Source: an uncultured virus (IMG/VR IMGVR_UViG_3300029775_000206)
Taxonomy: Duplodnaviria > Heunggongvirae > Uroviricota > Caudoviricetes
Virus record (IMG/VR): IMGVR_UViG_3300029775_000206
Location: 1 to 64,000 of that record
Direction: 5' to 3' (one strand)
DNA length: 64,000 nucleotides
Shown here: positions 1-64,000 of the stretch, piece by piece
Layout of the letters: the number at the start of each line of letters is the position of its first letter
How positions within the stretch are numbered: the stretch's first letter is position 1
Made by a program: the position numbers and the translations under genes
Notes under the pieces: model-generated
Database searches by the model: none
What the model saw: the letters and a program-made list of their open reading frames with translations, nothing else
What the model was told of the DNA's origin: nothing

Positions 1-56
1 GGCGTTTGGGTCAAATTTCGTCCGGCGTTTCCATCATTTCTTTTCCGGCGTTGACA
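1..56. mobile_element. End of an IS21-family-like insertion sequence, running off the window edge
   Basis: Minus strand from 56 reads TGTCAACGCCGG...AAACGCCGG...AAACGCC: a TGT terminus with repeated subterminal ACGCC(GG) motifs. GC content jumps abruptly and the McrB-like ORF stops just inside it. Confidence 0.7.
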
Positions 57-1458
57 GAAGTGCTCTTGAGTCAAATTTAAGATCATTTTCATGAACAAAA
101 TATACACCGAGGCGCTTATCCTCAGCAGATGCCATTTTAGCTTTGTTTCCAACGATAATTGTATTTACAGTTTCACAGAAGCGTTTCCAAGTAACATCAG
201 TATCTAAAATTTCTGCATCAGCCAGCGAAGGACGTACATTGTCAAAGTTATTCTCAATAAGTCTCATCCGCCATCTACGTTGGAACGCAGTATCAAGAGT
301 GAATACATTCTGGTCAGATGTATTCATTGTGCCAATTATAGAAAGGTTGGAAGGGATGCGAACCTTATGTGCTGGATTTCCATAAATAAATTCAGCCATG
401 TATTTATGGGTAATACCATACTCGCTCGTTCCTACTGGAAAACCATCATCGCCATCCTGCATCTCAACTTTTCGATCAAGCAGTTGGAATATCTCTCCAA
501 AAATAGCAGGTGCATTACCACGATTAATTTCCTCAATTATAAGGATGTATTTGCTCATCGGATTGCGATATGCATTAGAAAGAATCGTAGTAAATGGTCC
601 AGGTGTGAATTCATATGTAACTTGTTTATCCTCGTCTACCACAGGCAGAATCTGTCCAACGAAATCTGCATTTGTATAATCTGGATGGAAAACCAAACGA
701 TCAACAATGCTATCTTCGTTGCAATATTCATGCTCAATAGTCCAGCTCTTTCCAGAGCCAGGAACACCATATAGAAGGATATTCTTTCCACCTGTTATTC
801 TATCAGCGTAATCATAATCAATTTCTCCAAGCATCTCTACGTTTACTCTTGTATTAGTTGCTAATTTAAAGAATTGATTATTCAGTTCCTGCAGGCCACC
901 ATCTTCATCAATACCACGATTCGGGATAACGCCATAACACTCATACTCAAATAATTGGTGCTTCTTCAAAATTATTAAATAGGAGCCTGCATGCAATAAT
1001 CTTCTAAAGGCAATAAAGTCTTCCCCATCGAAGTTGATTAGAGATACTTGTATTTGATCAGCTTGTGCTCGTCTTTTACCCCTAACAACAGATGTTACCG
1101 AACGTTTTTTATCAGAGGTAAAAGATATGTTTGAACCTTCACTATTACGGTCAAGATACTCTACATTAGACTTCGTTAAAATCATTGGTACTTGAGTTAT
1201 AAAGTATTTCTTTAAGTCCGCATCTGATTCAGAATCATTGAAGTACCCATCTGACCGAAGATATGGGAAAATATCCATTTGAACTCCAGTTATGGCTATA
1301 TGCGTCTGATTTGTCGTTCTTCCGTCGTCAAGGGTATTAGATGCCTCTAACTTCTTAACGATAATCCCATCATAAACATTTTTATCAATTGTTGTACCTA
1401 TCAAGGCTAAAACGCTTTGAATTCTTTCGATTGCTTCATTAAATGTCATACTCTTCAC
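34..1458 (-). pseudogene. McrB/LlaJI.R1-like AAA+ GTPase restriction subunit, C-terminus truncated by the IS
   Basis: Walker A GVPGSGKS, Walker B IIEEINRG, McrB signature MNTSD..LDTAFQRR. The last residues (STPEKK*) are encoded by the IS end. Confidence 0.8.
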
Positions 1459-1462
1459 CTCA

Positions 1463-2905
1463 TTATAAATAATTTTTAATTACTTCCGCTATAGCTCGAC
1501 CTAAAAGAGGGGGTACTGAATTTCCTATTTGCATATATGTTTTTGTATATGCACCCCGGAAAAAGTAATCATCTGGATATGATTGCACCCTTGCGGCCTC
1601 TCTTGGAGTTAGTCCACGCGCTTGTGTTGGATGTATATACATATTACAGTCAAACTTCATATGAGCCGTTATGGTTTTACATACTTTATTTTCCTCAAGT
1701 TTAAAATACTTATCTTTAAAAATGTCATTTCTTCTACTATAAGGCATGATATCTGCAATCTTAGGATCATCTGATCTATCACCTTGGTTAAGCCTTCCAA
1801 ATATTTCTATATCTCGATCATTATTATACCTAGCCTTATGATTAAACACTATGGGACAGTTTCGATTTTGATTAATAAACTGAATATAATCATTTTCAAC
1901 AACTGAAGTCTTTTTTTCAATTTTCTTTCCTGATATCTCAGAGTCTACTTCTGTAGCATTTTTCTTTCTAGATGCTTCGAGTTCCCTTAATCCAAATAGT
2001 GCATCTGCTAAAACAGTATTAGGAATTGCCTCAGAAAGTCCTTCAATTTCATCGAATAATTCATCGTTATTTATCTCAACTCTATTGCCAATAAAAATTA
2101 GTCTTTCTCGATTTTGTGGCACTCCATAATCCTTAGCGTTTAGTATCCTGCATGAAACTGAATATCCAATGTTCTCAAAATCTTCTATTACTTGAGTGGA
2201 TACAGATTTCATACCTTTCACATTTTCCATTACGAAAAACTTTGGCTGGACCATTGATACAACTTTAACATAACTCTTATAGAGCTTATTACGCGGATCA
2301 TCAATGAGTCGTTGTCTATTAGCCATGCTAAATCCTTGGCATGGTGGGCCTCCCACAACAACATCAACCTCATCAAACCTCTGTAGATTTTCAATATTAT
2401 CAATAACATCATTAATATCACCAAGTATAATGTGTTCCCTAGGTGTTTCCGGATGATTATGTGCATATGTATCTACGCAACAAGGCTCTATGTCATTTGC
2501 TAAACTTGTAATGAAACCGCTTTGTGTAAAGCCTAAAGAAAGACCACCAGCCCCACAAAATAAATCGATCATGACTGGTGCGTTGTGGTCATAATTTTCA
2601 ATACGATTGCGAATATAACTATTACAATACTTGGATATAACACATTCATTACACTTTTGCGTACCACAACAATCATCGTATAATGCTGTAAGTAATTTAC
2701 CTATTTTTTGAGATTTTTTTGCTGACTGTTTAAATATGGAACCACGTCCATCTAAGTATTCGTTACCTACCGCTGAAGCTATATAGTCTAGCACAGTCTG
2801 TGCTTTATTCTTATCAAAATTATAATCCTTATTATAAATAGATGATAATATAGAATTAATTTCTTCTTTATCTTTATTGAAATTGAAACTCTCCATTATG
2901 CCCAT
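1463..2905 (-). CDS. DNA (cytosine-5)-methyltransferase with a Cys-rich N-terminal extension
   Basis: Motifs DLFCGAGG, GGPPCQGFS, ENVKG, QNRER, QIGNSVPP. Confidence 0.93.
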   Translation of the reverse strand: MGIMESFNFNKDKEEINSILSSIYNKDYNFDKNKAQTVLDYIASAVGNEYLDGRGSIFKQSAKKSQKIGKLLTALYDDCCGTQKCNECVISKYCNSYIRNRIENYDHNAPVMIDLFCGAGGLSLGFTQSGFITSLANDIEPCCVDTYAHNHPETPREHIILGDINDVIDNIENLQRFDEVDVVVGGPPCQGFSMANRQRLIDDPRNKLYKSYVKVVSMVQPKFFVMENVKGMKSVSTQVIEDFENIGYSVSCRILNAKDYGVPQNRERLIFIGNRVEINNDELFDEIEGLSEAIPNTVLADALFGLRELEASRKKNATEVDSEISGKKIEKKTSVVENDYIQFINQNRNCPIVFNHKARYNNDRDIEIFGRLNQGDRSDDPKIADIMPYSRRNDIFKDKYFKLEENKVCKTITAHMKFDCNMYIHPTQARGLTPREAARVQSYPDDYFFRGAYTKTYMQIGNSVPPLLGRAIAEVIKNYL

Positions 2906-3828
2906 TCTCCTAATTCTAATAATACATCTTTAATCTTTTCTGCAACTGCTTGCGAAACATTAACAGTAACTGCATTTCCAAATTGCTTATATGCTTGTGA
3001 ATCAGAAACAGGGATTACAAAATCGTCATCAAATCCCTGCAGTCTCGCACATTCACGGGGAGTGAGACGCCTTACTCTACCATTTTGTGTAACATAATTA
3101 TCTTGGCAAGCTCTGTGCATTTTTGCCATAGTTGCACATAACGGTCTTGCTATTTCCAAATCAATTTCTGATTTAGCCTTATATCCACCCGTTCCATTAG
3201 ATAAGATGGTTGGCAATATCCTATCAGATAAAAAATATTTCTGATCAACATTGTGTTCCAATAGATCTTGCAATGTTAAATCAAGCTCCTGCTTTTCCGG
3301 AAACAAAAACTCTGCATTTTCATTTGCAAAACAAACGATATATGTTCTGTTTCTTGTTTGCGGAATACCATAATCAGCTGTATTCAATACATCTGTAAAG
3401 ACCTTATAACCCAAATCTTTTTCTAAGATATTTAAGATTGTTTTGAATGTCCTTCCTTTATCATGGGTGCGTAATGAACGTACATTTTCCAAAACAACTA
3501 CTTTTGGCTTTTCATTTTTATCTATTTTATATTTTATTATTTCTGCTATTCTAAAAAAAAGAGTTCCACGAGCGTCTTCAAAACCTCTTTTTTCACCCAT
3601 CATGCTAAACGGTTGACAAGGGAACCCACCTATTAAGACATCAAAATCTGGCAGTTCCTCAAGAGGGATATCGTTTATATCTCCAAGCACGATGTGGTCA
3701 CCAAAATTCTCCTTATATGTCTGAACAGCATATTTATCAAAATCATTTGCCCATACAATGTCATAGCCAGCATTTTGAAAGCCTTTATCTAAACCCCCAC
3801 ATCCACTAAATAGGGATAGAATTCTCAT
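2896..3828 (-). CDS. DNA (cytosine-5)-methyltransferase
   Basis: Motifs LFSGCGG, GFPCQPFS, ENV, QTRNR, QFGNAV. Confidence 0.95.
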   Translation of the reverse strand: MRILSLFSGCGGLDKGFQNAGYDIVWANDFDKYAVQTYKENFGDHIVLGDINDIPLEELPDFDVLIGGFPCQPFSMMGEKRGFEDARGTLFFRIAEIIKYKIDKNEKPKVVVLENVRSLRTHDKGRTFKTILNILEKDLGYKVFTDVLNTADYGIPQTRNRTYIVCFANENAEFLFPEKQELDLTLQDLLEHNVDQKYFLSDRILPTILSNGTGGYKAKSEIDLEIARPLCATMAKMHRACQDNYVTQNGRVRRLTPRECARLQGFDDDFVIPVSDSQAYKQFGNAVTVNVSQAVAEKIKDVLLELGEWA

Positions 3829-3834
3829 ATTTTA

Positions 3835-4017
3835 TTACTCCTTTCGGGACTTTATATACTCCCGTATCCACGTACCAATTTCAATTGAAGCTTTTTTCCC
3901 TTCGAGAGCCAATAATTCCATGAATTCTTTTTTGATTTCTGGTTCTATGGCTACTTCAATTTTGGCTGTTTTTACTTTACCGGGAGGTCTCCCACATATT
4001 TTTGATTTATTATTCAT
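3835..4017 (-). CDS. Small basic DNA-binding (RHH-like) protein, probable RM controller
   Basis: 60 aa, GRPP motif, GGAG RBS, first gene of the RM operon. Confidence 0.55.
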   Translation of the reverse strand: MNNKSKICGRPPGKVKTAKIEVAIEPEIKKEFMELLALEGKKASIEIGTWIREYIKSRKE

Positions 4018-4151
4018 AAGTGACTCCTCCAGGAATTAATCCTTATTATATAATGATTACATCAGGGTCTAAAATAGTATAGCATAGACTGTAGGAAATT
4101 TCAATCCCCCAAATCGACATGAATTTCGCGGTTAAAGTATGCAAATAGATC

Positions 4152-4255
4152 GTCAACTCAATTCTATTTTTGCAGTAATTCTATCCACTCGCCACATTTT
4201 TGACAGTAATTTCGTCAACTCAGTAGGCAATTAGTAACAATGTCCACTCAACCCT
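4152..4255. repeat. Four degenerate RTCMACTC repeats spaced 31, 31 and 28 bp
   Basis: gtcaactca 4152, atccactcg 4183, gtcaactca 4214, gtccactcaaccct 4242. Confidence 0.6.
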
Positions 4256-4387
4256 GTATTTTCGGGGTTTTAGATATGTTCTTACAATAAAAATATCCGT
4301 GACCTAGAACCCAGCTTGAATATGAGTTCAAAATCACGGAATTCCCTTTATATCAAGCACTTTTTCGCTTTTATTTATCAACCCTTG

Positions 4388-6288
4388 ATAGAGTAGAACA
4401 GTGGGTTTACCACCGTCCCCTCATCAAACCGTACGTGCGATTTTCCCGCATACGGCTTTCCGATATTCTTCTTCCTTCAGCATTCAGCCGCACATATTTG
4501 CTAGTCCTGCCTGTTTAGTCAATTCTCTGACCTTTGCTGCACTTCCTAGCCTATAATTGCGTTGTTTCTTCCGATTGTACCACCGAGTAAACTTGAAATT
4601 TATATACTTATCTATCTTCCATAACCATGGTCTGCTAAATCGTCTGGTATAATAGTTCCTCATGCCAATGATTTTAGGATTGAGTAGCTTCACCATCTCT
4701 TCCATACTTAGCAGCAGCTTGCTAGGACTGTTAAATACCTCTTTTATGTTAGCTCTCATTTTCTTCATAGCCTTCTTAGACGGTATCTGTTGTAGTGTCC
4801 AATACCACTGCCAGTTTTTATTTCTAAAACGCTGAAATCTATTATTGAAGCCAAGAAAATCAAAACTACCTTTACCAAAATACATATCAACCAGTCTTGT
4901 TTTCTCACTGTGAAGCGTTAGTTCCAGTTTTTCCATAATCCACTTCACAGCGCGCAAGGCTTCTTCTGCATGAGATAACCTCTTACACAATATCACAAAA
5001 TCATCTGCATAACGCACTAATTCACCCAGATGTCCAAAGGCTTTATTCCAATACACATCAAAATAATTCAGATATATGTTGGACAATAGTGGAGAAATAA
5101 CTCCACCCTGCGGTGCTCCCAGTATACTTTCACTGTACCATCCGTTTTCCAGCACTCCTGCTTTTAACCAACTATTTATCAGCTTTAATACTCTACGGTC
5201 AGTTATTCTTTGTTTGAGCAACAAAATTAGCTTATCATGGTTGATGCTACCAAAATAATCTTTTATGTCAGCATCTATTACCCATAGTGCACCACCTTTG
5301 TCGGACACTTCAAATATCCTGTCCATTGCTTGTTTAGCACTTCGTTTCGGTCTAAATCCATACGAACAGGGTTGAAAATCTGCTTCAAACACCGGCTCTA
5401 TCACTATCTTTGCCGCCATCTGTACTATTCTGTCCTTAATCGTAGGTATCCCCAATGCTCTTTTTCTACCATCTGGTTTTGGAATATAGCTTCGTCTGAC
5501 AGGCTTACACCGGTACTTCCCAGTCCTCAATTCTTCCGCTATTTCGCCCAGTAGTTTTTCTTCACCGTACGTTTTCACATCATCAATGCTGACTTTGTCA
5601 ATACCGCCTGTTCCACCATTCTGTTTTACCCGTTTCCATGCTTCTTCTAAGATATCATTACGGTATATCTTGTCATACAACGCATAGAACTTTCTCTTTC
5701 GGTCAGCTTTGGCTGTAAGGTATAGTCTGTTTTGGAAGTCTCGTACTTTTTCATGGGTGTTTATAGCTTTTTCGGCAATCACCGGCACCTACCTCCTTTA
5801 CAGACTTGAATAAAGTTGTGCCCCTTCCCTATGCACAGTTTTGTTGTCTGTACAATCCTTGGTACTATGAGCACTTCTGACTGCCTCTTTGCAGAAAGCA
5901 ACTTCGCTTTTGCTTATATGCTTCCTCTTTACAGTTTCCTGTGCAAAGTAGGCTCTCTCCAGTTCCGACAAATACTTTCCTGACGTGTCGTTACCTCTAC
6001 ACCGCAGGGTTCTTAGGTATTGCATTTAGGGTTCTTCATACCGTCTTCTGTCTTTGCTGTTGATGTCGCAGCTCGACTCCCTGTTGTTTCCTTTCGGAAA
6101 TGTAAATAACGGTGCGGCAGTATTCACTTTATGTTACAACCCGCCAGTTTGCCTGCTCCTTACGGAACATTCCGTAACGCTTCAACGCATAGATTACACC
6201 ATACGCTGGTTACTGACTAAGTGGCTGCCCTACCTTTACCACTGCAGGACTTTCACCTGCTAGCATTTGCCAGCTTAGCTGGACGCAC
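4388..6288 (-). mobile_element. Complete group II intron (~1.9 kb)
   Basis: 5' GTGCG at 6288; domain V GAAAGCCGTATGCGGGAAAATCGCACGTACGGTTT; domain VI ending ...CTACTCTAT at 4388; EBS1 loop ACATCAA (~6060-6066) complementary to the exon end TTGATGT. Confidence 0.92.
4484..5788 (-). CDS. ltrA: Group II intron reverse transcriptase/maturase without endonuclease domain
   Basis: RT0 region, RALGIPTIKDR, PQGGVISP, YADD, thumb/X domain; 434 aa, no HNH domain. Confidence 0.95.
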   Translation of the reverse strand: MPVIAEKAINTHEKVRDFQNRLYLTAKADRKRKFYALYDKIYRNDILEEAWKRVKQNGGTGGIDKVSIDDVKTYGEEKLLGEIAEELRTGKYRCKPVRRSYIPKPDGRKRALGIPTIKDRIVQMAAKIVIEPVFEADFQPCSYGFRPKRSAKQAMDRIFEVSDKGGALWVIDADIKDYFGSINHDKLILLLKQRITDRRVLKLINSWLKAGVLENGWYSESILGAPQGGVISPLLSNIYLNYFDVYWNKAFGHLGELVRYADDFVILCKRLSHAEEALRAVKWIMEKLELTLHSEKTRLVDMYFGKGSFDFLGFNNRFQRFRNKNWQWYWTLQQIPSKKAMKKMRANIKEVFNSPSKLLLSMEEMVKLLNPKIIGMRNYYTRRFSRPWLWKIDKYINFKFTRWYNRKKQRNYRLGSAAKVRELTKQAGLANMCG

Positions 6289-6443
6289 ACATCAATACGA
6301 CCGTCTCAACGTGGCTTGAGAGGACAGAACGAATGTCTTTCGAGCCGTCGGTTCTCGGAAACATATCCACTACATTTTTTGCACTATCGGTAGACGGGAA
6401 CATATCGACATAAAAATATGTAAACACACTCTTTGCGTTTAAA

Positions 6444-7886
6444 TCAATCTTTAATGTATTCAGAATTCATTATGCAAATCATATACAATACAGATGGCAG
6501 TATACCTTCCTGCAATGCAATATAACTTATACTTGCACCTTGCTGCAAAAAACCTTTCTCATCTGTTGTAGTATGGAGAGGATTCCTTTTATGCATATCT
6601 TCCCTTACCAGTTTGCACAATCGTTTCATTTCAAATTGAGGTATCTGATTTACTTTCTTTATAATAGTCTCCTTAGAAATAACATCATCAGATAATGCAT
6701 TAAATATATCTATAAATTTCTCAAAATCTTGACTTGGCAATTCGTAATTGCAATTATAGTGCTTTGCTTTGCAATTTAATCTTCCCCATAATATATCTAC
6801 TTTTTCACATTGGAATATCTTCTTTGGAAAATGTGTCTCAATAAACGCTCTGTCTTTTTCATCATAATAGTAAAAAATTACTTTTGTTAGTTTTTTATTA
6901 TTTAGTATGGCATCAAAAATATGTGCATCATTGTTTGGTGACATCCCAATAAGAATCAATTCTCCTTCTATTTTACTGAAATCTTCAAAATGGTATTCTG
7001 TTGCCATGCTCAATTCCGGATGTGAAATCTTCGTCATAATCATGCTATATTCTAGAGGTTTTTCTTCTTTTAACCTTTCTACCTGTTGTTTGAATGTCTC
7101 ATCATTCGCATATCTATCAGCAAAATTTTCAGCCTCCTGAATTAAGCGATGACTATCACTTATAACTTTATATTTTAGTCTACCACTATAATTCAAAAGA
7201 GCATTACAAAAACAATGTTTCATATCTTCGAAAGCAACTGTTTCTCCAGCCATCTTTCTGATATACCCCAAAACATTATTTTCATTTTCGCTATTTGCTA
7301 AAACTGAAAAATCGCCATGAAGATGATAAACTTCTTTCTGAGTTAAATTCTCAATATTATTATCATAATTCAAGGTATATATATTATCAAAGGATTGGAA
7401 ATAGCGTCTAACCTTTTTATTTTGTTTCATTTTCTTATAAATTTCTTGAATTTTACCACTATTAAAGATTGCATCCAGTATTAAACGTTCGAATCCTTGT
7501 ATTGCAGATTGTCTATTTTCCTCCAAGTCGAAATTCTTCAAGAAGAACATATGAACAACAAAAAACCAATCTTCGAGCATTATATCATATGCATTCTCTA
7601 TAGTTGTATCATAGCGACCTTTAAAATCCTTTAATGCATCCAAAGTATCATCATCTGTAGCAAAAGAATCATACTCGCCTTTACGAATTTTATTAGCTTC
7701 TTCAACAAAATTTTCTAATAAATTGACTATCTCATTACCTGTAAGTTTATTCCCAAACAACTCATTATAACTATCAAGTTTAGCTCGATATTTTATTCTC
7801 TTCATAATAAAATTACTACTGTATGCAATCCCACCAAATTGAATATTAATACCATTGCCTAATAATAAATTTTTCAAAATATACAT
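6444..7886 (-). CDS. SIR2-like/AbiH-like putative defence protein
   Basis: LLLGNG near the N-terminus, TLNYD, HLHG and LIGMS motifs in SIR2-like order. Confidence 0.6.
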   Translation of the reverse strand: MYILKNLLLGNGINIQFGGIAYSSNFIMKRIKYRAKLDSYNELFGNKLTGNEIVNLLENFVEEANKIRKGEYDSFATDDDTLDALKDFKGRYDTTIENAYDIMLEDWFFVVHMFFLKNFDLEENRQSAIQGFERLILDAIFNSGKIQEIYKKMKQNKKVRRYFQSFDNIYTLNYDNNIENLTQKEVYHLHGDFSVLANSENENNVLGYIRKMAGETVAFEDMKHCFCNALLNYSGRLKYKVISDSHRLIQEAENFADRYANDETFKQQVERLKEEKPLEYSMIMTKISHPELSMATEYHFEDFSKIEGELILIGMSPNNDAHIFDAILNNKKLTKVIFYYYDEKDRAFIETHFPKKIFQCEKVDILWGRLNCKAKHYNCNYELPSQDFEKFIDIFNALSDDVISKETIIKKVNQIPQFEMKRLCKLVREDMHKRNPLHTTTDEKGFLQQGASISYIALQEGILPSVLYMICIMNSEYIKD

Positions 7887-7901
7887 CCCCCATTACTGCT
7901 A

Positions 7902-8342
7902 TTAATCTTCATCACAATCCTGCAAACCATCAAACACTAACAACTGTTCTATGGGTAAACATTTCCTTAAAAATAGAGTTAAATCCATACCTCCAACAGC
8001 TACTCCACCACAAAGTGAACCTTTGGAAATATACTCTTCATCTTCAGTATCTGTAATAACCATTTCCCAATTGCCTATATCTGTCGCATAGCAAACCAGT
8101 TGGTCACTATTTAAGTACTGTGAAAAAAGTTCCAGTATCTCCTTTGCTACAGGTTTCCCGATAGCAAACTGTTGTCTTCTACAAATCTCAAAATGGTCAA
8201 ACCCATTGGCATACTTATATCCTGTAAACCATACTCTACCAATAGCAGATATAGTCAAATGCTGTTCCACTTCATCTTCAGGAAGTGGTTCTGGACCATA
8301 GCATATATTATTAGATACAATTCTTATTTTTTGTATCTGCAA
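7902..8342 (-). CDS. Hypothetical protein
   Basis: 146 aa ORF with RBS inside a tightly packed operon. Confidence 0.6.
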   Translation of the reverse strand: MQIQKIRIVSNNICYGPEPLPEDEVEQHLTISAIGRVWFTGYKYANGFDHFEICRRQQFAIGKPVAKEILELFSQYLNSDQLVCYATDIGNWEMVITDTEDEEYISKGSLCGGVAVGGMDLTLFLRKCLPIEQLLVFDGLQDCDED

Positions 8343-8354
8343 TCAAAACACCTC

Positions 8355-8825
8355 CTAAATCTCGTTCAATATTTCTTTCATTCGGTCAATCATATAATCC
8401 TTCTCAGTATCTATTGGCCCATTGCTTTCTTGTAAGTCATTAATGTAAGATTCTATAATATCCTTAGAGTTTACAAAGCTTATATTTTTGGATGAATTGC
8501 TGAGGATAACTTGTGCATCAATATAAGCACTTATGCTATTAATCACAATATTTAACAACTTTTCCGCCTGTTCAGTATTTCCGTTTTTCATTGCTTCCTT
8601 TGCGGAAAAACTTAATGAACGTATATCTTCTCCCCATATTGCATACCTTGACGGAGTTGCTTTGCAATTTTCATCACACGAGTCAAAAATTGCCCTTTCA
8701 AATCTGTCCATGACCATTTCTTCACTGTCGTTTTCTTTTACTCTCTCAATAATAATCGGATTCTCTGAACCCCGATATTTATAAAAACTTATGATAGCTC
8801 TCATTAAGGCTTCCATCCGTGCCAA
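8355..8825 (-). CDS. Hypothetical protein
   Basis: 156 aa operonic ORF. Confidence 0.6.
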   Translation of the reverse strand: MARMEALMRAIISFYKYRGSENPIIIERVKENDSEEMVMDRFERAIFDSCDENCKATPSRYAIWGEDIRSLSFSAKEAMKNGNTEQAEKLLNIVINSISAYIDAQVILSNSSKNISFVNSKDIIESYINDLQESNGPIDTEKDYMIDRMKEILNEI

Positions 8826-8854
8826 TATCCATCACACCCTTCTTCCGTAACTAT

Positions 8855-9853
8855 TTAATACTTCTTTGGAAATTTTTTTTTTCCAAGTTGCCATAGGTAC
8901 TTATCTATATCTTTAAGGTTATATGGCTCAAGATCATAGAACCTACTGAATTTCAGTAAAATGTTTTTGAACTTAACATAGTCCTTTAGGTCGTCATTGC
9001 TAAATCTATAAAACCCATCAACATCCCTAAAATAGCGAAGAAGCCTATCTACATAACTGTCATAGATAGGAAAGTCCAAAGGCTTATGATGGCTGCAATA
9101 TTTTGTTGCAAAGGAATAAAAATTTTTCACCGTACCGTTATCCATATTGACTCTGGCAATATCATTTACTAAAGTTACATCACCCGCCATCAGCCTTTCA
9201 TCAATATCTAAATTGATGATGTGTTTTGCGACCTTAAATGGAGAGAATATGTTGGTGCTGTAAAAGTCATTCAAGGCTGAAACTTTTATAAGAACGTCGT
9301 CGATATCTTTATTATTGGGATATGTCCGGTAAAAGAGTTTATCTAAGGCGCTTTCCTGTAATGCATAGTTTTCTAGCTGATCCCAAGCCAATAAGTATTT
9401 AGTCACTTCCTCACAGCTTGGCTGCGGAACTTCCGGTCTTGCAGCTTTCTTCTTGTAAGTAGTTGCAGAATCCTTATTAATAGTTACATATTCAACCTCG
9501 TTGGGTTGGTTTGCCTGAGCAAATTCTATGTAGCTACCCACACTTCCATAGGTATTATCTAAAAATTCCTTAAAGATTTTGAATGTGCGCATATAGCCAT
9601 AAGAATCTCTTTTGGGGTCTTTATGGGATTGCTCATTAGTAAACTTAATTTCTAATAATTCACGCGCTTTTCTTAATGAATTCTCACCGATAAATACATC
9701 CCAGAAATCCATGCCAATATCATGGCGATAAGGATAGAAAGCATCACTATAAATTACACTTTTATCTTTCAGGTGTTCATAATTATCATTGAGGTATTTC
9801 TTAAATTGTTCTCGTAGTGCCTTTATATGTGAACTTCTTATTTTATCCATCAA
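8855..9853 (-). CDS. Hypothetical protein; C-terminal half resembles an HhH glycosylase-like fold
   Basis: SFATKYCSHH-P---PIYDSYV and DKYLW motifs; strong AGGAGG RBS. Confidence 0.5.
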   Translation of the reverse strand: MMDKIRSSHIKALREQFKKYLNDNYEHLKDKSVIYSDAFYPYRHDIGMDFWDVFIGENSLRKARELLEIKFTNEQSHKDPKRDSYGYMRTFKIFKEFLDNTYGSVGSYIEFAQANQPNEVEYVTINKDSATTYKKKAARPEVPQPSCEEVTKYLLAWDQLENYALQESALDKLFYRTYPNNKDIDDVLIKVSALNDFYSTNIFSPFKVAKHIINLDIDERLMAGDVTLVNDIARVNMDNGTVKNFYSFATKYCSHHKPLDFPIYDSYVDRLLRYFRDVDGFYRFSNDDLKDYVKFKNILLKFSRFYDLEPYNLKDIDKYLWQLGKKKFPKKY

Positions 9854-9900
9854 ATTTTACCTCCTCCTTGCATAAAAAGGTGCCTGATTAAATCTATCTA

Positions 9901-10143
9901 TTAACCTTTTTTGTACTTTTGCTGATTTGATGAAGTCTTTTCAATGGCTTTTAGATTACCATCCATTTTGCTAACCTGATTAAGAAATAAAGTTCCAAGC
10001 AGAAGTCGATCCTTTCTTGGTATTCTATTCCACACATAACCCTTGAACAGGTCTTTAACTAAAAAGACTTCACCTTCATTCAGATTTTCAGTTTCTATGA
10101 TAGCTTCTTCTAATAACTCATTAACATCGCTCATGTTGTCCAC
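9901..10143 (-). CDS. DUF1413-like small DNA-binding protein
   Basis: GEVFLVKDLFKGYVWN...LLGTLF pattern. Confidence 0.6.
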   Translation of the reverse strand: MDNMSDVNELLEEAIIETENLNEGEVFLVKDLFKGYVWNRIPRKDRLLLGTLFLNQVSKMDGNLKAIEKTSSNQQKYKKG

Positions 10144-10181
10144 TCCTTATCAATAATAATATCAACAACATTGTTAATATT

Positions 10182-10210
10182 ATTATATATGCATTACCAA
10201 TTTTAGTCAA
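10182..10210 (-). promoter_or_regulatory. Sigma-A-type promoter for the cargo operon
   Basis: TTGACT-17 bp-TATAAT on the minus strand. Confidence 0.7.
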
Positions 10211-10280
10211 TTTATAAAAGAAAAAACCGTCAAACAAGAGAATGTATCTCCTGATTGGCGGTCGGTCACCAAGGTTATGT

Positions 10281-11846
10281 TCACACATCGATTTCGACAC
10301 CTGATTTGAACTCTACAGTAAGCTTACTATCAAATACCGTAACTTTTTCAATAAGCCTCCTTACCAATTGCTCATCATATTCCTCCAACTCGTAGGACTG
10401 CTCATTTAAGAAATCTGTCATCTCAGCGATTCTCTGCCTTTTTCCTTCACGCTCTGCATTTTCAACCAGTGCATTTTGCTTCAGTTCCCGCAAGCGATAT
10501 ATCTCATCAGCCACTTCGTTATAGTCATTTTTGGACTTTGCTTGTTTAAGAAGCTCCTTCTGCAATTCTTCCAATTTGCTGTCAATGTCATCAGTAGCAT
10601 TATCATTTTCCTCATTAAGTACAGCAGCTATGTTTTCCTGCAATGCCAGGAGGAAAGGTTCTTTGTTAGCCAAAAGTTCATTGATAGCCTTTACAACCGC
10701 TGTCTGCAATGTTTCCTCGTTAATGGTTGGGGAGGTACAGTCAGAATCCTTTTCCTCCAGGCGGCTGACACATCGCCAAACAATAGACTTGTAACCTCGG
10801 TTATTCCAGTGTACCCGGCGGTAAATGTCGCCGCACTCTCCGCAGTAAACAATACTAGATAAGGCATACTTACTGCTGTAAACTCGCTTTTTTCCGCCTT
10901 TGCCGCTTTGGATGTTTGCCCTCCGAACCATTTCCTCCTGCACCTGCATATAAAGGTCACGGGGGATAATAGGCTCGTGGCTGTTTTCTACATAATATTG
11001 GGGAACGATGCCGTTATTCTTGACTCGCTTTTTGGAAAGAAAATCAACAGTATATGTCTTTTGCAAAAGAGCATCTCCGATGTACTTTTCATTCTGCAGT
11101 ATCTTTTTCAGTGTTTCAGGTCTCCATTTTGCTTTGCCTGCCGCCGTAAGAACACCGTCTGCCTCTAAGCCTCGTGCTATTTGTAAAAGGCTGGCTCCCT
11201 CAAGGTATTCTCTGTAAATTCTTTTTACAATCTCTGCACCCTCAGGGTCAATCACCAGATGCTTGTTTTCATCTTTAGTGTATCCGAGGAAACGGTTATG
11301 GTTGACTTGAACTTCACCTTGCTGATATCGATATTGAATGCCCAGCTTAACATTCTGACTTAAGGATTGGCTCTCCTGTTGCGCGAGGGATGCCATAATG
11401 GTCAGCATGATTTCGCCCTTGGAATCCATCGTGTTGATATTCTCTTTCTCGAAAAATACAGCGATATTCTCATCCTTTAACTGACGAATATATTTTAGAC
11501 AGTCCAAAGTATTTCGAGCAAATCGGCTGATGGATTTTGTAATTATCATATCAATATTTCCTGCCATACACTCATCAATCATCCGGTTAAATTCTTCACG
11601 CTTTTTTGTATTGGTACCCGTGATGCCATCATCTGCAAAGATACCTGCAAACTCCCATTCCGGATTCTTTTTAATGAACTCTGTGTAATGGGCAATCTGT
11701 ACCTCATAACTTGAAGCCTGCTCATCACTATCTGTGGAAACACGGCAGTAGGCTGCCACTCGTATTTTCTGTTTGCTTTCATTATTCTTATTATTTCCGA
11801 CTCGTTTAATTGCCGGAATCACCGTTACATTCTTACTTACCGCCAT
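10281..11846 (-). CDS. Large serine recombinase
   Basis: YCRVST catalytic motif, KSISRFARN, recombinase domain, CGECG zinc ribbon, coiled coil. Confidence 0.95.
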
Positions 11847-11849
11847 CTG

Positions 11850-12263
11850 CTACACCTCGCTTTCTATCAGGCTGTAAGCATATTCCGCCTGCTTGAATGG
11901 GTTATCATATTTCTGTTCCAGGGGTTTTGCTTTGAACTCCACGGCATAGTCTGCTTCTGGCGCATCCTTTGGCTCCCATATCCTTCCCAGCCTTTCGGCT
12001 CGTTTTTGTTTCTCTTCTCCGGCTTTTTCGAAGGTGTCCTCATCAATAATCGGAGGATAGAACTCATCACCAAGGTATTGCTTATTCTGCAGCATTCTGC
12101 CTGCAGTGGCATGATAGCAGTCTATTCCGGCCTTTTTAGCCGCATCCTTTAAAGAAAGTCCAGCCAAATATCCGGCAAATAACTCCTTTACTTGAACTGC
12201 CGCCGTTTCATTTATCACAGCCATTCCGTTTTCAATTCTATATCCATAGGGTGTATGACCCAT
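11850..12263 (-). CDS. Small recombinase-domain-only protein
   Basis: PYGY...MLQNKQYLG...PPII; no catalytic domain. Confidence 0.8.
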   Translation of the reverse strand: MGHTPYGYRIENGMAVINETAAVQVKELFAGYLAGLSLKDAAKKAGIDCYHATAGRMLQNKQYLGDEFYPPIIDEDTFEKAGEEKQKRAERLGRIWEPKDAPEADYAVEFKAKPLEQKYDNPFKQAEYAYSLIESEV

Positions 12264-13829
12264 CTAATTCACCAACCTTTCTCTCAGTGTGATTCCACAC
12301 TTTAATTCAAATCCAATCTCTTCTCGTGAATAGACAATAATCCGCTCTACATAATTTTCAAACAGCTCATTCTCATAAGCTGTGAGCATTTTGGATTTAG
12401 CAGCAAACTTGAGCAGATGGCTGACCTCCTCTACTTTTGCAAGATTGCCGTTTACTGAATGAGCAAGCTGCTCCTTTTCAGCCAGCAGCCTTGCGCTCTC
12501 TGCTGCCAGTGAATTCTTTTCTTTATTGAACAGGGCAGGTTCCAGATATCCTTTGGTCATTAAACCTGTCAGCATCTGACTTTGCTCTATGTTGTTTTCA
12601 ATCTTGTTTTCCAGTTCCTCAATTCTGCGATAACTTGCTGTGTTGTTTTGATTACGCAGCCCATCTAAAAGCGGTCTTAATATGAACTTCTGACCGAAAA
12701 TGAGTTTATTCATCATCGTAACAAACGCCGTCTTTATATCATCATCTCGAATAAACTGCATGGAACATTCCGTTATCTGCCTTATGTGCTTACTGCAGCA
12801 CCAAGCGATATATTTTCTTGCTCCGGATGAATGAACCCGCCTTTTAAAGGTACTGCCACATTCAGAGCAGATGATTTTGCCGGAAAATGAATATCGGTTT
12901 TGATACTTGTTATTGCGCTTTTCAATTCCCTTTTCCTTTGCTCTCTGGCTGATAACGGCATCAGCTGCATCAAAATCTTCATGGCTGATAATCGCCTCAT
13001 GGTGGTTTTCCACCAGATACATATTCTTCTCACCATAATTGGTGTGTCTATTAAAATGGCTGTCCGTATAGGTCTTTTGTAGAATAGCATCACCAGTATA
13101 TTTTTCGTTGCAAAGAATCCCTCGGATTGTTCCAGCAGTCCATCGGCCGCCTTTTTTTGTAGGAACATTCCGATGATTAAGGTCATCCGCAATTTTCTGA
13201 GTCCCCTTGCCTGATAATGCCTCTGCAAAAATAAACTTCACAACTTCCGCCTGCTTGGGATTCACAATCATCTGACCGTCTATGTTTTTATAGCCGTATG
13301 GTGGATATGATACCTTGAAAGTTCCGTTCTGAAAGCGTCTTTGAATTGCCCATTTGTTATTTTCTGAAATGGAAATTGACTCACTTTCTGCAAGTCCACT
13401 TAAAATGGAGAGCATCAGCTCGCTTTCCATTGATTGGGTATTTATATTTTCTTTTTCAAAATAAATGTAAACATCAAGGTCTATCAGCTTGCGAACCATC
13501 TCAAGACAGTCTGCAGTATTTCTTGCAAATCTGCTGATGGACTTTGTAATTATTAAGTCAATCTTACTATTTTCACAGTCTGATATCATTCTAAGCAGTT
13601 CAGAACGGTTTTCTTTTTTCGTACCGCTGATACCCTCGTCATAATAAAGGCCTGCGTATTCCCATTCTGGGTTAGCCTTGATATAAGCTTCATAGTGGAC
13701 CTTTTGTGCCTCTAAGCTGACAAGCTGCTCATCACTATCTGTAGAAACTCGGCAGTAGGCAGCTACTCGCAGCTTTGGCTTGATAAAAGAATCGGCCATA
13801 TTTCCTTCTATTTTCGTTATCTTTTTCAT
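12264..13829 (-). CDS. Large serine recombinase
   Basis: [20 protein letters not shown]. Start taken at MKKITK, which follows a GGAGGTG RBS. Confidence 0.95.
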   Translation of the reverse strand: MKKITKIEGNMADSFIKPKLRVAAYCRVSTDSDEQLVSLEAQKVHYEAYIKANPEWEYAGLYYDEGISGTKKENRSELLRMISDCENSKIDLIITKSISRFARNTADCLEMVRKLIDLDVYIYFEKENINTQSMESELMLSILSGLAESESISISENNKWAIQRRFQNGTFKVSYPPYGYKNIDGQMIVNPKQAEVVKFIFAEALSGKGTQKIADDLNHRNVPTKKGGRWTAGTIRGILCNEKYTGDAILQKTYTDSHFNRHTNYGEKNMYLVENHHEAIISHEDFDAADAVISQRAKEKGIEKRNNKYQNRYSFSGKIICSECGSTFKRRVHSSGARKYIAWCCSKHIRQITECSMQFIRDDDIKTAFVTMMNKLIFGQKFILRPLLDGLRNQNNTASYRRIEELENKIENNIEQSQMLTGLMTKGYLEPALFNKEKNSLAAESARLLAEKEQLAHSVNGNLAKVEEVSHLLKFAAKSKMLTAYENELFENYVERIIVYSREEIGFELKCGITLRERLVN

Positions 13830-13890
13830 CCTCTCACCTCCACTTCGGTAGGTCACATATTACCTCTGAAGCCTTTATATATCAACGACT

Positions 13891-14127
13891 TTAAGGCATT
13901 ATCTCTGCCAAAACGGGAGAGAAAGTTTGACGATTTAATACGGTAATTTTGGTAAATTCATCTTCAGTAATTAAGCCTTGTTCGAGCATCCTTTTCAGCA
14001 ATTTTTCTGCCTGGATATAATTAAACTCATGCTGTAACTGTTCATGCGATACTGTCTTTGGTTCGATTCTGTTCTCTATGATTTCATCCGTAATCTTTGT
14101 AACTTTCCTATCCTCACTCTGATTCAT
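13891..14127 (-). CDS. SHOCT-like small protein upstream of the recombinases
   Basis: LKRMLEQGLITEDEF motif. Confidence 0.7.
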   Translation of the reverse strand: MNQSEDRKVTKITDEIIENRIEPKTVSHEQLQHEFNYIQAEKLLKRMLEQGLITEDEFTKITVLNRQTFSPVLAEIMP

Positions 14128-14140
14128 AAATCATTACCTC

Positions 14141-14176
14141 CTACCTAATAGCCGTGGGAACAGGTCGAAGTTGAGG
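14141..14176 (-). promoter_or_regulatory. Conserved phage promoter-like motif, copy 1
   Basis: CCTCAACTT-14 bp-GGCTA-2 bp-AGGTAG; same motif at 47956 and 52263. Confidence 0.7.
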
Positions 14177-14205
14177 TTTTGTAAAATAATTTGAATCAGA
14201 GCATA

Positions 14206-14242
14206 AAAAAAGAGCCTGCAGGAGCAGCGAACCCCCACAGGC
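14206..14242 (-). terminator. Intrinsic terminator after the endolysin
   Basis: GCCTG...CAGGC hairpin followed by a T-run on the minus strand. Confidence 0.6.
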
Positions 14243-14255
14243 AATTTTCTATTCA

Positions 14256-14951
14256 TTATTCAGTTTTTATAAATGCGTCTTTAAATCCCGCCGCCTTGAC
14301 CTTTGCAAGCTGTGCCTCGGCATTGGCTTTAACGCTGTATGCACCAACCTGAACACGGTAGAGCTTTCCCTGTTCAGTGGGTGCAATAGGTTTCGACAGA
14401 AGTTTTTCAACATCAGATCTAAAAGTGTCCATTGACTTACCATGTTTCGGAAACCAATGCATAACATCTCCATGGTTAGAAGCAATGCCTAGTTTGTAAC
14501 CTTCGCTGTGGCAGATGATGTTCTTTTCAGTTAAGCCATACTGCTTACAGAGGTAGGCACATAATTCTACAGCTTCTTTATAAACAGCATTGAAATAAGC
14601 AGCATCGGCCAAATCATCCTCGCAGATTTCAAATCCTATATGAGTATCATTGGCAGAGCCACCAGAGTGCCAGCCCCGGTAATTCCACGGTAGCGTCTGG
14701 TAGGCGGCAATTGTGCCGTCATTCAATTTGCCAATAAAACCGTGGGCGCAGACTTCCCGGCCATCCGGTGTGTTCTGATTCCAGTGGTTGTTGTTCTGGT
14801 TCTTGCCAAGCAGTCCATCATCGGGTCCGACATAACGTTTCAGGCAAGGGTTATTCGCCCCGGTGGAATGCACCATAATACCTTTCGGGGTTATTGTCTT
14901 TCCTGCCTTATAGCAGGCATTGTTTGTTAATATCAGCTTATGCAAATTCAT
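14256..14951 (-). CDS. Endolysin: N-acetylmuramoyl-L-alanine amidase with SPOR domain
   Basis: IMVHST, GWHSG, GFEIC, CHSE..H.D; C-terminal YRVQVGAYS. Confidence 0.9.
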   Translation of the reverse strand: MNLHKLILTNNACYKAGKTITPKGIMVHSTGANNPCLKRYVGPDDGLLGKNQNNNHWNQNTPDGREVCAHGFIGKLNDGTIAAYQTLPWNYRGWHSGGSANDTHIGFEICEDDLADAAYFNAVYKEAVELCAYLCKQYGLTEKNIICHSEGYKLGIASNHGDVMHWFPKHGKSMDTFRSDVEKLLSKPIAPTEQGKLYRVQVGAYSVKANAEAQLAKVKAAGFKDAFIKTE

Positions 14952-14968
14952 TTCATATCACCTCTTTG

Positions 14969-16363
14969 TTAGAATGGGTTGACAGCCGCAAGGGCGGCAG
15001 GATACAGATGGTAAGTAAACTTTAGGTCACAATATGCAGTCGGCGATGTGCCATCACTGCCCATGCTGATATACAGTCCATAACCTGCAGGCACTCGGCT
15101 CTGACACATTTCAATATGAATGTGCAGTCCTGCGTTGGCATTGTCAGCACCGATAGGCGTACTTCGTGAGATCCTGGTAAATGTCACTTCATCGTTTGAA
15201 ATATATAAATCCAGTTCTTTCTCAGTCGTATCCGATTGACGGCAAAGGGTAGTAAGATGGCAGTCATAAGCCGTTGGGTAAAGCAGGCCATCCTGTCCGC
15301 CTATGACCACACTGCCGATAGGCAGAACCGTCTGCATAGGCCCTCGGATACTGTTGGCACCGCCAGAACCGGATGCATTGCCCGACAGGACATATCTCAA
15401 GTAGCTTGACCTGGTAAATGCATTAATCGCAGCTGCTGCAGTAGATGTGAGAGTCAATGCTGTCGTCACGTTTTCTGCCTTTTCCAAAAGGAATAGACTC
15501 TCACCTGCGGCAATGGAAACATCACCGATGGAGAATATCCGGCTCGTCCAATAAGCAGTGACCGCCGGATTTGGTTTTGTCCCTGCACCATAAGCAATGT
15601 TTACATTGTCCTGAATACCCCTTATGGCTTCGGCAAGTTTCTGAACAGTTTGACGAAGATTACTTTGCATCCGCACCTGCACATTATTCACCGCCGGACT
15701 GCCAAGGGATGCGACGATTGTATAGGTTATGGATCCCAGCACTACATTGCTGCCCGTCACTATATTTGTGAAAGTAATGGATGCTCTTCGGCTTAGCAAA
15801 TCCGGCGCAGTGGCTGTTTCAATCGGATGGAAATGGTTGAGGAGAATCCCTGTCCGCGTGTAAAGTGTGTCACGGGTTTCCCCGATTAAATCATGCGTGG
15901 TGTTTAATAAACTGTGGTTATCATTTACCGAATTGTAGGTGAGTGTCAGCAGACTGTACACATCGTTCACATCGAGTGCAGCTAAGGCCGCAAGCACTTG
16001 ATTCAGCCATTCCTGTGCAGGAGGCTCCGGTGGTTCGGCTATGCCATCCGCAAGAGCCTCCTCCACAATGGTAATAACTTTTGCACTTTTTCCAACCACA
16101 TCACCAAACACGACTCTGATTTCTAATTGGCCCACGCCGGCATCTATGGTATCAGCCGCACTCGGTGACCATGTCAGAACCCCGGCGCTGTAACTTGTAA
16201 CCACAGGATAAGCAGTTCCATCGGGTCTTTTATATATAGCCTGCAGTGAAGTAGCGGGATAATCGTTTCCCATCAAACTGGAAATATCAAACTCGATGCT
16301 ACGGAAATGATTCTCACCGCGCCGGCCGATGTATACGGTTGATGCCTTCGTTAAATCAATCAT
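14969..16363 (-). CDS. Putative virion protein with BppU-like N-terminus
   Basis: IGRRGEN...YKRPDG..YPV...LTW...GQLEI N-terminus; Thr/Ser/Ala-rich beta-type C-terminus. Confidence 0.55.
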   Translation of the reverse strand: MIDLTKASTVYIGRRGENHFRSIEFDISSLMGNDYPATSLQAIYKRPDGTAYPVVTSYSAGVLTWSPSAADTIDAGVGQLEIRVVFGDVVGKSAKVITIVEEALADGIAEPPEPPAQEWLNQVLAALAALDVNDVYSLLTLTYNSVNDNHSLLNTTHDLIGETRDTLYTRTGILLNHFHPIETATAPDLLSRRASITFTNIVTGSNVVLGSITYTIVASLGSPAVNNVQVRMQSNLRQTVQKLAEAIRGIQDNVNIAYGAGTKPNPAVTAYWTSRIFSIGDVSIAAGESLFLLEKAENVTTALTLTSTAAAAINAFTRSSYLRYVLSGNASGSGGANSIRGPMQTVLPIGSVVIGGQDGLLYPTAYDCHLTTLCRQSDTTEKELDLYISNDEVTFTRISRSTPIGADNANAGLHIHIEMCQSRVPAGYGLYISMGSDGTSPTAYCDLKFTYHLYPAALAAVNPF

Positions 16364-16797
16364 TTTCCGTCACCAGCCATTGGAGGTTCATCATCTCTTC
16401 CGTGAAGCTGCTTAAGAACCTCTTTGAGCTTTTCAGGGATGGGCAGCCCAATATGCCCGGCATTCTCCAAAATGGAGATTCCTTCATTGCTCAGGTAAAA
16501 GAAAATCACCGCCGTACGAAGTGCACCACTATTCCCGGTGCTGCCTAAAATCTGCGTATCAAGAATATTGGCAACACCTACTAAAACAAAGATAAGTACC
16601 TTTTTAAAGATACCCTTAGCACCAATCTCACTGGACAGCTTTTTATCAATAATCGCACAAAGTATGCCTGTCAGATAATCTATAACGACAAAGGCGATAA
16701 GGGCATAAAGAAATCCATCCAAGCCCCCAAGAAACCATCCGAGAAATGCACCGACAGCAGCAAAAGTTAGCTGTATCCAATTCCAAATCTCTTTCAT
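16360..16797 (-). CDS. Phage holin (holin_4_1-like)
   Basis: GWFLGG.DG, IDYLTG, NEGISILEN, GLPIP motifs; transmembrane segments. Confidence 0.9.
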   Translation of the reverse strand: MKEIWNWIQLTFAAVGAFLGWFLGGLDGFLYALIAFVVIDYLTGILCAIIDKKLSSEIGAKGIFKKVLIFVLVGVANILDTQILGSTGNSGALRTAVIFFYLSNEGISILENAGHIGLPIPEKLKEVLKQLHGRDDEPPMAGDGK

Positions 16798-16882
16798 TAA
16801 AAACACCTCCATTAAGTTGAATTTGTGTATAGAAAAGCGCCCCTGCACATCACAAGAGCGCTGAATTGTATTTTTTCAACCT

Positions 16883-19240
16883 TTATAGCATCAGAATAAG
16901 GTTGTGTATTTGTTCCATTACGTCCGCTTTTGGTCGTCCTGTTCCAATTGGCTGCCAATCACCCGGTGGAAGGTCAAAAGCTGAGGAGTTAGGGTCGAAT
17001 CCATTAATCTTTGTGATGATTGGCACAACTGCCCTCTGTATCTCCGCAATATGAAACGGCCAGTCTTTTATGGTGGTCTTTCCGGCAGTGACATCTCCGT
17101 TCCAGGCAGTCAATAGTAAGCCGTAATAATTACGGATGGTGTTTACAGCATTTCGGATTCCCCGAATATGTTCTGCCTTCACATGAGTAACTCCAGCTGT
17201 GATGGTTTCAAAAGGTGATGCAAATACCGTAAAGGTGTAGACAACCTCTGTGCTTTGTGACCGAATATCACTGTCAAGGCTACGGAAGGTCACTGTATGG
17301 TTTCCAGCAGTCAGCGCTAGTACTTGGCAAACTGTTTTGACACCATTCGTAAGATAGCCGTTTGTGGAGAAGAGTTCTGGATTATCCACGCTGTTCAGCC
17401 ATGCCCCATTGTCAATCCTTACCTCCAAGATCTGCGTCTGACCATCCGGTTCTACACCCATAGTAATCATAAATCGTGGATTTACGTTGTAAGTGGAATT
17501 GCCGGATTGTGGACAGTCGATAATAGGGGCGGTAGGTGGACTGTTTTTCTTTACCGTATTGCTGGTTACATAGGCAGAAACCGCATCAAGCACATCGGTG
17601 ACACTGATTCGGTAGCGGGTATATGTTCCTGCTGCTTGTGAGGCACTTGCCGTATACATCCCGGAAGTGGCACTTGAAACAATCGTCGCCACTGCTTCGT
17701 ATGCTGTCCAGTTCGTACCATCTATGGAAGTCGATTGCTGAATGACATACTGCTTGATGGCACTTGTGCCTTGAACTGTACCACTCCATGTCAGAGTTAT
17801 GGTAGAGGTTTCATAGATAGCAGGTGCAGCAACAAAAGATGACGGTGGAATTGGCAGTACATTTTTTCGGAGAGTGTTGCTGGTCATTGCCCAATCAGAA
17901 TAAAAACTCCCTCCGGCTGCACCTTGTGTCCTTATTTGAAACCGGCGATAATTACCACGTGTGGCTGGGGGACTAACGCTCACATTACCACTGCTTGCAG
18001 AAGTATTCACCGTGGTTAGTGTCGTCCAAGCACCCCATGTGTTGTTATCTGGAGAATCACTGTACTGTATTTCATAGGAAGTGATGGCATTGCCGGCACC
18101 GCCCACTGCACCGCTCCACGTAAGATTAGCATTGCCTTCTGCAAGAGCCATACTGACTGAAAACGAGGTCGGAGCACCACAAGCAGTGACATTACAGAAG
18201 ATGCTATTGCTAATTTTTTCAGTGGAGTAAACGTCCAGTGCATCGATTGTCCAAATCCCAAATTGAGTATAGGTTCCGGGTGTTCTTGATACTGTCGGAT
18301 TATAGCTTCCTCCACTAGCCGCCAACGTCAACAAAGTCAGTACACTCCATGCAGTCCATGTGCTGTTATCAGTGGATGTACGACTTGCAATCTGGTATCC
18401 CTTTATTGCACTTGTTCCGCCCGATGCCCCGCTCCATGTCAGTGTAATAATCTCATCACTGTATGTGGCAGGAGAAGCAGCTACTGCTGCAGGTGAACTT
18501 GGCACTGTATTTTTGCGGACAGAGTTCGTTGATATTTTCCAGCCGGAGTAATAGCTTGCCCCCGCCGCTCCTCGTGTCCGCACTTGAAACCTGCGGTAAT
18601 ATCCTCGTGTTGATGGCGGTGCTGCCGACACGCTTCCACTGCCAGCCGTAGTGGTTACTGTAGTCAGTGCCGTCCAAGCACCCCAAGTGGAGTTGTCGGC
18701 AGAATCGCTGTACTGTATCTCGTAAGAAGAAATGGCATTATTCGTACCATCGGATGCTCCGCTCCATGAAAGGGTGACATTTCCTTCTGATAGTGCTGCA
18801 TTAACCGAACAGGCTGTCGGAGACCCACATGCCGTAGTCAGCAAAGCAGAACTTAATACGGTGTAATTGGAGTTATCAATGACACCGGATGACAGTGTTA
18901 GCCGTCCATCTGATACAACTTTAAAACGCACACCCTGCACTGTATTACCCGTAGTGGATGCGCAGGTCACTGAAACATATCTGATTCTCGGTGTGGTCCC
19001 GTCCCAATCGTCGCCATCTGCCGCCTTAATACGTACCTGTGAAGAGGAGCCGTTTACGGTCATGGTGCAAAGGAGAGCATATCCGCTGTGGATGTAAGAG
19101 CTGGATGAACCCAAAGCTGCGGATATGGTGAAATTGTAAGTCATCTGGCTGTTGTTCGGACGGCTTTTCGTATAGGTGATTGTATAATGAACGGTCGGGC
19201 CTGAACCTGCACTCAGGGTTACGTTATTAATATCTGCCAT
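16883..19240 (-). CDS. FN3-like repeat tail/adhesin protein
   Basis: Four repeats containing L(S/T)WSG...Y.I and W..W, plus a fifth degenerate Ig-like unit. Confidence 0.75.
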   Translation of the reverse strand: MADINNVTLSAGSGPTVHYTITYTKSRPNNSQMTYNFTISAALGSSSSYIHSGYALLCTMTVNGSSSQVRIKAADGDDWDGTTPRIRYVSVTCASTTGNTVQGVRFKVVSDGRLTLSSGVIDNSNYTVLSSALLTTACGSPTACSVNAALSEGNVTLSWSGASDGTNNAISSYEIQYSDSADNSTWGAWTALTTVTTTAGSGSVSAAPPSTRGYYRRFQVRTRGAAGASYYSGWKISTNSVRKNTVPSSPAAVAASPATYSDEIITLTWSGASGGTSAIKGYQIASRTSTDNSTWTAWSVLTLLTLAASGGSYNPTVSRTPGTYTQFGIWTIDALDVYSTEKISNSIFCNVTACGAPTSFSVSMALAEGNANLTWSGAVGGAGNAITSYEIQYSDSPDNNTWGAWTTLTTVNTSASSGNVSVSPPATRGNYRRFQIRTQGAAGGSFYSDWAMTSNTLRKNVLPIPPSSFVAAPAIYETSTITLTWSGTVQGTSAIKQYVIQQSTSIDGTNWTAYEAVATIVSSATSGMYTASASQAAGTYTRYRISVTDVLDAVSAYVTSNTVKKNSPPTAPIIDCPQSGNSTYNVNPRFMITMGVEPDGQTQILEVRIDNGAWLNSVDNPELFSTNGYLTNGVKTVCQVLALTAGNHTVTFRSLDSDIRSQSTEVVYTFTVFASPFETITAGVTHVKAEHIRGIRNAVNTIRNYYGLLLTAWNGDVTAGKTTIKDWPFHIAEIQRAVVPIITKINGFDPNSSAFDLPPGDWQPIGTGRPKADVMEQIHNLILML

Positions 19241-19251
19241 GGTTATTCACC

Positions 19252-19755
19252 TCACTCATAGACTGCCGATACAAGCGAGTTTACTAACCCACAAAGACTA
19301 GTATTAAGCCGGGTATCAGTGATGTTATTTAAGATTATAGATGTGGCGGCTGTCGGCACAAGAACATCGGCGATACCAAGTTCATAGACGTCACTTGTTC
19401 TTGTCAATGCTGGTGCCGCAGGTGCAGTGGCAGGAGTTCCATCCACAACAGCAATCTGAATACTTCTGCTAACATTGCTAAAGCGAACCACAACCCGGTC
19501 AATACGGGGATTGCTTCCGCTTGCGGTGGTAAGTGGAATGTTCAAAGCATCTGTATTCTCATAACGATACCCATTAATCCAAGCGGTGCCTGCCGCCACA
19601 CTTATCCCTAAGCCACTGCCGGGTGATACCTGCAGGTTTGTTGCTGTTTTATAAAAAATGCCGTTTGAGACAAGGCTTCCGAAATAGGCAGCAAAATCTG
19701 CTGCATCGTAAATCCTATCACCACCGGATGAATTAAAAAATCCGCTTTTCTCCAT
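19252..19755 (-). CDS. Baseplate/tail fibre adaptor protein
   Basis: SGFFNS..GDRIYDA, RIDRVV, ITDTR...CG motifs. Confidence 0.75.
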   Translation of the reverse strand: MEKSGFFNSSGGDRIYDAADFAAYFGSLVSNGIFYKTATNLQVSPGSGLGISVAAGTAWINGYRYENTDALNIPLTTASGSNPRIDRVVVRFSNVSRSIQIAVVDGTPATAPAAPALTRTSDVYELGIADVLVPTAATSIILNNITDTRLNTSLCGLVNSLVSAVYE

Positions 19756-19772
19756 AGACTGTTTCCTCCTTC

Positions 19773-21668
19773 TTAGCTGGTTTTCGTATATTCTATAACC
19801 ACATAGCCTGTATATGTGGTTCGGTCATTGCCGGGTTCCACAACGATATTGGCTGTATCCGCATACAGGCCGATTTGTGATGCGAAGTTGCTGTACCGTG
19901 CAAGAGGCAGTGGCAAGAATATCGTTCCATTTGTCGCAAAGCCGGATAAGCGGACAACGGTGCTGAGGTTTGATATGCCGTGTGCTGTACTGCCGGGAGT
20001 CGCATTGGGAAGCGAACCGAGACTGATAACCTTACGGTAAATCGTCTTTCCATCTGTCCAAAAGCACCCTGTGTTTTGTTCTGTTGCGGAATAGTCAGTT
20101 AAAGCCGCCGCAATTTTAGAAGCGGTAATTGTACGGTCTGCTATCTTCGTTCCTGTTACTGCCCCGTTTGCAAGCCTTGCCGTAGTTATAGGATCATTGT
20201 TGATGTTCAGCCAGTTTGCTTGGCCGGACGGGCTATTATATAGGAAAAGAGAAATCACGTAAAACGTCATGGTGTCCCTGCTGATAAAGAAACCCATCGC
20301 CCTCTGATAGCCATTTCCCGTGTTATCTCCGTTGTGTTTTATCAAAAATACTTGTCCGTTCTCACTTGGCTGGTCACTGAACTTGTTGCCGCTGTATGAG
20401 GTGAAGTATAAAGCATCTCCCGGAACCATGCTGTGCAAAGCATACTGACCAATCGATACGGTACCTGCACCTACTGATATTTCAAGTGCAGGAAGTTTTC
20501 CGAATAGATTATTGATGGTATCTACCACGGTATCTCCTTGGATTTTGGCATTTGCCTCCGTCAAATCACCGAGAGTTTCTACCACAGCTGATACACCCGT
20601 TGGGGCAGAGAGTGCTGTTTGAACCTGACTCATGTCGGAGCGGATTTTCTGTGCTATTGTTAGTTCAGCCTTTCCGAATACTACACTGATACTCTGACCA
20701 TCTGCATCATAGTTTTCTTCGACTTCTGTAATGCGTGTTGTCATGGATACTCCCCATGCTTTGGAAACAACTTTGACGGTCTGCCCAAGGTCGAAGTCTG
20801 TCTTGTAGGCTAGATTGCCGTGGGGATTGACTGTTGTGTCAAATGTATAACGCATTGCCAGTTCATTCAACTTACTTTGGCCACGAAAAGTCAGTGCATC
20901 GGTGTAGCCTGCCCCGAAATCCTCTGTTCTTAGGTCTTTGGCATCAACAAAGACTTCACGGCGGTTTTCCCCGGAGCCGCTTGTAATGGCGATAAATGTC
21001 CTATCTGCTCCTTCGCCCTCACCTCCGATGAGTGCGGTGTTGGCATAGTCCGTCTCACTTTCTGTGTATACCTGTTCCGTCAGATTCTCGTATTCCTTGG
21101 AGAACACCGCCTGTGATACCGCACCGTTATACAATTTCGCCGTAAAGGTTCCTGCCGCTTCATTGAATACGGTCTTGATACCGACATCCGAAGCATCACA
21201 TAGTCCCGTCACCGCATCCATAAGGTTACGGTATGATATCTGAGTACTGACTGGCACACCAAGATTTGGAGATGAAAAGGATATACCAGTAATCTGCCGT
21301 GCCGAGTCAGAAGGGTTGATGAGGTTATGATTTAAAAGCTGCTCCACACAGACAGAAAGATCACCGGACAGTTTCTCAGTTCCCCACACTATGCGGCGGG
21401 CAAGAAGGGAGGTGGCAAAGCGGCCGCTTACCGTGATGAACTCTCTGTCTGTCTGGGATAGCTTCAGATACTCGATAATTCCTGCCTCCTCGTCATCACT
21501 CTTCCAGATAATATTCCCTTCTTGCAATAGTGTGGCATTCTCTGGTGTGGATATTGCCTTTAACTCGAAAGAGCCACACTGGGAATACCGCCTCGTCCAA
21601 CGCAGGTACTCAAAGGACTCCACAATGCCTACAAGTTCACGGTTTTGATTGTATATATAAAGTTCCAT
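19773..21668 (-). CDS. Tail tip (ReqiPepy6 Gp37-like) protein with C-terminal extension
   Basis: LRWTRRY..GSFEL, GEGEGADR, RREVFVDAKD, DFDLG; follows Dit. Confidence 0.8.
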   Translation of the reverse strand: MELYIYNQNRELVGIVESFEYLRWTRRYSQCGSFELKAISTPENATLLQEGNIIWKSDDEEAGIIEYLKLSQTDREFITVSGRFATSLLARRIVWGTEKLSGDLSVCVEQLLNHNLINPSDSARQITGISFSSPNLGVPVSTQISYRNLMDAVTGLCDASDVGIKTVFNEAAGTFTAKLYNGAVSQAVFSKEYENLTEQVYTESETDYANTALIGGEGEGADRTFIAITSGSGENRREVFVDAKDLRTEDFGAGYTDALTFRGQSKLNELAMRYTFDTTVNPHGNLAYKTDFDLGQTVKVVSKAWGVSMTTRITEVEENYDADGQSISVVFGKAELTIAQKIRSDMSQVQTALSAPTGVSAVVETLGDLTEANAKIQGDTVVDTINNLFGKLPALEISVGAGTVSIGQYALHSMVPGDALYFTSYSGNKFSDQPSENGQVFLIKHNGDNTGNGYQRAMGFFISRDTMTFYVISLFLYNSPSGQANWLNINNDPITTARLANGAVTGTKIADRTITASKIAAALTDYSATEQNTGCFWTDGKTIYRKVISLGSLPNATPGSTAHGISNLSTVVRLSGFATNGTIFLPLPLARYSNFASQIGLYADTANIVVEPGNDRTTYTGYVVIEYTKTS

Positions 21669-21670
21669 TC

Positions 21671-22522
21671 TCACACCCCCAAAAACTGCGGTCGGTAGTA
21701 AATGCTGACTTCCAGCAGATCCATATTGGCGGACGCATCATAGCGCAGAGTATTAATACCTGCGGCAAGCTGAAAGAACACCGAGCCGGTATCCAGCAGT
21801 GAGAAAGCATTTGTTATAGTTGAGCCATTAACACTGACTACACGTTTACCTGCAAAATGGGTATATACCCGAAGTTCATCCCCAGCACTCATTGTTGTGA
21901 GAAGCCTAATATATTCCCCGGTATCTAAATTTAAGAGTTCCGGGTTTGTCACTGTACCCAAGGCACGGAAAACAATCTCACATCCGCAGGATACATCGCC
22001 GATATTATCTACCGTGATGATTTGACTTGGCTGCCTTGCGCCAAACTCCATGCCGCCTCCGGGTATTTCCAGTTCAAATTTAAAAAGCGGCATCCAGGAT
22101 GCCAATTCCTCACGTATCTCATTCAATGTTTCAAAAAAGGGTGAAGGACAAAGCAAGCTGATAAAAAAGTTCGGTATCCGCTGCCTGGAGGAAACAGTAA
22201 AGCCTGCCTCCTCCACAACACATGAAATCTGCCGTCCTCGATACAGGAGAGTTCCTCGCAGTTTTGGACTGAATATCTGTAAGAACCGTTGTCTTTGTGT
22301 ATATGCTTCATCTGGAGTATCAGCGATAACTGTGCCTTCCAGTGTGATGTTGCGCATATCAAGTGTTGATGATATATAAAAAGCACCGTCTTGATCCGGT
22401 GCCTTGAAAGTATTAACGGTCTGACGTATGCTTCCCGTGCCGTCTATCTTGGTTAAAAAATATGGGCGGCTTTGTTTTAATGTAATGCTCCCGCCGCCTG
22501 AGTTAGTGTATGTCAGTTCCAT
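21671..22522 (-). CDS. Distal tail protein (Dit)
   Basis: Position after the tape measure gene; CPSPFF and FFQLAAGINTL motifs. Confidence 0.8.
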   Translation of the reverse strand: MELTYTNSGGGSITLKQSRPYFLTKIDGTGSIRQTVNTFKAPDQDGAFYISSTLDMRNITLEGTVIADTPDEAYTQRQRFLQIFSPKLRGTLLYRGRQISCVVEEAGFTVSSRQRIPNFFISLLCPSPFFETLNEIREELASWMPLFKFELEIPGGGMEFGARQPSQIITVDNIGDVSCGCEIVFRALGTVTNPELLNLDTGEYIRLLTTMSAGDELRVYTHFAGKRVVSVNGSTITNAFSLLDTGSVFFQLAAGINTLRYDASANMDLLEVSIYYRPQFLGV

Positions 22523-22535
22523 GGCCAGACCCCCT

Positions 22536-25064
22536 TTAATATTCAAGTGCCAGCTTGCGGGACAGGTTTTTAAACTCCCGAGCCAGTTCCTTTTCAGACA
22601 GTGCCTTAGGTGTTACCACCGAGATGTTTTGTGTGATATTAGTACCGGTTGGAACAGAACCGCTCTGTCCGTTTACATTTCCGTAGTTCAACCCAAAACT
22701 TGCAGGTATCGCATTTTGCATATCCCTTGAGACAGTTTTCATTGCGTCCTCAAATCCAACACCTATGCCTTCGCCCATATTGCGGCCAATTCCGGCAAAC
22801 AGAGCGGATGGAGAATGGATGCCGAAGAAGTCCTTAATTCTCGATACCACATTTCCGAAAAAGCCGGAGATTTTACTCCATAGCCATGCGCCTGCATCTG
22901 AAATACCTTGCCACAGACCCTTGATTAGATTTCCGCCGACCTTTGCCATTTGGCTGTAGTATTCAGCAAATGCTGATACAATCCCCGCGATAATCCGTGG
23001 TACTGCTTTGACTATTTCCACAATGATTGTAGGAAGATTTGCAATCAGTGCCACAAGCAGCTGAACACCCGCAAGAATAATCTTGTCAATATTTCCTGCA
23101 ATGGCATTCACTAATGCACCTACGATTTTCGGGATTGCTGTTACAACGGCAGCAATAATCTGCGGCAGTGCCTGAATGAGTGCTACTAAAAGCTTAATGC
23201 CTGCGTCAATAATCTGAGGGATTGACCCAGTGACTGCACCGATAATGCTGTCTATGATTTGCGGAATCGCCTTCACAATTGCAGTAATAATGGCAGGCAG
23301 AGCTGTCACCAGTGAAGTCAGCAATTTAATGCCTGCATCGATAATTTGTGGAATGGATTCAACTAAAAAATCCACCAGTGCTTTTATAATGGCAGGCAGT
23401 GCAGAAACAAGCTGAGGTATTGCATCCAACAACCCTTGTGCCAATCCAAGTATCAGCTGCAATGCTGCGTTTAGAATCATGGGCAGGTTATCAGCCAAAC
23501 CTTGAGCAATCTGCATCACAGCGGATACTGCGGCAGGTATCAACTGAGGCAAGGCATCTCCAATGCCACTGACGATTGTACCAATCATCTGCACTGCGGC
23601 TGTGGTAAGTGCCGGTAAAGTAGTTATAATGCCGTTAACAAGTGTCATCAAAAGAAGCACGGACGCCCCGGTGATTTGCGGAAGTGCGGCTGTCAAACCC
23701 TGCACCAGTGAAATGATGATTTGAGATGCAGCATCAACCACCATTGGAAGCTGCTGTGAAATAAACTGAATCGCCTCTTGCAGAACACCGCCAAAGGCAT
23801 CAATTAGACCCTTTGCACCATCATTTGCAAAAGCAGCAGAAAGTTCCTCAATCCATCCGTTTACCATAGGAAGAACGGTGCCGGAGAGCATAGCAGAGAG
23901 TCCCTCGGCAAGCTGTCCTTTTAAGGATGCCACGTTATCTTCCAAGGTTGACATCTGCCCAGACAATGTTTTTGACTGGGTTTCCATGGCTCCGTAGAAA
24001 CGTCCGCCTTCTGCTGTTGCCGAAGCAAACGCATCTGCGACCATATCTGCAGAGATAGCTCCTTTTGCCATCTCATCCTTCAGTTCACCAATGGATTTCC
24101 CGGTTTTTCGTGAGATTTCCTCTAAAGGGTTAAATCCAGCATTAATCATCTGCAAAAGGTCTTGACCGGTAAGCTTTCCTGTTGAGGACATCTGTGCAAA
24201 AGCAAGTGTCAAGCTTTTAAATTTCTCAGAATCACCTTGTGATATATCACCGAGCTGCTTCATATACTTTTGCGAATCCTCAGCACTCATTCCGAAACTC
24301 ATCAACGTCTGTGTAGCCTCTGCTAAGTCCTGCATACCGAACGGTGTAGCGGCGGCTTCCTTTTTCAAATCGGTTACTAATTTCTGTGCCTTTGCCTGAT
24401 CGCCAAGCATGGTAGTAAAGGATGCTGTGTAGCTTTCCATCTGTGCGTTGTATTCTATGCCATCCTTCATAGAGCCAATGAAGGCCTTACCAATTCCGGC
24501 AATGGCACTGCCAAGTGCCTTAATGCCGCCAATAATAACATCAGAAAGCAGATTAGCTTTTAACACATCGCCAAACACGGATGTTTTCTTACCTGCATCG
24601 TCCATCTCACCGCCGAGATTATCCACGTTGTCAGCGAGATTATTAGCAGCACCGGCAGCATCTCTCATGTTTTGTGTACTATCATCAGTGCTGTCGGCAT
24701 GGTCGTGCAGAGTTTTGTTGTTTTGCTCCAGTTCTTTTTCCATGCCGTTGAGTTCTGCCTGTGCCTTATTTAACTGTATCTGCCAATTCTGTGTGCGGCG
24801 GTCGTTTTCACCGAAGGATGAGGAAGCATTGTCCAGTGCAGCCTTAAGGGTAGAAATCTTATCTTTCTGTGCATCAATTTCCTTATTCAAAACCGTATTG
24901 CGGGCGGTGAGTGAATTGACGGACTTGTCGTTTTTATCAAATTGACTAGTCACGAGGGTCATTTCACTGCCTAGAACTTTGAAGGATTGGTTGATGTCCG
25001 AAAGAGCCTTTTTAAATTCCTTCTCACCCTCAATGCCGATTTTTAATCCAAAATTATCTGCCAT
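22536..25064 (-). CDS. Tail tape measure protein
   Basis: 842 aa, Ala/Ile-rich short repeats, AAATPF, GIHSPS. Confidence 0.92.
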   Translation of the reverse strand: MADNFGLKIGIEGEKEFKKALSDINQSFKVLGSEMTLVTSQFDKNDKSVNSLTARNTVLNKEIDAQKDKISTLKAALDNASSSFGENDRRTQNWQIQLNKAQAELNGMEKELEQNNKTLHDHADSTDDSTQNMRDAAGAANNLADNVDNLGGEMDDAGKKTSVFGDVLKANLLSDVIIGGIKALGSAIAGIGKAFIGSMKDGIEYNAQMESYTASFTTMLGDQAKAQKLVTDLKKEAAATPFGMQDLAEATQTLMSFGMSAEDSQKYMKQLGDISQGDSEKFKSLTLAFAQMSSTGKLTGQDLLQMINAGFNPLEEISRKTGKSIGELKDEMAKGAISADMVADAFASATAEGGRFYGAMETQSKTLSGQMSTLEDNVASLKGQLAEGLSAMLSGTVLPMVNGWIEELSAAFANDGAKGLIDAFGGVLQEAIQFISQQLPMVVDAASQIIISLVQGLTAALPQITGASVLLLMTLVNGIITTLPALTTAAVQMIGTIVSGIGDALPQLIPAAVSAVMQIAQGLADNLPMILNAALQLILGLAQGLLDAIPQLVSALPAIIKALVDFLVESIPQIIDAGIKLLTSLVTALPAIITAIVKAIPQIIDSIIGAVTGSIPQIIDAGIKLLVALIQALPQIIAAVVTAIPKIVGALVNAIAGNIDKIILAGVQLLVALIANLPTIIVEIVKAVPRIIAGIVSAFAEYYSQMAKVGGNLIKGLWQGISDAGAWLWSKISGFFGNVVSRIKDFFGIHSPSALFAGIGRNMGEGIGVGFEDAMKTVSRDMQNAIPASFGLNYGNVNGQSGSVPTGTNITQNISVVTPKALSEKELAREFKNLSRKLALEY

Positions 25065-25079
25065 GCCATCACCTCCTCC

Positions 25080-25660
25080 CTATATACCCGGCGGGATAAT
25101 ATCATCAATTGTTCTGGTTTTCTTTGGCTTTTCAATGCCATGCCATTGCTTATGGCAGGCCCACAAGTCCAAAAACAGACCGATGGGCATAAGCCAGAAA
25201 TCCTCCGCACTCATACCCATCTGAACTGTTCCGTAATAAAGAAGTCGAGTAAAGGTTTCATTGTCCGTTACTCGACTTGTGTGTTTTTTGGCTCTATGCC
25301 TTCGTCCTCACTTTCAACGTTGCGCTTTGTACCTTTGAACATCGCTTCGGTGATCGCATTTTTGTACACTGCCAAGTCAAGAGGCGAAGTAAGGAGTTCT
25401 ACCTCATCCTCTGTCAGCAAATCCTCAGGCTTCCCTTTATTTTTAAGGTTTTGAATCAAAATGGACTGGTTAGCCAAAAGGGTCAAAAGCCACACAATTT
25501 CATCCAGTGCCATCTCGAAGTTCTCGGATTTCATCAGTTTTTCACCGAGGTTTTCAAGACCGCCATAACGGTTTGCAATTGCTTTTGTGGCACGTGTAGT
25601 GAGTATTAGTTCATACTCTTTGCCGCCGATATTGATAACGGCACCTCTCTCATCATCCAT
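25080..25660 (-). CDS. Tail assembly chaperone (25268-25660) and its -1 frameshift extension to 25080
   Basis: Slippery A AAA AAC at 25289-25283; the -1 frame stays open (KHTSRVTDNETFTRLLYYG...DIIPPGI*). Confidence 0.8.
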
Positions 25661-25670
25661 CTCTTACCTC

Positions 25671-26261
25671 CTATGGTTCCGGTGTATAGGTCGGTTCATA
25701 GACCTGCGAGAACCAACCAGTGATAGTTGTAGAAGTAACACCTGCATCACCCTCTGTAACCTCCGCTTTCCATGGGTGTTTGCCAGTGCTGTCCAGCTTG
25801 TTTCTGCGGGTGACCGTTCCCTCGATGGTGGGTGTTGAGAACTTAATGGAATCTGCCTTTGTCTGCAGGTTTGTTGCCGGAAGTCCAAACTTTACACGAT
25901 AAAGCCAGAAATAGCGGTATTTGCCGTTGGCCTTCTGTGCACGGAATCCCACTGCGACAGATTTACCCACATTCTCACTGGCAGAGATCAGTACGCCGTT
26001 GTCGTCCGTTGTTGCCCCGGTCAGATCCGCTGCGGCCGTAGGACCAATGTCGTCAACACCTAAGGTGAGCTTTCCGTTATTGAAATCCTTAACGACCTCG
26101 GCTACACCGTCGTCTGCATACAGAATTGCCTCCATCAGTTCCACCGAGAGTTCGGCGGTGATGGCTTTGGCGAGAACAGAGGGAATTCCATAAGTTTCTT
26201 CGCCGTTTACGTCTTCAGTTATTTTTGAATAGTATAATTTGTCAAGACCGATAGTTGCCAT
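25671..26261 (-). CDS. Major tail protein (phi13-like)
   Basis: MATIGLDKLYY, LYADDG, WLYRVKF. Confidence 0.88.
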   Translation of the reverse strand: MATIGLDKLYYSKITEDVNGEETYGIPSVLAKAITAELSVELMEAILYADDGVAEVVKDFNNGKLTLGVDDIGPTAAADLTGATTDDNGVLISASENVGKSVAVGFRAQKANGKYRYFWLYRVKFGLPATNLQTKADSIKFSTPTIEGTVTRRNKLDSTGKHPWKAEVTEGDAGVTSTTITGWFSQVYEPTYTPEP

Positions 26262-26265
26262 ATTC

Positions 26266-26607
26266 TTATTCCTCCAATCCATAGTTTTTTGCCACGTCGA
26301 TGGCATAGTGATGATACCCGGTATCGTCCTCGTGTCCGATATACCGGCGTTCGGTTATTGTGAAATCCGCATTCAAGAGTGCATTTGTGATCTGCTTTTT
26401 GTACAGCAGATAACTACCTTTTGAAAACAGCGATATCCGTGCCTCCTGTACATCAAATCCCGGACGGTTATCCGCATGGACTTCAAAAATATCTGAAAGA
26501 GGTGTTATGACTGCATACTCATCCGGTGCCTTGCCTGAAAAAACACCTGTTTCCACGGGAATGGGTATGGCTGTTATGAGTGTGTTTAATTCTGATAAAA
26601 TGCTCAT
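26266..26607 (-). CDS. Tail terminator/completion protein
   Basis: Position in the neck module; HEDDTGYHH motif. Confidence 0.7.
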   Translation of the reverse strand: MSILSELNTLITAIPIPVETGVFSGKAPDEYAVITPLSDIFEVHADNRPGFDVQEARISLFSKGSYLLYKKQITNALLNADFTITERRYIGHEDDTGYHHYAIDVAKNYGLEE

Positions 26608-27044
26608 AGCTTATCAATTTCCTCCTCCAATTTGGCAGTCATTGCACCCACACAAGGCTTCCGTGATGAACTTTTGGCAGGCTTTAAAAAAGGCTTTGCT
26701 GGCTGACCATGCTTGCCGTATTCGATAATGTTGGCAATCTTAGCATTGCTCCCGCCATCAGAGCGCGGCTCTGCAAATCCAACCTTTACGTTAAAGTCGC
26801 CATTCCTGTCCTGCCTAGCAGATGTAAGACCAAGGGATGAGAGCAGCTCGCCTGTGGATTTGGATGGGTATTTCGTTTCTTTTCCAATCACTGACTGCAA
26901 ATTAGACTTGACCTTTTTTAGTACCACATCGCCGCCTGCCTCCAGCACCTTGGGAATAATCACATCAGTTTGGTCAGCCAGGCGGGAAACTTTCATAAGA
27001 AATTCCTCTGGCATCTTCATATTTACTTTTGCCATATCCATCAC
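26604..27044 (-). CDS. HK97 gp10-like neck protein
   Basis: TGELLSS, IEYG...QPAKPFLKPA. Confidence 0.85.
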   Translation of the reverse strand: MMDMAKVNMKMPEEFLMKVSRLADQTDVIIPKVLEAGGDVVLKKVKSNLQSVIGKETKYPSKSTGELLSSLGLTSARQDRNGDFNVKVGFAEPRSDGGSNAKIANIIEYGKHGQPAKPFLKPAKSSSRKPCVGAMTAKLEEEIDKL

Positions 27045-27376
27045 CTCACAGAAGGTTCCAGCCGTTCAGCATGAACCTCAACATACATTCCACGTCCTCT
27101 GACATCCTCAGCACTTAAAATTTGGTATCTGCCATCATCACAAGTAATGACCATTTCCGTTGTGACCTTAAGTCCAGGGATTTTTCTAAACCGAAACAGG
27201 GAAGTTGCAGTGGAGAATGCCGCCATATTAGTCCATCGCTCACTGCCATGTCTGTCTTCCTTATACGCACGAACAGAAGCGAGAATGTTGTCGCCTCTGG
27301 TTGTAAATCCCTCGCTATCCTTGATTGGTGCAGTGCTGATGATATCGATGAAAGTGTTCATCTTTCCAAAGCTCAT
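27041..27376 (-). CDS. Head-tail adaptor (SPP1 gp16-like)
   Basis: Position and size; FRFR...YQI pattern. Confidence 0.75.
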   Translation of the reverse strand: MSFGKMNTFIDIISTAPIKDSEGFTTRGDNILASVRAYKEDRHGSERWTNMAAFSTATSLFRFRKIPGLKVTTEMVITCDDGRYQILSAEDVRGRGMYVEVHAERLEPSVR

Positions 27377-27377
27377 A

Positions 27378-27695
27378 TCATACCCTCCATTCTCGGTCAA
27401 GCCGCAGAAGTAGGTTCACCGTGTTCCACACCTGTTGACCTGCCTGCACGCTATCGGCGAAGAAACCTGCTGTCGAGCCGTCTCTGCTTTCGTAAAAATG
27501 ACTCGACAGCATGATTACTGCCTGTTCTGTGGTGGGCGGCATAGTGTTTTCATTGTAATAGCCAGCAGCAACATGCTGATAGCTTTCCGCATAGGACACG
27601 GCGGCTTTGATGTAACTTAGCAGAAGTCCGTCATCCGCATCATGGGTGAGAATTAAATTTACTTTGACCTTTGGTAAAAGATTATCTGTTGTCAT
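27378..27695 (-). CDS. Head-tail connector (HK97 gp6-like)
   Basis: VKVNL...DD.LL..YI.AA, AVIMLSSHFYESR. Confidence 0.85.
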   Translation of the reverse strand: MTTDNLLPKVKVNLILTHDADDGLLLSYIKAAVSYAESYQHVAAGYYNENTMPPTTEQAVIMLSSHFYESRDGSTAGFFADSVQAGQQVWNTVNLLLRLDREWRV

Positions 27696-27716
27696 ATCAT
27701 CCGCCTCCTCCGCTGA

Positions 27717-27929
27717 TTATTCGTCTGCCATAAGTCCTGCCGCTTTTAGCTTAGCAAGCAGGGCATTGAAATCCGTAACCAGGCCAACTGTATCGGTGGC
27801 AGTGCTGTCTGCTTGATTCGCTGCAGCGGGAAACCCCGTTACCGAGGCCCCCTGTTTAATCTCCAATGTACCGCCGATGACGGTTTTATCTCCGCCCTGT
27901 TCGGTGTAATTCTTTGTGTTGTAGCTCAT
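27717..27929 (-). CDS. Head fibre/decoration protein
   Basis: NYTEQGG, DFNALLAKLKAAGLM; directly after the capsid gene. Confidence 0.75.
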   Translation of the reverse strand: MSYNTKNYTEQGGDKTVIGGTLEIKQGASVTGFPAAANQADSTATDTVGLVTDFNALLAKLKAAGLMADE

Positions 27930-27941
27930 AATGCACCTCCG

Positions 27942-29147
27942 TTAAGCCTTCTGCTGAAGAACTTTAATAGCCTCTGGTAAAATCAGCTTGCCATCCACAC
28001 GCTGAGTAGCTACAAATCCTACCTGGCCAGTAACAGCATAGAGTTCATTAAGTCTCTTAAATACACGGCCTTGACGGTCAGCTACCCAGTAATAGCTGAA
28101 ATCGCCGAATGCTATAGTCTTTGCTCCAGCTGCAATAGCAGGCACGTAGGAAGATGTATATAGCGGACGGTTAAGAATAGTATCTGGAGTTCCAGCCTGT
28201 ATAGATGGCTGCCATAGGTACTGACCTTGACCGTCTTTCAGCTTGCGAATTGCCTTTACCGTTGAATCGTTCATGATAAAGACAGACTTATTACGATAAG
28301 GTGCTTTTAGTGAATAGAACAGATCAAGCACCTCATCGAGAGTGATAGCTGTGCTGCCTGCTGTAGTTACACCTAGTTGTGCTCCTCCTGTGGCCGCCAG
28401 GATACCAGTCGGTTTACCAGAGCCATCACCAATGAAAAAGGCTTCCTCTTCCTTGCTGCCGATACGTCTTGCAAACTCCCTTGAAATATAAGGTTCAAGC
28501 TGAAATACACTGTCGTTTAGAAGTTCCTCAGAAACCTTGATCATCGTACCAAGCTTATAGGCTCCAATAGACACTTGACCAAAGCTGTCATCACTTTCAG
28601 GAATTGCACCTTCCTCATCAATCCATGAGGCTGTGCCCTTAGATGCCACAACTGGAATTTTACGGTCACCGGAAGCGGTAGTGATGACATTAGCCAGTGT
28701 ACGGAAAATGTTCTCTTCCTCCAAAGCCTCTACAAGGGTTCTCTCAAACTCGTCAGGCACGAGATAACCACCCTCGGTGTCTGTACCGATTTGCAGGGCA
28801 TTTCTCACGGTTGAATCAAGTCCTTCTCCTGCGCGAGTACGCATAGCATTCCAGAATGCTTTCCTGTACTCAGCAGATGCACGGCCAGTCTTTTCCGCTC
28901 CTGTTCTTGCAGGCTCATTAGTAATAGGGTTACTGGTGGCTTTGGAGAGTTCCATGTCAATAGATGCCTGGCGTTCAAGACGCTCGATTTCTTTGCCAAG
29001 TGCCACAACATCAGCTTCCATCTTGTCATAGACAGCGGTGTCCTCAGCGGATAAAAGTCCATCGCCGCCGCGTTTGGTGTCAAGGAATGCCTTAGCTGCA
29101 TCCCATGCTTTTGCACGTTTCTCGCGCAGTTCTAAAATTTTACTCAT
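27942..29147 (-). CDS. HK97-type major capsid protein
   Basis: Delta-domain coiled coil, GGYLVP, GDGSGKP.G, FGDF, RVDG. Confidence 0.95.
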   Translation of the reverse strand: MSKILELREKRAKAWDAAKAFLDTKRGGDGLLSAEDTAVYDKMEADVVALGKEIERLERQASIDMELSKATSNPITNEPARTGAEKTGRASAEYRKAFWNAMRTRAGEGLDSTVRNALQIGTDTEGGYLVPDEFERTLVEALEEENIFRTLANVITTASGDRKIPVVASKGTASWIDEEGAIPESDDSFGQVSIGAYKLGTMIKVSEELLNDSVFQLEPYISREFARRIGSKEEEAFFIGDGSGKPTGILAATGGAQLGVTTAGSTAITLDEVLDLFYSLKAPYRNKSVFIMNDSTVKAIRKLKDGQGQYLWQPSIQAGTPDTILNRPLYTSSYVPAIAAGAKTIAFGDFSYYWVADRQGRVFKRLNELYAVTGQVGFVATQRVDGKLILPEAIKVLQQKA

Positions 29148-29167
29148 TATGTTTTTCCTCCTTCAAA

Positions 29168-29854
29168 TTAGTGGGTAATTAAAGAAAGCCGCTTATCAAG
29201 CGACTCAATTGGGGTACCCGTTTTCAGTTTTGGCTGCTTTGGCAGTTTGCTAATAAGAGAGTTCGTTACTGCCATGCGTGAAAAGATAAGGCTGTCGCTG
29301 GTAGTCTTTTCACCATCTGCAAACATGATTTTATCGGCAAAGCCCATCTCAATCGCCTTATTAGCGTTCATCCATGTTTCCGCATCCATGAGGTGTGAAA
29401 GTTTCGCTCTCGACATTCCAGATTTCAGTTCATAGGCATTGATAATACTTTCCTTGACCTCATCAAGCAGAGCTTTGGCACGGAGCATCTCTTCGCTGTC
29501 GCCTATGGCAATGGTCGAAGGATTATGGATCATAAGCATAGATACAGGTGACATATATACATCACCGCCTGCCATTGCAATAACCGATGCAGCACTTGCC
29601 GCAAGTCCGTCGATTTTTACAGTAACGTTTCCGGTGTAATCCATCAGCATATTGTAGATCTGAGCCGCCGCAAACACATCGCCGCCGGGTGAGTTAATCC
29701 ACACCGTGATGTTGCCGGAGCCTGCCGAAAGTTCATCTTTGAATAGTTTAGGAGTGACCTCATCACCCCACCATGTTTCCTCGGATATTACTCCGTTGAG
29801 ATAAAGGGTACGTTCCTCATCAGAATCTCGCACCCAGTTCCAAAACTTCTTCAT
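29168..29854 (-). CDS. ClpP-like prohead protease
   Basis: INSPGG, GLAASAAS, MIHNP, ETW. Confidence 0.93.
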   Translation of the reverse strand: MKKFWNWVRDSDEERTLYLNGVISEETWWGDEVTPKLFKDELSAGSGNITVWINSPGGDVFAAAQIYNMLMDYTGNVTVKIDGLAASAASVIAMAGGDVYMSPVSMLMIHNPSTIAIGDSEEMLRAKALLDEVKESIINAYELKSGMSRAKLSHLMDAETWMNANKAIEMGFADKIMFADGEKTTSDSLIFSRMAVTNSLISKLPKQPKLKTGTPIESLDKRLSLITH

Positions 29855-31099
29855 TTACTGACCTCCTTTGGTTTTGGCGAACGCACCTGCGTCTGCCAGT
29901 TTTGTCATATTGCCGTTGACCAAATATAAATCACCGCCTTCCTCAGCAGGGATGCGGTTCATGTCCTCCAGTTCACGAATGTCATTTGCCGACATCCAGC
30001 CATTTTGCCGGCCGACAGCATAGCCATTCATACGGCTTTGGTAATCGCCGCGAAGCAGACCATCCACATTGAACTTGATGAACAGCGAAGTTTTCTCAGA
30101 AGGTAAGATAAGTGACTGCTGAAGACTTTGCTCCCAGCGCACCACCCATGGATCAAGGGTGTATTTTACAAATTCCAGTGACTGCTGTTCAATGTTAGAA
30201 AAGCTTGACTTCTCAAGGTCACCAACCATATGGGGAGGCACACGGAATATCCTTGCAATCTCATTAATCTGAAATTTCCGTGTCTCGAGAAACTGCGCCT
30301 GTTCCGGCGGAATTCCGATTGCCTGAAACTTCATGCCTTCTTCTAAAACTGCCACACGGTGTGCATTGCTGCTGCCTTGGTAGGCGCTGTTCCAGCTATC
30401 CTTAACACGCTGAATGTCTTTAATTACACCGGGATGTTCCAGTACACCTCCAGGATTGGCACCATTGGCAAAGAAGGCTGCACCATATTCCTCAGTGGCA
30501 AGCGACATACCAATTGCATTTTTCGCCATGGCGATGGGGCTGTAACCGATTAGTCCATCAAAACCCAAACCGGGGATGTGGAGAACATCGTCTTTGCGAA
30601 GTGTCACATATCCGCCTTTGGGGTTCAGTCCGCTTTCGTCATAATCCCTGTAATAGGTATAGACCAGTTCACCGTTTGCCGCTCGGCTGACCTCCATCTT
30701 GCTTGGGAGCAGAGGATAGAGAGCTACTGCCTGCCCACGGCCGTTTCGGACTATCTGTGCGTAAGCATTGCCCCAAAGCAAAAGATGACTCATCAGTGTT
30801 TCTCGGAACACGAATGAAGTCATCTCTGGATTTGGTTCATCATGAAGAAGATAGTACAAAGGGTGCTGTGGAATACGTTCCTTGCCGCCGTCCATGCGGT
30901 ATCGATAAACGTGCAGCGGCAAACCCGCTATAGCCTCAGCCAGTATCCTTACACAGGCATACACTGCTGTTGTTTGCATGGCAGTCCGCTCATTAACCAT
31001 CTTGCCACTGGATGTGCTGCCGAACAGGAATGACCATCCGCTTCCTATACGGTTTTGAGGTTTATCCCTTGAACGGAACATTGCTGAAAATATACTCAT
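29855..31099 (-). CDS. HK97-family portal protein
   Basis: AVYACV, PNP.MT, LLWGNAY, IARIFRVPP. Confidence 0.95.
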   Translation of the reverse strand: MSIFSAMFRSRDKPQNRIGSGWSFLFGSTSSGKMVNERTAMQTTAVYACVRILAEAIAGLPLHVYRYRMDGGKERIPQHPLYYLLHDEPNPEMTSFVFRETLMSHLLLWGNAYAQIVRNGRGQAVALYPLLPSKMEVSRAANGELVYTYYRDYDESGLNPKGGYVTLRKDDVLHIPGLGFDGLIGYSPIAMAKNAIGMSLATEEYGAAFFANGANPGGVLEHPGVIKDIQRVKDSWNSAYQGSSNAHRVAVLEEGMKFQAIGIPPEQAQFLETRKFQINEIARIFRVPPHMVGDLEKSSFSNIEQQSLEFVKYTLDPWVVRWEQSLQQSLILPSEKTSLFIKFNVDGLLRGDYQSRMNGYAVGRQNGWMSANDIRELEDMNRIPAEEGGDLYLVNGNMTKLADAGAFAKTKGGQ

Positions 31100-32700
31100 A
31101 AAATTAACAACCCCCTCTCGTTGTAAACCGAATCTCCGCTGTTGCCGGAACCACAACGAATTGCTCTATCAAGAGCCATTATTGTTGCTACTGCACCATC
31201 TATCTTTTCAGTAGATTTTTCTTTATCTGCTTTGATGTTTCCAGCAGGGTCAGTTCGGATATAGATGTTATCCATCATCCAGCGAAGAACCGGATGACCA
31301 CCGTGGGCAATTTTCTGTTCCAAGGTCAGTTTCATCAGTTCTTTGGTCGGTGGAGACATGTCTTTAAAGCCTTGGCCGAACGGAACCACTGTGAAACCAA
31401 GGTTTTCGAGGTTCTGCGTCATTTGTACTGCACCCCAGCGGTCGAAGGCAATTTCTCTAATGTTATATTTTGTAGCAAGATCCTCAATAAAGGATTCAAT
31501 AAAGCCATAATGCACTACGTTCCCCTCGGTAGTTTGGAGGAACCCTTGCTTATTCCAGACATCGTAATTTACATGGTCACGCCGAACACGCAAGTCGATG
31601 TTTTCCTCCGGTATCCAGAAGAACGGCATAACAGTGTACTTATCATCCTCATCCAATGGAGGAAAAACCAGCACGAAAGCCGTGATATCCGTACTGCTTG
31701 ATAGGTCAAGTCCGCCATAGCAGACTCGCCCCCGCAGTGCTTCCGGGTCAACAGCAAACGCACAGGCATCCCATTTCTCCATAGGCATCCAGCGCACCGC
31801 TTGTTTGACCCATTGATTGAGCCTAAGCTGCCTAAAACTGTTCTCTTCAGCAGGATTTTGTCTTGCTGATTCAAAGGCTGCTTTGACTTTATCCATACCG
31901 ACTGTGATTCCCAACGAAGGATTTGCTTTCTTCCATACCTTTGGGTCAGTCCAGTCATCTTCTAAAGCAGCACCATATATAACAGGGTAGAAGGTAGGGT
32001 CATTTTTTCTGCCATCTATGATATCTAAAGCCTTCTGATGTACCTCCCAGCAGATACTGTTCTGATTGTCCCCGGCAGTAGTTATAAGGAAATACAGCGG
32101 CTGCATTCTTGCATCACCGCTGCCTTTGGTCATAACGTCGTACAGCTTTCGGTTAGGTTGAGTATGAAGCTCGTCAAACACCACACCGTGGGTGTTAAAG
32201 CCATGCTTGTTTCCAACATCGGCTGAAAGCACCTGATAAATACTGCCTGTTGGCTGATAGATGAGCCGCTTCATAGAATCGAGGATTTTCACTCGTTTTG
32301 TTAAAGCCGGACACATCCGCACCATATCTGCTGCAACATTAAAAACGATGGATGCCTGGTTGCGGTCGGCAGCACATCCGTAAACCTCGGCACGTTCCTC
32401 GTTATCTCCGCAGGTTAAGAGCAGGGCAACAGCCGCTGCAAGCTCACTTTTTCCCATCTTTTTCGGTATTTCCACATAGGCAGTATTGAACTGCCGATAG
32501 CCGTTTGGCTTTAAAATTCCAAATATATCTCGGATAATCCGCTCTTGCCAGTCGATTAATTCAAATGGCTTACCCGCCCATGTGCCTTTAGTATGGGAAA
32601 GTGCCTCTATAAAGGACACGGCATAATCGGCGGAGGACTTATCGTAGACCGAATCAGCCGACTTAAACCGTGCCGGGGTGTATTTCTTAAGTTTTCGTAT
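31096..32700 (-). CDS. terL: Terminase large subunit (start codon uncertain)
   Basis: PKKMGKSE, FDELH, GLDLS, KIDG.VA. Confidence 0.93.
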   Translation of the reverse strand: MRKLKKYTPARFKSADSVYDKSSADYAVSFIEALSHTKGTWAGKPFELIDWQERIIRDIFGILKPNGYRQFNTAYVEIPKKMGKSELAAAVALLLTCGDNEERAEVYGCAADRNQASIVFNVAADMVRMCPALTKRVKILDSMKRLIYQPTGSIYQVLSADVGNKHGFNTHGVVFDELHTQPNRKLYDVMTKGSGDARMQPLYFLITTAGDNQNSICWEVHQKALDIIDGRKNDPTFYPVIYGAALEDDWTDPKVWKKANPSLGITVGMDKVKAAFESARQNPAEENSFRQLRLNQWVKQAVRWMPMEKWDACAFAVDPEALRGRVCYGGLDLSSSTDITAFVLVFPPLDEDDKYTVMPFFWIPEENIDLRVRRDHVNYDVWNKQGFLQTTEGNVVHYGFIESFIEDLATKYNIREIAFDRWGAVQMTQNLENLGFTVVPFGQGFKDMSPPTKELMKLTLEQKIAHGGHPVLRWMMDNIYIRTDPAGNIKADKEKSTEKIDGAVATIMALDRAIRCGSGNSGDSVYNERGLLIL

Positions 32701-32816
32701 ATCCGCCGCCTCCTTCCGAGCATAAAAATAGACCTGCATCAAGCAAGCCTTCAAAATCTATCTGTACGAGAAACAGAGCCGTTTTTGGCACTGTTCTCTG
32801 GCTAATATTTAGTTAT

Positions 32817-32996
32817 TTATTTCTCCTCACCGGTTAGAATGAATCGGGAATAGGCACCAATGTTATCTGCAAGGTAAACAAGCAGCTCGTCATATCCCTC
32901 TCTCAGAGCGATTTCCTGCACCTTTTGCACATCAAACATATTCGTTTCGCCTGTGGAGCGGATGGCGAGTATCTGTTCCTTTATCTTTTTATCCAT
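32817..32996 (-). CDS. DUF5049-like small protein (59 aa, absent from the ORF track)
   Basis: Translated by hand: MDKKIKEQILAIRSTGETNMFDV...FILTGEEK*, with GGAGG RBS. Confidence 0.75.
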   Translation of the reverse strand: MDKKIKEQILAIRSTGETNMFDVQKVQEIALREGYDELLVYLADNIGAYSRFILTGEEK

Positions 32997-33438
32997 TTTC
33001 GGCCTCCTTGGAATCCTCCACCGCCTGTTTCAGAATGCCGATATCGAAATCTGCACTCTTATAGCCATCTAAGATAACGCTGTAATAATAGCAGCTTGGA
33101 GTGCCAAGTGGCCTGCCATCGTTCATGATGTACACCATAGTTTCTACGTTCTTTTTGCCAAGTTCCACTTTGACTGTTTCTTTTCGGTAAAGGAATGGGA
33201 AACCCTCGTAGCGGTCGAGTGCCGCTTCGTCGGTCGGGGTAATCTCCCACAGCAGGCATGGCACTGTCTTGCCCTTAAAAGGCTCCACGGTTGCAACAGC
33301 GCCGCCGTGTCCGCCTCGAAACAATAACTGATAATCCTTTAATACAACCGGCCCAACAGGCTTTGCTGTGGGGCAGCGGTGCGCCATTTGCTCAAGATTG
33401 AGGTTTGAGCCATAGGCGAGATAGAATGTTTTATTCAT
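32989..33438 (-). CDS. Gamma-glutamylcyclotransferase (AIG2-like)
   Basis: YLAYGSNL and LDRYEG motifs. Confidence 0.88.
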   Translation of the reverse strand: MNKTFYLAYGSNLNLEQMAHRCPTAKPVGPVVLKDYQLLFRGGHGGAVATVEPFKGKTVPCLLWEITPTDEAALDRYEGFPFLYRKETVKVELGKKNVETMVYIMNDGRPLGTPSCYYYSVILDGYKSADFDIGILKQAVEDSKEAENG

Positions 33439-33473
33439 AGACCTTATCCTCCTTATTTTTGCTGGGCAACCCT

Positions 33474-34373
33474 TTAGGCTGCCCGAAACCGCCACGCTGC
33501 CGAACCATCCAAATGGGCGGTCAAGTGTTCACGGCAGTTTGCGAATTCCTCGCCGATGAAACCGATGCGGTTGAGGTAGGTCCGCATTGCAAACTTTTCA
33601 TTCTCGACCTGCGGTTTCTTTGCCGAAGCACACTTTTGTGTCAGTGCCTGGTTGTTCAGTGCAAGGGCGAGAACAATGTAGCTTCTAATCTTGCCTGCGT
33701 GAAGTTCGCTGTTAAAACCCCTAAGCTCGACCGAGTGATTTCCGTTGAAAAAGCTGTGCAGGTTAAGAAAATGGTATCGGCTTGAATGGTAATGCCTGGT
33801 GGTGCTTTCGCTATAGCCTTCATACCAAAGGCTCTCAATTTGCGCCAGTGTTTTTGGCTTCTTGCGGTTGATTTTTTCCACCAGAATCTCATCCATCTTT
33901 TTGCAGTAACCCATTCGTTCAGGTGATATCTGCAAAGCCTTGTAAAAAAGGTCATTCTTGCTTGCGATGATGTTTACAAAGTTTCGTATGCTCCTTGCAG
34001 TGTGGTCTGCTCCGTCCAAGTGGATATGGATTCCGCAGGAGTTGTTGGTAAAAGCTCCTGCCTTGCGTAGCCTGCGTACCACCTCCTGCAATGTTTCAAT
34101 GTCCTCTTGGTAGGTTAAGATGGGACTTACCAGCTCCACGCTGTATTCTCTGGCTGCTGCAGCTTTCTGCCGCCCTTGTTTCTTCTGGCAGGAGATGCTG
34201 CCGTCACTCATAATTTTCCAAACCCGCCCGTCAGCGGTTGTAACCTTCTTGGTATCGTAATAGTCGCCCGTGTTCACAACCGTTCCGTTTAGGTATTCGG
34301 CTGCGACCTTGGCAGCTTCGTTTCTTGTTATTCCTGTGAACTCAATTTCAATTCCAAATTTCTTGGTTAGCAT
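33474..34373 (-). CDS. Amidoligase family protein (COOH-NH2 ligase type 2)
   Basis: FGIEIE, DGS, ELVSP, CGIHIH, VELR motifs. Confidence 0.88.
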   Translation of the reverse strand: MLTKKFGIEIEFTGITRNEAAKVAAEYLNGTVVNTGDYYDTKKVTTADGRVWKIMSDGSISCQKKQGRQKAAAAREYSVELVSPILTYQEDIETLQEVVRRLRKAGAFTNNSCGIHIHLDGADHTARSIRNFVNIIASKNDLFYKALQISPERMGYCKKMDEILVEKINRKKPKTLAQIESLWYEGYSESTTRHYHSSRYHFLNLHSFFNGNHSVELRGFNSELHAGKIRSYIVLALALNNQALTQKCASAKKPQVENEKFAMRTYLNRIGFIGEEFANCREHLTAHLDGSAAWRFRAA

Positions 34374-34510
34374 TGATTCTCGCTCCTTTTAAAGTGTATT
34401 TGTCCCTTTCGGTATGTACATATATCACTCTAAAAGGCTTATATATCAAGACAATTATTCAATATAAACACACAAATTTTCTCCCATTTATGGCTTAGAA
34501 TGTGTGTACT

Positions 34511-34738
34511 TTATTCTTCGATTTTCTTGCATAAATCCTCGCCAAAAGCCACTCCAAGAGAGCTACCGGAATCCCAACTTACATGGATGGTTCCCATGTC
34601 GTCAGCACCAGTAACTGTACCTTTAGCACCTGGCTGAAGTTTGGTATAGGGGTCATCCATCTTAAGCAGCATAACCCTTGTTCCTGGAGTGTAATAGCTT
34701 TTAAGTCGCTTTAGCATTTCTGGGTGAATGATATTCAT
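34511..34738 (-). CDS. DUF4314-like protein
   Basis: GTRV.L..MDDPY...G.V...DD.G.IHV.WD.GS.L pattern. Confidence 0.8.
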   Translation of the reverse strand: MNIIHPEMLKRLKSYYTPGTRVMLLKMDDPYTKLQPGAKGTVTGADDMGTIHVSWDSGSSLGVAFGEDLCKKIEE

Positions 34739-35532
34739 TGTTCACTCACCACCTCATGCTTGGCAGTTCCACTTTTGAAAGCAGAGCTGCCCGGTAGCTT
34801 GGAGAGGAGAATCTTTCTCTCCATCTTATAATCTGAGCCGATAAACCCAAGCCTTAGTAGGAAACAACGGAAAGCGTACTTCTCATTTTCTACTTGCTTT
34901 TCGGCAGCATTAACCCTTTGTTGTGTTTTTGCCATCTCACAGAGTGCGGTCACAAAATGGGTGTAGGCTTTGACCTCATCTGAAGTAAGCTCTCCTTGAA
35001 ACCAAGGGAAGCTAATGGTTTCTTCGTTTGTTATTATTGGGATGAAATCAGCACCTAGAGCTTTTTTAATTAGGGACGATTTGCTTTCTACCAATCGCTT
35101 AAGGTTTTCAAGAGCCACATCGGTGAAAGCCGACCTTGGCAGCTCAATGGTCAGACGGTTGGTTTCAACCTCGTCACTTTGTTCGGGTTCTGCATATGCC
35201 GGAGGCTCCTCATAATCACGGTAAGGACTGACCCTGCCGCCAAGAGCCGCTTCGTAAGGAATTTGAACATCCTCCGGTACAGGTTCTGCCTCTGGGAGTG
35301 GAGCGTCATATTCTTCTGTAATCGCTTTAAAATCATGTAATCCCTGCAGGTCAGCAACCAAGCCTGGATTGTCCTCACCCTCGAGCATTCCATTCTTGTC
35401 GATGTGGTAGCCTCCTACTTCATAAGCAAAGGTGGGTGCGCCGAGGTATATTGTCGGAACATTTAGTTCCAGGCTGATTGCTCCGACCAGAGATTTTCGC
35501 TTTGGGCCAGTAATACTATAATTAATCTTCAT
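34735..35532 (-). CDS. Conserved phage protein (often labelled 'virulence-related protein')
   Basis: YLGAPTFAY, FPWF, NEKYAFRCFLLRLGFIG; the C-terminus parallels the amidoligase C-terminus. Confidence 0.7.
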   Translation of the reverse strand: MKINYSITGPKRKSLVGAISLELNVPTIYLGAPTFAYEVGGYHIDKNGMLEGEDNPGLVADLQGLHDFKAITEEYDAPLPEAEPVPEDVQIPYEAALGGRVSPYRDYEEPPAYAEPEQSDEVETNRLTIELPRSAFTDVALENLKRLVESKSSLIKKALGADFIPIITNEETISFPWFQGELTSDEVKAYTHFVTALCEMAKTQQRVNAAEKQVENEKYAFRCFLLRLGFIGSDYKMERKILLSKLPGSSAFKSGTAKHEVVSEQ

Positions 35533-35631
35533 TTTTCCTACCGCCTTTCATTTTTCGGTACTACATATATCACTCTGAACGCTGTAAATAGCAAGTCATT
35601 TCGAGCGTTTTATGTAGGAAATACTGTTCTA

Positions 35632-37365
35632 TTAATCAGCGGTATTTTGTGCAGAAAACGCAATGCCCGACAAAACAAAATATACACAAGGGAGTGCCAC
35701 TCCGTTGCCCCACATCTTATATTCTGCTGAATCTGAATGCGGGTCTTTAAGCCACTTAGATATCTGCCTTAAGGTCTTAGGTTTTGATGAACTTCCCGTA
35801 ATCTTACGTTGAGTTTCAAATATTTCATACCAAATGCGTAAGTCATCCATTGTTGGTTTTTCTGTTGCAAGATTACTGCACCACCAATCAGGAAAACCTT
35901 GAAGTCTTGCACATTCGGTCGGAGTTAATCTTCTGACCGTGTACTCAATGCCATCTGTATCATTAATAAGCGGAGGATCTTTGTAATCCCTTGCGGCAAG
36001 TGTCGGTGCTTTGTCCTCATTCACTTGCATGAATCCACCCGTTGTCATTGCGTAAACTGCGTGTCTATCCGTGGTATTAAGGGTGAAAGATACCTCTTTA
36101 TTAACACCGTCACCCTGTGGCCCGTTCTTGTCTTTTCTGCCTATCATAGAGCCTTGCAATGCATAACTTTCTACCACAGCAATACCGCCTTGATTGCAGG
36201 AGGGATTCCCTCCATTTCCATCAATGGTACGTGAAGTATCAGCTTCATATACACCGCTGTTTGGATTGGATGATTTCATAGCATTGCTGTCTTTAGAACA
36301 GATACCATAGGCTTTCGGAACAAATAACGTCTGGTCATTATTGCAGGATAGCGCTGCCGATTTATTATTCTGGATAAGAGCACCTTTGCCACCGCCCTCA
36401 CAGCCACAGCGGATTTTGAGAGTTTTCGGTGTATCACCAACCACAAATGGCTGATTATTGCCGCCTGTTCCATATGTTGCGGATATTGTCGGTGCAACAT
36501 CAATCGGCCCAGTAAAGCGAGTATCTCTTCCATGATTATCAAAAACCGCTGCATCCATAACACAAGGTGGGTGATGAGCCTCTGCTCGAAGAGTGCAAGT
36601 GACATCTTCTGTGATATCCATACGATTGCCACCCTGGTCATTTAAAATCACACTGCTTGTGCCTGTCTCTCTAATGCCGTTTTCAAAACAATCGGCAGTT
36701 CCTTGCCACGATCGGAAGCTCTCCTTAGAATACCCAGACAAGCCTTCTGACTTAAATAGTATTTCTCCGGCACTCCCACCTGCAAAATCTGCGACAAGGA
36801 AGATGCGTTTTCTTCGTTGGGGAACTCCCCAGTATTGAGCATCAAGCACTCGCCAGGCAATGGAGAAATTACCTCCCACGACATTTCCTGCTTGCCTCCA
36901 CTTATCAGCTTTAGGAACTGATAAGGTTTCATCTTTGATGTGACAGATGCTTTCAAGGACACATCTGAAGTCCTCTCCTTTGTTCGAGGAGAAAGCACCG
37001 GGCACATTTTCCCAGACGATGTATCTTGGATATTTGCCATCTGTAGCACACCTCATTTCTTTTACAATTCGGATGGCATCATAAAAAAGGCTTGAACGCT
37101 CTCCGTCCAAGCCATCACGCTTACCTGCCACTGACATATCCTGACAAGGTGATCCAAATGTAATAATATCAACCGGTTCTATCTTGCCGCCATCCAAGCA
37201 AGAAACATCACCATAGTGTTTCATAAAAGGCAGCCTTTTGGTCGTAACCCGTATAGGAAACGGCTCAATTTCGGATGCCCATAACGGCTTGATGCCACAG
37301 AGCAGACCGCCCAAGGGAAAACCGCCACTGCCGTCAAAGAGAGATCCGAGGGTCAGTTTACTCAT
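35632..37365 (-). CDS. DNA (cytosine-5)-methyltransferase with a large variable region
   Basis: SLFDGSGG, GSPCQD, WENVPG, QRRKR, RRLTP.EC.RLQGFPD, GNGV. Confidence 0.92.
   Translation of the reverse strand: MSKLTLGSLFDGSGGFPLGGLLCGIKPLWASEIEPFPIRVTTKRLPFMKHYGDVSCLDGGKIEPVDIITFGSPCQDMSVAGKRDGLDGERSSLFYDAIRIVKEMRCATDGKYPRYIVWENVPGAFSSNKGEDFRCVLESICHIKDETLSVPKADKWRQAGNVVGGNFSIAWRVLDAQYWGVPQRRKRIFLVADFAGGSAGEILFKSEGLSGYSKESFRSWQGTADCFENGIRETGTSSVILNDQGGNRMDITEDVTCTLRAEAHHPPCVMDAAVFDNHGRDTRFTGPIDVAPTISATYGTGGNNQPFVVGDTPKTLKIRCGCEGGGKGALIQNNKSAALSCNNDQTLFVPKAYGICSKDSNAMKSSNPNSGVYEADTSRTIDGNGGNPSCNQGGIAVVESYALQGSMIGRKDKNGPQGDGVNKEVSFTLNTTDRHAVYAMTTGGFMQVNEDKAPTLAARDYKDPPLINDTDGIEYTVRRLTPTECARLQGFPDWWCSNLATEKPTMDDLRIWYEIFETQRKITGSSSKPKTLRQISKWLKDPHSDSAEYKMWGNGVALPCVYFVLSGIAFSAQNTAD
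36648..37049 (-). CDS. Nested alternative-frame ORF resembling the M.EcoHK31I beta polypeptide
   Basis: SSLSQILQ..VPEKYYLSQKACLGILRRA..RGKELP..L..AL; lies wholly within the methyltransferase gene. Confidence 0.7.
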   Translation of the reverse strand: MLQMANIQDTSSGKMCPVLSPRTKERTSDVSLKASVTSKMKPYQFLKLISGGKQEMSWEVISPLPGECLMLNTGEFPNEENASSLSQILQVGVPEKYYLSQKACLGILRRASDRGKELPIVLKTALERQAQAV

Positions 37366-38003
37366 CCTTTAATCACCTCGCTGTATAGTGTTTTGTTATT
37401 GCATTTTTTAAGCACCCAAAAGTATGAATGATATTTTCGTGCATGTTTTTGATTTTGCTGCCATTTTGCTGTGATTCTGTTCTTCGAAAGTAAAATAAAA
37501 AGATCAATAGGGTAGAAACCCAATTCAATCGCTGTATTATAAATAAAGCAGTGGCTAAAATACTGCTTGCCACTGCTAACTTTATCTTGGCATTTGAAAA
37601 CCAATATGCCTTCCGATTTTAAAATCCTGTAAAACTCCTTCATCGCATTTCTGTAAAACCTAAATAAGGCCAATTCGCTATCATATACTCCAAAACGCTT
37701 ATTGATTACATTGCTATTATCAACCTTATTCAAGCTCCTTCCGGTAGCAGCAAGAAACGGAGGATCAAATATGATGGTATCCAAACTGCAATCAGAAAGA
37801 GGGAGTTTTTCCGCATTAGCCTTTACAACTCCCTCTATTTGTGGATTTATATCAAACTTGTATCCTGGTTTTTCTATCCCCGTATCTTTATAAAAGCAGC
37901 CCCTAGAATAGGTGGGGTCGCAATCTATTCTTCCGCTTTTTGAATGAAGTTCCAGTATGTTTTTAATTATTTCTTCCTGAGAATATGAAATACTTTTTAT
38001 CAT
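37362..38003 (-). CDS. Small amino (N6/N4) DNA methyltransferase-like protein
   Basis: DPTY..G.FY, FDPPF, RILK..G. Confidence 0.75.
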   Translation of the reverse strand: MIKSISYSQEEIIKNILELHSKSGRIDCDPTYSRGCFYKDTGIEKPGYKFDINPQIEGVVKANAEKLPLSDCSLDTIIFDPPFLAATGRSLNKVDNSNVINKRFGVYDSELALFRFYRNAMKEFYRILKSEGILVFKCQDKVSSGKQYFSHCFIYNTAIELGFYPIDLFILLSKNRITAKWQQNQKHARKYHSYFWVLKKCNNKTLYSEVIKG

Positions 38004-39397
38004 GGCTGTATCTCTAATAGTTCTTTATAGGAAAACTGCTTATCATCCCTAATGCAAAACACACCGTCTTCGACTCCTACTTGTTCAATAAATCTCTTTA
38101 CAATGACGTCGCAGTATTTTTCATCCAGTTCGATGGTATAGCATATTCTGTCCGTCTGCTCACAGGCGATAAGTGTAGAACCACTGCCGCCAAAAGGATC
38201 AAGTACAATGCAATTTGACAAACTGTGTAGTGGTATAGTGAACTTGTAACACTCCTGCCTAATGGATTACAATATCTACTTAGAAAAGGAGTACGCCATN
38301 NNNNNNNNNTCGGACGCCTTATGAGACAAGGTATGGATTGAGTCAATTTAGACAGTAGCGTTACAAAAATGCTTGACCATTACACTGCTATTTAAAATTG
38401 GATAGGCTACCAATGCTACCGGTTTCATAGTCGGATGGTCAGCGTTTTTCTTTGGCTTTTCAAATTCCCATATAGTAGTCTGCTTTCTATCGGCATACCA
38501 ATTGTGTTTTCCAGACTTCTTCCAACCGAAAAGAACAGGCTCATGCTGCCATTGATAAGGAGAGCGGCCAAGAACAAGCGACTGCTTTTTCCAGATGCAA
38601 GTACCGGAGAGATAAAATCCGGCTTCCGAGAATGCCTTTCTGAAATTCAAACCTTCAGTATCTGCATGAAATACATAAATAGAAGCATCCTTCGCCATTG
38701 CCACTTCGGTATTCTTAAACGCCTCACGCAGAAAATCGTAGAACGCTTCATTTCCCATATTGTCGTTCTTAATTTTACCCGCCGAACCTTCATAGTTGAC
38801 GTTGTACGGAGGGTCGGTTACAACAAGGTTTGCAAGTTTGCCATTCATCAGGATATTGAAAGTGTCAGCCTTGGTGGAATCACCGCAGACGAGCCTGTGC
38901 TGTCCGAGTTTCCAAACATCACCTTGTTTGGTGAGTGCAGGCTTTTGCAGCTCAGCGTCCACATCGAAGTCATCATCATGAATACCATCCTTAACCGAAT
39001 CCTTAAACAACGCATCAAGTTCGGCTGGTTCAAATCCGGTGAGGGATACGTCAAAGTCTGCACCTTGCAGGTCAGCAATCAAAAGCATCAATTTGTCTTT
39101 ATCCCAATCACCGCTTATCTTATTAAGGGCGATGTTGAGTGCCTTTTCTTTTTCCTCATTCATTTCGATAACCACACACTCAACTTCGGTGATTCCCATA
39201 TCAAGCAGTACCTTCAAACGCTGGTGACCGCCAACTACATGAGAAGTGGTCTTATTCCATATAACGGGTTCAACATAGCCGAACTGCTCGATGGAACGTT
39301 TCAGCTTTTCGTATTCCGGGTCACCGGGTTTCAAATCTTTACGAGGATTATAATCGGCTGGAATCAACAACTTAGTTTTCAGTTTTTCTATCTGCAT
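38000..39397 (-). pseudogene. ParB-N + N6/N4 DNA methyltransferase split by an IS
   Basis: YNPR, GGHQR, TDPPY, HPTMKP...ILNSS, then LSNCIVLDPFGGSGST. Removing 38226-38387 restores the frame. Confidence 0.88.
38226..38384 (+). mobile_element. IS3-family-like insertion sequence, body collapsed into an N gap
   Basis: TG...CA ends with imperfect IRs (TGTAGTGGT../TGTAATGGT..), 3-bp target duplication CTG, AAGGAG RBS followed by AT at the gap, transposase-like tail RTPYE after the gap. Confidence 0.8.
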
Positions 39398-40550
39398 ATA
39401 TTTCAGCCGCCTTTCTTAAATTTGTGTACATATTGACATTCTCCCAAGGAAACAGGCAGGAGTTGAAATGTCCATAAACCGCCGTATCGGAATAAATAAC
39501 ATTTCTTAAGTGTAGTTTTTCGATGATTGCAGCCGGCCTTAGGTTAAACACTTCCTGCACAATACTGATAAGCTGATCATCGGTGAGTTTTCCTGTTCCA
39601 AAAGATGTCACATCAACCGCCACAGGATTTGCTTTTCCTATGGCATAAGAAAGAGCGACCTCACATTCCTCTGCAAGACCGCTCCATACGATATTTTTTG
39701 CAATGTAGCGAGCCATATAGGCACCGCTTCGATCAACCTTAGTCGGGTCCTTGCCGCAAAGGGCACCTCCGCCATGAGATGCAAGGCCGCCATAGGTATC
39801 GACCATGATTTTCCTGCCTGTCAGACCTGTATCGACAGCGGGACCACCTTCTACAAATCTGCCGGAGGGGTTAATGAGAATTTCGGTATCATCATCAAAC
39901 GGGAAATCCTCAAAGCACTGCCAAAGTACATTATTAAGTATATCTGATTTCAGTTCTTCCTGGGTTTTGTCCTTATCATGCTGGACTGAAACTACAATGG
40001 CTTTTACACGTTTGGGTTTACCGTCCTCATATTCTACCGTTACCTGTGCTTTGCCATCCGGTAGAATTCCTTTGATGATTTTTCCTTTACGGCAGTCATC
40101 AATTCGCTTTACAAGGCGATGGGAAAGCACCAGTGGAAGGGGCAGGTTCTTACTGGTTTCATTAGTTGCATATCCGTAAACCGTACCTTGGTCTCCGGCA
40201 CCCACAGAACCGTATGGATCAATGATACCATTTCTTGCTTCAAGTGCATTATCCACACCTGCCGCAATATCTGCACTTTGATGGTGTACGAACACAAATA
40301 CCGTGAACTTCCACGGATTGTATCCGACCTCACGAAGTACATTTTTTACGATGAAGCGGATATCCACTTTACCGCTGCAGGTGATTTCGCCCGCCACGAT
40401 AATTTTGCCTTTAGTAGCCATGATCTCGCAGGCCACACGGGAAGCTTTATCCTTACGCATACAAGCATCCAAAATATTGTCAGCAATGAGGTCGCAGAGT
40501 TTATCCGGATGTCCCATGCAGACACTTTCTGCTGTTTTATAAGTAACCAT
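39372..40550 (-). CDS. metK: S-adenosylmethionine synthetase
   Basis: ESV..GHPDK.CD, GAGDQG, GGGALCGKDPTKVDRS. Confidence 0.95.
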   Translation of the reverse strand: MVTYKTAESVCMGHPDKLCDLIADNILDACMRKDKASRVACEIMATKGKIIVAGEITCSGKVDIRFIVKNVLREVGYNPWKFTVFVFVHHQSADIAAGVDNALEARNGIIDPYGSVGAGDQGTVYGYATNETSKNLPLPLVLSHRLVKRIDDCRKGKIIKGILPDGKAQVTVEYEDGKPKRVKAIVVSVQHDKDKTQEELKSDILNNVLWQCFEDFPFDDDTEILINPSGRFVEGGPAVDTGLTGRKIMVDTYGGLASHGGGALCGKDPTKVDRSGAYMARYIAKNIVWSGLAEECEVALSYAIGKANPVAVDVTSFGTGKLTDDQLISIVQEVFNLRPAAIIEKLHLRNVIYSDTAVYGHFNSCLFPWENVNMYTNLRKAAEIYADRKTEN

Positions 40551-40570
40551 AATTTTCTCTCCTATCTCAT

Positions 40571-41122
40571 TTATTTTCCTCTCCTTGCCGTGAGCAGACG
40601 TTCCATTACATCGTCCTGAGGATTAATACCGCTGTATTCACCAGTGCAGTTTTCCTTGACGATTTGGAATATCTCCATCCACAGCCGATTGGTTTGGTTC
40701 ATGTAATTCTGACCCATTGCCACATAGGGACTTTGAATGGCATTGCCCGTAGTCGGGTGCTTTGCTAAAAAGCCATATTCTGTAACTGCCTCCTCGCATT
40801 GAATCCAACGAGCCACGCTCATGGCATAACGTTCTAAAAGCTGCGGGGAGACAAGTGCGGCACACCCACGTTCGTTCAACCACTGCCATGTATTTCTGTA
40901 GATTTCTCCTGCAACCAGTGTCTTGCCGTCCTTTTGTATAGCTTCGAGCATTTTATTTGGTTCAGGCATTTCAAGTCCTTTTAGGTCTGCTGTATCTTTA
41001 AATTCCATCACGGTCAGTTTCCTGCCGCCGGGATTGCCTTCGGCGATTTTGTCAGCAATGGGCTTCTTTTTAGCACCTGCACCAACACGAGCACCGCCTC
41101 GATTTGTACCGTCTTTTGCCAT
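40571..41122 (-). CDS. terS: Terminase small subunit (P27-like)
   Basis: RGGAR.GAG.K.K, GNPG; follows the HNH gene. Confidence 0.85.
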   Translation of the reverse strand: MAKDGTNRGGARVGAGAKKKPIADKIAEGNPGGRKLTVMEFKDTADLKGLEMPEPNKMLEAIQKDGKTLVAGEIYRNTWQWLNERGCAALVSPQLLERYAMSVARWIQCEEAVTEYGFLAKHPTTGNAIQSPYVAMGQNYMNQTNRLWMEIFQIVKENCTGEYSGINPQDDVMERLLTARRGK

Positions 41123-41237
41123 ATTTTCACCTCACTTAGCAAAGCTGGGGTTATTCCCTCGTTTGAAACTGCGTTTTTTAACACGAAGCCCCACGCCGCT
41201 GTCCGCTTAAAAAAGTTTTGAAGATTTTACCTCCCCC

Positions 41238-41394
41238 TGATCCGTACCCCGAAATTTGGACAGTCATTGATTGAAATTCGAGAGTGTGAAATCAAAATCA
41301 TCACACAAANNNNNNNNNNAGGAACATTATATCACGGATTCAGCTTTCGGATTTCAAGTTTGATTATTTTGTCCGAACAACGGGGTACACTTCA
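41238..41394. mobile_element. IS3-family-like insertion sequence, body collapsed into an N gap
   Basis: IRs TGATCCGTACCCCGAAATTTGGACA / TGAAGTGTACCCCGTTGTTCGGACA, flanked by a CCCC duplication. Confidence 0.82.
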
Positions 41395-41747
41395 CCCCAC
41401 CGGCCGCCGCTTTCGGCAGTGATTCGAGAGTGGCAGGATTTACAAAGAGCCATGAGGTTACTCTTCTCATTGCCGCCGCCCTTGGAGAGCGGGAGGATGT
41501 GGTGTATCTCTTCGGCAGGAGTGAGCTTACCTTGCTTCTCACATTCCTCACAGAGAGGATGCGACTTGATGTAACGGTCACGGATGCGTTTCCAGGCACG
41601 ACCATATCGTTTGTTTGAGGCAGGGTCTCGTTCGTATTGGTTGTAATGTTTGTCCATTGCTTTTTGATGCTCGGCACAGTATTGCCCGCTGTCTGCAAGC
41701 CGACCGCAGCCGGGATAAGCGCAGGGACGTTTTGGTTTCTTAGGCAT
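41364..41747 (-). CDS. Packaging-associated HNH endonuclease, last residues replaced by IS sequence
   Basis: C...GC, HPLCEEC, HH, NLMALCKSCH. Confidence 0.9.
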   Translation of the reverse strand: MPKKPKRPCAYPGCGRLADSGQYCAEHQKAMDKHYNQYERDPASNKRYGRAWKRIRDRYIKSHPLCEECEKQGKLTPAEEIHHILPLSKGGGNEKSNLMALCKSCHSRITAESGGRWGEVYPVVRTK

Positions 41748-41859
41748 AAAACACCTCCTTTTAAGCATAAGAAAAGCCCTCGCAGGAGAATTTGCTCCCG
41801 TGAAGGCTGTTTCCTAATATTTCATACTACCATTATATAACTTACACTATGGACAAACA

Positions 41860-41899
41860 GTGTCAGCGTGTGCCATACTGTGCCAAAGTGTGCCAACTT
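41860..41899. promoter_or_regulatory. Four 10-bp-phased GTGYCA repeats, probable late-activator sites
   Basis: gtgtcagcgt gtgccatact gtgccaaagt gtgccaactt, between the activator gene and HNH/terS. Confidence 0.65.
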
Positions 41900-41900
41900 T

Positions 41901-42311
41901 TTATTTTGGAATCTTTAAGTGATGCAAAGCTGATGAATGAAGTCTGTGAACAGTACGCATTGACACATTAAGGTTGACACAAATTTCTTCCCAGTTAAGA
42001 AAGTTGATGTAGCGGTAACGAAGCAGCAGTTTTTCGTCCACGTTCTCCATCCGGTTAACCGCCTCACGGATATCTGTCTTCAGCTTTACCAAGCGGTCGA
42101 CCTCTTGCTGTATCTGTTTCTCCAAATCTACTATCCTAACCACATACTTTACAAAGGGCGGGTCAGTATTCTTTGTTCCGCTGACTTTTTCCTCAAGCAC
42201 AGGAGACGAAATGCTTCTTGATAAATCCCTTAAACCCTGCAGTTCCTCAAGGTCAGAATTTATTAGTTCATTCAGCCGGTACGCCTGTTTCAGAAATTCC
42301 TTTGCTGTCAT
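41901..42311 (-). CDS. RinA/ArpU-like late transcriptional activator
   Basis: MTAKEFL.Q, LLRYRY...WEEI...NVS.RTV HTH. Confidence 0.8.
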   Translation of the reverse strand: MTAKEFLKQAYRLNELINSDLEELQGLRDLSRSISSPVLEEKVSGTKNTDPPFVKYVVRIVDLEKQIQQEVDRLVKLKTDIREAVNRMENVDEKLLLRYRYINFLNWEEICVNLNVSMRTVHRLHSSALHHLKIPK

Positions 42312-42529
42312 CGCACCACCTCCTCCTGTAGCTTTTGGATTAGCATCTCATGGTCAATGGAGGTTATGTCAGAGAAAAAACCGGAGCGAAAGAAACGCTC
42401 AACCTCACGTTTCGTATACAAAGCCGACTCATTATGAGGGTGTTTTGCCAATCTTTTCAGTGCAAAGCGGTAATCCTTAACTGCCTGCAGAACAATAGCA
42501 TTTGCCAGCTTTTCATATGCATCCGTCAT
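42308..42529 (-). CDS. Conserved phage hypothetical protein
   Basis: LANAIVLQAVKDYR...ERFFRS. Confidence 0.7.
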   Translation of the reverse strand: MTDAYEKLANAIVLQAVKDYRFALKRLAKHPHNESALYTKREVERFFRSGFFSDITSIDHEMLIQKLQEEVVR

Positions 42530-43887
42530 ACGCTATCCCTCGCTTTCCCAAGATTTGCTTTGACCGCATTGATAAGGTCGGACTGTGTCTTTTCCTTTCG
42601 TTTCAAGGCTCTCATGACATCTTCGTCAATAGTGCCTTTGGTAATAATGTGATGTATAACCACCGTTTCATTTTGACCTTGTCTCCAAAGTCTCGCATTC
42701 ATCTGCTGATACAGTTCCAGGCTCCAGGTAAGTCCAAACCAGATAAGGGTTGAACCCCCACTTTGCAAGTTGAGACCATGCCCTGCTGATGCCGGATGGA
42801 TAACCGCAGCAGTTATATCACCGTTGTTCCAATCCTTTATATCCTTGGAAGTCTTGATTTCTCGAACTTTGAATCTTGCCTTAATACGCTCCAAATCATG
42901 ATTATACCAATAGGCAATAAGCACAGGTTTGCCGTTTGTACCTTCGATTAAATCTTCAAGGGCATCCAGCTTGCGGTCATGAATAAAATGGGCTTTTTTA
43001 TCCTCATCATAGACAGCGCCGTTAGCCATCTGCAGAAGCTTGCCTGAAAGGACTGCTGCATTCATAGCATCAATTTCTTCATCGGCAAGTGCAAGAACCA
43101 TATCTTCACGAAAGCTGTCATATACCGACTGCTCTTTTTCACTTAAGTACACAGGTACTTCATTGATTACGCATTCCGGCATTTTCAGAAAATCCACTGA
43201 CTTCATGGAAATCGTAATATCCGAAATGAGTCTGTATATTTCATCTTCTGCCCCAGGTAGCGGTTTATATGAAAACACAATCTGCTGATTTCTTTTATCC
43301 GGAGTAAAAAAAGAATTGCGGTAGTGAGTTATGTACCTGCCGAGTCTTTTACCCATGTCGAGGATACGAAACTCTGCCCACAAATCCATTAATCCGTTAC
43401 TGGATGGTGTACCCGTAAGGCCAACAATACGCTTTACCTGGGGCCTTACTTTAAGCAAGCTTTTGAACCTTTTTGAACCATAGGACTTAAAGGATGAGAG
43501 TTCATCAATGACCACCATATCGTAATCAAATGAAATACCGCTTTTGTTTACCAACCAATCTACATTTTCCCTGTTTATAAGATAGATGCTTGCAGGTTTC
43601 CTAAGTGCTGCCAAACGCTCCTGCTCTGTACCGATTGCCATCGAAAACTTCAGCTCTTTTAAATGCTCCCACTTATTTATCTCAGCTGGCCAAGTATCCC
43701 TTGCTACCCGGAGTGGGGCAATGACCAGAACCTTTCCAATTTCGAAGCTGTCAAGGCACAAATCAAATATAGCAGTTAGTGTAATTACGCTCTTGCCAAG
43801 ACCCATCTCTAAAAATACTGCGGCTATGGGATGCTCTAAAATGAATTTGGTCGCATAGATCTGATATTTATGAGGATTGTATTTCAT
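42526..43887 (-). CDS. SNF2-family helicase
   Basis: MGLGKS, IDELS, LTGTP, GHGLNLQ, RLWRQGQ. Confidence 0.92.
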   Translation of the reverse strand: MKYNPHKYQIYATKFILEHPIAAVFLEMGLGKSVITLTAIFDLCLDSFEIGKVLVIAPLRVARDTWPAEINKWEHLKELKFSMAIGTEQERLAALRKPASIYLINRENVDWLVNKSGISFDYDMVVIDELSSFKSYGSKRFKSLLKVRPQVKRIVGLTGTPSSNGLMDLWAEFRILDMGKRLGRYITHYRNSFFTPDKRNQQIVFSYKPLPGAEDEIYRLISDITISMKSVDFLKMPECVINEVPVYLSEKEQSVYDSFREDMVLALADEEIDAMNAAVLSGKLLQMANGAVYDEDKKAHFIHDRKLDALEDLIEGTNGKPVLIAYWYNHDLERIKARFKVREIKTSKDIKDWNNGDITAAVIHPASAGHGLNLQSGGSTLIWFGLTWSLELYQQMNARLWRQGQNETVVIHHIITKGTIDEDVMRALKRKEKTQSDLINAVKANLGKARDSV

Positions 43888-44149
43888 CGAGTATCCCTCC
43901 AATCTGTTCATCATCGTCAATTACATAGCAAGCAAAGCCTAACTTCCGTAACTGCTTTATTCTTCTAATCTGCAGCTGACGAGGTTTCCCGCCAGGAGCC
44001 TTTAATTCTGCAAATGCCATCTTCCCATGTGGTAAAAGCAATAGTCGGTCTGGCATCCCATCTAAACCGGGACTAACAAACTTCGCCGCAATGCCTCCCA
44101 TCTTTTTTACCGCCGTTACAAGCTTCTTTTCGATATATTTTTCAAGCAT
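43868..44149 (-). CDS. VRR-NUC domain nuclease
   Basis: E..IE, G.PDR, F.ELKAPG...Q. Confidence 0.88.
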   Translation of the reverse strand: MLEKYIEKKLVTAVKKMGGIAAKFVSPGLDGMPDRLLLLPHGKMAFAELKAPGGKPRQLQIRRIKQLRKLGFACYVIDDDEQIGGILDEIQSS

Positions 44150-44365
44150 AAATACCTCCTATATAAAAGGCTCGGAACAAGAAAACAACTTTGACCTATT
44201 TTTCCTATACGCGCGCATATATGCGTATGCACAGGCTGCAATTTCTTCTTTTTGTCATTTGTTATTAAATAGATACTTCTTGTTCCACTTGTTCCAAACC
44301 GCCATTCTTTCTTGTTTTATCAACACTTGAGGGAGAACAAGACTGGGAACAACGCAGGGAACAGC

Positions 44366-46732
44366 CTATGCCTGTTCCTCACATCGGGAGTAGGCTCGCT
44401 GTTTTCCGTAGACAGGAAACATCACAACCCCATTCTTGTTCCCGGAGTACTTGTTCCATTCACTGATCTTTCTCATAATGGCTCCAATGGCATAGGAATC
44501 AGATGTTTTCATTGATGATGCATCTTTGCCAAAACACTCACACCAAATCTCCATATTGCAGACAAGGGTTCTTTTTACAGTTCCAACACGGGTGCCGCCG
44601 CCAAATTCGCTGCCGCCGAGGAAATTTCGACGCTCGTATAAAGACATTGTGTCCCAGTCATCCGGCAAAAGGGTATCCAGATAAGTGCGAACCAGACCCT
44701 CTCGTTCATCGGTTTCCATTGCATCAGCCTGCTCACTGATTGCTAAGTGCACATCATCACCTTCAAGGTAGAGTTTTTCACCCTTCTCATAAAGCACCAG
44801 CGTCTCTGCCCAAATCTGCTGTACTTCCTCTTTTGTCATCTGCCATGCTTTCTTTTTGCCGTTGCCGCTGATACGCACCGGCCAAAATCTTCTGTTGCCT
44901 GTAATATCACGAAGAAAGCCGCTCTCTGCATTGGTAGAACCCACAATCACACACTGACGGGGATGGCTTTCAACATTGACTCCATAGCTTGCACGGTACT
45001 TGTCATCAGACCTTGATATAAAGGACTTCACAACCTCCACATCGGTCTTACGCATTCCGGCAAGCTCACCAAGTTCCAGCATCCAATATCCCTGCAATTT
45101 TTCAGGACCGGCCTTATCCTTCATATCCGTAATGGTCAAACTGTCTGAAAACCAATCTCCGGCAAGTTTGGCAAAGAAGGTAGACTTGCCGATGCCTTGG
45201 GGACCGTTTAGGATAAGGACACTGTCAAACTTTGTACCAGGTCTATAAATACGGGCTACCGCCGCGGCCATTGTTTTGCGAATGACTGCTTTTGTATAGG
45301 AATTATCCGCTGCACCGAAATAATCGATGAGCAGATTTTCCACCCGGCTAATGCCATCCCATTTCGGCAGGGAGTTCAGATACTCCTTAATGGGATGGTA
45401 GGCTCTTTCTGCAGCTACTGCTAACACAGCATCCTTGGTCTTGGTGGGAGAATAAACTCCGTATTTACTGCTTAGGTACACCTTAAGCAGTGCGTTGTCT
45501 GAGTCATTCCAGCCAACCTTTATCTGTTCCCAGGGCAGACCGCCTTTGGCGTCAATGCCATCACGGTGGCAGTTGAAAGCAATATGCTGCAAATCCTTAT
45601 CGTGCCTAATAATAAGGACGATATTGTCCAGTGTATCTTTTATTCGCCCTTGCTTATCCAGTTCCAAGCCTGTCTGCCAATCCTCATCGCTAAACTCCTC
45701 TTCAGCCTGAGCCTGTCTTTCCTTGGCAAACTCAGCTTTCACCGCTTCATCTTTTATAGCAAACTCGCACATTGCTGCAAAAGACGGCATTTTTCCAGGA
45801 GCTGCAGTCGCAGAAGCCTTATCATCTAAAGAACCAAATTTATGAATACGAACAAGGTCAAAGCCGTTGAGGAGTAGGCCGCTTGCCGGGTCAGTGGCAT
45901 GGTGGCTGTATACAAATTTATCATCATAGATAATCACACCGGCACTGCTGTCAGCCGGGATATAGTCATAACGCCCTTCCATGGCAGATGGGGCATAAAC
46001 TGCACCTAAGAATTTCTCAATTGCCTCTCGAACGGGGTAGGCACGGCAGAAAGCTCCTACCACACCTTCCTTTAAAAGCGGATCTGCCTGCTCTTTAAGA
46101 CTGCGGTTAATAACTTCAGACTGCCTGCTTGATACCGGCCAAGTTGATGTATCATGCCAATTTTCATATTTAGAAAGATATATGTCAGGGTCAAGTAATG
46201 CTCCGTCCTGTTCCTCATAGACAAATTCGCCGTTAGAGGATGTGGATGGCCAATACATAAGGCGATGTGCTTCATATGTCGTATCATCGAAAAGATCAAT
46301 ACCGATTTCTTTTGCCACCATACGCCCAACAGCTGCATATTCTTCTTCACTGACTTCACGAACAAGCGGGATGATGAGCCTGAGTCTCGGATTTTCGGGA
46401 GTGTGCTTATGGGTGGAGTAGACACAGCATTTGAAATCAAAGAGCATCGTGATTTGCTCCCAAATATCCGGCTTGCCGTAATCCATATCAAGGGTAAGCA
46501 AAGAACGGCATAAAACATTGCCCTTCTTTCGTCTTCCTTCTTTTAGGTGCCCTCCGACAAAGCCGCCCACATCCTTGATATCATCCTGTCCGCCTCTTTT
46601 TAATTTCCGATACTCTTCTGCCGTTTCCGTGGTACGCTGTGTCGTCTTTACACGGGAGCAAAAATCCTCCCATGAAATATCTTTGTTTTTCCACTTCCTG
46701 TCCATCCGGCTGTTGCCAACTGAAATTTTCAT
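44366..46732 (-). CDS. Primase/helicase (VirE/VapE family)
   Basis: LDMD, STHKH..PRLR primase region; GPQGIGKST; TGNRRFWP. Confidence 0.9.
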   Translation of the reverse strand: MKISVGNSRMDRKWKNKDISWEDFCSRVKTTQRTTETAEEYRKLKRGGQDDIKDVGGFVGGHLKEGRRKKGNVLCRSLLTLDMDYGKPDIWEQITMLFDFKCCVYSTHKHTPENPRLRLIIPLVREVSEEEYAAVGRMVAKEIGIDLFDDTTYEAHRLMYWPSTSSNGEFVYEEQDGALLDPDIYLSKYENWHDTSTWPVSSRQSEVINRSLKEQADPLLKEGVVGAFCRAYPVREAIEKFLGAVYAPSAMEGRYDYIPADSSAGVIIYDDKFVYSHHATDPASGLLLNGFDLVRIHKFGSLDDKASATAAPGKMPSFAAMCEFAIKDEAVKAEFAKERQAQAEEEFSDEDWQTGLELDKQGRIKDTLDNIVLIIRHDKDLQHIAFNCHRDGIDAKGGLPWEQIKVGWNDSDNALLKVYLSSKYGVYSPTKTKDAVLAVAAERAYHPIKEYLNSLPKWDGISRVENLLIDYFGAADNSYTKAVIRKTMAAAVARIYRPGTKFDSVLILNGPQGIGKSTFFAKLAGDWFSDSLTITDMKDKAGPEKLQGYWMLELGELAGMRKTDVEVVKSFISRSDDKYRASYGVNVESHPRQCVIVGSTNAESGFLRDITGNRRFWPVRISGNGKKKAWQMTKEEVQQIWAETLVLYEKGEKLYLEGDDVHLAISEQADAMETDEREGLVRTYLDTLLPDDWDTMSLYERRNFLGGSEFGGGTRVGTVKRTLVCNMEIWCECFGKDASSMKTSDSYAIGAIMRKISEWNKYSGNKNGVVMFPVYGKQRAYSRCEEQA

Positions 46733-47163
46733 AAACTTTCGACCTCCTCATACTCCGGACTAAAATATCTGACCGTCTGTCTGCGTTTTTTGGCTACTTC
46801 AATCTCCCTTGCCATACCGCTTGAGATGGTATTTCCAAGCACCCATACCTCAGAGCATTTTCCCATAAGTACGATATCCATAAATATAGCAAGTTCTCGT
46901 TCCTCTAAATTTTCATCATTCATAAACTGCGGAAACATAAGATGCGGAGCAATAGGGATACAGTTTTGCTCTAGGGCAAATCTGCAGAATGTGCAAGCTT
47001 TTTTCACGTTTCCTTCTATATCACCAGAATAGGGGGAACAGATATACACAAGGGGCTTGAAGGCAGATTTCTTTTCTGCCTTCTCCTCTCTAATAATGTT
47101 GGTCAGTGCTTCATGAGGAGTCGGGTCATAATACCCTTCCGAATTGTATTTGTTGATTCCCAT
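46729..47163 (-). CDS. DUF4406/nucleoside deoxyribosyltransferase-like protein
   Basis: VYICSPYSGD, PIAPH, S.GM..E. Confidence 0.7.
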   Translation of the reverse strand: MGINKYNSEGYYDPTPHEALTNIIREEKAEKKSAFKPLVYICSPYSGDIEGNVKKACTFCRFALEQNCIPIAPHLMFPQFMNDENLEERELAIFMDIVLMGKCSEVWVLGNTISSGMAREIEVAKKRRQTVRYFSPEYEEVESL

Positions 47164-47915
47164 TACACATCCTCCATTTCTATCTGCGGCAGAATACCAT
47201 CTGCCTTCATCAGTTCGTAAATGAAGAGTCTGCCTTTTTGTGTCCAGTAGGTATGAACCTTTGTGTGCTGTTCCCCGTTACTGCCAAGGTAGCTGTGTGT
47301 CTTGGTGCTGGTATAGCCTTTTTCCGCATATTTCTGATATAAAAGCCATATGTCGCCCTGCTTAAACTGGATGCCTTTTTCATGAAGATAACGGTTCATC
47401 CAAATGGCTGACTTACCATAATCCTTGGCAATTGCCGATGTGGAAATAAGATCTTTGCAATTTAGCACCACATCGTAATAGGACGCCTTTGGCTTCATTT
47501 CTGTAATCTGCTGATTCTGAACAGCAATCGTACCTTCAAGCATTTTATTTTGATGTCTTACCTGGGTTAGCTGCTGATTTGCAAACTGTAATGCCCTCGC
47601 CATGATTGCTTCAGGGGAATTCCATTTCCTCTCAATTTCAAGAAAGTATTGACGGCACTGCTTCCCTTTTGGAGTACGCTGAATCATGCATAGCTCTTTT
47701 GCCATATCAATGGTCAGCTGATGATCTATGCTTGGTCTGCCTCCGGTACTTTCGCTCAAAAATGAGCTAAAGTCTGTACCTTCCAAAAATCCGTACTCAC
47801 ACATTCTTGGAAACCAGTCTTTATACGCTGTCTTTACTTCCAAAGCTTCGTGCAAATCACGGCCAAGCACGGTGGGGCGGTCATTTTCATATTTGATTCT
47901 TACTAATTCGTCCAT
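47163..47915 (-). CDS. Phage antirepressor (AntA/B + KilAC domains)
   Basis: RDLHEAL, DMAKELCM, KPKASYYD, WTQKGR.FI. Confidence 0.88.
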   Translation of the reverse strand: MDELVRIKYENDRPTVLGRDLHEALEVKTAYKDWFPRMCEYGFLEGTDFSSFLSESTGGRPSIDHQLTIDMAKELCMIQRTPKGKQCRQYFLEIERKWNSPEAIMARALQFANQQLTQVRHQNKMLEGTIAVQNQQITEMKPKASYYDVVLNCKDLISTSAIAKDYGKSAIWMNRYLHEKGIQFKQGDIWLLYQKYAEKGYTSTKTHSYLGSNGEQHTKVHTYWTQKGRLFIYELMKADGILPQIEMEDV

Positions 47916-47955
47916 ACGAATTACCTCCTGTAATATAGTCAGAGAGGAAACCCCT

Positions 47956-47991
47956 CTACCTAATAGCCACAGGAGGTAATGAAAGTTGAGG
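47956..47991 (-). promoter_or_regulatory. Conserved phage promoter-like motif, copy 2
   Basis: CCTCAACTT-14 bp-GGCTA-TT-AGGTAG. Confidence 0.7.
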
Positions 47992-48006
47992 ATTTAAAAA
48001 ATTAAT

Positions 48007-49941
48007 TTAATCTTTTTTATAAAATTGGCACTCATAGCCATCGGCACTAAGCAATAGTCCTTTTGCCCAGGATGGAGTTCTTCCCATCTGTTCACAGACA
48101 GCAGAAAGGGACATCTTCATATCCGCCTCGATGATAATTTCATCATGTACATGAGCCACAATAAAGCAGTTCTTTAATGTCTGCATGGCATAACATAAAA
48201 TATCGCGGCTGATTGCCTGAACAATATTTTCTACAAACTTGGGTCCGTAGCTTTCAATTCTTTCCCATTTCTTCGTTCCGCCGACACCTTCATAAGTAAC
48301 AGCCTCACCGCCAAACACATTCTCTCCCATCCGAGGTTTCACATAGGCAAGCCGTCTGCCGGAAGGAAGGACAATAAAGAGCATCCCACTTTCATAGGTA
48401 AACTTGATACTGTGTGTTTCTGTGGGGATTTTCTGCTTAACACAGGTTTTCACGGCACGGTCAACATCCCACCAGAGTTTTGTGATATTGGGGTTGGACT
48501 GTCTCCAAGCTGTTACAAGAGCCTGCAGTTCATCTTCTTCAACTCCCATCTCCAAAGCGCCCATAGACTTTAATGCTCCAACAGACCCACCATAGCCAAG
48601 AGCGAGTTCGGCGATTTTTCCTTTCTGACGAAGATGTCCATTCACACCGTGTTTTTCAACAGGGACATGAAACATCTGAGATGCACTGGCACAGTAGATG
48701 TCACCACCCTTTTGGAATACCTCTGTTCTCCATTTTTCGCCTGCAAGCCAGGCGATGACGCGAGCCTCAATTGCTGAAAAGTCTGCAACTATGAATTTCA
48801 TACCATCTTGCGGTATAAAAGCGGTACGGATAAGTTCCGATAATACCTCAGGTACAGAATCATATAAAAGTGTAAGGGCATCAAAATTTCCACTGCGTAC
48901 TAAAGCGCGAGCCTGTTCCAAATCCGGCATATGGTTTTGAGGAAGGTTTTGTAATTGAATCAGCCTTCCTGAAAATCTGCCGGTTCTGTTGGCCCCGTAA
49001 AACTGAAACATCCCTCTGGCACGGCCGTCATGGCATACCGCATTTTCCATCGCCGTGTATTTCTTCACTGATGATTTGGCAAGCTGCTGACGAATCTCCA
49101 AAACAGTGCCTAGTGGTTCAGGTGCTGTCTTTAACATCTCTGCAACTGCCTTTTTACCAAGGGTATCTGTTTCTAGTCCATTATCAGCAAGCCAGTCTTT
49201 CATCTGCTGTACGGAGTTTGGATTCTCCAAGCTGGTTATATCCTGCATAAGAGCTGTCAGCTTTTCACGGGAATGCTCATCCATGGCAACAGCTTGTTTC
49301 ACAAAGGTCATATCAACGGCAATACCATGATCATTGATTTCCTGATCAAGATGATATTCTTTCCATACATTTTCCGGCACTGGGAACTTGGATAATTTTT
49401 GCTGTATCTGTGCCTCTGCTTCTACGTCACGGAGATTGTATGCTTTAAATCGCTTCCATTTATCCATGTCATGTTCCGGCAGATTACGAACTCGGCCGCC
49501 ATTTGATTTAGTAGGAGAACAAGGTGTACAGAAATATTTGATAAGATCTTTGCCCTCTGTCAACTTTTGCTTTTCCAATCCTAATACTGCACCGACACCT
49601 TCAAGGGATAATGGCAGTCCCATATATGCCGACCATATCATGGAGCATTTCCATGATAAAGGGTCAAGATATTCTGGAAGGTTAAGCCATTTTGATAGAC
49701 AAACTCTCTCAAACATTGCATTGAATGCCCACTTGGTAACGGAATCGTCCATAAGAGCATTGATAATTTCGTCCGGGATTTCCTCACCACAAGCAAGGTC
49801 AACCACCTGCACTTCGCTGCCATCCACCGAATAACCAAATAGAAGAATTTCAAAATCATCACTCTCGGCATAACGATAAACCCCGGACTTCTGAAGATTG
49901 ACACTTGAAAATGTTTCTATATCAATAGAAATAGATTTCAT
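48007..49941 (-). CDS. Family A DNA polymerase (phage type)
   Basis: DIET exonuclease motif, TGR, QNLP, DFSAIEAR, R..GK..ELALGYG, HVHDE. Confidence 0.93.
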   Translation of the reverse strand: MKSISIDIETFSSVNLQKSGVYRYAESDDFEILLFGYSVDGSEVQVVDLACGEEIPDEIINALMDDSVTKWAFNAMFERVCLSKWLNLPEYLDPLSWKCSMIWSAYMGLPLSLEGVGAVLGLEKQKLTEGKDLIKYFCTPCSPTKSNGGRVRNLPEHDMDKWKRFKAYNLRDVEAEAQIQQKLSKFPVPENVWKEYHLDQEINDHGIAVDMTFVKQAVAMDEHSREKLTALMQDITSLENPNSVQQMKDWLADNGLETDTLGKKAVAEMLKTAPEPLGTVLEIRQQLAKSSVKKYTAMENAVCHDGRARGMFQFYGANRTGRFSGRLIQLQNLPQNHMPDLEQARALVRSGNFDALTLLYDSVPEVLSELIRTAFIPQDGMKFIVADFSAIEARVIAWLAGEKWRTEVFQKGGDIYCASASQMFHVPVEKHGVNGHLRQKGKIAELALGYGGSVGALKSMGALEMGVEEDELQALVTAWRQSNPNITKLWWDVDRAVKTCVKQKIPTETHSIKFTYESGMLFIVLPSGRRLAYVKPRMGENVFGGEAVTYEGVGGTKKWERIESYGPKFVENIVQAISRDILCYAMQTLKNCFIVAHVHDEIIIEADMKMSLSAVCEQMGRTPSWAKGLLLSADGYECQFYKKD

Positions 49942-50024
49942 ATATTAAATACCGTCCTTTCCAATGCAAACGAGGCGGCAGAAGAACATTCTCCGCCGCC
50001 TCGTCTGCATTCATTATTTAGCTG

Positions 50025-50573
50025 TTATGCCAAGAAATCATCATCTTCAACAGTGGTAAAATCGTCAGCTGCATTGGTTCTGCTGCCTAATGGCTCGCCG
50101 TCCTTAATCTTCTGGATATTGCCAAGTCCGCAGGCTACACCTTTGTTGCCATTAGAATTGAAAGCATAAAAATTTAAAGATACTCTTGCATAACAGCCGC
50201 TGTATACCTCATTGCGGTCTAGGATAGGCCTTACTGCTTTGTCTACAATCTGAGGAGCAGTATTGCTGTTGGCATTTATAAAATAATGACCTTTGTAAGC
50301 CTCATCCTCACGCTCCACATCACCATCTCTAAGAGGGAGCTTGATGGCAGCCTTATTCGGTTTCTTACCGCCGAATTTTGCAACACCCTCTTCAATTGCT
50401 GCATCTACTGCTGCATTGACTGCATTGATGGTTTCCTTATCTGTCTTAGGAATCAATACCGATACGCTGTACTTTTCTGCTCCGCCATTGATGGATACCG
50501 GTTCCCAGCCGTGAAAGTAGCTGAGACGCGTGTTTACACTTGTAACAACCTTAGTTCTGGTTTGATTATTCAT
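50025..50573 (-). CDS. DUF2815 family ssDNA-binding protein
   Basis: RLSY, LRDGD, YSGCY, G...GL.N.Q, acidic tail. Confidence 0.85.
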   Translation of the reverse strand: MNNQTRTKVVTSVNTRLSYFHGWEPVSINGGAEKYSVSVLIPKTDKETINAVNAAVDAAIEEGVAKFGGKKPNKAAIKLPLRDGDVEREDEAYKGHYFINANSNTAPQIVDKAVRPILDRNEVYSGCYARVSLNFYAFNSNGNKGVACGLGNIQKIKDGEPLGSRTNAADDFTTVEDDDFLA

Positions 50574-51714
50574 ATTCTAATTCCTCCGTTATTTCGTTAA
50601 ATTCGTTTTTTACGTTTGATACGTTCATAGTCGGACGCTTATCCGAAAGTGGGACCAGAGTCGGCTTGCCCGGTGGTTTATATATGAGGTCACCGAGGAT
50701 TTCCTCAAATTTTGTCCTTCCCATCAGCTTCTGCATTTCCGTAAGAGTAATGAGGTTCTGACGGTAGATATCCTTATAGCCGTTTGCTTTGGCTGCTTCA
50801 GCCACGGAATCTTCATCCTTATATTTGCGGACAGATCTGCCCTCGACTATCTTAAAACCATCCCACACTTTTCCATGATTGACTGCAGCATCCGTGGCAT
50901 AAGCCATGATTTCATTTGCCCACTTCGTAATGTCAGATAGTTTGGATAAAACTTCCTCAATTTCAGAGTCTGTAAGCAGGGGCGGCAGTTTAAATTCCGA
51001 TTGTGCCAGTTTCAGCTTTTCATCCGCTCTTGCACGGCATTTAACAGCTGCTCGGCAGAAGGTGCACCATTCACCCGGGAGATATTCACCTTCACCGTTA
51101 TAGGCCATCTTTGCCTTTGGTCTCAGTTCATTTTCTGCCCAGTTTATTAATTCTTCTGCCGAGATAGTCCATGTGCTGATATTCTCTCTTCGTGGCTGGA
51201 AGATGGTCATGGAAACCTCCTCGATATCATACAGGCTATCGTAGATTTCCAAAGCACCAAGTGCATACAATTTCATCTGCGGATTTTCCACCGCGTCCAC
51301 TAACACACCCATGCCATACTTAAAATCGATAATATGGAGTTTTTTATCAGCAATGATGATGCAGTCACCAGTTCCGAACCCCTGCGGCACATAGCAGGAA
51401 AAATCAAGATGCTGTTCAATAAGTACCAGCGGGTCTTTACAGCTTTGCTTTGCCAATGCAAGCTGCTCCAATACAAATTCCACATAGGCATCACTGTGTT
51501 CTTCCATTTCATCGGTGTTATAATCTGAAACGGGACGCTTGCTTCTCATATGAAGTGCCTTTTTAAGTTTATGTTCACAAAGAGCGTGGGCAGCTGTTCC
51601 TTCGGCTGCTGCACTGGTTTCGTTATCTTTAAACTCCAGTTCCAATCTTGCAGATGGAAGGCACTGGAGCCACCTATGCGACCCAGATGCTGAAAGTACT
51701 GCATGATCACTCAT
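50566..51714 (-). CDS. DUF2800 family PD-(D/E)xK exonuclease
   Basis: GTAAH, FGTGD, IDFKYG, Q.KLY, C.FC.....C. Confidence 0.85.
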   Translation of the reverse strand: MSDHAVLSASGSHRWLQCLPSARLELEFKDNETSAAAEGTAAHALCEHKLKKALHMRSKRPVSDYNTDEMEEHSDAYVEFVLEQLALAKQSCKDPLVLIEQHLDFSCYVPQGFGTGDCIIIADKKLHIIDFKYGMGVLVDAVENPQMKLYALGALEIYDSLYDIEEVSMTIFQPRRENISTWTISAEELINWAENELRPKAKMAYNGEGEYLPGEWCTFCRAAVKCRARADEKLKLAQSEFKLPPLLTDSEIEEVLSKLSDITKWANEIMAYATDAAVNHGKVWDGFKIVEGRSVRKYKDEDSVAEAAKANGYKDIYRQNLITLTEMQKLMGRTKFEEILGDLIYKPPGKPTLVPLSDKRPTMNVSNVKNEFNEITEELEYE

Positions 51715-52030
51715 TGCCAAGTACCTCCGCATCTTTCAGCATATCTGCATAATGCTCCGGAGCTACTTCGCTTAATTTAGAACCGCCGTATTTTTTGATG
51801 ATTTCTCTCACTTCTGCGGTAAGACCGGCTTGGCTCTTTTCAGCAAGCTTGGCTCTGACTTCCTCCAGTGTGATTTCTTTGTTCTTTGGCTCAGATTCTT
51901 TTGAAACTGCAGCAGGTTCTTCCGTTTCGGCAGGTTCATTGCCCGCCATTACATCTGCCACCGCCTGCAGGCTGTCTGCCAAAGAACGCATATCAGAAAC
52001 CACATCAAGGAGTAACTTGATTTTACTCAT
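51707..52030 (-). CDS. Conserved phage hypothetical protein
   Basis: LEEVRAKLAEKS...YG..KLS. Confidence 0.7.
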   Translation of the reverse strand: MSKIKLLLDVVSDMRSLADSLQAVADVMAGNEPAETEEPAAVSKESEPKNKEITLEEVRAKLAEKSQAGLTAEVREIIKKYGGSKLSEVAPEHYADMLKDAEVLGNE

Positions 52031-52232
52031 GGCTTATTCCTCCTTCCTGAGTCTCACAGATGGCAAGTTCCTGTACGGTATCACCTGGAACAAGGATAGT
52101 CAGCTTCTGCTTATCACCAAGTAAGAAACGAAGGAAACGCTCCCTTATGGTGACATTGCGGCAAGTTACAATCCCGCCAGACTGTGGATGTTTTGAAACA
52201 CTGATTTTTAAGCTGTGTTTCATGTTGTTCAC
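52023..52232 (-). CDS. Conserved phage hypothetical protein
   Basis: RBS, operonic position, ILVPGD.V. Confidence 0.65.
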   Translation of the reverse strand: MNNMKHSLKISVSKHPQSGGIVTCRNVTIRERFLRFLLGDKQKLTILVPGDTVQELAICETQEGGISHE

Positions 52233-52262
52233 CTCTCTCCGAGAGCGTTTATTTGCTGCCCT

Positions 52263-52298
52263 CTACCTTTTAGCCTTGGGAAGAGGGGAAAGTTGAGG
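52263..52298 (-). promoter_or_regulatory. Conserved phage promoter-like motif, copy 3
   Basis: CCTCAACTT-14 bp-GGCTA-AA-AGGTAG, overlapping the end of the sigma-like gene. Confidence 0.7.
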
Positions 52299-52803
52299 AT
52301 TTAGGGAAAACTTTTTTGAAATTCTTAATTGCAGTTTCCATACGGTGCGAAATGGCACTGACTGAAACACCTTCACGCTTCGCATAATCAGTTAAAGATA
52401 TCTCATCTAAATAAATGGAAATAAGAAGTTCAGCCTGCTTTGGCTTCAATGTCTTGCGAATAATATCACGTATGTACTCATAGTCAGCTTTCCTATTGCG
52501 GGCATCTTCATCAGAATTGTCGGGGAAATAGTCCATATGATCCGTTTCGTCCTCAGTCTCATCATCTTTGCGGAACTTTTTCTTAGGCATTCCACGATAA
52601 CGGTCAAATTTGTGCCAGTTGTTGTACTCCGGTTTATTAAACTGCTCATCAATAATTGCTTGGACAGAACGGCGAGCCACAGTTTCTTTGTCCTCAGCAG
52701 AAGATAGCCTGTCTTCATAATCTGCGTCAATCATTATGGTGCAGTCCTCATCCGGTACCTCCAGATAGGTAGGTTTGTTGTCATACAGAATTCTAATTTT
52801 CAT
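52270..52803 (-). CDS. Sigma-70 region 4-like protein
   Basis: C-terminal LKPKQ....YL...S..YA.REGVS.SAISHR HTH; start taken at MKIRIL. Confidence 0.75.
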   Translation of the reverse strand: MKIRILYDNKPTYLEVPDEDCTIMIDADYEDRLSSAEDKETVARRSVQAIIDEQFNKPEYNNWHKFDRYRGMPKKKFRKDDETEDETDHMDYFPDNSDEDARNRKADYEYIRDIIRKTLKPKQAELLISIYLDEISLTDYAKREGVSVSAISHRMETAIKNFKKVFPKSSTFPSSQG

Positions 52804-53095
52804 TTTGCATTGCATCCTTTCCGCCGGACTGCATTGGCAGCAAAGGATACAAAAATAGGTCCGTGCCAGAAGTACACAGACCCTTTTATCCTGAAAATGA
52901 GCGCAACAAGGGAAGGTACTTCTATTGCACCGCCACAGTCCTTGCAGACTGGAGCGAGACAATATGTATCCTTTGCCTTATTGCAAATCAGGCATTTGAT
53001 ATTTTTTTGTAGACGGGGAGCGGTCGAATTTAGCTGCTTATGAAGAACCTTTCCTTCGTCTAAAATTATTGTAAGTGAAAAAAGGACAACCAGGA

Positions 53096-53254
53096 CGGAC
53101 ACCTCATGTCCGCTTTTTTAAGGCCAAAACCACTATTTTTCTATGAAGAATAGTGAAAAAAGCATAAAAAAGAGCCATACACAAACCCTTTTAGTAGGAT
53201 TCATGTATGGCTCATATAGATATAGCTATAAAAAAAACGGACATCCCGTGTCCG
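53096..53254. promoter_or_regulatory. Two palindromic operators CGGACA-N5-TGTCCG flanking a terminator-like hairpin
   Basis: Operators at 53096-53112 and 53238-53254; GAGCCATAC...GTATGGCTC hairpin between them. Confidence 0.75.
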
Positions 53255-53278
53255 CTTTTTCAAAAATGTTTTGAACTT

Positions 53279-55147
53279 TTATAATGGGTCTGCACCGTGT
53301 TCTTGTAAAAAGTTTCTAATCTCATCCATTGGCTTTGCATAAAGATGGGTAAGTGCAAGCCTATACCATATATGACTATTATTGTTGTAATTCAGTGAGA
53401 ATGGTGAGTTCTTAATAATATGATTGCTGATTTCCGGTGGGAGATGAAGTCCAAGGCAAATTAAAAGGATGGAATTAAGCGACCCTTGATTTTCCCCATT
53501 GACAATTCGACTTATCGTTTTGGAACTCAGCATTGTTCTCTTCTCTAATTCTACAAAGGTAACGTTCTTCCAATCAATTACAATTTCAAGGGATTTTGTA
53601 AAACTGTTAGGAAGTTCATTGTAGACTCGCATTTCATCCGCTAATGTGTCAGCTAGTATTTGGGCTTTCCTTTCCGGGGCCGCATACTCAAAACCGTTAC
53701 AATACTTTATGTCAAAATCAATATTTGATGATTTGTCACGGTTGAGGAAGCACTCACTGTGGTATCTTTCTTTACAGCCTGACTTGATTGATAAATCGAA
53801 AACCAAACAGCATTCTTCCATATTGTTTCGTGCAAAATTGGTTAATGCCATAGCCCCATTTTCATCCTGGGTCAAATACCTTGGATGATTTAGAACAAAG
53901 TGAGAATCAACGTATAGATAGCTGCCGTCTCTTACCAAATCAGCCATTGCTGGATTGGCTATGCTTTGAATTGCAGCATCCTCTGCACCAATCGAAAACG
54001 TCTGATTCCTTTGGAGTGTCCCTTTCCTAAACTTATGTGGCTTTACATAATGACCGTCTATGTAGGTAAAGGTACCAATAGCTTCCTCATATCCTGCATC
54101 AATCATGCGAATTTTAGCTGCGGTACGAGAGACACAGAAAAATGCAGCCAGAGCATCAATCACTGGTTCCATAATATCTATAAGTTCAAACGTTCCAAGT
54201 TCTGCACGAAACTGCTTAATAAACTCAAATGCCTTTGTCTTAAACGTTGAAATAGGCATTTGAATCCTTGGTGCGAGAGCATTTGCCTGCCATTCCATCC
54301 AATCAGTCGCATCTCTGTTATTGTCTTTTATACCGCCTACTACCTGGCACTTGATTCGCGTGGCATTGCTGTTATACAACCGTTCCAGTTCAAATGCTTT
54401 TCTGTGCTGATCCCAATGAACACACTCATGCACAATGGTGTTATTGACTGATCCAAGATTACGAAGGAAGTACGCTTTTGGATCCACGAAGATGGTACGG
54501 GCATCCACATGAGCCTGTACCATTTCATCACTGTCTTCATCGTAAAATTCTGCATCACAGTCATGAAAGTATATCTGTCCAAAAACAGAGAAATCCTTTG
54601 TAATCTCTCTCATTTTCACTGCAAGGCCCATCTTTTCTGCCAGCACTTGTGGTTCAATTGCCATTGGGGTTTTTAATGCTTCTGGGTAATGTCTGCGTAG
54701 GAAGTCTGCAGCAACGAATTCAAGCTGCTCCTTATTAATGATGGGTACAAGAGAGTCCGACATAGGTTTTGGCTGTTTATTTTTGCTGGTATACTCTGTT
54801 ACACTGGAGATTGTAAAATCATCCAAATTGCAGTCCAAATCTCCGGAGCACTTCAACATAAACCACTGCCTGCAATTTTCCGATTCATCATAGTGATAAT
54901 CTGACTCCCGAACCTCTAGTTCAGCTTCAACAGCAACATCAAATTCTATTTTCATATCCGGCAAATCATTAACAGAAACAAACTTTACTTCTATATCTGA
55001 CAATTCTATGCCGCCAATGTTTCGAACTTTGTATAACCGTAAGTCTAAATTCTCGTAGTTCTCTGCAGTATAGCTTTGTATGGCTGCAAATAATTCATTA
55101 TAGAATGTATCTGCCACATAATCTTTAAATGAACGATTACCCGCCAA
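53279..55147 (-). CDS. ImmA/IrrE-family metallopeptidase fused to a C-terminal XRE HTH
   Basis: HECVH, EWQAN.LA..I.MP; HTH-like TFVELEKRTMLSSKTISRI. Confidence 0.8.
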   Translation of the reverse strand: MAGNRSFKDYVADTFYNELFAAIQSYTAENYENLDLRLYKVRNIGGIELSDIEVKFVSVNDLPDMKIEFDVAVEAELEVRESDYHYDESENCRQWFMLKCSGDLDCNLDDFTISSVTEYTSKNKQPKPMSDSLVPIINKEQLEFVAADFLRRHYPEALKTPMAIEPQVLAEKMGLAVKMREITKDFSVFGQIYFHDCDAEFYDEDSDEMVQAHVDARTIFVDPKAYFLRNLGSVNNTIVHECVHWDQHRKAFELERLYNSNATRIKCQVVGGIKDNNRDATDWMEWQANALAPRIQMPISTFKTKAFEFIKQFRAELGTFELIDIMEPVIDALAAFFCVSRTAAKIRMIDAGYEEAIGTFTYIDGHYVKPHKFRKGTLQRNQTFSIGAEDAAIQSIANPAMADLVRDGSYLYVDSHFVLNHPRYLTQDENGAMALTNFARNNMEECCLVFDLSIKSGCKERYHSECFLNRDKSSNIDFDIKYCNGFEYAAPERKAQILADTLADEMRVYNELPNSFTKSLEIVIDWKNVTFVELEKRTMLSSKTISRIVNGENQGSLNSILLICLGLHLPPEISNHIIKNSPFSLNYNNNSHIWYRLALTHLYAKPMDEIRNFLQEHGADPL

Positions 55148-55333
55148 GACACTCCCCCCCCATTCATATAGAAAATATCTTAATGAATTTCCTTTATTGT
55201 AAATATTAGTTCATAGGTAAATTATAACATACATCATAGCTATCTCAATATTTATTTTGCATTCGTGAATTTTAATTGTCCCCTCACTAATTTTGTGATA
55301 AACTTTATTTAATAACTAAGGCGAGGTGACATT

Positions 55334-55564
55334 ATGTCCATAAGTTATAAAAAGCTTTGGAAACTTCTTATAGACAGAGACATGAAAAAGAAAGACTTGA
55401 GGGAAGCCGCAGGTATTAGTACAGCCTCAATGGCTAAGCTTGGCAAAAATGAAAATGTTAATACTGAAATTCTAATAAAAGTATGTAAGGCTCTTAGCTG
55501 TGACATTTCAGATATAATGGAGATTGTAGAAACTAAGGAAACCACATCAAGTGTAAAGGAGTAA
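55334..55564 (+). CDS. Cro/C1-type HTH regulator
   Basis: SYKKLWKLLID..MKK.DL...AGIS...ICK-like pattern. Confidence 0.88.
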   Translation: MSISYKKLWKLLIDRDMKKKDLREAAGISTASMAKLGKNENVNTEILIKVCKALSCDISDIMEIVETKETTSSVKE

Positions 55565-55568
55565 TCGA

Positions 55569-56717
55569 ATGAAACTGTTATATTCAAATATCCTGCCCCT
55601 TGCTACATTAGAGGGCCAAGATACAATTATTGACTGTTTTAATGAACAAATCGCAAAATCGGACCGGGTTGAAATTGCGGTTGGATACATCTCTCGTGCT
55701 TCCTTGGAAGAACTGGACCACCTGGTCGAAGAACACAATATATCTAGTATATGCCTTACTATTGGTATGTACTTCATTGAAGGTATGCCAGAAGGATCCT
55801 TCAATGAAGCTTTACAACTGAACAAAAAATGGAGAGAGTCAGGCATTGGTGAAATTAGGATTGTAAAGGCATTTAAGTACCATGGTAAATTATACTGTTT
55901 CTATAAAGATGGACAACCTTTTTCAGCTATCATTGGTTCTGCAAACTTAGGTGTAATCAAATTAGATGCCAATAACCGCCGACAGTATGAAATCTCATCA
56001 ATTACTGATGATGCTGCTGAATGCAGAGAAATTGCAGATTTTATAGAGAGACTAAAAATACAGAATTGCTCAGATAATATTGCCAGCATAACAGGAATGC
56101 CAATAATCAGGGAGGTTAACACATCACTTAGTGGCATTGATATGGTAACACAAATTCCCCAAACTGGTGTACAGCTTTATGCACAGCATAAAACAGGTAT
56201 TTCATTTGTTCTGCCGATAAAAGTTCCTGCTTATGATGAGCGGCACATGGACGATGGCAAGCATTTTACGAAATCAAATATTAATGTCAGCTATGCCGCA
56301 CCGAGAAGCAAGAGAAAATCCCGTGATTGGTATGAGACCCAGCTGACCGTGAGCAAAGAAATAACTCGCTCCGAGGGATATCCTGAAAAGAACAAGACTT
56401 TCTTTGTTGTTACCGATGACGGCTATTGGTTTAAGGCTCATACTACAAGTGATGGAAATAAACAGTTCAGTGCTGTTGGCGATGAACTTATTCTTGGCCG
56501 TTGGATTAAGGGCAGGCTTGCGGCTGCAGGACTTGTAACGCCTGTGAATGATACCCAAGCTGATACAGACCGTAAGGGCATGATTACGAAAGAAATGTTG
56601 CAAGCATATGGCTGCGATAGTCTTGTGCTTTCTAAAACCGACCAGAAAGCATTGGACGAAGACGGCTCTGAACTTGATGTATGGGTTTTATCATTTGAAA
56701 CAACTGCTAACGAATGA
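55569..56717 (+). CDS. PLD-family restriction endonuclease (NgoFVII/NgoAVII/CglI-like)
   Basis: AVGY, HGKLY, IGSANL; B3-like C-terminal region VVTDDGY.F. Confidence 0.82.
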   Translation: MKLLYSNILPLATLEGQDTIIDCFNEQIAKSDRVEIAVGYISRASLEELDHLVEEHNISSICLTIGMYFIEGMPEGSFNEALQLNKKWRESGIGEIRIVKAFKYHGKLYCFYKDGQPFSAIIGSANLGVIKLDANNRRQYEISSITDDAAECREIADFIERLKIQNCSDNIASITGMPIIREVNTSLSGIDMVTQIPQTGVQLYAQHKTGISFVLPIKVPAYDERHMDDGKHFTKSNINVSYAAPRSKRKSRDWYETQLTVSKEITRSEGYPEKNKTFFVVTDDGYWFKAHTTSDGNKQFSAVGDELILGRWIKGRLAAAGLVTPVNDTQADTDRKGMITKEMLQAYGCDSLVLSKTDQKALDEDGSELDVWVLSFETTANE

Positions 56718-58585
56718 GAGGTGCGGCTATGCAATACTTAAAAACATACCTTCAAAAGATTACAGACCGAGGCAATGTAAAATTAGCGGAGTCCATTTTA
56801 AAAACTGCTGAAGATGTTGGAAATCAGCATATTCGCAATTTTTCATTTACAAGTCATGAGATTGGTCTGTTGTTTGGCAATGTACAATCTGGAAAAACTG
56901 GTCAGATGTTTGGCATCATGTGCAAAGCCGCAGACTTAGGTTTTCCTGCGTTTATCTTACTCACTACGGATAATGTTGCTTTACAGCAGCAAACCTTGGA
57001 ACGTGTCAAAGACGATTTAGACGGTTTCTGTATTTGCGGTGAAAATGACTCAAGGCTGTTTGTTGAGAATAGCCTTGTCAAGCCAGCGATTGTCGTTTTA
57101 AAGAAAAATTCAAGAATGCTGAGACTGTGGGCAAATGTATTTAATTCCACGGGCTTCATGAAGGGAAATCCTCTCTTCATAGTTGACGACGAGGCAGATG
57201 CCGCTTCCTTGAATACACTTGTAAACCGAAATGGTCAGTCATCAATTAATAGGTATTTGGATTCTATAAAGAATGGTGCATCAAGCAGTTTATATATGCA
57301 GGTTACCGGTACTCCCCAGGCAATCTTACTACAGACACTTGCTTCCGGGTGGCATCCATATTTTACATATTACTTCCGTCCCGGCGATGGCTATTTAGGC
57401 GGGGACTTTTTCTTCCCGACAAGCGGTAAACCTGAATGCATTGATTATCTTGAATCAATCAAACGACCGACAAGAAGTGTTGTTATACGCCATCTTGCTG
57501 TTTCTGCTCAGATTTTAGCATCTAACGGCAAAGTATCAAATTGCCTTATACATCCGAGTGTACGTCAAGCTGTTCACCAGCGCTTTGCTGACGACGTCAC
57601 AAAAGAACTAAATTGGTGTATTGAACATATCAATGATGAATTCATCACAGAATTACAAACCCACTATGATGCTTTAGCACCCAACAAAAGCGAGAAACTT
57701 CCGTTTGATGTTATCTATAAAACTGCTAAGAACTTGATGGAAAACAAATGTATAAAAATTCTTGTTATGAATGGCAAGACTGATGTTGAGAGTCCCGAAT
57801 ATGCAGCAGGCTGTAATTTTATCATCGGCGGAAACACTCTGGGCCGAGGTGTAACTTTTCCAGGGCTGCAGACAATTTACTATACAAGAACAAGCAAAAA
57901 GCCTCAGGCTGACACTATGTGGCAGCATAGCCGGATGTTCGGTTATGACAGAGACCCTGGCATGATGAAGATATTTATAGATGAACAACTTTATAAACTA
58001 TTTGCAGATATTAATGCTACTAACAATGCCATCATTGCTCAAGTAGAGCAAGGAATTGATAATATTAAAATCTATTATCCGGTTGGATTGAATCCAACTA
58101 GAAGGAATGTTCTTGACAACAAACGAGTCAATATTCTCTCTGGTGGAACAAACTATTATCCGTTCTATCCAGATAATGACTCTATAGAGGATATATCAAA
58201 ACTATTGGAGCCTTTCTCTGATGATGAACCTTATTACCAAGTAAATTTGAGACTGATTAAGAAAATTTTGACCCATATTATTGCCAGTCCGGATTTTAAG
58301 TTGGACGCATTCCTTTCTGTCATTGACACATTTCTTTCAGAGCAGCCTGCGGGACAGGGTATTTTGATAGTTAGAAGAGAAAGAAATGTAGCACAAGGCA
58401 CGGGTGCATTATTGTCTCCAAACGACTGGAAACTTGGCGGCACTTTCCCCAACAAAGTTGTCCTTACCATGTATCAAGTAACTGGTACTAAGGGATGGGG
58501 CGGAAAAGCTCTCTGGGTGCCAAATATTAAACTTCCTCATGATACAATGTATTATGATGTGTGTGAAGATAATACAGAAGCATAG
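56714..58585 (+). CDS. SF2 ATPase with Z1 domain (N.NgoAVII/H.CglI-like)
   Basis: GNVQSGKT, DDEAD.ASLN, TGTPQA, GG..LGRG.T..GL, Q..RMFGY. Confidence 0.88.
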   Translation: MRGAAMQYLKTYLQKITDRGNVKLAESILKTAEDVGNQHIRNFSFTSHEIGLLFGNVQSGKTGQMFGIMCKAADLGFPAFILLTTDNVALQQQTLERVKDDLDGFCICGENDSRLFVENSLVKPAIVVLKKNSRMLRLWANVFNSTGFMKGNPLFIVDDEADAASLNTLVNRNGQSSINRYLDSIKNGASSSLYMQVTGTPQAILLQTLASGWHPYFTYYFRPGDGYLGGDFFFPTSGKPECIDYLESIKRPTRSVVIRHLAVSAQILASNGKVSNCLIHPSVRQAVHQRFADDVTKELNWCIEHINDEFITELQTHYDALAPNKSEKLPFDVIYKTAKNLMENKCIKILVMNGKTDVESPEYAAGCNFIIGGNTLGRGVTFPGLQTIYYTRTSKKPQADTMWQHSRMFGYDRDPGMMKIFIDEQLYKLFADINATNNAIIAQVEQGIDNIKIYYPVGLNPTRRNVLDNKRVNILSGGTNYYPFYPDNDSIEDISKLLEPFSDDEPYYQVNLRLIKKILTHIIASPDFKLDAFLSVIDTFLSEQPAGQGILIVRRERNVAQGTGALLSPNDWKLGGTFPNKVVLTMYQVTGTKGWGGKALWVPNIKLPHDTMYYDVCEDNTEA

Positions 58586-58599
58586 GAGGACAAGCATGG

Positions 58600-59568
58600 A
58601 TGTTTACCAATAATATAGCACAAAGGATTTTATTTGCTCCTCCACTCCGAGGAGCAGATACTTTATTAATATTAAGTGGATATGCTACTCCTAATATGGC
58701 ATCGTGGCTAATTAAGAATTTTCAGGAGCAAAATATGCACCTTGTCAATATTTCACTGCTTATAGGCATGGTACCTTATGATGGGTTAAGTGTTCCTATA
58801 CACGAGGGCTTTAAGGAACTCCATGGCAAGGCATACCCAAATGCCGTGGATAGCTTTTCCTGCAGTTATGTTTGCGAAAACCCTCCGGTTCATGCAAATT
58901 TGTATATTTGGTTAAAAGGTGAATTGCCAATGCAGGCATATACAGGTTCTGCTGATTTTGTGCAGAATGCATTTATTCCATCTCGAAAAGAAATCATGGA
59001 ATGCTGTGATCCAGAAGAAGCATATAAATTTTTTCAGGAAGTTGAGGCAAATTCCATCTATTGTAACCATGCAGAGGTCGAAGATCATATCGTTCTCCGT
59101 CCAACACATCAAATTCTAGATGCTGAAAATAAGCCAATAACCACTTTGGCTGGAGAAGGTATTATTTCCACAACACTGTCTCTTCTTACAAATAGAGATG
59201 ATATTGGAGAAAGGTCCGGTTTAAATTGGGGACAACGCAAGGGCAGAAATAAAAACCAAGCATATATCCATCTTCCTGCAAAAATTGCAAGAAGTGGTTT
59301 CTTCCCGCTTGATAAACAGCATTTTACTGTTGTTACAGACGACGGTCACACGCTTCTTTTAAGGGTCGAGCAGCAAAACAACAAGGCAATTACAACACCT
59401 CTTAGCAATGCTCAGCTTGGAGAATACTTCCGAAACCGTTTAGGCCTTGGAAATGGTGCATTCGTAACAAAGCAAGATTTACTGAACTATGGAAGAACGG
59501 ATGTTACTTTTTACAAAATTGATGACGAAACATTTTATATGGATTTTTCTCATCATCCATCTGTGTGA
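58600..59568 (+). CDS. Second NgoFVII-like PLD protein with a degenerate active site
   Basis: LSGYA, HANLY, TGSADF; SGLNWGQ and VVTDDG in the C-terminal region. Confidence 0.75.
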   Translation: MFTNNIAQRILFAPPLRGADTLLILSGYATPNMASWLIKNFQEQNMHLVNISLLIGMVPYDGLSVPIHEGFKELHGKAYPNAVDSFSCSYVCENPPVHANLYIWLKGELPMQAYTGSADFVQNAFIPSRKEIMECCDPEEAYKFFQEVEANSIYCNHAEVEDHIVLRPTHQILDAENKPITTLAGEGIISTTLSLLTNRDDIGERSGLNWGQRKGRNKNQAYIHLPAKIARSGFFPLDKQHFTVVTDDGHTLLLRVEQQNNKAITTPLSNAQLGEYFRNRLGLGNGAFVTKQDLLNYGRTDVTFYKIDDETFYMDFSHHPSV

Positions 59569-59581
59569 GGGGGAATTTCAT

Positions 59582-60004
59582 TTGTCAGATAATCATTCCA
59601 AAGAAATTCGAAGCATGAATATGTCACATATCCGAAGCACAAATTCTAAGCCGGAAGAAATTGTTCGGAAGTACCTGTTTTCCCGCGGTCTGCGATACAG
59701 AAAAAATGTACGCACTCTTCCTGGCTGCCCCGATGTGGTCCTGCCCAAATACAAAACTGTAATATTTGTAAATGGGTGCTTTTGGCATCATCATGACTGT
59801 GGTCGTTTTGTATGGCCGTCAACCAATGAAGAATATTGGCATAATAAAATTGACAGAAATATCAAGCGTGACAAAAAGAATACCAAACTGCTCGAAGAAC
59901 AGGGATGGAACGTTCTTGTTATTTGGGAATGTCAGCTAAAAAAGTCTGTTGCCGAATCGAATTTGAACGCACTGTACAACAGCATTACTGCACAGCAAAA
60001 ATAA
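59582..60004 (+). CDS. vsr: Very short patch repair endonuclease
   Basis: NMS.I.S..SKPE, LPG.PD, GCFWH.H, IWEC. Confidence 0.92.
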   Translation: MSDNHSKEIRSMNMSHIRSTNSKPEEIVRKYLFSRGLRYRKNVRTLPGCPDVVLPKYKTVIFVNGCFWHHHDCGRFVWPSTNEEYWHNKIDRNIKRDKKNTKLLEEQGWNVLVIWECQLKKSVAESNLNALYNSITAQQK

Positions 60005-60052
60005 AAAACAGCAAAGTGTAAGTCTTTTCAAACTTACTGCTTTGCTGTTTTT
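60003..60052. terminator. Bidirectional terminator between vsr and the methyltransferase
   Basis: AAAAAACAGCAAAG...CTTTGCTGTTTTT inverted repeat. Confidence 0.75.
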
Positions 60053-61104
60053 TACTCATTGATATTTGGTTCTGTTGATTCATAAGGAATTCCGGCAAAA
60101 CTTCTCAGTATTGCTTCAAAGATAATTTGTGCTCCTCTGCTTGGAACAGCCATACCAATTTGTTTTCTGACACTTTCCTTGCTTCCAATAAATCTGTAGG
60201 TATCCGGAAAGGTCTGAAGTCTTGCCCGCTCTCTATTAGTCAAGGCTCGTGGCTCTTCCCAATGATATATATGTGTCCCGCCTCCGCCGCTTCCGGTTAC
60301 TGTATAAGATGGCTTAGTAGGATCAAGGCGCTTATAAATCTGGCTTATTCTTGCACCCGTTATATTAAGCTGGAGGTCTTCCGGCAAATCAGCTGTAAAA
60401 GCATTCTGCCCGGGAAGAATATGCTGCAGTCTTCTAACAACGGTTGCCGATTGCTTCGTTAATTCATTGTTATATGCATCCCTTGGAATAGGAGGATTTT
60501 CTATTGCGTTTCTGCAGGTATTATCAATTCCGGCATAAGGTGCTGTTGATGGAACTCTAAATTCAATATTGATATCATTACGTATACCAACAATTATCAA
60601 ACGGTGTCTTGCCTGAGGTATTCCATACTCCTCAAACTTATACAGATGAGGTGTAATCGTATAGCCAGCCCCTCTCAGTTCATTTAGAATCTTAGTAAAG
60701 GCCTTACCATCATTTGCGTTTCTAAGTCCGCCTACATTCTCTGCTAAAAACCACTGTGGCTTAAAGGTTTTTAAAGCTTTGACGCCATATGAATATAAGG
60801 GACCATATACCCCATCCATACCTTTTTGTTCACCAACAACACTATAATCATTGCAAGGGAAACCAAACGCCAATGCGTCAATCGGGGCTAATTTGGACAT
60901 ATCAAATTTACGAATATCCTCATGGTAAACGGTATTAGGTGCATCGGGGCAAATATTTAATCTATAAGTTTCACAGGTATCCGCATCATAATCATTTGCC
61001 CATTGATGTACAATTCCAAAATCGTCATTATTTATATCTGCATTTATGGCTCCCCAAGCAATCCCGCCCGGACCACAGAACAATTCTCCAAGCCTATAAA
61101 TCAT
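60052..61104 (-). CDS. DNA (cytosine-5)-methyltransferase
   Basis: LFCGPGG, GFPCND, ENV, QARHR, QIGMAVP. Confidence 0.93.
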   Translation of the reverse strand: MIYRLGELFCGPGGIAWGAINADINNDDFGIVHQWANDYDADTCETYRLNICPDAPNTVYHEDIRKFDMSKLAPIDALAFGFPCNDYSVVGEQKGMDGVYGPLYSYGVKALKTFKPQWFLAENVGGLRNANDGKAFTKILNELRGAGYTITPHLYKFEEYGIPQARHRLIIVGIRNDINIEFRVPSTAPYAGIDNTCRNAIENPPIPRDAYNNELTKQSATVVRRLQHILPGQNAFTADLPEDLQLNITGARISQIYKRLDPTKPSYTVTGSGGGGTHIYHWEEPRALTNRERARLQTFPDTYRFIGSKESVRKQIGMAVPSRGAQIIFEAILRSFAGIPYESTEPNINE

Positions 61105-61436
61105 ATCTCATCAACCTTCCTTTTTCTGTTGAGAAAATCGATTTGTGCTTGGATGTATTGCATTTCTTCACCATCAAGGGAAGAAACCCCTTGAAACACA
61201 AACTGATATTCTTTAATATCTTCTTCACTCAAGTAACCTGCTAACTCATAGAGCGGTATCAAATGAATGTTATATAAATTTGCAAGTTTTTTTAAATCAT
61301 CGGGAGTATAATCAATCTGCCCTCTTTCCATCTTGCTAAGTCTTGAATCTGTTATACCGGTTATTTCATATACCTTTTTGAGGCTCAAACCGCTTTTTTC
61401 ACGACTTTCTTTCAATCGATCGCCTAACTCAGACAT
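61101..61436 (-). CDS. XRE-family HTH regulator, probable RM controller
   Basis: LG.RLK..RE..GLS...GI..S.LS.MERG. Confidence 0.85.
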   Translation of the reverse strand: MSELGDRLKESREKSGLSLKKVYEITGITDSRLSKMERGQIDYTPDDLKKLANLYNIHLIPLYELAGYLSEEDIKEYQFVFQGVSSLDGEEMQYIQAQIDFLNRKRKVDEI

Positions 61437-61721
61437 TCTATCACCTCTACAGTAGGATAACATATTCGCTGCGAATAATCAAGACTTTTTTAACATTTGC
61501 TGCATGTCTGCAGCATTACACTAATAGTTTACAAATCTCCCTAATGGAAATTATTCAAGTCTGAAAGCCAAAGTATCTCTTTTTATTCACAAATTTCGAC
61601 ACAGACATTTCGGCCTATCTGTCATCTATTCTATCTCCTCAACCCTATGAAGTTATCTAATCTGTCTACTCAACCCTACGTACATTTTTGCGGTCGACTT
61701 GTTTCCTCAATAAATAAAAAC

Positions 61722-61789
61722 AAGGCTTTTCGAGGTTAAAAGTATCTGCTCAACAACTGGCAGAAAACCTTCCAACCTCGAAAAGCCTT
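61722..61789. repeat. 16-bp inverted repeat just downstream of the rlmD tail (terminator-like)
   Basis: AAGGCTTTTCGAGGTT ... AACCTCGAAAAGCCTT. Confidence 0.6.
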
Positions 61790-61814
61790 TATTCATCAGT
61801 GTTCAGAGTATTCC

Positions 61815-61880
61815 TTATTTCTCCATCCTTGACATCAATACAACACACTCAACGTGGCTTGAGAAAAGCACCTGAATGTC
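61815..61880 (-). other. Right attachment junction with rlmD 3'-end replica (HVECVVLMSRMEK*)
   Basis: GACAT-N12-CTCAA-GCCACG-TTGAG-N12-ATGTC symmetry; 17-bp identity with the left junction. Confidence 0.85.
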
Positions 61881-62142
61881 TGGTTCCCGGACACATTTCC
61901 GTTCGTTTGCGGAAACTGCTCAATGCCGAAAAACGGCGTTTTTACAGGTGCTCTCAGTATGCGGGAATATGTCCAGGTGCTATTTCTACCTATATTACGG
62001 CGGGCAGGAGGGATGCCATCGTCTCAACCTGCTCCTCTGCAGTTCATCAAGCCATTATCAAGGTCTCAACCCCAGCTGCCGCTAACTTGGTCGGCATCTT
62101 GGTCGCTTAACTTGGTCGGTCAGCGATCAAGTTATTGCTGAC

Positions 62143-63261
62143 CTACTGCTGCCTGAACCGGTATTTCCCTTTGCCGAATCCGGAAACTGGCTCAGTGATA
62201 CCCTGTTCTGCCATTTCCTTCAAAAGCTCAGAAGCCCTTGACGCTTTCATATCAAGCACGCGCATGACATCCGACCGTCCAAAGATCGTCTGACCTTGAA
62301 ATTCTTCGCGAAGTTTCAGGATATGCTCCGTCGTTTTAGCTGTAAATCTATTGTCAATATCCGCTTTTAGAGCCTCAATGTCCGATTTTCCATCTTGAAT
62401 GTCCGGTTTTTCCGTTTCAATGTCCGGTTTTTCCGTTTCCTTGAACGCTCCGCTGATATGCAATGTCCGGTTGTGAAGCGGATTGTGCTCGCCAAGCAGG
62501 AGGTTCCTTAAAAACAGTTCCAGATATTCCGTCGTCTCATGGATGCCTTTTGTGAAGTCATTGTAGTTAGCGCGAACAAGCGAATTGCGGAAATACCACG
62601 CATTTTCAGCGAAGATGTCATTCGTTACGTCAAAACCGAGAGTCCGCAAATACTTGATGAAGAACACCGCCGTGGTCCTGGTATTACCTTCACCGAAAGC
62701 ATGAATCTGCCAGAGCCTTGAAACGAAAAACGCAAGATGTCGGGTGATCTCATCCATGGAAAGACCCCGATATGAAAACTTCCGCTCCTCGGAAAAATCA
62801 TACTCCAATGTCGCTCCGAGCTCAGTCGCACTGCCATAAAGCACCGTCGCTCCGTCGAGCACCCATTCCTTCTTCGTGATGTTATAATCACGAATGCGGC
62901 CAGCATGTGGATAGATGCCCGTAAACAATCTTCTGTGAATTGACAGGTACTCATTCGGTGTAAAACTGAATGCCTGCTCGGACAATATCTCTGCGATTCT
63001 GGCAGAAACCTTGTCAGCCTCTTCCGTGCGGTCACCTGCATCACGGGATGGATTCTCCTTGTAATAGCTCTGCAGAAGCGCATTCGCTTCTTTGAAAGAA
63101 ATCTCTCCCTCGATATTGCGAACCGCAGTATGCATCAGATAATCAGATGTCTTCAGGCCATCAACTGCCTGAAGTCCGATGGCCGTATGCCATGCATAGC
63201 CCTTATCCCGCTTATCCGGTTCGGACTCCTTGATATATTCCTTGAAAGGGTCTTTATCCAT
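62143..63261 (-). CDS. Fic-domain protein with C-terminal HTH
   Basis: HAFGEGNTRT Fic motif; KPDI-type repeats; winged-HTH-like end GKGKYRF. Confidence 0.88.
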   Translation of the reverse strand: MDKDPFKEYIKESEPDKRDKGYAWHTAIGLQAVDGLKTSDYLMHTAVRNIEGEISFKEANALLQSYYKENPSRDAGDRTEEADKVSARIAEILSEQAFSFTPNEYLSIHRRLFTGIYPHAGRIRDYNITKKEWVLDGATVLYGSATELGATLEYDFSEERKFSYRGLSMDEITRHLAFFVSRLWQIHAFGEGNTRTTAVFFIKYLRTLGFDVTNDIFAENAWYFRNSLVRANYNDFTKGIHETTEYLELFLRNLLLGEHNPLHNRTLHISGAFKETEKPDIETEKPDIQDGKSDIEALKADIDNRFTAKTTEHILKLREEFQGQTIFGRSDVMRVLDMKASRASELLKEMAEQGITEPVSGFGKGKYRFRQQ

Positions 63262-63613
63262 CCGCGCTCACCTTCCTTTTTCCTATTTCAACTGACACTG
63301 CGACACTCATCGTTAAAAAAGTCAAGCTGCGCATGACATCTAATCCCGACACTCGCGCCGTATCTATCTTCACTCCGACTTTGATACAATCGCAGTATGT
63401 AGACCCCCGCACAGGAATGTGCGAGAAAGCCTGAAATAAAGGGATTCCGGCACTCATGGCTTTCCGAACCGCTGCCTGATTACAGCCAAAAGGAAGGAAC
63501 GATGTCCTTACCGCTGTTGTTGTTCCTGGCATTTTGCACCCCTCCTTCCTGTGAGATGTTATAATCGTTAAAATGTATAGCTATCGTTAAAAGGTGTTAA
63601 TTCGTTAAATCGT

Positions 63614-64000
63614 TTATTGCCTGATGCTTATCCCAAAATGGTCCTTCACAATCTTATTCAACTGATTCTGAATTTCCGAAAACTCCTGATTCAAATCAAG
63701 TGTTTTGACCGATATCTGGTTACCGCTCATCTGATAAACATTGTCGGGGACAAGATCTTCATCCGTCTTTGCATACAGAAGCATCCCGGACACCTTATGT
63801 CCGGTGCCTTGTAACTCAGCTTCCTTATTCTTCACATAGGTGAAGATCTGATACATGTTGCCGGAATGCAGTGTCTTCACATCGAAGTTTGTCTGCAACG
63901 TCCGCTCATAATACTTGGCATCGATGATAAGTGTCTGGTTCCCATAAGTCAGTGTAATGTCCGTTTGCATAACCGGGAGCAATGCATCATACCCATCATC
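63614..64000 (-). CDS. mcrC: McrC-like restriction subunit, C-terminal part (runs off the window)
   Basis: MQTDI...IIDAKYY, HS.N.YQIF.Y, GMLLYA. Confidence 0.85.
   Translation of the reverse strand, partial: DDGYDALLPVMQTDITLTYGNQTLIIDAKYYERTLQTNFDVKTLHSGNMYQIFTYVKNKEAELQGTGHKVSGMLLYAKTDEDLVPDNVYQMSGNQISVKTLDLNQEFSEIQNQLNKIVKDHFGISIRQ

Follow-up and report, generated by a model that had tools for sequence, protein, structure and literature searches.

The window, by which we mean the whole stretch of DNA analysed (64,000 nucleotides of a metagenome-derived viral record), carries near its start a complete group II intron of 1,901 nt, which runs on the minus strand from 6288 to 4388. The intron, its parts and the short downstream exon are as follows.

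4388..6288, minus strand: group II intron, 5′ end GTGCG at 6288, 3′ end ..CTACTCTAT (CTAT) at 4388
6262..6129, minus strand: domain I core (Rfam group-II-D1D4-4, RF02003), 88.9 bits (gathering score 49)
6056..6074, minus strand: EBS1 hairpin, stem GCUG/CAGC, 9-nt loop CGACAUCAA
5788..4484, minus strand: intron-encoded protein (IEP), 434 aa, reverse transcriptase (RT) and maturase (X) domain, GTG start, AAGGAGG before the start
4460..4388, minus strand: domains V/VI (Rfam Intron_gpII, RF00029), 57.3 bits against 40, full model length
4371..4387, minus strand: 3′ exon, end of the tail replica (..S RVDK stop)

The two ends conform to the group II boundary consensus (5′ GUGYG, 3′ AY) and are identical in 28–30 homologs, while domain VI displays a bulged A in ..CUAC... 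A consensus fold of 14 homologs comprises 137 pairs, 22 of which show compensatory changes, and gives a D1-D3 region of ∼476 nt and a 12-nt loop with AGG after the first D1 hairpins. The intron is complete and probably active. The only Pfam matches of the IEP, which is encoded inside domain IV, are RVT_1 (residues 102–315, 1.1e-35) and GIIM (341–412, 3.8e-08), and the protein scores 421 bits against TIGR04416 (cut-off 300). No HNH endonuclease domain was found by Pfam after the maturase domain of the 434-aa protein, in agreement with the endonuclease-less (En-less) character assigned to the intron by a sequence-only reading of this DNA. In the excerpted text of PMC4424553, introns of classes C–F lack the endonuclease, En-less introns prime from replication forks, and specific-site homing is a property of every class except C. 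Among solved structures, group II intron RTs come closest to the IEP. The IIC-type RTs 5hhj, 7uim and 6ar1 are the top solved matches (E 1e-54 to 2e-49), with LtrA and a IIB RT nearly equal to them; as the solved IIC, IIA and IIB RTs all score 149–189 bits, none is clearly closest. Equating D1D4-4 with class D by way of Sinorhizobium meliloti pSymB was considered and rejected, since RF02003 has no match in pSymB and the introns of that replicon match D1D4-2 and D1D4-3. Our literature search found no paper for the Rfam family name of D1D4-4.

The exon junction reads ..GTATTGATGT/CAAGG.. (the slash marks the insertion point), which places the intron at TTGATGT/C. The EBS1 sequence ACAUCAA (6066..6060) is a perfect 7/7-nt complement of the exon UUGAUGU, bearing out the proposal that a loop closed by GCUG/CAGC reads the exon end, and a further pair could form between the G at 6067 and the C at +1. 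In the 14-homolog fold the EBS1 helix corresponds to columns 217–220/230–233, of which pair 219:231 covaries (UA 9, CG 3, UG 2), and one homolog, L026, carries a compensatory change, combining the exon ..GATGA with the loop ..UUAUCAA. Inspection by eye of the window intron, the homologs and the consensus fold revealed no consistent partner for an EBS2-IBS2 pairing, and exon positions −8 to −16 vary from one occupied site to another even when the introns are identical. The upstream exon is very likely recognised further, because the bare 8-mer, where it occurs elsewhere in the window, is not used by the intron. An unspliced message meets a stop four codons into the intron (..VVLM-CASS stop). 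It should be noted that, as the record derives from a metagenome, the assembly may have decided which 3′ exon was joined to which 5′ exon over a multi-copy repeat of 1.9 kb. In X1, probably the source run, three Logan contigs show an exact join of 4387 and 6289, with a shorter side of only 26 nt at 90% likeness; these were not counted as an intron-less allele, as they may stem from other empty tail sites. The RNA run X10, likewise in the form of Logan contigs, showed neither coverage of the intron nor a spliced joint.

The exons belong to copies of the tail of rlmD, the 23S rRNA U1939 methyltransferase gene. This tail is a very common integration hotspot for prophages and other elements in Firmicutes. 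The features that surround the intron are as follows.

6289..6337, minus strand: positions 1–49 of a 50-bp att dyad, which the C at 4387 completes as position 50; CA at its centre (6313-6312)
61831..61880, minus strand: second 50-bp att site, left junction of the prophage, with an empty target (potential insertion between 61832 and 61831)
6313..61831, minus strand: prophage of ∼55.5 kb between the two att sites, the occupied dyad being its right junction
10281..13856, minus strand: recombinase trio, consisting of a large serine recombinase of 530 aa, a small Recombinase-domain ORF of 137 aa and a large serine recombinase of 521 aa
1..4370, minus strand: next element or remnant, cut by the contig end, with two C5 DNA methylases and an AAA_5 protein

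Both sites translate to ..SHVE(T/C)VVLMSR(V/M)(D/E)K followed by a stop, and with only 59 and 29 open codons upstream of the junctions they are tail copies rather than the gene. No full-length rlmD frame lies at either window tail, and the motif CACGTTGA is found at these two places only in the 81.9-kb contig. The 15-mer GTATTGATGTCAAGG has one further occurrence, at 61841..61827 on the minus strand, where it is free of intron; an identical unoccupied target at 61832/61831, as previously suggested, is therefore present. The occupied dyad has the form GACAT-N11-TCTCAA-GCCACG-TTGAGA-N11-ATGT/C, in which the left arm is the prophage P arm, the right arm consists of the rlmD-tail codons HVETVVLM, and the intron is inserted between dyad positions 49 and 50. 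Junction, dyad and translations together confirm that insertion at TTGATGT/CAAGG lies inside both an arm of the att dyad and a replica of the rlmD tail. Fourteen of 24 mirrored positions match in the occupied dyad (binomial p = 5e-4). Five of the six element-type sites tested give 14–17/24 (p = 5e-4 to 3e-6), the sixth being the window's empty site, whose dyad is weaker (11/24, p = 0.02), and 11 distinct sites begin exactly with GACATCAAT, the mirror of ATTGATGTC.

The 55.5-kb prophage carries replication, packaging, head, tail and lysis genes together with restriction-modification cargo. The two large ORFs of the trio display Resolvase, Recombinase and Zn_ribbon_recom domains (Pfam) and match the PHROG 95 integrase (∼5e-151). 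The prophage is collinear with that of another viral contig, G006, at 65–77% nt identity, and the trio is present there also. The stretch of 100% identity to this contig has its start at 6320, which is 7 nt to the left of the central CA, and these 7 nt are part of the inner motif common to both arms. The element boundary thus lies at the centre of the dyad, and the recombinase genes, the 40–50 bp dyad and the boundary agree in pointing to an att site of a large serine recombinase, with its activity predicted. The dyad has a 9-bp outer repeat at its distal end; in attP half-sites, according to the excerpted text of PMC3783163, the distal motif is where the zinc-ribbon-domain motif sits. The 8 nt read by the intron are the outer 8 nt of the recombinase right-arm motif, and the intron consequently sits one bp inside the att edge. 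The first ∼200 nt of the downstream element resemble the equivalent position in other elements; the element (window 1–4387) is absent from five intron-bearing genomes, except for its first 204 nt, present at 73% in one. Pseudomonas phage phi3 (NC_030940) was considered and rejected: this P2-like phage is unrelated, and its integrase is annotated as tyrosine-type.

Retrieval through the intron protein yielded 79 loci, 30 of which show the 5′ junction, with introns 79–100% identical at the nucleotide level; loci found in this way are uninformative on the general occupancy of the target. The 5′ junction is readable in 32 close homologs (30 genome loci and 2 viral contigs), all of which lie at one rlmD-tail target and have a 25-nt coding target in common. 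Every one of the 30 genome loci follows ..GTNGTN(T/A)TGATG(T/A), with TTGATGT in 27, TTGATGA in 2 and ATGATGT in 1, and the 3′ exon, where readable, begins with C (28/28). A further viral-contig copy found by pattern, L177, occupies the same target. Tabulation of these flanks, which the sequence-only reading had named as a test, thus brought to light no unrelated sites. With respect to context, 6 of the 30 introns follow an open frame of at least 330 aa, 3 follow shorter rlmD-like frames, 17 follow pseudo-frames of 10–105 codons behind element arms, and 4 are uninformative because of contig ends. The four long frames tested (L005, L011, L013 and L016) are all RlmD (TIGR00479, 241–354 bits against 183.55). 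These data widen the view of a target in the att site: att tail copies are indeed used, but so are full-length rlmD genes, and the target is the conserved tail wherever it is present. Megablast of the intron gave no match in phage or plasmid collections, and tblastn against plasmids reached at most 52% identity, in Bacillus cereus-group plasmids.

Intron copies that share a genome are fully or almost identical, while their flanks are not alike. The window intron is 99.9% identical to two copies in an assembly of Herbinix hemicellulosilytica; the introns of L001 and L028 are 100% identical in differing flanks; and those of L016 and L027, 99.9% identical, lie 7 kb apart on one contig, again in differing flanks. 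Tandem arrays of related elements invite recombination, and the introns could in principle be dead cargo that multiplies, without retrohoming, whenever a junction is duplicated along with an element or copied through homologous recombination. Against such passive copying, similarity between loci is only 72–85% and ends ∼140 nt upstream and ∼200 nt downstream, whereas identity between introns reaches 100% and their ends are exact. The IEP frame, moreover, aligns uninterrupted (residues 1–434 or 3–434) in most of the 30 loci, and EBS1 covaries with the exon in L026. Of the alternatives considered we regard passive copying as the least probable, and very improbable indeed.

Occupancy of the target is partial. 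In five intron-bearing genomes 12 of 19 rlmD-tail sites are occupied (a reversed-pattern control gave 0 matches), and 5 of the 7 empty sites display a perfect TTGATGT/C. H. hemicellulosilytica T3/55T contains 2 occupied and 4 empty sites, its two intron copies being 100% identical to each other. Among the 80 rlmD-tail sites listed in viral contigs 1 is occupied and 79 are empty, with C at +1 in all 80. The perfect but empty target 55 kb away in the window, together with the 7 empty sites of 19, indicates that homing is inefficient, recent or constrained by something invisible in the sequence. The earlier idea of a self-renewing specific target is supported by the 32 of 32 homologs at the target, the near-identical copies in differing flanks and the 12 occupied sites of 19.

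A different mode of targeting has also to be weighed, since the insertion point is the last bp of a 50-bp imperfect inverted repeat. In IIC-like fashion the att dyad might be read as a folded single-stranded stem-loop, with insertion at its 3′ foot. The position of IIC-type RTs at the head of the solved relatives of the IEP is in keeping with this, as is the AGG-containing 12-nt loop, which fits the IIC criterion quoted in the excerpted text of PMC12350094. Against hairpin targeting, the left arm is of the rlmD type at 12 of 33 occupied sites in a hand-merged list, and none of the three arms of this type that were tested shows a significant dyad (7–11/24). What the 32 homologs share is a 25-nt coding target and not a target defined by a stem-loop. 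IBS1 is the 3′ strand of the outer stem and would hence be sequestered in the hairpin; EBS1 is 7 nt long and D1-D3 ∼476 nt; LtrA and the IIB RT score nearly as high as the IIC RTs; and homing to a specific site is ascribed to every class but C in the portion of PMC4424553 seen. Hairpin targeting is, in our view, very unlikely.

We therefore favour, with a probability of roughly 0.8 on the evidence of the sequences compared here, an En-less group II intron lineage that homes to the last conserved codons of rlmD (..V-V-L-M/S..) and that is complete and probably active. In the mechanism we propose, the intron RNP would locate its DNA through the 7-nt EBS1 pairing with TTGATGT and a contact to the C at +1, and the RNA would then reverse-splice into the recognised strand. 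As it has no endonuclease, the intron would be copied from a replication-fork primer. Prophages and other elements with large serine recombinases enter the rlmD tail, each bringing a tail copy, so that every integration adds one more intron target and the target is multiplied by other mobile elements. The resident intron would colonise some of these new tail copies. The position of insertion would also be cheap, five codons before the stop, since a message left unspliced would still encode an almost complete protein.

The sequence-only reading had gone further in proposing that elements serve the intron as a vehicle and that the insertion may impair recombination. Extended to the lineage, this describes a specialised att-site parasite that would ride inside elements from host to host and disable or modulate recombination at occupied sites. 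Copies to the right of the crossover lie in the arm that the downstream element takes along when it excises, and carriage is thus structurally possible. The 8 nt that the intron reads are also precisely the outer 8 of the 9-bp outer repeat, the position of the zinc-ribbon motif in an attP half-site as described in the excerpt of PMC3783163; a recombinase gene starts ∼600 nt (L003) and ∼120 nt (L016) past the intron; and MAGs with different taxon labels contain near-identical introns. Other comparisons speak against elements as the vehicle. Between L005 and L019 the element adjoining the intron is 97.8% identical over 682 nt but the introns are only 91.3% identical, while the L019 intron is 98% identical to introns of neighbouring MAGs, and identical introns are surrounded by unrelated flanks (L020/L021, 100%; L012/L013, 99.9%). 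In the window, the 55.5-kb prophage has the intron on the right-hand side of its crossover. The intron therefore belongs to the next element and not to the phage, which has an empty tail copy of its own (61831). Each of the four copies on viral contigs (window, L099, L100 and L177) is found close to or at the end of a contig or provirus, and none is inside a free phage attP. In addition, 6–9 copies are within the rlmD gene proper, and two of the seven rlmD-side loci examined (L011 and L015) have ordinary chromosomal genes downstream.

Impaired recombination is likewise doubtful, because the half-site retains 24 of its 25 bp and the outermost bp alone is changed; an attB-type arm would, moreover, hold the motif 5 bp further in, according to the excerpted text of PMC3783163. 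One occupied arm adjoins two different prophages, although short-read assembly across a multi-copy intron weakens this point. Taken together, these observations make the specialised att-site parasite an unlikely, if structurally conceivable, description of the lineage. Somewhat less likely again is a bolder proposal, in which the lineage would be an obligate second-order parasite of serine-recombinase hotspots that shapes their arrays, attB-type use of an occupied arm being kept and attP-type use weakened. If this were true, further elements could still pile in through the intact attB-type use, while the weakened attP-type use would tend to lock the downstream element in place. The scattered identical 1.9-kb repeats would promote RecA-driven loss or shuffling of elements, and there might be outward transcription between array members with altered recombinase expression.

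The homing lineage, which remains our preferred reading, has some practical consequences. Provirus callers include such introns in ‘viral' records, as in the window, and identical 1.9-kb junction repeats break or mis-join assemblies of element arrays. The occupied and empty sites of H. hemicellulosilytica T3/55T provide a ready system for studying En-less retrohoming and the effects of the intron on serine integrases. Our literature search found no paper on a group II intron at the rlmD/rumA tail or at a serine-recombinase att site; the IMG/VR intron tables in the supplement of PMC12350094 lay outside the search and may list the record.

A fixed homing site is nothing unusual for a group II intron. 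RmInt1 of S. meliloti typifies the homing introns of classes D/E/F and homes into an insertion sequence. RmInt1-type introns and the window intron thus both have their target in or on other mobile DNA, and in the excerpted text of PMC4424553 classes D/E/F resemble the window intron in possessing RT and maturase only, in a specific homing site and in the expected priming at replication forks. The IEP is 36–39% identical to the intron proteins of pSymB, whose introns belong to D1D4-2/D1D4-3 and not D1D4-4. There is also a likeness to the introns of housekeeping genes, mostly cyanobacterial CL/ML, in that 6–9 of the 30 relatives of the window intron likewise interrupt a genuine rlmD, in sense orientation. 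Most bacterial introns avoid housekeeping genes, as stated in the part of PMC4424553 seen, whereas the window lineage uses a site five codons from the stop.

The nearest precedent for the window intron is the group of IIC-attC introns, such as S.ma.I2, which in the excerpted texts of PMC4424553 and PMC3001079 are likewise En-less and target the recombination site of another system. According to the same excerpts attC, like the window site, forms an imperfect inverted repeat that serves a site-specific recombinase. As the target of IIC-attC introns is a recombination site, each newly captured unit brings a fresh target. The two systems differ in that attC is served by a tyrosine integrase and is recognised as a folded stem-loop (as the same excerpts describe it), whereas the window site is associated with large serine recombinases and is a coding target recognised via the 7-bp EBS1 pairing. 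The window lineage, unlike IIC-attC introns, also homes into a plain gene without a dyad and has a larger ribozyme. Our literature search found no paper on an intron lineage whose homing site matches, base for base, the outer recognition motif of serine-recombinase att sites in the rlmD tail. The lineage would provide a second example, after the IIC-attC introns, of an intron that lives on the recombination sites of others, and does so by a different mode of recognition.

A group II intron of 1,901 nt lies on the minus strand of the window, and the sequence-only reading of its nature, its two ends and its EBS1 (the intron sequence that pairs with the end of the 5' exon, IBS1) proved correct. 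Its parts are:

6288..4388, minus strand: group II intron, beginning GTGCG and ending ..CTACTCTAT
6262..6129, minus strand: domain I core, Rfam group-II-D1D4-4, 88.9 bits (cut-off 49)
6066..6060, minus strand: EBS1, ACAUCAA, perfectly complementary to UUGAUGU, with which the 5' exon ends
5788..4484, minus strand: intron-encoded protein (IEP), 434 aa, reverse-transcriptase and maturase domains, the only long ORF of the intron
4460..4388, minus strand: domains V/VI, Rfam 57.3 bits (cut-off 40)

The IEP scores 421 bits on the NCBI group II intron RT/maturase model (cut-off 300), its best solved relatives are intron reverse transcriptases, and a domain search of its 434 residues found no endonuclease domain, nor any other beyond RT and maturase. 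When the first ∼490 nt of 14 homologs are folded to a consensus, 137 pairs form, 22 with compensatory changes, and CGACAUCAA falls within the loop of a hairpin whose closing stem, GCUG/CAGC, has one covarying pair.

The exon junction, ..CACGTTGAGACGGTCGTATTGATGT|CAAGGGTTGATAAATAA, translates in frame as ..HVETVVLMS RVDK stop, the end of the 23S rRNA methyltransferase gene rlmD. As only 59 codons are open upstream of the junction, and the full gene is absent from the whole 81.9-kb record, the occupied site is a copy of the rlmD tail rather than the gene. The window holds a second copy:

61880..61831, minus strand: empty tail copy, identical GTATTGATGT|CAAGG, without intron

The bare 8-mer TTGATGTC occurs three further times in the window, each time without an intron, and recognition must therefore extend beyond 8 nt; in a comparison of sites, upstream exon positions differ only at codon wobble sites. 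The rlmD motif VDMFP-x-TD recurs upstream of the attachment site, at 6357-6406 (minus strand, ..VDMFPSTDSAKNVVDMFPRTDGSKD..) and also in locus L028, as two additional, incomplete copies. These may be scars, left either by earlier integrations or by elements with a crossover further upstream in the gene.

In a set with a single genome for each species, the intron protein found 79 loci; at 30 of them the 5' junction is visible, and the introns there are 79-100% identical in nucleotide sequence. Specialization on this target had been proposed from the window, and the close homologs bear it out: the insertion place is identical in 30 of 30 loci (after TTGATGT in 27, TTGATGA in 2 and ATGATGT in 1), the 3' exon starts with C in all 28 readable cases, and both homologs on viral contigs, together with a third found by pattern (L177), occupy the same position. 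L026, a TTGATGA site, shows a corresponding change in EBS1, a covariation that directly supports EBS1-exon pairing. Distant relatives of the same Rfam type (∼45-54% protein identity) sit at quite different sites, so the rlmD-tail specificity belongs to this sub-lineage. The 5' junctions of these relatives (L031, L033, L035, L037-L043, L045, L049, L054, L055, L057, L070, L075, L076 and L078; junctions near locus position 900-990, the three tested matching Rfam D1D4-4) lie directly after ..ATG|, with otherwise unrelated upstream flanks, and in many of them the ATG is preceded, at a distance of 7-10 nt, by a −10-like TAnAnT box. Their hosts are Bryobacterales, Acidobacteria, Spirochaetota and other MAGs, one with seven copies, and they appear to follow a different, short-motif target rule.

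The intron occupies both genuine rlmD genes and the tail copies of attachment sites. Upstream of the 30 junctions are six open frames of at least 330 codons, three shorter rlmD-like frames, 17 short pseudo-frames behind element arms and four frames truncated where the contig stops; of the long frames, four were tested, and each scores as RlmD above the curated cut-off and reaches the end of the model. After hand merging of duplicate fetches, 42 distinct sites were listed, 13 with an rlmD-type left arm (12 occupied) and 29 with other left arms (21 occupied). The proposal that incoming elements provide a self-renewing target is supported by copies within one genome that are identical or nearly so in different flanks: L001/L028 at 100%, and L016/L027, 7 kb apart on either side of a small serine-recombinase element, at 99.9%. 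Counted by pattern in five genomes that carry the intron, 12 of 19 sites are occupied and 7 empty, the reversed-pattern control giving no matches in the same genomes, while in viral contigs the target is present in at least 119 stretches, with 79 empty and one occupied among the 80 matches listed. From these counts the intron is a rare occupant of an abundant site that, where present, fills a good part of the copies. Two empty sites, L083 and the second site of L010, end in TTGATGA, a mismatch to EBS1 at −1, and a Herbinix assembly has one of the two in its genuine rlmD. TTGATGA may be a resistant allele, although at L013 an intron occupies this sequence with no compensating change in EBS1.

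In genuine rlmD the insertion lies five codons from the stop and an unspliced message would read ..VVLM-CASS-stop, so insertion should do almost no harm even if the intron is not spliced out. Seven occupied rlmD-side sites are followed by recombinase genes (L003, L016), by mobile or defence genes of other kinds (L005, L008, L022) or by ordinary-looking genes (L011, L015).

At both sites in the window an imperfect dyad of 50 bp, GACAT-N11-TCTCAA-GCCACG-TTGAGA-N11-ATGTC, has the tail copy as its right half, with 14 of 24 mirrored positions matching at the occupied site (p = 5e-4) and 11 of 24 at the empty one (p = 0.02). The dyad of the occupied site is centred on the CA at 6313-6312, and the intron separates its positions 49 and 50. 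G006, a viral contig with a different prophage, is 100% identical to the window over 6,320 nt, from 6320 down to position 1, and where this identity starts independently supports the CA as the centre, the 7 nt left of the CA being part of an inner motif present in the left arms of both the window and G006. GACATCAAT, the mirror of the right-hand ATTGATGTC, is the exact start of 11 of the 29 non-rlmD left arms; the outer repeat is therefore 9 bp in many elements. It stands where the 25-bp half-site ends distally, and the account in PMC3783163 has a serine integrase read, through its zinc-ribbon domain, a 9-bp motif at this position in attP. The outer 8 nt of the motif are IBS1 plus the +1 base of the intron target. 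The simplest reading is that one highly conserved coding block was adopted by recombinases and intron alike, the spare tails brought by elements then multiplying the targets of the intron.

That insertion impairs recombination, as had been suggested, is doubtful. The intron alters only the outermost base pair of the half-site (C to G), attB-type use would, according to PMC3783163, put the motif 5 bp further in, clear of the intron, and the identical occupied arm with its downstream element adjoins two different prophages, that of the window and that of G006. Should both assemblies be correct, either elements integrated twice next to an occupied arm or one site was invaded twice; this carries only modest weight, as both are metagenome assemblies in which a 1.9-kb exact repeat can be misbridged. 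The contigs stop within 19 nt of each other (locus L108 in G006), which suggests that a repeat just beyond position 1 breaks both.

The elements around the two tail copies comprise:

between the two tail copies: prophage, ∼55.5 kb, with replication, terminase, portal, capsid, tape-measure and endolysin genes
10281-13856, minus strand: recombinase trio near the prophage right end, two large serine recombinases around a small Recombinase-domain ORF
6444-9853, minus strand: four ORFs (480, 146, 156 and 332 aa) between recombinases and attachment site
4100-4290 and 61600-61720, minus strand: conserved ∼200 nt just 3' of the tail copies, also in L008, L014, L002, L027 and others

The G006 prophage is different but collinear (65-77% nucleotide identity) and has the same trio, kept at ∼73% nucleotide identity (G006 40.3-43.4 kb); across the two prophages the large recombinases measure ∼520-550 aa and the small ORF 137-148 aa. 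The region 6444-9853 has no counterpart in G006, its four ORFs have no Pfam or PHROG match and the 480-aa ORF also lacks an NCBIfam match. The ∼200 nt are kept at 72-85% identity among otherwise unrelated elements and contain repeated GGGTTGAG(T/G)(A/G)GA-like motifs, which may be binding sites for an element protein. Restriction and defence cargo is dense around the junctions (34-3828, 55569-61104 and 62143-64000): a pair of NgoFVII-type endonucleases accompanied by a Z1-domain protein and a C5 methylase, Fic and McrBC-like genes, and two further C5 methylases with an AAA_5 protein.

Such elements had also been proposed as vehicles for the intron, which is possible but not supported. A tail copy on the right-hand side of the crossover is part of the downstream element and would be carried off with it; the prophage's own copy (61831) is empty, and the contig end truncates the next element (methylases and AAA protein), of which the occupied copy forms part. 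It is thus only through generous boundaries that the intron falls within the viral record. IMG/VR enters the 81,899-nt record as a single linear virus with CheckV completeness of 100%; its two attachment junctions show at least three tandem elements, with the intron outside the complete prophage. The same element adjoins the intron in L005 and L019 (97.8% over 682 nt), yet the introns are 91.3% identical, that of L019 being 98% identical to introns of MAGs from the same series. Conversely, unrelated flanks surround introns identical at 100% (L020/L021) and 99.9% (L012/L013), and all four viral-contig copies (that of the window, L099, L100 and L177) are at or near a contig or provirus end. These few cases point to probable colonization by resident introns rather than co-travel.

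The observation of an intron in the attachment site is thus confirmed, and its interpretation partly supported; a literature search found no published description of the association. The sequence tests identify a mobile group II intron, and one of the endonuclease-less lineages, which PMC4424553 describes as classes C, D, E and F, priming from replication forks and, except for class C, homing to specific sites. The intron does not follow the class C target rule, the S. meliloti pSymB introns are not of Rfam type D1D4-4, and the IEP is roughly as far from one solved RT as from another. Closest in life-style are the IIC-attC introns, although the target described here serves a different recombinase family and is read in a different way.

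What the first reader, a model, noticed from the sequence alone, without database searches (positions are those of the whole stretch)
61882..62073. Array of divergent 'ghost' rlmD target half-sites next to the right junction
Seen: on the minus strand, upstream of the crossover core, are three non-coding 18-21-mers that translate like the RlmD motif VD(M/Q)FPxT: LDIFPHT (61956-61976), IEQFPQT (61904-61924) and EMCPGT (61882-61899). Further out are two copies resembling the right half, GVETLIMA* (~62061-62073) and QVETMASL (~62017-62031). Known: elements of this type integrate between FPxT and HVE of rlmD/rumA. Inference: the element end holds a library of attB-like half-sites. These could be scars captured from earlier hosts' rlmD alleles, accessory recombinase sites, or decoys against competing elements. 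I know of no description of such arrays, and this is my best candidate for an undescribed system.
Basis: partly seen in the sequence, partly recalled or inferred. Interest (0 to 1): 0.85.

Follow-up and report, generated by a model that had tools for sequence, protein, structure and literature searches.

The report
Repeat-rich recombinase arm between stacked elements
The stretch is the end of one mobile island fused to the start of a prophage, and its repeats that mimic the target gene are kept in related elements in a way that hints they help the recombinase.

Summary
All five strings are at the stated coordinates. Scored with matrices built from 54 real rum/rlmD 3' ends, LDIFPHT ranks 1st, QVET 3rd and IEQFPQT 5th of 163,752 positions in the 81.9-kb record. 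EMCPGT and GVET score at background.

The record has no rlmD. Window 61855-62142 (minus strand) is the conserved P-side arm of an upstream defence island. At the His codon of 'HVE' it joins the P' arm of a Phi-m46.1-like prophage. The same phage sits in a real rum gene in L086, with the break at that codon. The phage's own arm, with the same repeats, is at 6312-6409.

The repeats are a family trait. In 44 arms chosen without reference to them, 30 have two or more left-half-like units, 9 have one and 5 none. One of 44 has a reverse-strand hit, and 0.3% of shuffles have any. The units are as conserved as the crossover core. Their distances to the crossover follow a 10.2-nt period.

Stacking at rum is known. 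Phased target-like repeats beside a large serine recombinase site appear undescribed. They are probably accessory binding sites, but that is unproven. The scar and decoy readings are not supported.

The parts
62083..62142 (-). Distal part of the conserved arm. It holds two 12-nt direct repeats (62083-62094, 62108-62119) and a short inverted repeat, and runs up to the stop of the Fic gene.
   Evidence: Repeats. The same segment is conserved in L279 and L250.
62059..62073 (-).
   Evidence: Right-half matrix -9.3 bits. Its place and motif are conserved in L245, L279 and L250.
62008..62031 (-).
   Evidence: 13.8 bits, rank 3 of 163,752. Conserved in L245, L279 and L250.
61953..61976 (-). Left-half-like unit U1 (LDIFPHT), 122 nt from the crossover.
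   Evidence: 23.2 bits, rank 1. It aligns with U1 of all the other arms.
61901..61924 (-). Left-half-like unit U2 (IEQFPQT), 70 nt from the crossover.
   Evidence: 7.9 bits, rank 5. It aligns with U2 of the other arms.
61877..61893 (-). It is not a half-site.
   Evidence: Stem-loop. Left-half matrix -7.7 bits. A counterpart is seen only in the arm subfamily (L114, L279).
61855..61881 (-). Core P half-site of the upstream island's arm, ending in the first two bases of the His codon (61855-61856). This is the inferred crossover.
   Evidence: The boundary between constant arm and variable flank falls here in all the arms. The break against L086 is also here. Coordinates were read.
61815..61856 (-). 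Core P' half-site of the prophage. It doubles as a replacement rum tail, HVECVVLMSRMEK plus a stop codon.
   Evidence: 28.6 bits on the right-half matrix. In L086 the identical sequence is fused in frame to a real rum gene.
61722..61789 (-). Long hairpin followed by a T-run, a likely terminator for the restored rum gene.
   Evidence: 21-nt arms, 90% complementary. Conserved in the aligned P' arms.
61693..61716 (+). Inverted left-half-like unit on the P' side.
   Evidence: 5.9 bits on the plus strand. It is visible in 8 of the 9 aligned P' arms, by my reading. By matrix, 9 of 16 tandem junctions have one, against 2 of 25 host-type junctions.
61621..61679 (-). Two direct repeats of about 27 nt upstream of the XRE-type regulator gene.
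   Evidence: family D1. Conserved in the P' arms. They do not score as right half-sites.
61101..61463 (-). XRE-family helix-turn-helix regulator, the first gene of the prophage.
   Evidence: Pfam HTH_3 and HTH_31.
10281..13856 (-). Recombinase module with two large serine recombinases (530 and 521 aa, 37% identical). Both have the catalytic-serine motif. A 137-aa ORF holding only the 'Recombinase' domain lies between them.
   Evidence: Pfam; blastp and translations.
6312..6409 (-). The prophage's own P arm: U1 at 6386-6409, U2 at 6347-6370, core half-site at 6312-6338.
   Evidence: 14.9 and 18.4 bits. It aligns with the right-hand array and with the arms downstream of related recombinases.
4388..6288 (-). 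Group II intron inside the rum-tail mimic of the next island's P' arm. The flanking exons are 6289-6313 and 4387 downwards.
   Evidence: Rfam RF02003 and RF00029. Reverse transcriptase and maturase domains. The identical arm plus intron is in L081, 2700 of 2700 nt.

Best explanation
Window 61855-62142 (minus strand) is the conserved P-side attachment arm of an upstream island that carries Fic, McrBC and other defence genes. At the first two bases of the His codon of 'HVE' it is joined to the P' arm of a Phi-m46.1-like prophage. This is an internal joint of elements stacked one after another at the 3' end of rum/rlmD, shown here without the gene itself. Each P' arm encodes a substitute rum tail, so the occupied site still resembles the target and can take the next element. 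The FPxT-like units, and in this arm subfamily the two VET-like units, are built-in parts of the arm. The inference is that they are accessory binding sites for the two recombinase paralogs, and perhaps for the small Recombinase-domain protein. On that view, subunits bound at the phased target-type half-sites contact the complex at the crossover core and influence synapsis or direction. Shown: the identity of the joint, the family-wide conservation, the single orientation and the phasing. Inferred: protein binding and its effect.
For: Joint. L086 holds the same phage (6495 of 6500 nt identical) fused in frame to a real rum gene, and identity with the window begins at the His codon. In the 18 of 80 recombinase loci that hold the arm, it lies 2.6-9 kb downstream of the recombinase gene on the same strand and is followed by a different host rum tail in each. 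The window's left copy is followed by an island plus intron that L081 holds, 2700 of 2700 nt, behind a different arm.

Repeats. 13 of 16 distinct arms have two or more left-half hits of at least 8 bits, against 0.00125 hits per shuffled arm. A second sample was picked only by the core and the first right-half codons. It gave 44 usable distinct arms, of which 30 have two or more hits, 9 have one and 5 none. One of 44 has a reverse-strand hit, and 0.3% of 4400 shuffles have any.

Constraint. In nine diverged arms, mean pairwise identity is 0.73 for U1, 0.73 for U2 and 0.70 for the core. It is 0.53 and 0.40 for the spacers and 0.22 upstream of U1. Hit-to-crossover distances are periodic at 10.2 nt. 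Rayleigh R is 0.75 for 82 hits and 0.62 for 30 unique distances, with 0 of 2000 nulls as high. For 13 spacing classes R is 0.73, P 0.016 over a 7-15 nt scan and 0.005 within 10.0-10.6 nt.

Other points. An inverted unit lies on the P' side in 9 of 16 tandem junctions, against 2 of 25 host-type junctions. The window's VET-like pair recurs in L245, L279 and L250. Both recombinase paralogs keep the catalytic motif.
Against: No binding or recombination data exist. Studied large serine recombinases need only 40-50 bp sites and no auxiliary DNA (PMC3783163, introduction passage).

The arms share ancestry, so counts of arms are not independent events. MAFFT tends to line up similar motifs, which can inflate identity inside the units.

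At the 8-bit threshold, 5 of 44 arms have no hit and 9 have only one. The spacing classes used were drawn after seeing the data, and P = 0.016 is modest.

EMCPGT and GVET fail the matrix test. Right-half-like hits occur in only 1 of 20 arms of the first set, the window's own.

The upstream island shows no recombinase gene in the 14.5 kb before the arm, so this particular copy may be inert. The record has no rum gene, so the stack is inferred from relatives.
Confidence: 0.55

Rival explanations
1. Inherited relics. An ancestor of this arm family duplicated or captured pieces of a rum 3' end. The units persist by descent, without function, inside an arm of which only the core is used.
For: U1 and U2 with their tails look like a 39-nt tandem duplication (sequences; my reading). 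Studied enzymes of this class need no auxiliary DNA. Some arms have lost detectable units, 5 of 44. All the arms are related.
Against: The units are as conserved as the core, while the spacers have turned over. Conservation stops abruptly just upstream of U1, next to variable cargo. Only one of 44 arms has a reverse-strand hit. The distances are helically phased. None of this is expected of neutral relics.
Confidence: 0.22
2. Scars of earlier hosts. Each unit is a piece of a former host's rlmD allele, picked up at past integrations and carried along as a growing library.
For: Internalised old joints do exist. In phi-SsuFJSM5_rum a complete arm plus a foreign rum tail lies about 110 nt inside the present junction. 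In phi-SsuSSJ28_rum a complete joint lies 4.7 kb inside the record, behind resistance cargo.
Against: Conservative exchange at a 2-bp crossover moves no left half-site of the target into the element. The units lie in the constant arm at the same or phased distances across 30 of 44 arms. They do not vary as host alleles do. The host-specific part begins only after the crossover.
Confidence: 0.06
3. Sites for another protein. The units bind a directionality factor, a phage regulator or a host nucleoid protein, and resemble the target only in part.
For: A 137-aa ORF with only the 'Recombinase' domain lies between the two recombinase genes. The two 27-nt repeats on the P' side sit in front of the regulator gene and do not score as half-sites. 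A conserved A-run lies between U1 and U2.
Against: The likeness to the target's left half extends over about 18-20 nt and reaches true-site scores of up to 28 bits. This is most simply explained by the protein that reads the target itself.
Confidence: 0.12
4. Chance, or decoys. Either the strings are accidents of six-frame reading, or they are baits that soak up the recombinases of competing elements.
For: Two of the five units, EMCPGT and GVET, score at background. No test of the decoy idea was possible.
Against: LDIFPHT, QVET and IEQFPQT rank 1, 3 and 5 of 163,752 positions. Shuffles give 0.3% of arms with any hit. Helical phasing relative to the element's own core points to cooperation with that core rather than to baiting.
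Confidence: 0.05

Closest known systems
Phi-m46.1-group prophages integrated at the 3' end of rum in streptococci (PMC4288039, passages read; PMC5053989, passages read)
   Same: Same gene order as phi-SsuFJSM5_rum: regulator, a roughly 620-aa protein, replication genes, SAM synthetase, methylases, packaging, tail, lysis, recombinases, then cargo. Same target gene end. The same arm, with its two FPxT-like units, is present in S. suis and S. gallolyticus phage records.
   Different: The passages I read describe only an 18-bp core site and mention no arm repeats. The present S. suis junction in phi-SsuFJSM5_rum lies at a different point of the gene, about 110 nt beyond this arm. The window's phage carries restriction-modification and defence cargo rather than resistance genes.
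Tandem accretion of integrated elements at rum/rumA and rplL (PMC5053989, PMC7168690, PMC4701971, PMC4120198: passages read)
   Same: Several elements in one orientation at one target, separated by att-like joints. Here there are at least three, with joints at 61855/61856 and 6312/6313.
   Different: Those papers deal mostly with conjugative elements that have a single serine integrase, whose site lies inside the integrase gene (PMC4701971) or at a GA dinucleotide (PMC4120198). Here there are two paralogs, a site 4-9 kb downstream of them, and a crossover at the His codon.
SCCmec and CcrAB at the 3' end of rlmH/orfX (recalled, no call)
   Same: Two large serine recombinase paralogs. The target is the 3' end of an rRNA methyltransferase gene. 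The element supplies a substitute gene end, and stacked elements are separated by repeated target-like sequences.
   Different: Different gene and recombinase lineage. I recall no phased arrays of extra half-sites for SCC. Membership was not tested here.
Accessory sites of small serine resolvases (res sites II and III of Tn3/gamma-delta; Sin site II with directly repeated half-sites) (recalled, no call)
   Same: Extra copies of the recombinase's own half-site motif next to the crossover site, in fixed geometry.
   Different: Those are small resolvases acting within one molecule. Here the enzymes are large integrase-type proteins, the units mimic the partner (target) site, and binding is unproven.
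Canonical large serine integrase sites (A118/LI, Bxb1, phiC31) (PMC3783163, passages read)
   Same: A quasi-palindromic core of about 50 bp around a 2-bp crossover, with outer and inner motifs on both sides (my reading).
   Different: Canonical sites need no auxiliary DNA. This family keeps 100-285 nt of conserved arm with 2-3 target-like units on one side and an inverted unit on the other.

Membership tests
Attachment-site arm of a large serine recombinase element | Recombinase genes with Resolvase, Recombinase and zinc-ribbon domains in the element that carries the arm | tested here: met
   Met for the prophage's own arm at 6312-6409, which has two such genes at 10281-13856. In 18 of 80 related loci the arm lies downstream of the recombinase on the same strand. 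For the arm under study no recombinase gene is seen in the 14.5 kb upstream.
Attachment-site arm of a large serine recombinase element | A sharp boundary between constant element sequence and variable flank at a short crossover | tested here: met
   All aligned arms end at the same point, and different rum tails follow. Identity with L086 and L081 starts or stops there.
Attachment-site arm of a large serine recombinase element | Recombination at the site by the cognate enzyme | not testable with these tools
   This needs in vivo or in vitro assays.
rum/rlmD-targeting prophage (Phi-m46.1 group) | Integration in the 3' end of rum, with the gene's end replaced by element sequence | tested here: inconclusive
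   No rum gene is in this record (PF05958 search). The same phage is fused to rum in L086, and relatives are in L101, L102 and L166.
Tandem accretion of integrated elements | Two or more elements in one orientation, separated by joints made of one element's end and the next one's start | tested here: met
   The joints at 61855/61856 and 6312/6313 are homologous. Each pairs a P arm with a P' arm.
Accessory recombinase sites (res-like or arm-type) | Extra recombinase-binding motifs in fixed geometry beside the crossover site | tested here: inconclusive
   At sequence level the units are present, conserved, all in one orientation and phased. Binding could not be tested.
Scars of former host alleles | Units vary like host alleles and have no fixed place in the arm | tested here: not met
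   The units lie in the constant arm at fixed or phased distances. Only the flank after the crossover is host-specific.

The most novel reading that the evidence does not exclude
This rum-targeting family would be the first natural large serine recombinase system with a higher-order attachment site. Phased target-type half-sites lie on the P arm, an inverted one on the P' arm and, in one subfamily, right-half-like units further out. They would be read by two recombinase paralogs and perhaps by a stand-alone Recombinase-domain protein. The resulting complex would set direction or efficiency, much as arm-type sites do for lambda integrase or accessory sites for resolvases.
Probability: 0.4. Interest if true: 0.8.

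Novelty: new variant of a known kind. Interest (0 to 1): 0.62.

Why it matters
Large serine integrases are valued as genome-engineering tools because they are thought to need only two short sites and no auxiliary DNA. A widespread natural family that keeps phased, target-like repeats beside its crossover site would mean some of these enzymes use extra DNA contacts. That could point to new ways of controlling direction or efficiency.

There is also a practical point for annotation. Many prophage calls in public virus collections stop right after the recombinase gene. They therefore miss 2.6-9 kb of cargo, which holds defence genes in this window's elements and resistance genes in the streptococcal records, and they miss the true end. 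The arm described here marks that end.

Finally, a repeated target-gene tail inside a contig marks a joint between stacked elements. It is not a broken gene.

Tried and rejected
- A Pfam search for rlmD in the whole record found nothing at E <= 10, so the 'right junction' is not a junction with the gene.
- An exact 25-nt search for the window's U1 in the viral collection found no match. A degenerate 18-nt pattern found two, L245 and L246.
- The idea that the units are coding was dropped. The frame runs through the left copy in the window but has stops in relatives.
- The idea that the units are alternative crossover points was dropped, because every junction seen breaks at the core.
- I asked whether the 27-nt repeats before the regulator gene are right half-sites. 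They do not score on the right-half matrix.
- Rfam found nothing credible in 61300-62300, only one match below threshold.
- The promoter scan found none there.
- The end of the phi-SsuSSJ28_rum record shows no rum tail, so that record's right boundary could not be used.
- Literature searches for arm repeats or accessory sites of large serine recombinases and for rum att sites found no description of such repeats. I saw only listings plus passages of seven papers. A motif-string search returned 171 papers, and the 10 listed were unrelated. Supplements were not opened.
- A look-up of the scan's earlier notes by place and by sequence returned nothing.
- No structure or complex prediction was run.

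Full report
**The observation**

To test them against chance I collected 78 rum/rlmD loci from named Firmicutes genomes. From these I extracted 54 distinct 3' ends and built two weight matrices, covering 24 nt to the left and 24 nt to the right of the His codon of 'HVE'.

Scanned over both strands of the 81.9-kb record, 163,752 positions, the units score as follows:

| Unit | Matrix | Bits | Rank of 163,752 |
|---|---|---|---|
| LDIFPHT | left half | 23.2 | 1 |
| QVETMASL | right half | 13.8 | 3 |
| IEQFPQT | left half | 7.9 | 5 |
| EMCPGT | left half | -7.7 | 263 |
| GVETLIMA | right half | -9.3 | 1203 |

True left-half sites score 16.5 to above 31 bits. Three units therefore stand above background by themselves. 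GVET is rescued by homology, as shown below. EMCPGT is a 17-nt hairpin-forming spacer.

**What surrounds it**

The window is the first 64 kb of an 81.9-kb virus record, and the record has no rlmD at all. Reading the minus strand from right to left gives this layout:

- A defence island with McrBC, helicase, methylase, AAA_13 and Fic genes, at 76.5-62.1 kb.
- The non-coding stretch under study, 62142-61464.
- A siphophage. It opens with an XRE regulator and a restriction-modification cassette. Replication, packaging, tail and lysis genes follow. It ends with two large serine recombinases and a small Recombinase-domain ORF (13856-10281).
- Four unknown ORFs.
- A second rum-like stretch at 6409-6289.
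- A group II intron.
- Another island with methylases.

The two rum-like stretches are homologous to each other, and so is the sequence that follows them.

**Identity of the stretch**

A profile of four copies found the same structure in 18 of 80 loci that encode relatives of the recombinase. It is always on the recombinase strand and 2.6-9 kb downstream of its stop. Most of the other loci end right after the gene.

In all of these a constant arm ends at one point, and a different rum tail follows in each. This is the P arm of an attR-type junction. The crossover is inferred to lie at the first two bases of the His codon.

The other side was seen directly. L086 carries the same phage, 6495 of 6500 nt identical, fused in frame to a real rum gene. 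Its identity with the window begins at that codon. L101 and L102 show the same for relatives.

The P' arm encodes a substitute tail (HVECVVLMSRMEK plus a stop). It then carries a terminator-like hairpin, an inverted left-half-like unit and two 27-nt direct repeats before the regulator gene.

Window 61855-62142 is therefore the P arm of the upstream island joined to the phage's P' arm. It is an internal joint of a stack and not a junction with the gene. The phage's own P arm is at 6312-6409. It is joined to the P' arm of a third element, and L081 holds that element with its intron, 2700 of 2700 nt, behind a different phage arm.

Stacking at rum is well documented in streptococci (PMC5053989, PMC7168690, PMC4701971, PMC4120198; passages read).

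**The repeats are a family trait**

I ran this test on two samples.

- In the first set, 13 of 16 distinct arms have two or more left-half hits of at least 8 bits in the 200 nt before the crossover. Shuffled arms give 0.00125 hits each.
- The second sample was chosen only by the core and the first codons of the right half, so without regard to the repeats. It gave 58 loci and 52 distinct arms.
- Eight of the 52 were set aside because the arm was short or no rum-like right half followed. These were L251, L254, L255, L264, L265, L267, L278 and L299.
- Of the remaining 44, 30 have two or more direct-strand hits, 9 have one and 5 none. One of 44 has a reverse-strand hit. Of 4400 shuffles, 0.3% have any hit.

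The window's arm belongs to a subfamily (L279, L250, L245, and more distantly L257, L304, L260, L114). In this subfamily the arm is longer. It also keeps the pair of VET-like units 42-43 nt apart and the distal direct repeats up to the Fic stop. By the right-half matrix, however, only the window's QVET unit scores well. Of the 20 arms of the first set, only the window's own has such a hit.

**Signs of constraint**

In nine diverged arms, mean pairwise identity is as follows:

| Segment | Mean pairwise identity |
|---|---|
| U1 | 0.73 |
| U2 | 0.73 |
| Core half-site | 0.70 |
| Spacer 1 | 0.53 |
| Spacer 2 | 0.40 |
| Upstream of U1 | 0.22 |

Conservation starts abruptly at U1, next to cargo that differs from locus to locus.

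The distances of all hits to the crossover cluster near 49, 60, 70, 80, 90, 100, 110, 120, 132, 154, 201 and 212 nt. They are periodic at 10.2 nt.

- Rayleigh R is 0.75 for 82 hits and 0.62 for 30 unique distances. None of 2000 null sets reaches these values.
- Collapsed to 13 spacing classes, R is 0.73. P is 0.016 for a scan of 7-15 nt and 0.005 within 10.0-10.6 nt.
- The window's own U1 and U2 lie 122 and 70 nt from the crossover, in two of these classes.
- On the P' side, an inverted unit is present in 9 of 16 tandem junctions, against 2 of 25 junctions with host DNA.

**Interpretation**

Conservative exchange at a 2-bp crossover cannot carry the target's left half into an element. The units also sit in the constant arm rather than in the host-specific flank. 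The 'scar library' reading therefore fails.

Neutral relics of an old duplication would not be expected to match the core in conservation, keep one orientation and stay in helical phase. The likeness to the target's left half runs over about 18-20 nt and reaches true-site scores. This points to the protein that reads the target.

My best reading, at about 55%, is that the units are accessory binding sites for the two recombinase paralogs. The paralogs are 37% identical and both keep the catalytic motif. The 137-aa Recombinase-domain protein may bind too. Bound subunits on one face of the helix would contact the complex at the core.

This is inference. No binding data exist, studied enzymes of the class need no auxiliary DNA (PMC3783163), the arms are related, and the phasing test is modest at class level.

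**Limits**

- The copy under study belongs to an island with no recombinase gene in the 14.5 kb before it, so it may be inert.
- The right end of the record is a GC-rich phage-like segment in the opposite orientation, and rum is not in view.
- The order of arrival of the stacked elements is inferred from the model that each P' arm regenerates a usable target.
- Feature coordinates were read by hand from the rulers.
- I did not open any paper's supplements. Att-site tables there may bear on what has been described.

**Verdict**

The setting, stacked serine-recombinase elements at rum, is known. The conserved, phased, target-like repeats beside the crossover site appear to be undescribed, as far as my searches reach. 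They would be a new variant of a known kind.

Noticed in passing
window 4388-6288 (minus strand): A group II intron lies inside the substitute rum tail of the downstream island's P' arm. Rfam finds D1-D4 and D5-D6, and a reverse transcriptase/maturase ORF is at 4484-5788. By my reading, joining the exons restores a tail reading HVETVVLMSRVDK plus a stop, the usual P' signature. The identical arm plus intron is in L081 (2700 of 2700 nt). Similar introns at the same point are visible in L268 and L302.
   Followed up: partly
window 10281-13856: There are two large serine recombinase paralogs (37% identical, both with the catalytic-serine motif) with a 137-aa ORF between them that has only the 'Recombinase' domain. 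This resembles neither the single rumA integrases nor the full triplets described for streptococcal conjugative elements (PMC4701971).
   Followed up: partly
loci L006-L085: Many virus-collection contigs end exactly 9 nt after the recombinase stop. Those prophage calls omit the 2.6-9 kb of cargo and the true end seen in longer loci. L245 ends exactly at the inferred crossover.
   Followed up: no
window 55569-61104: A restriction-modification cassette sits at the phage's head end, between the regulator and the replication genes. It has two NgoFVII-like endonuclease ORFs, a Z1-domain protein, a Vsr mismatch endonuclease and a C5 methylase. L086 carries the same cassette (6495 of 6500 nt).
   Followed up: no
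record 62143-76483 (L244): The upstream island is a run of defence-type genes: Fic, McrC, an EVE-AAA_5 McrB-like protein, T5orf172-ResIII, an Eco57I-type methylase, a fragment similar to the MmeI methylase domain, and an AAA_13 ATPase.
   Followed up: no
record 76700-81899: A second phage-like segment (DUF2800, Enc34-type SSB, HNH, start of a family A polymerase) lies on the opposite strand. Its GC is 53-61%, against about 45% next to it. It could be a nested insertion or an assembly chimera.
   Followed up: no
L001 (MN270276) 1-6160 and L003 (MN270263) tail: In S. suis phage records the same arm occurs as an internal joint behind blocks of resistance genes. In one record it lies about 110 nt inside the present junction, together with a foreign rum tail. 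Old joints are thus carried along with cargo.
   Followed up: partly
window 38300-38309: A run of ten N lies inside the phage, between methylase genes.
   Followed up: no
window 4434-4457 (plus strand): A 7.2-bit left-half-like hit falls inside domain V of the group II intron. I take it for chance.
   Followed up: no
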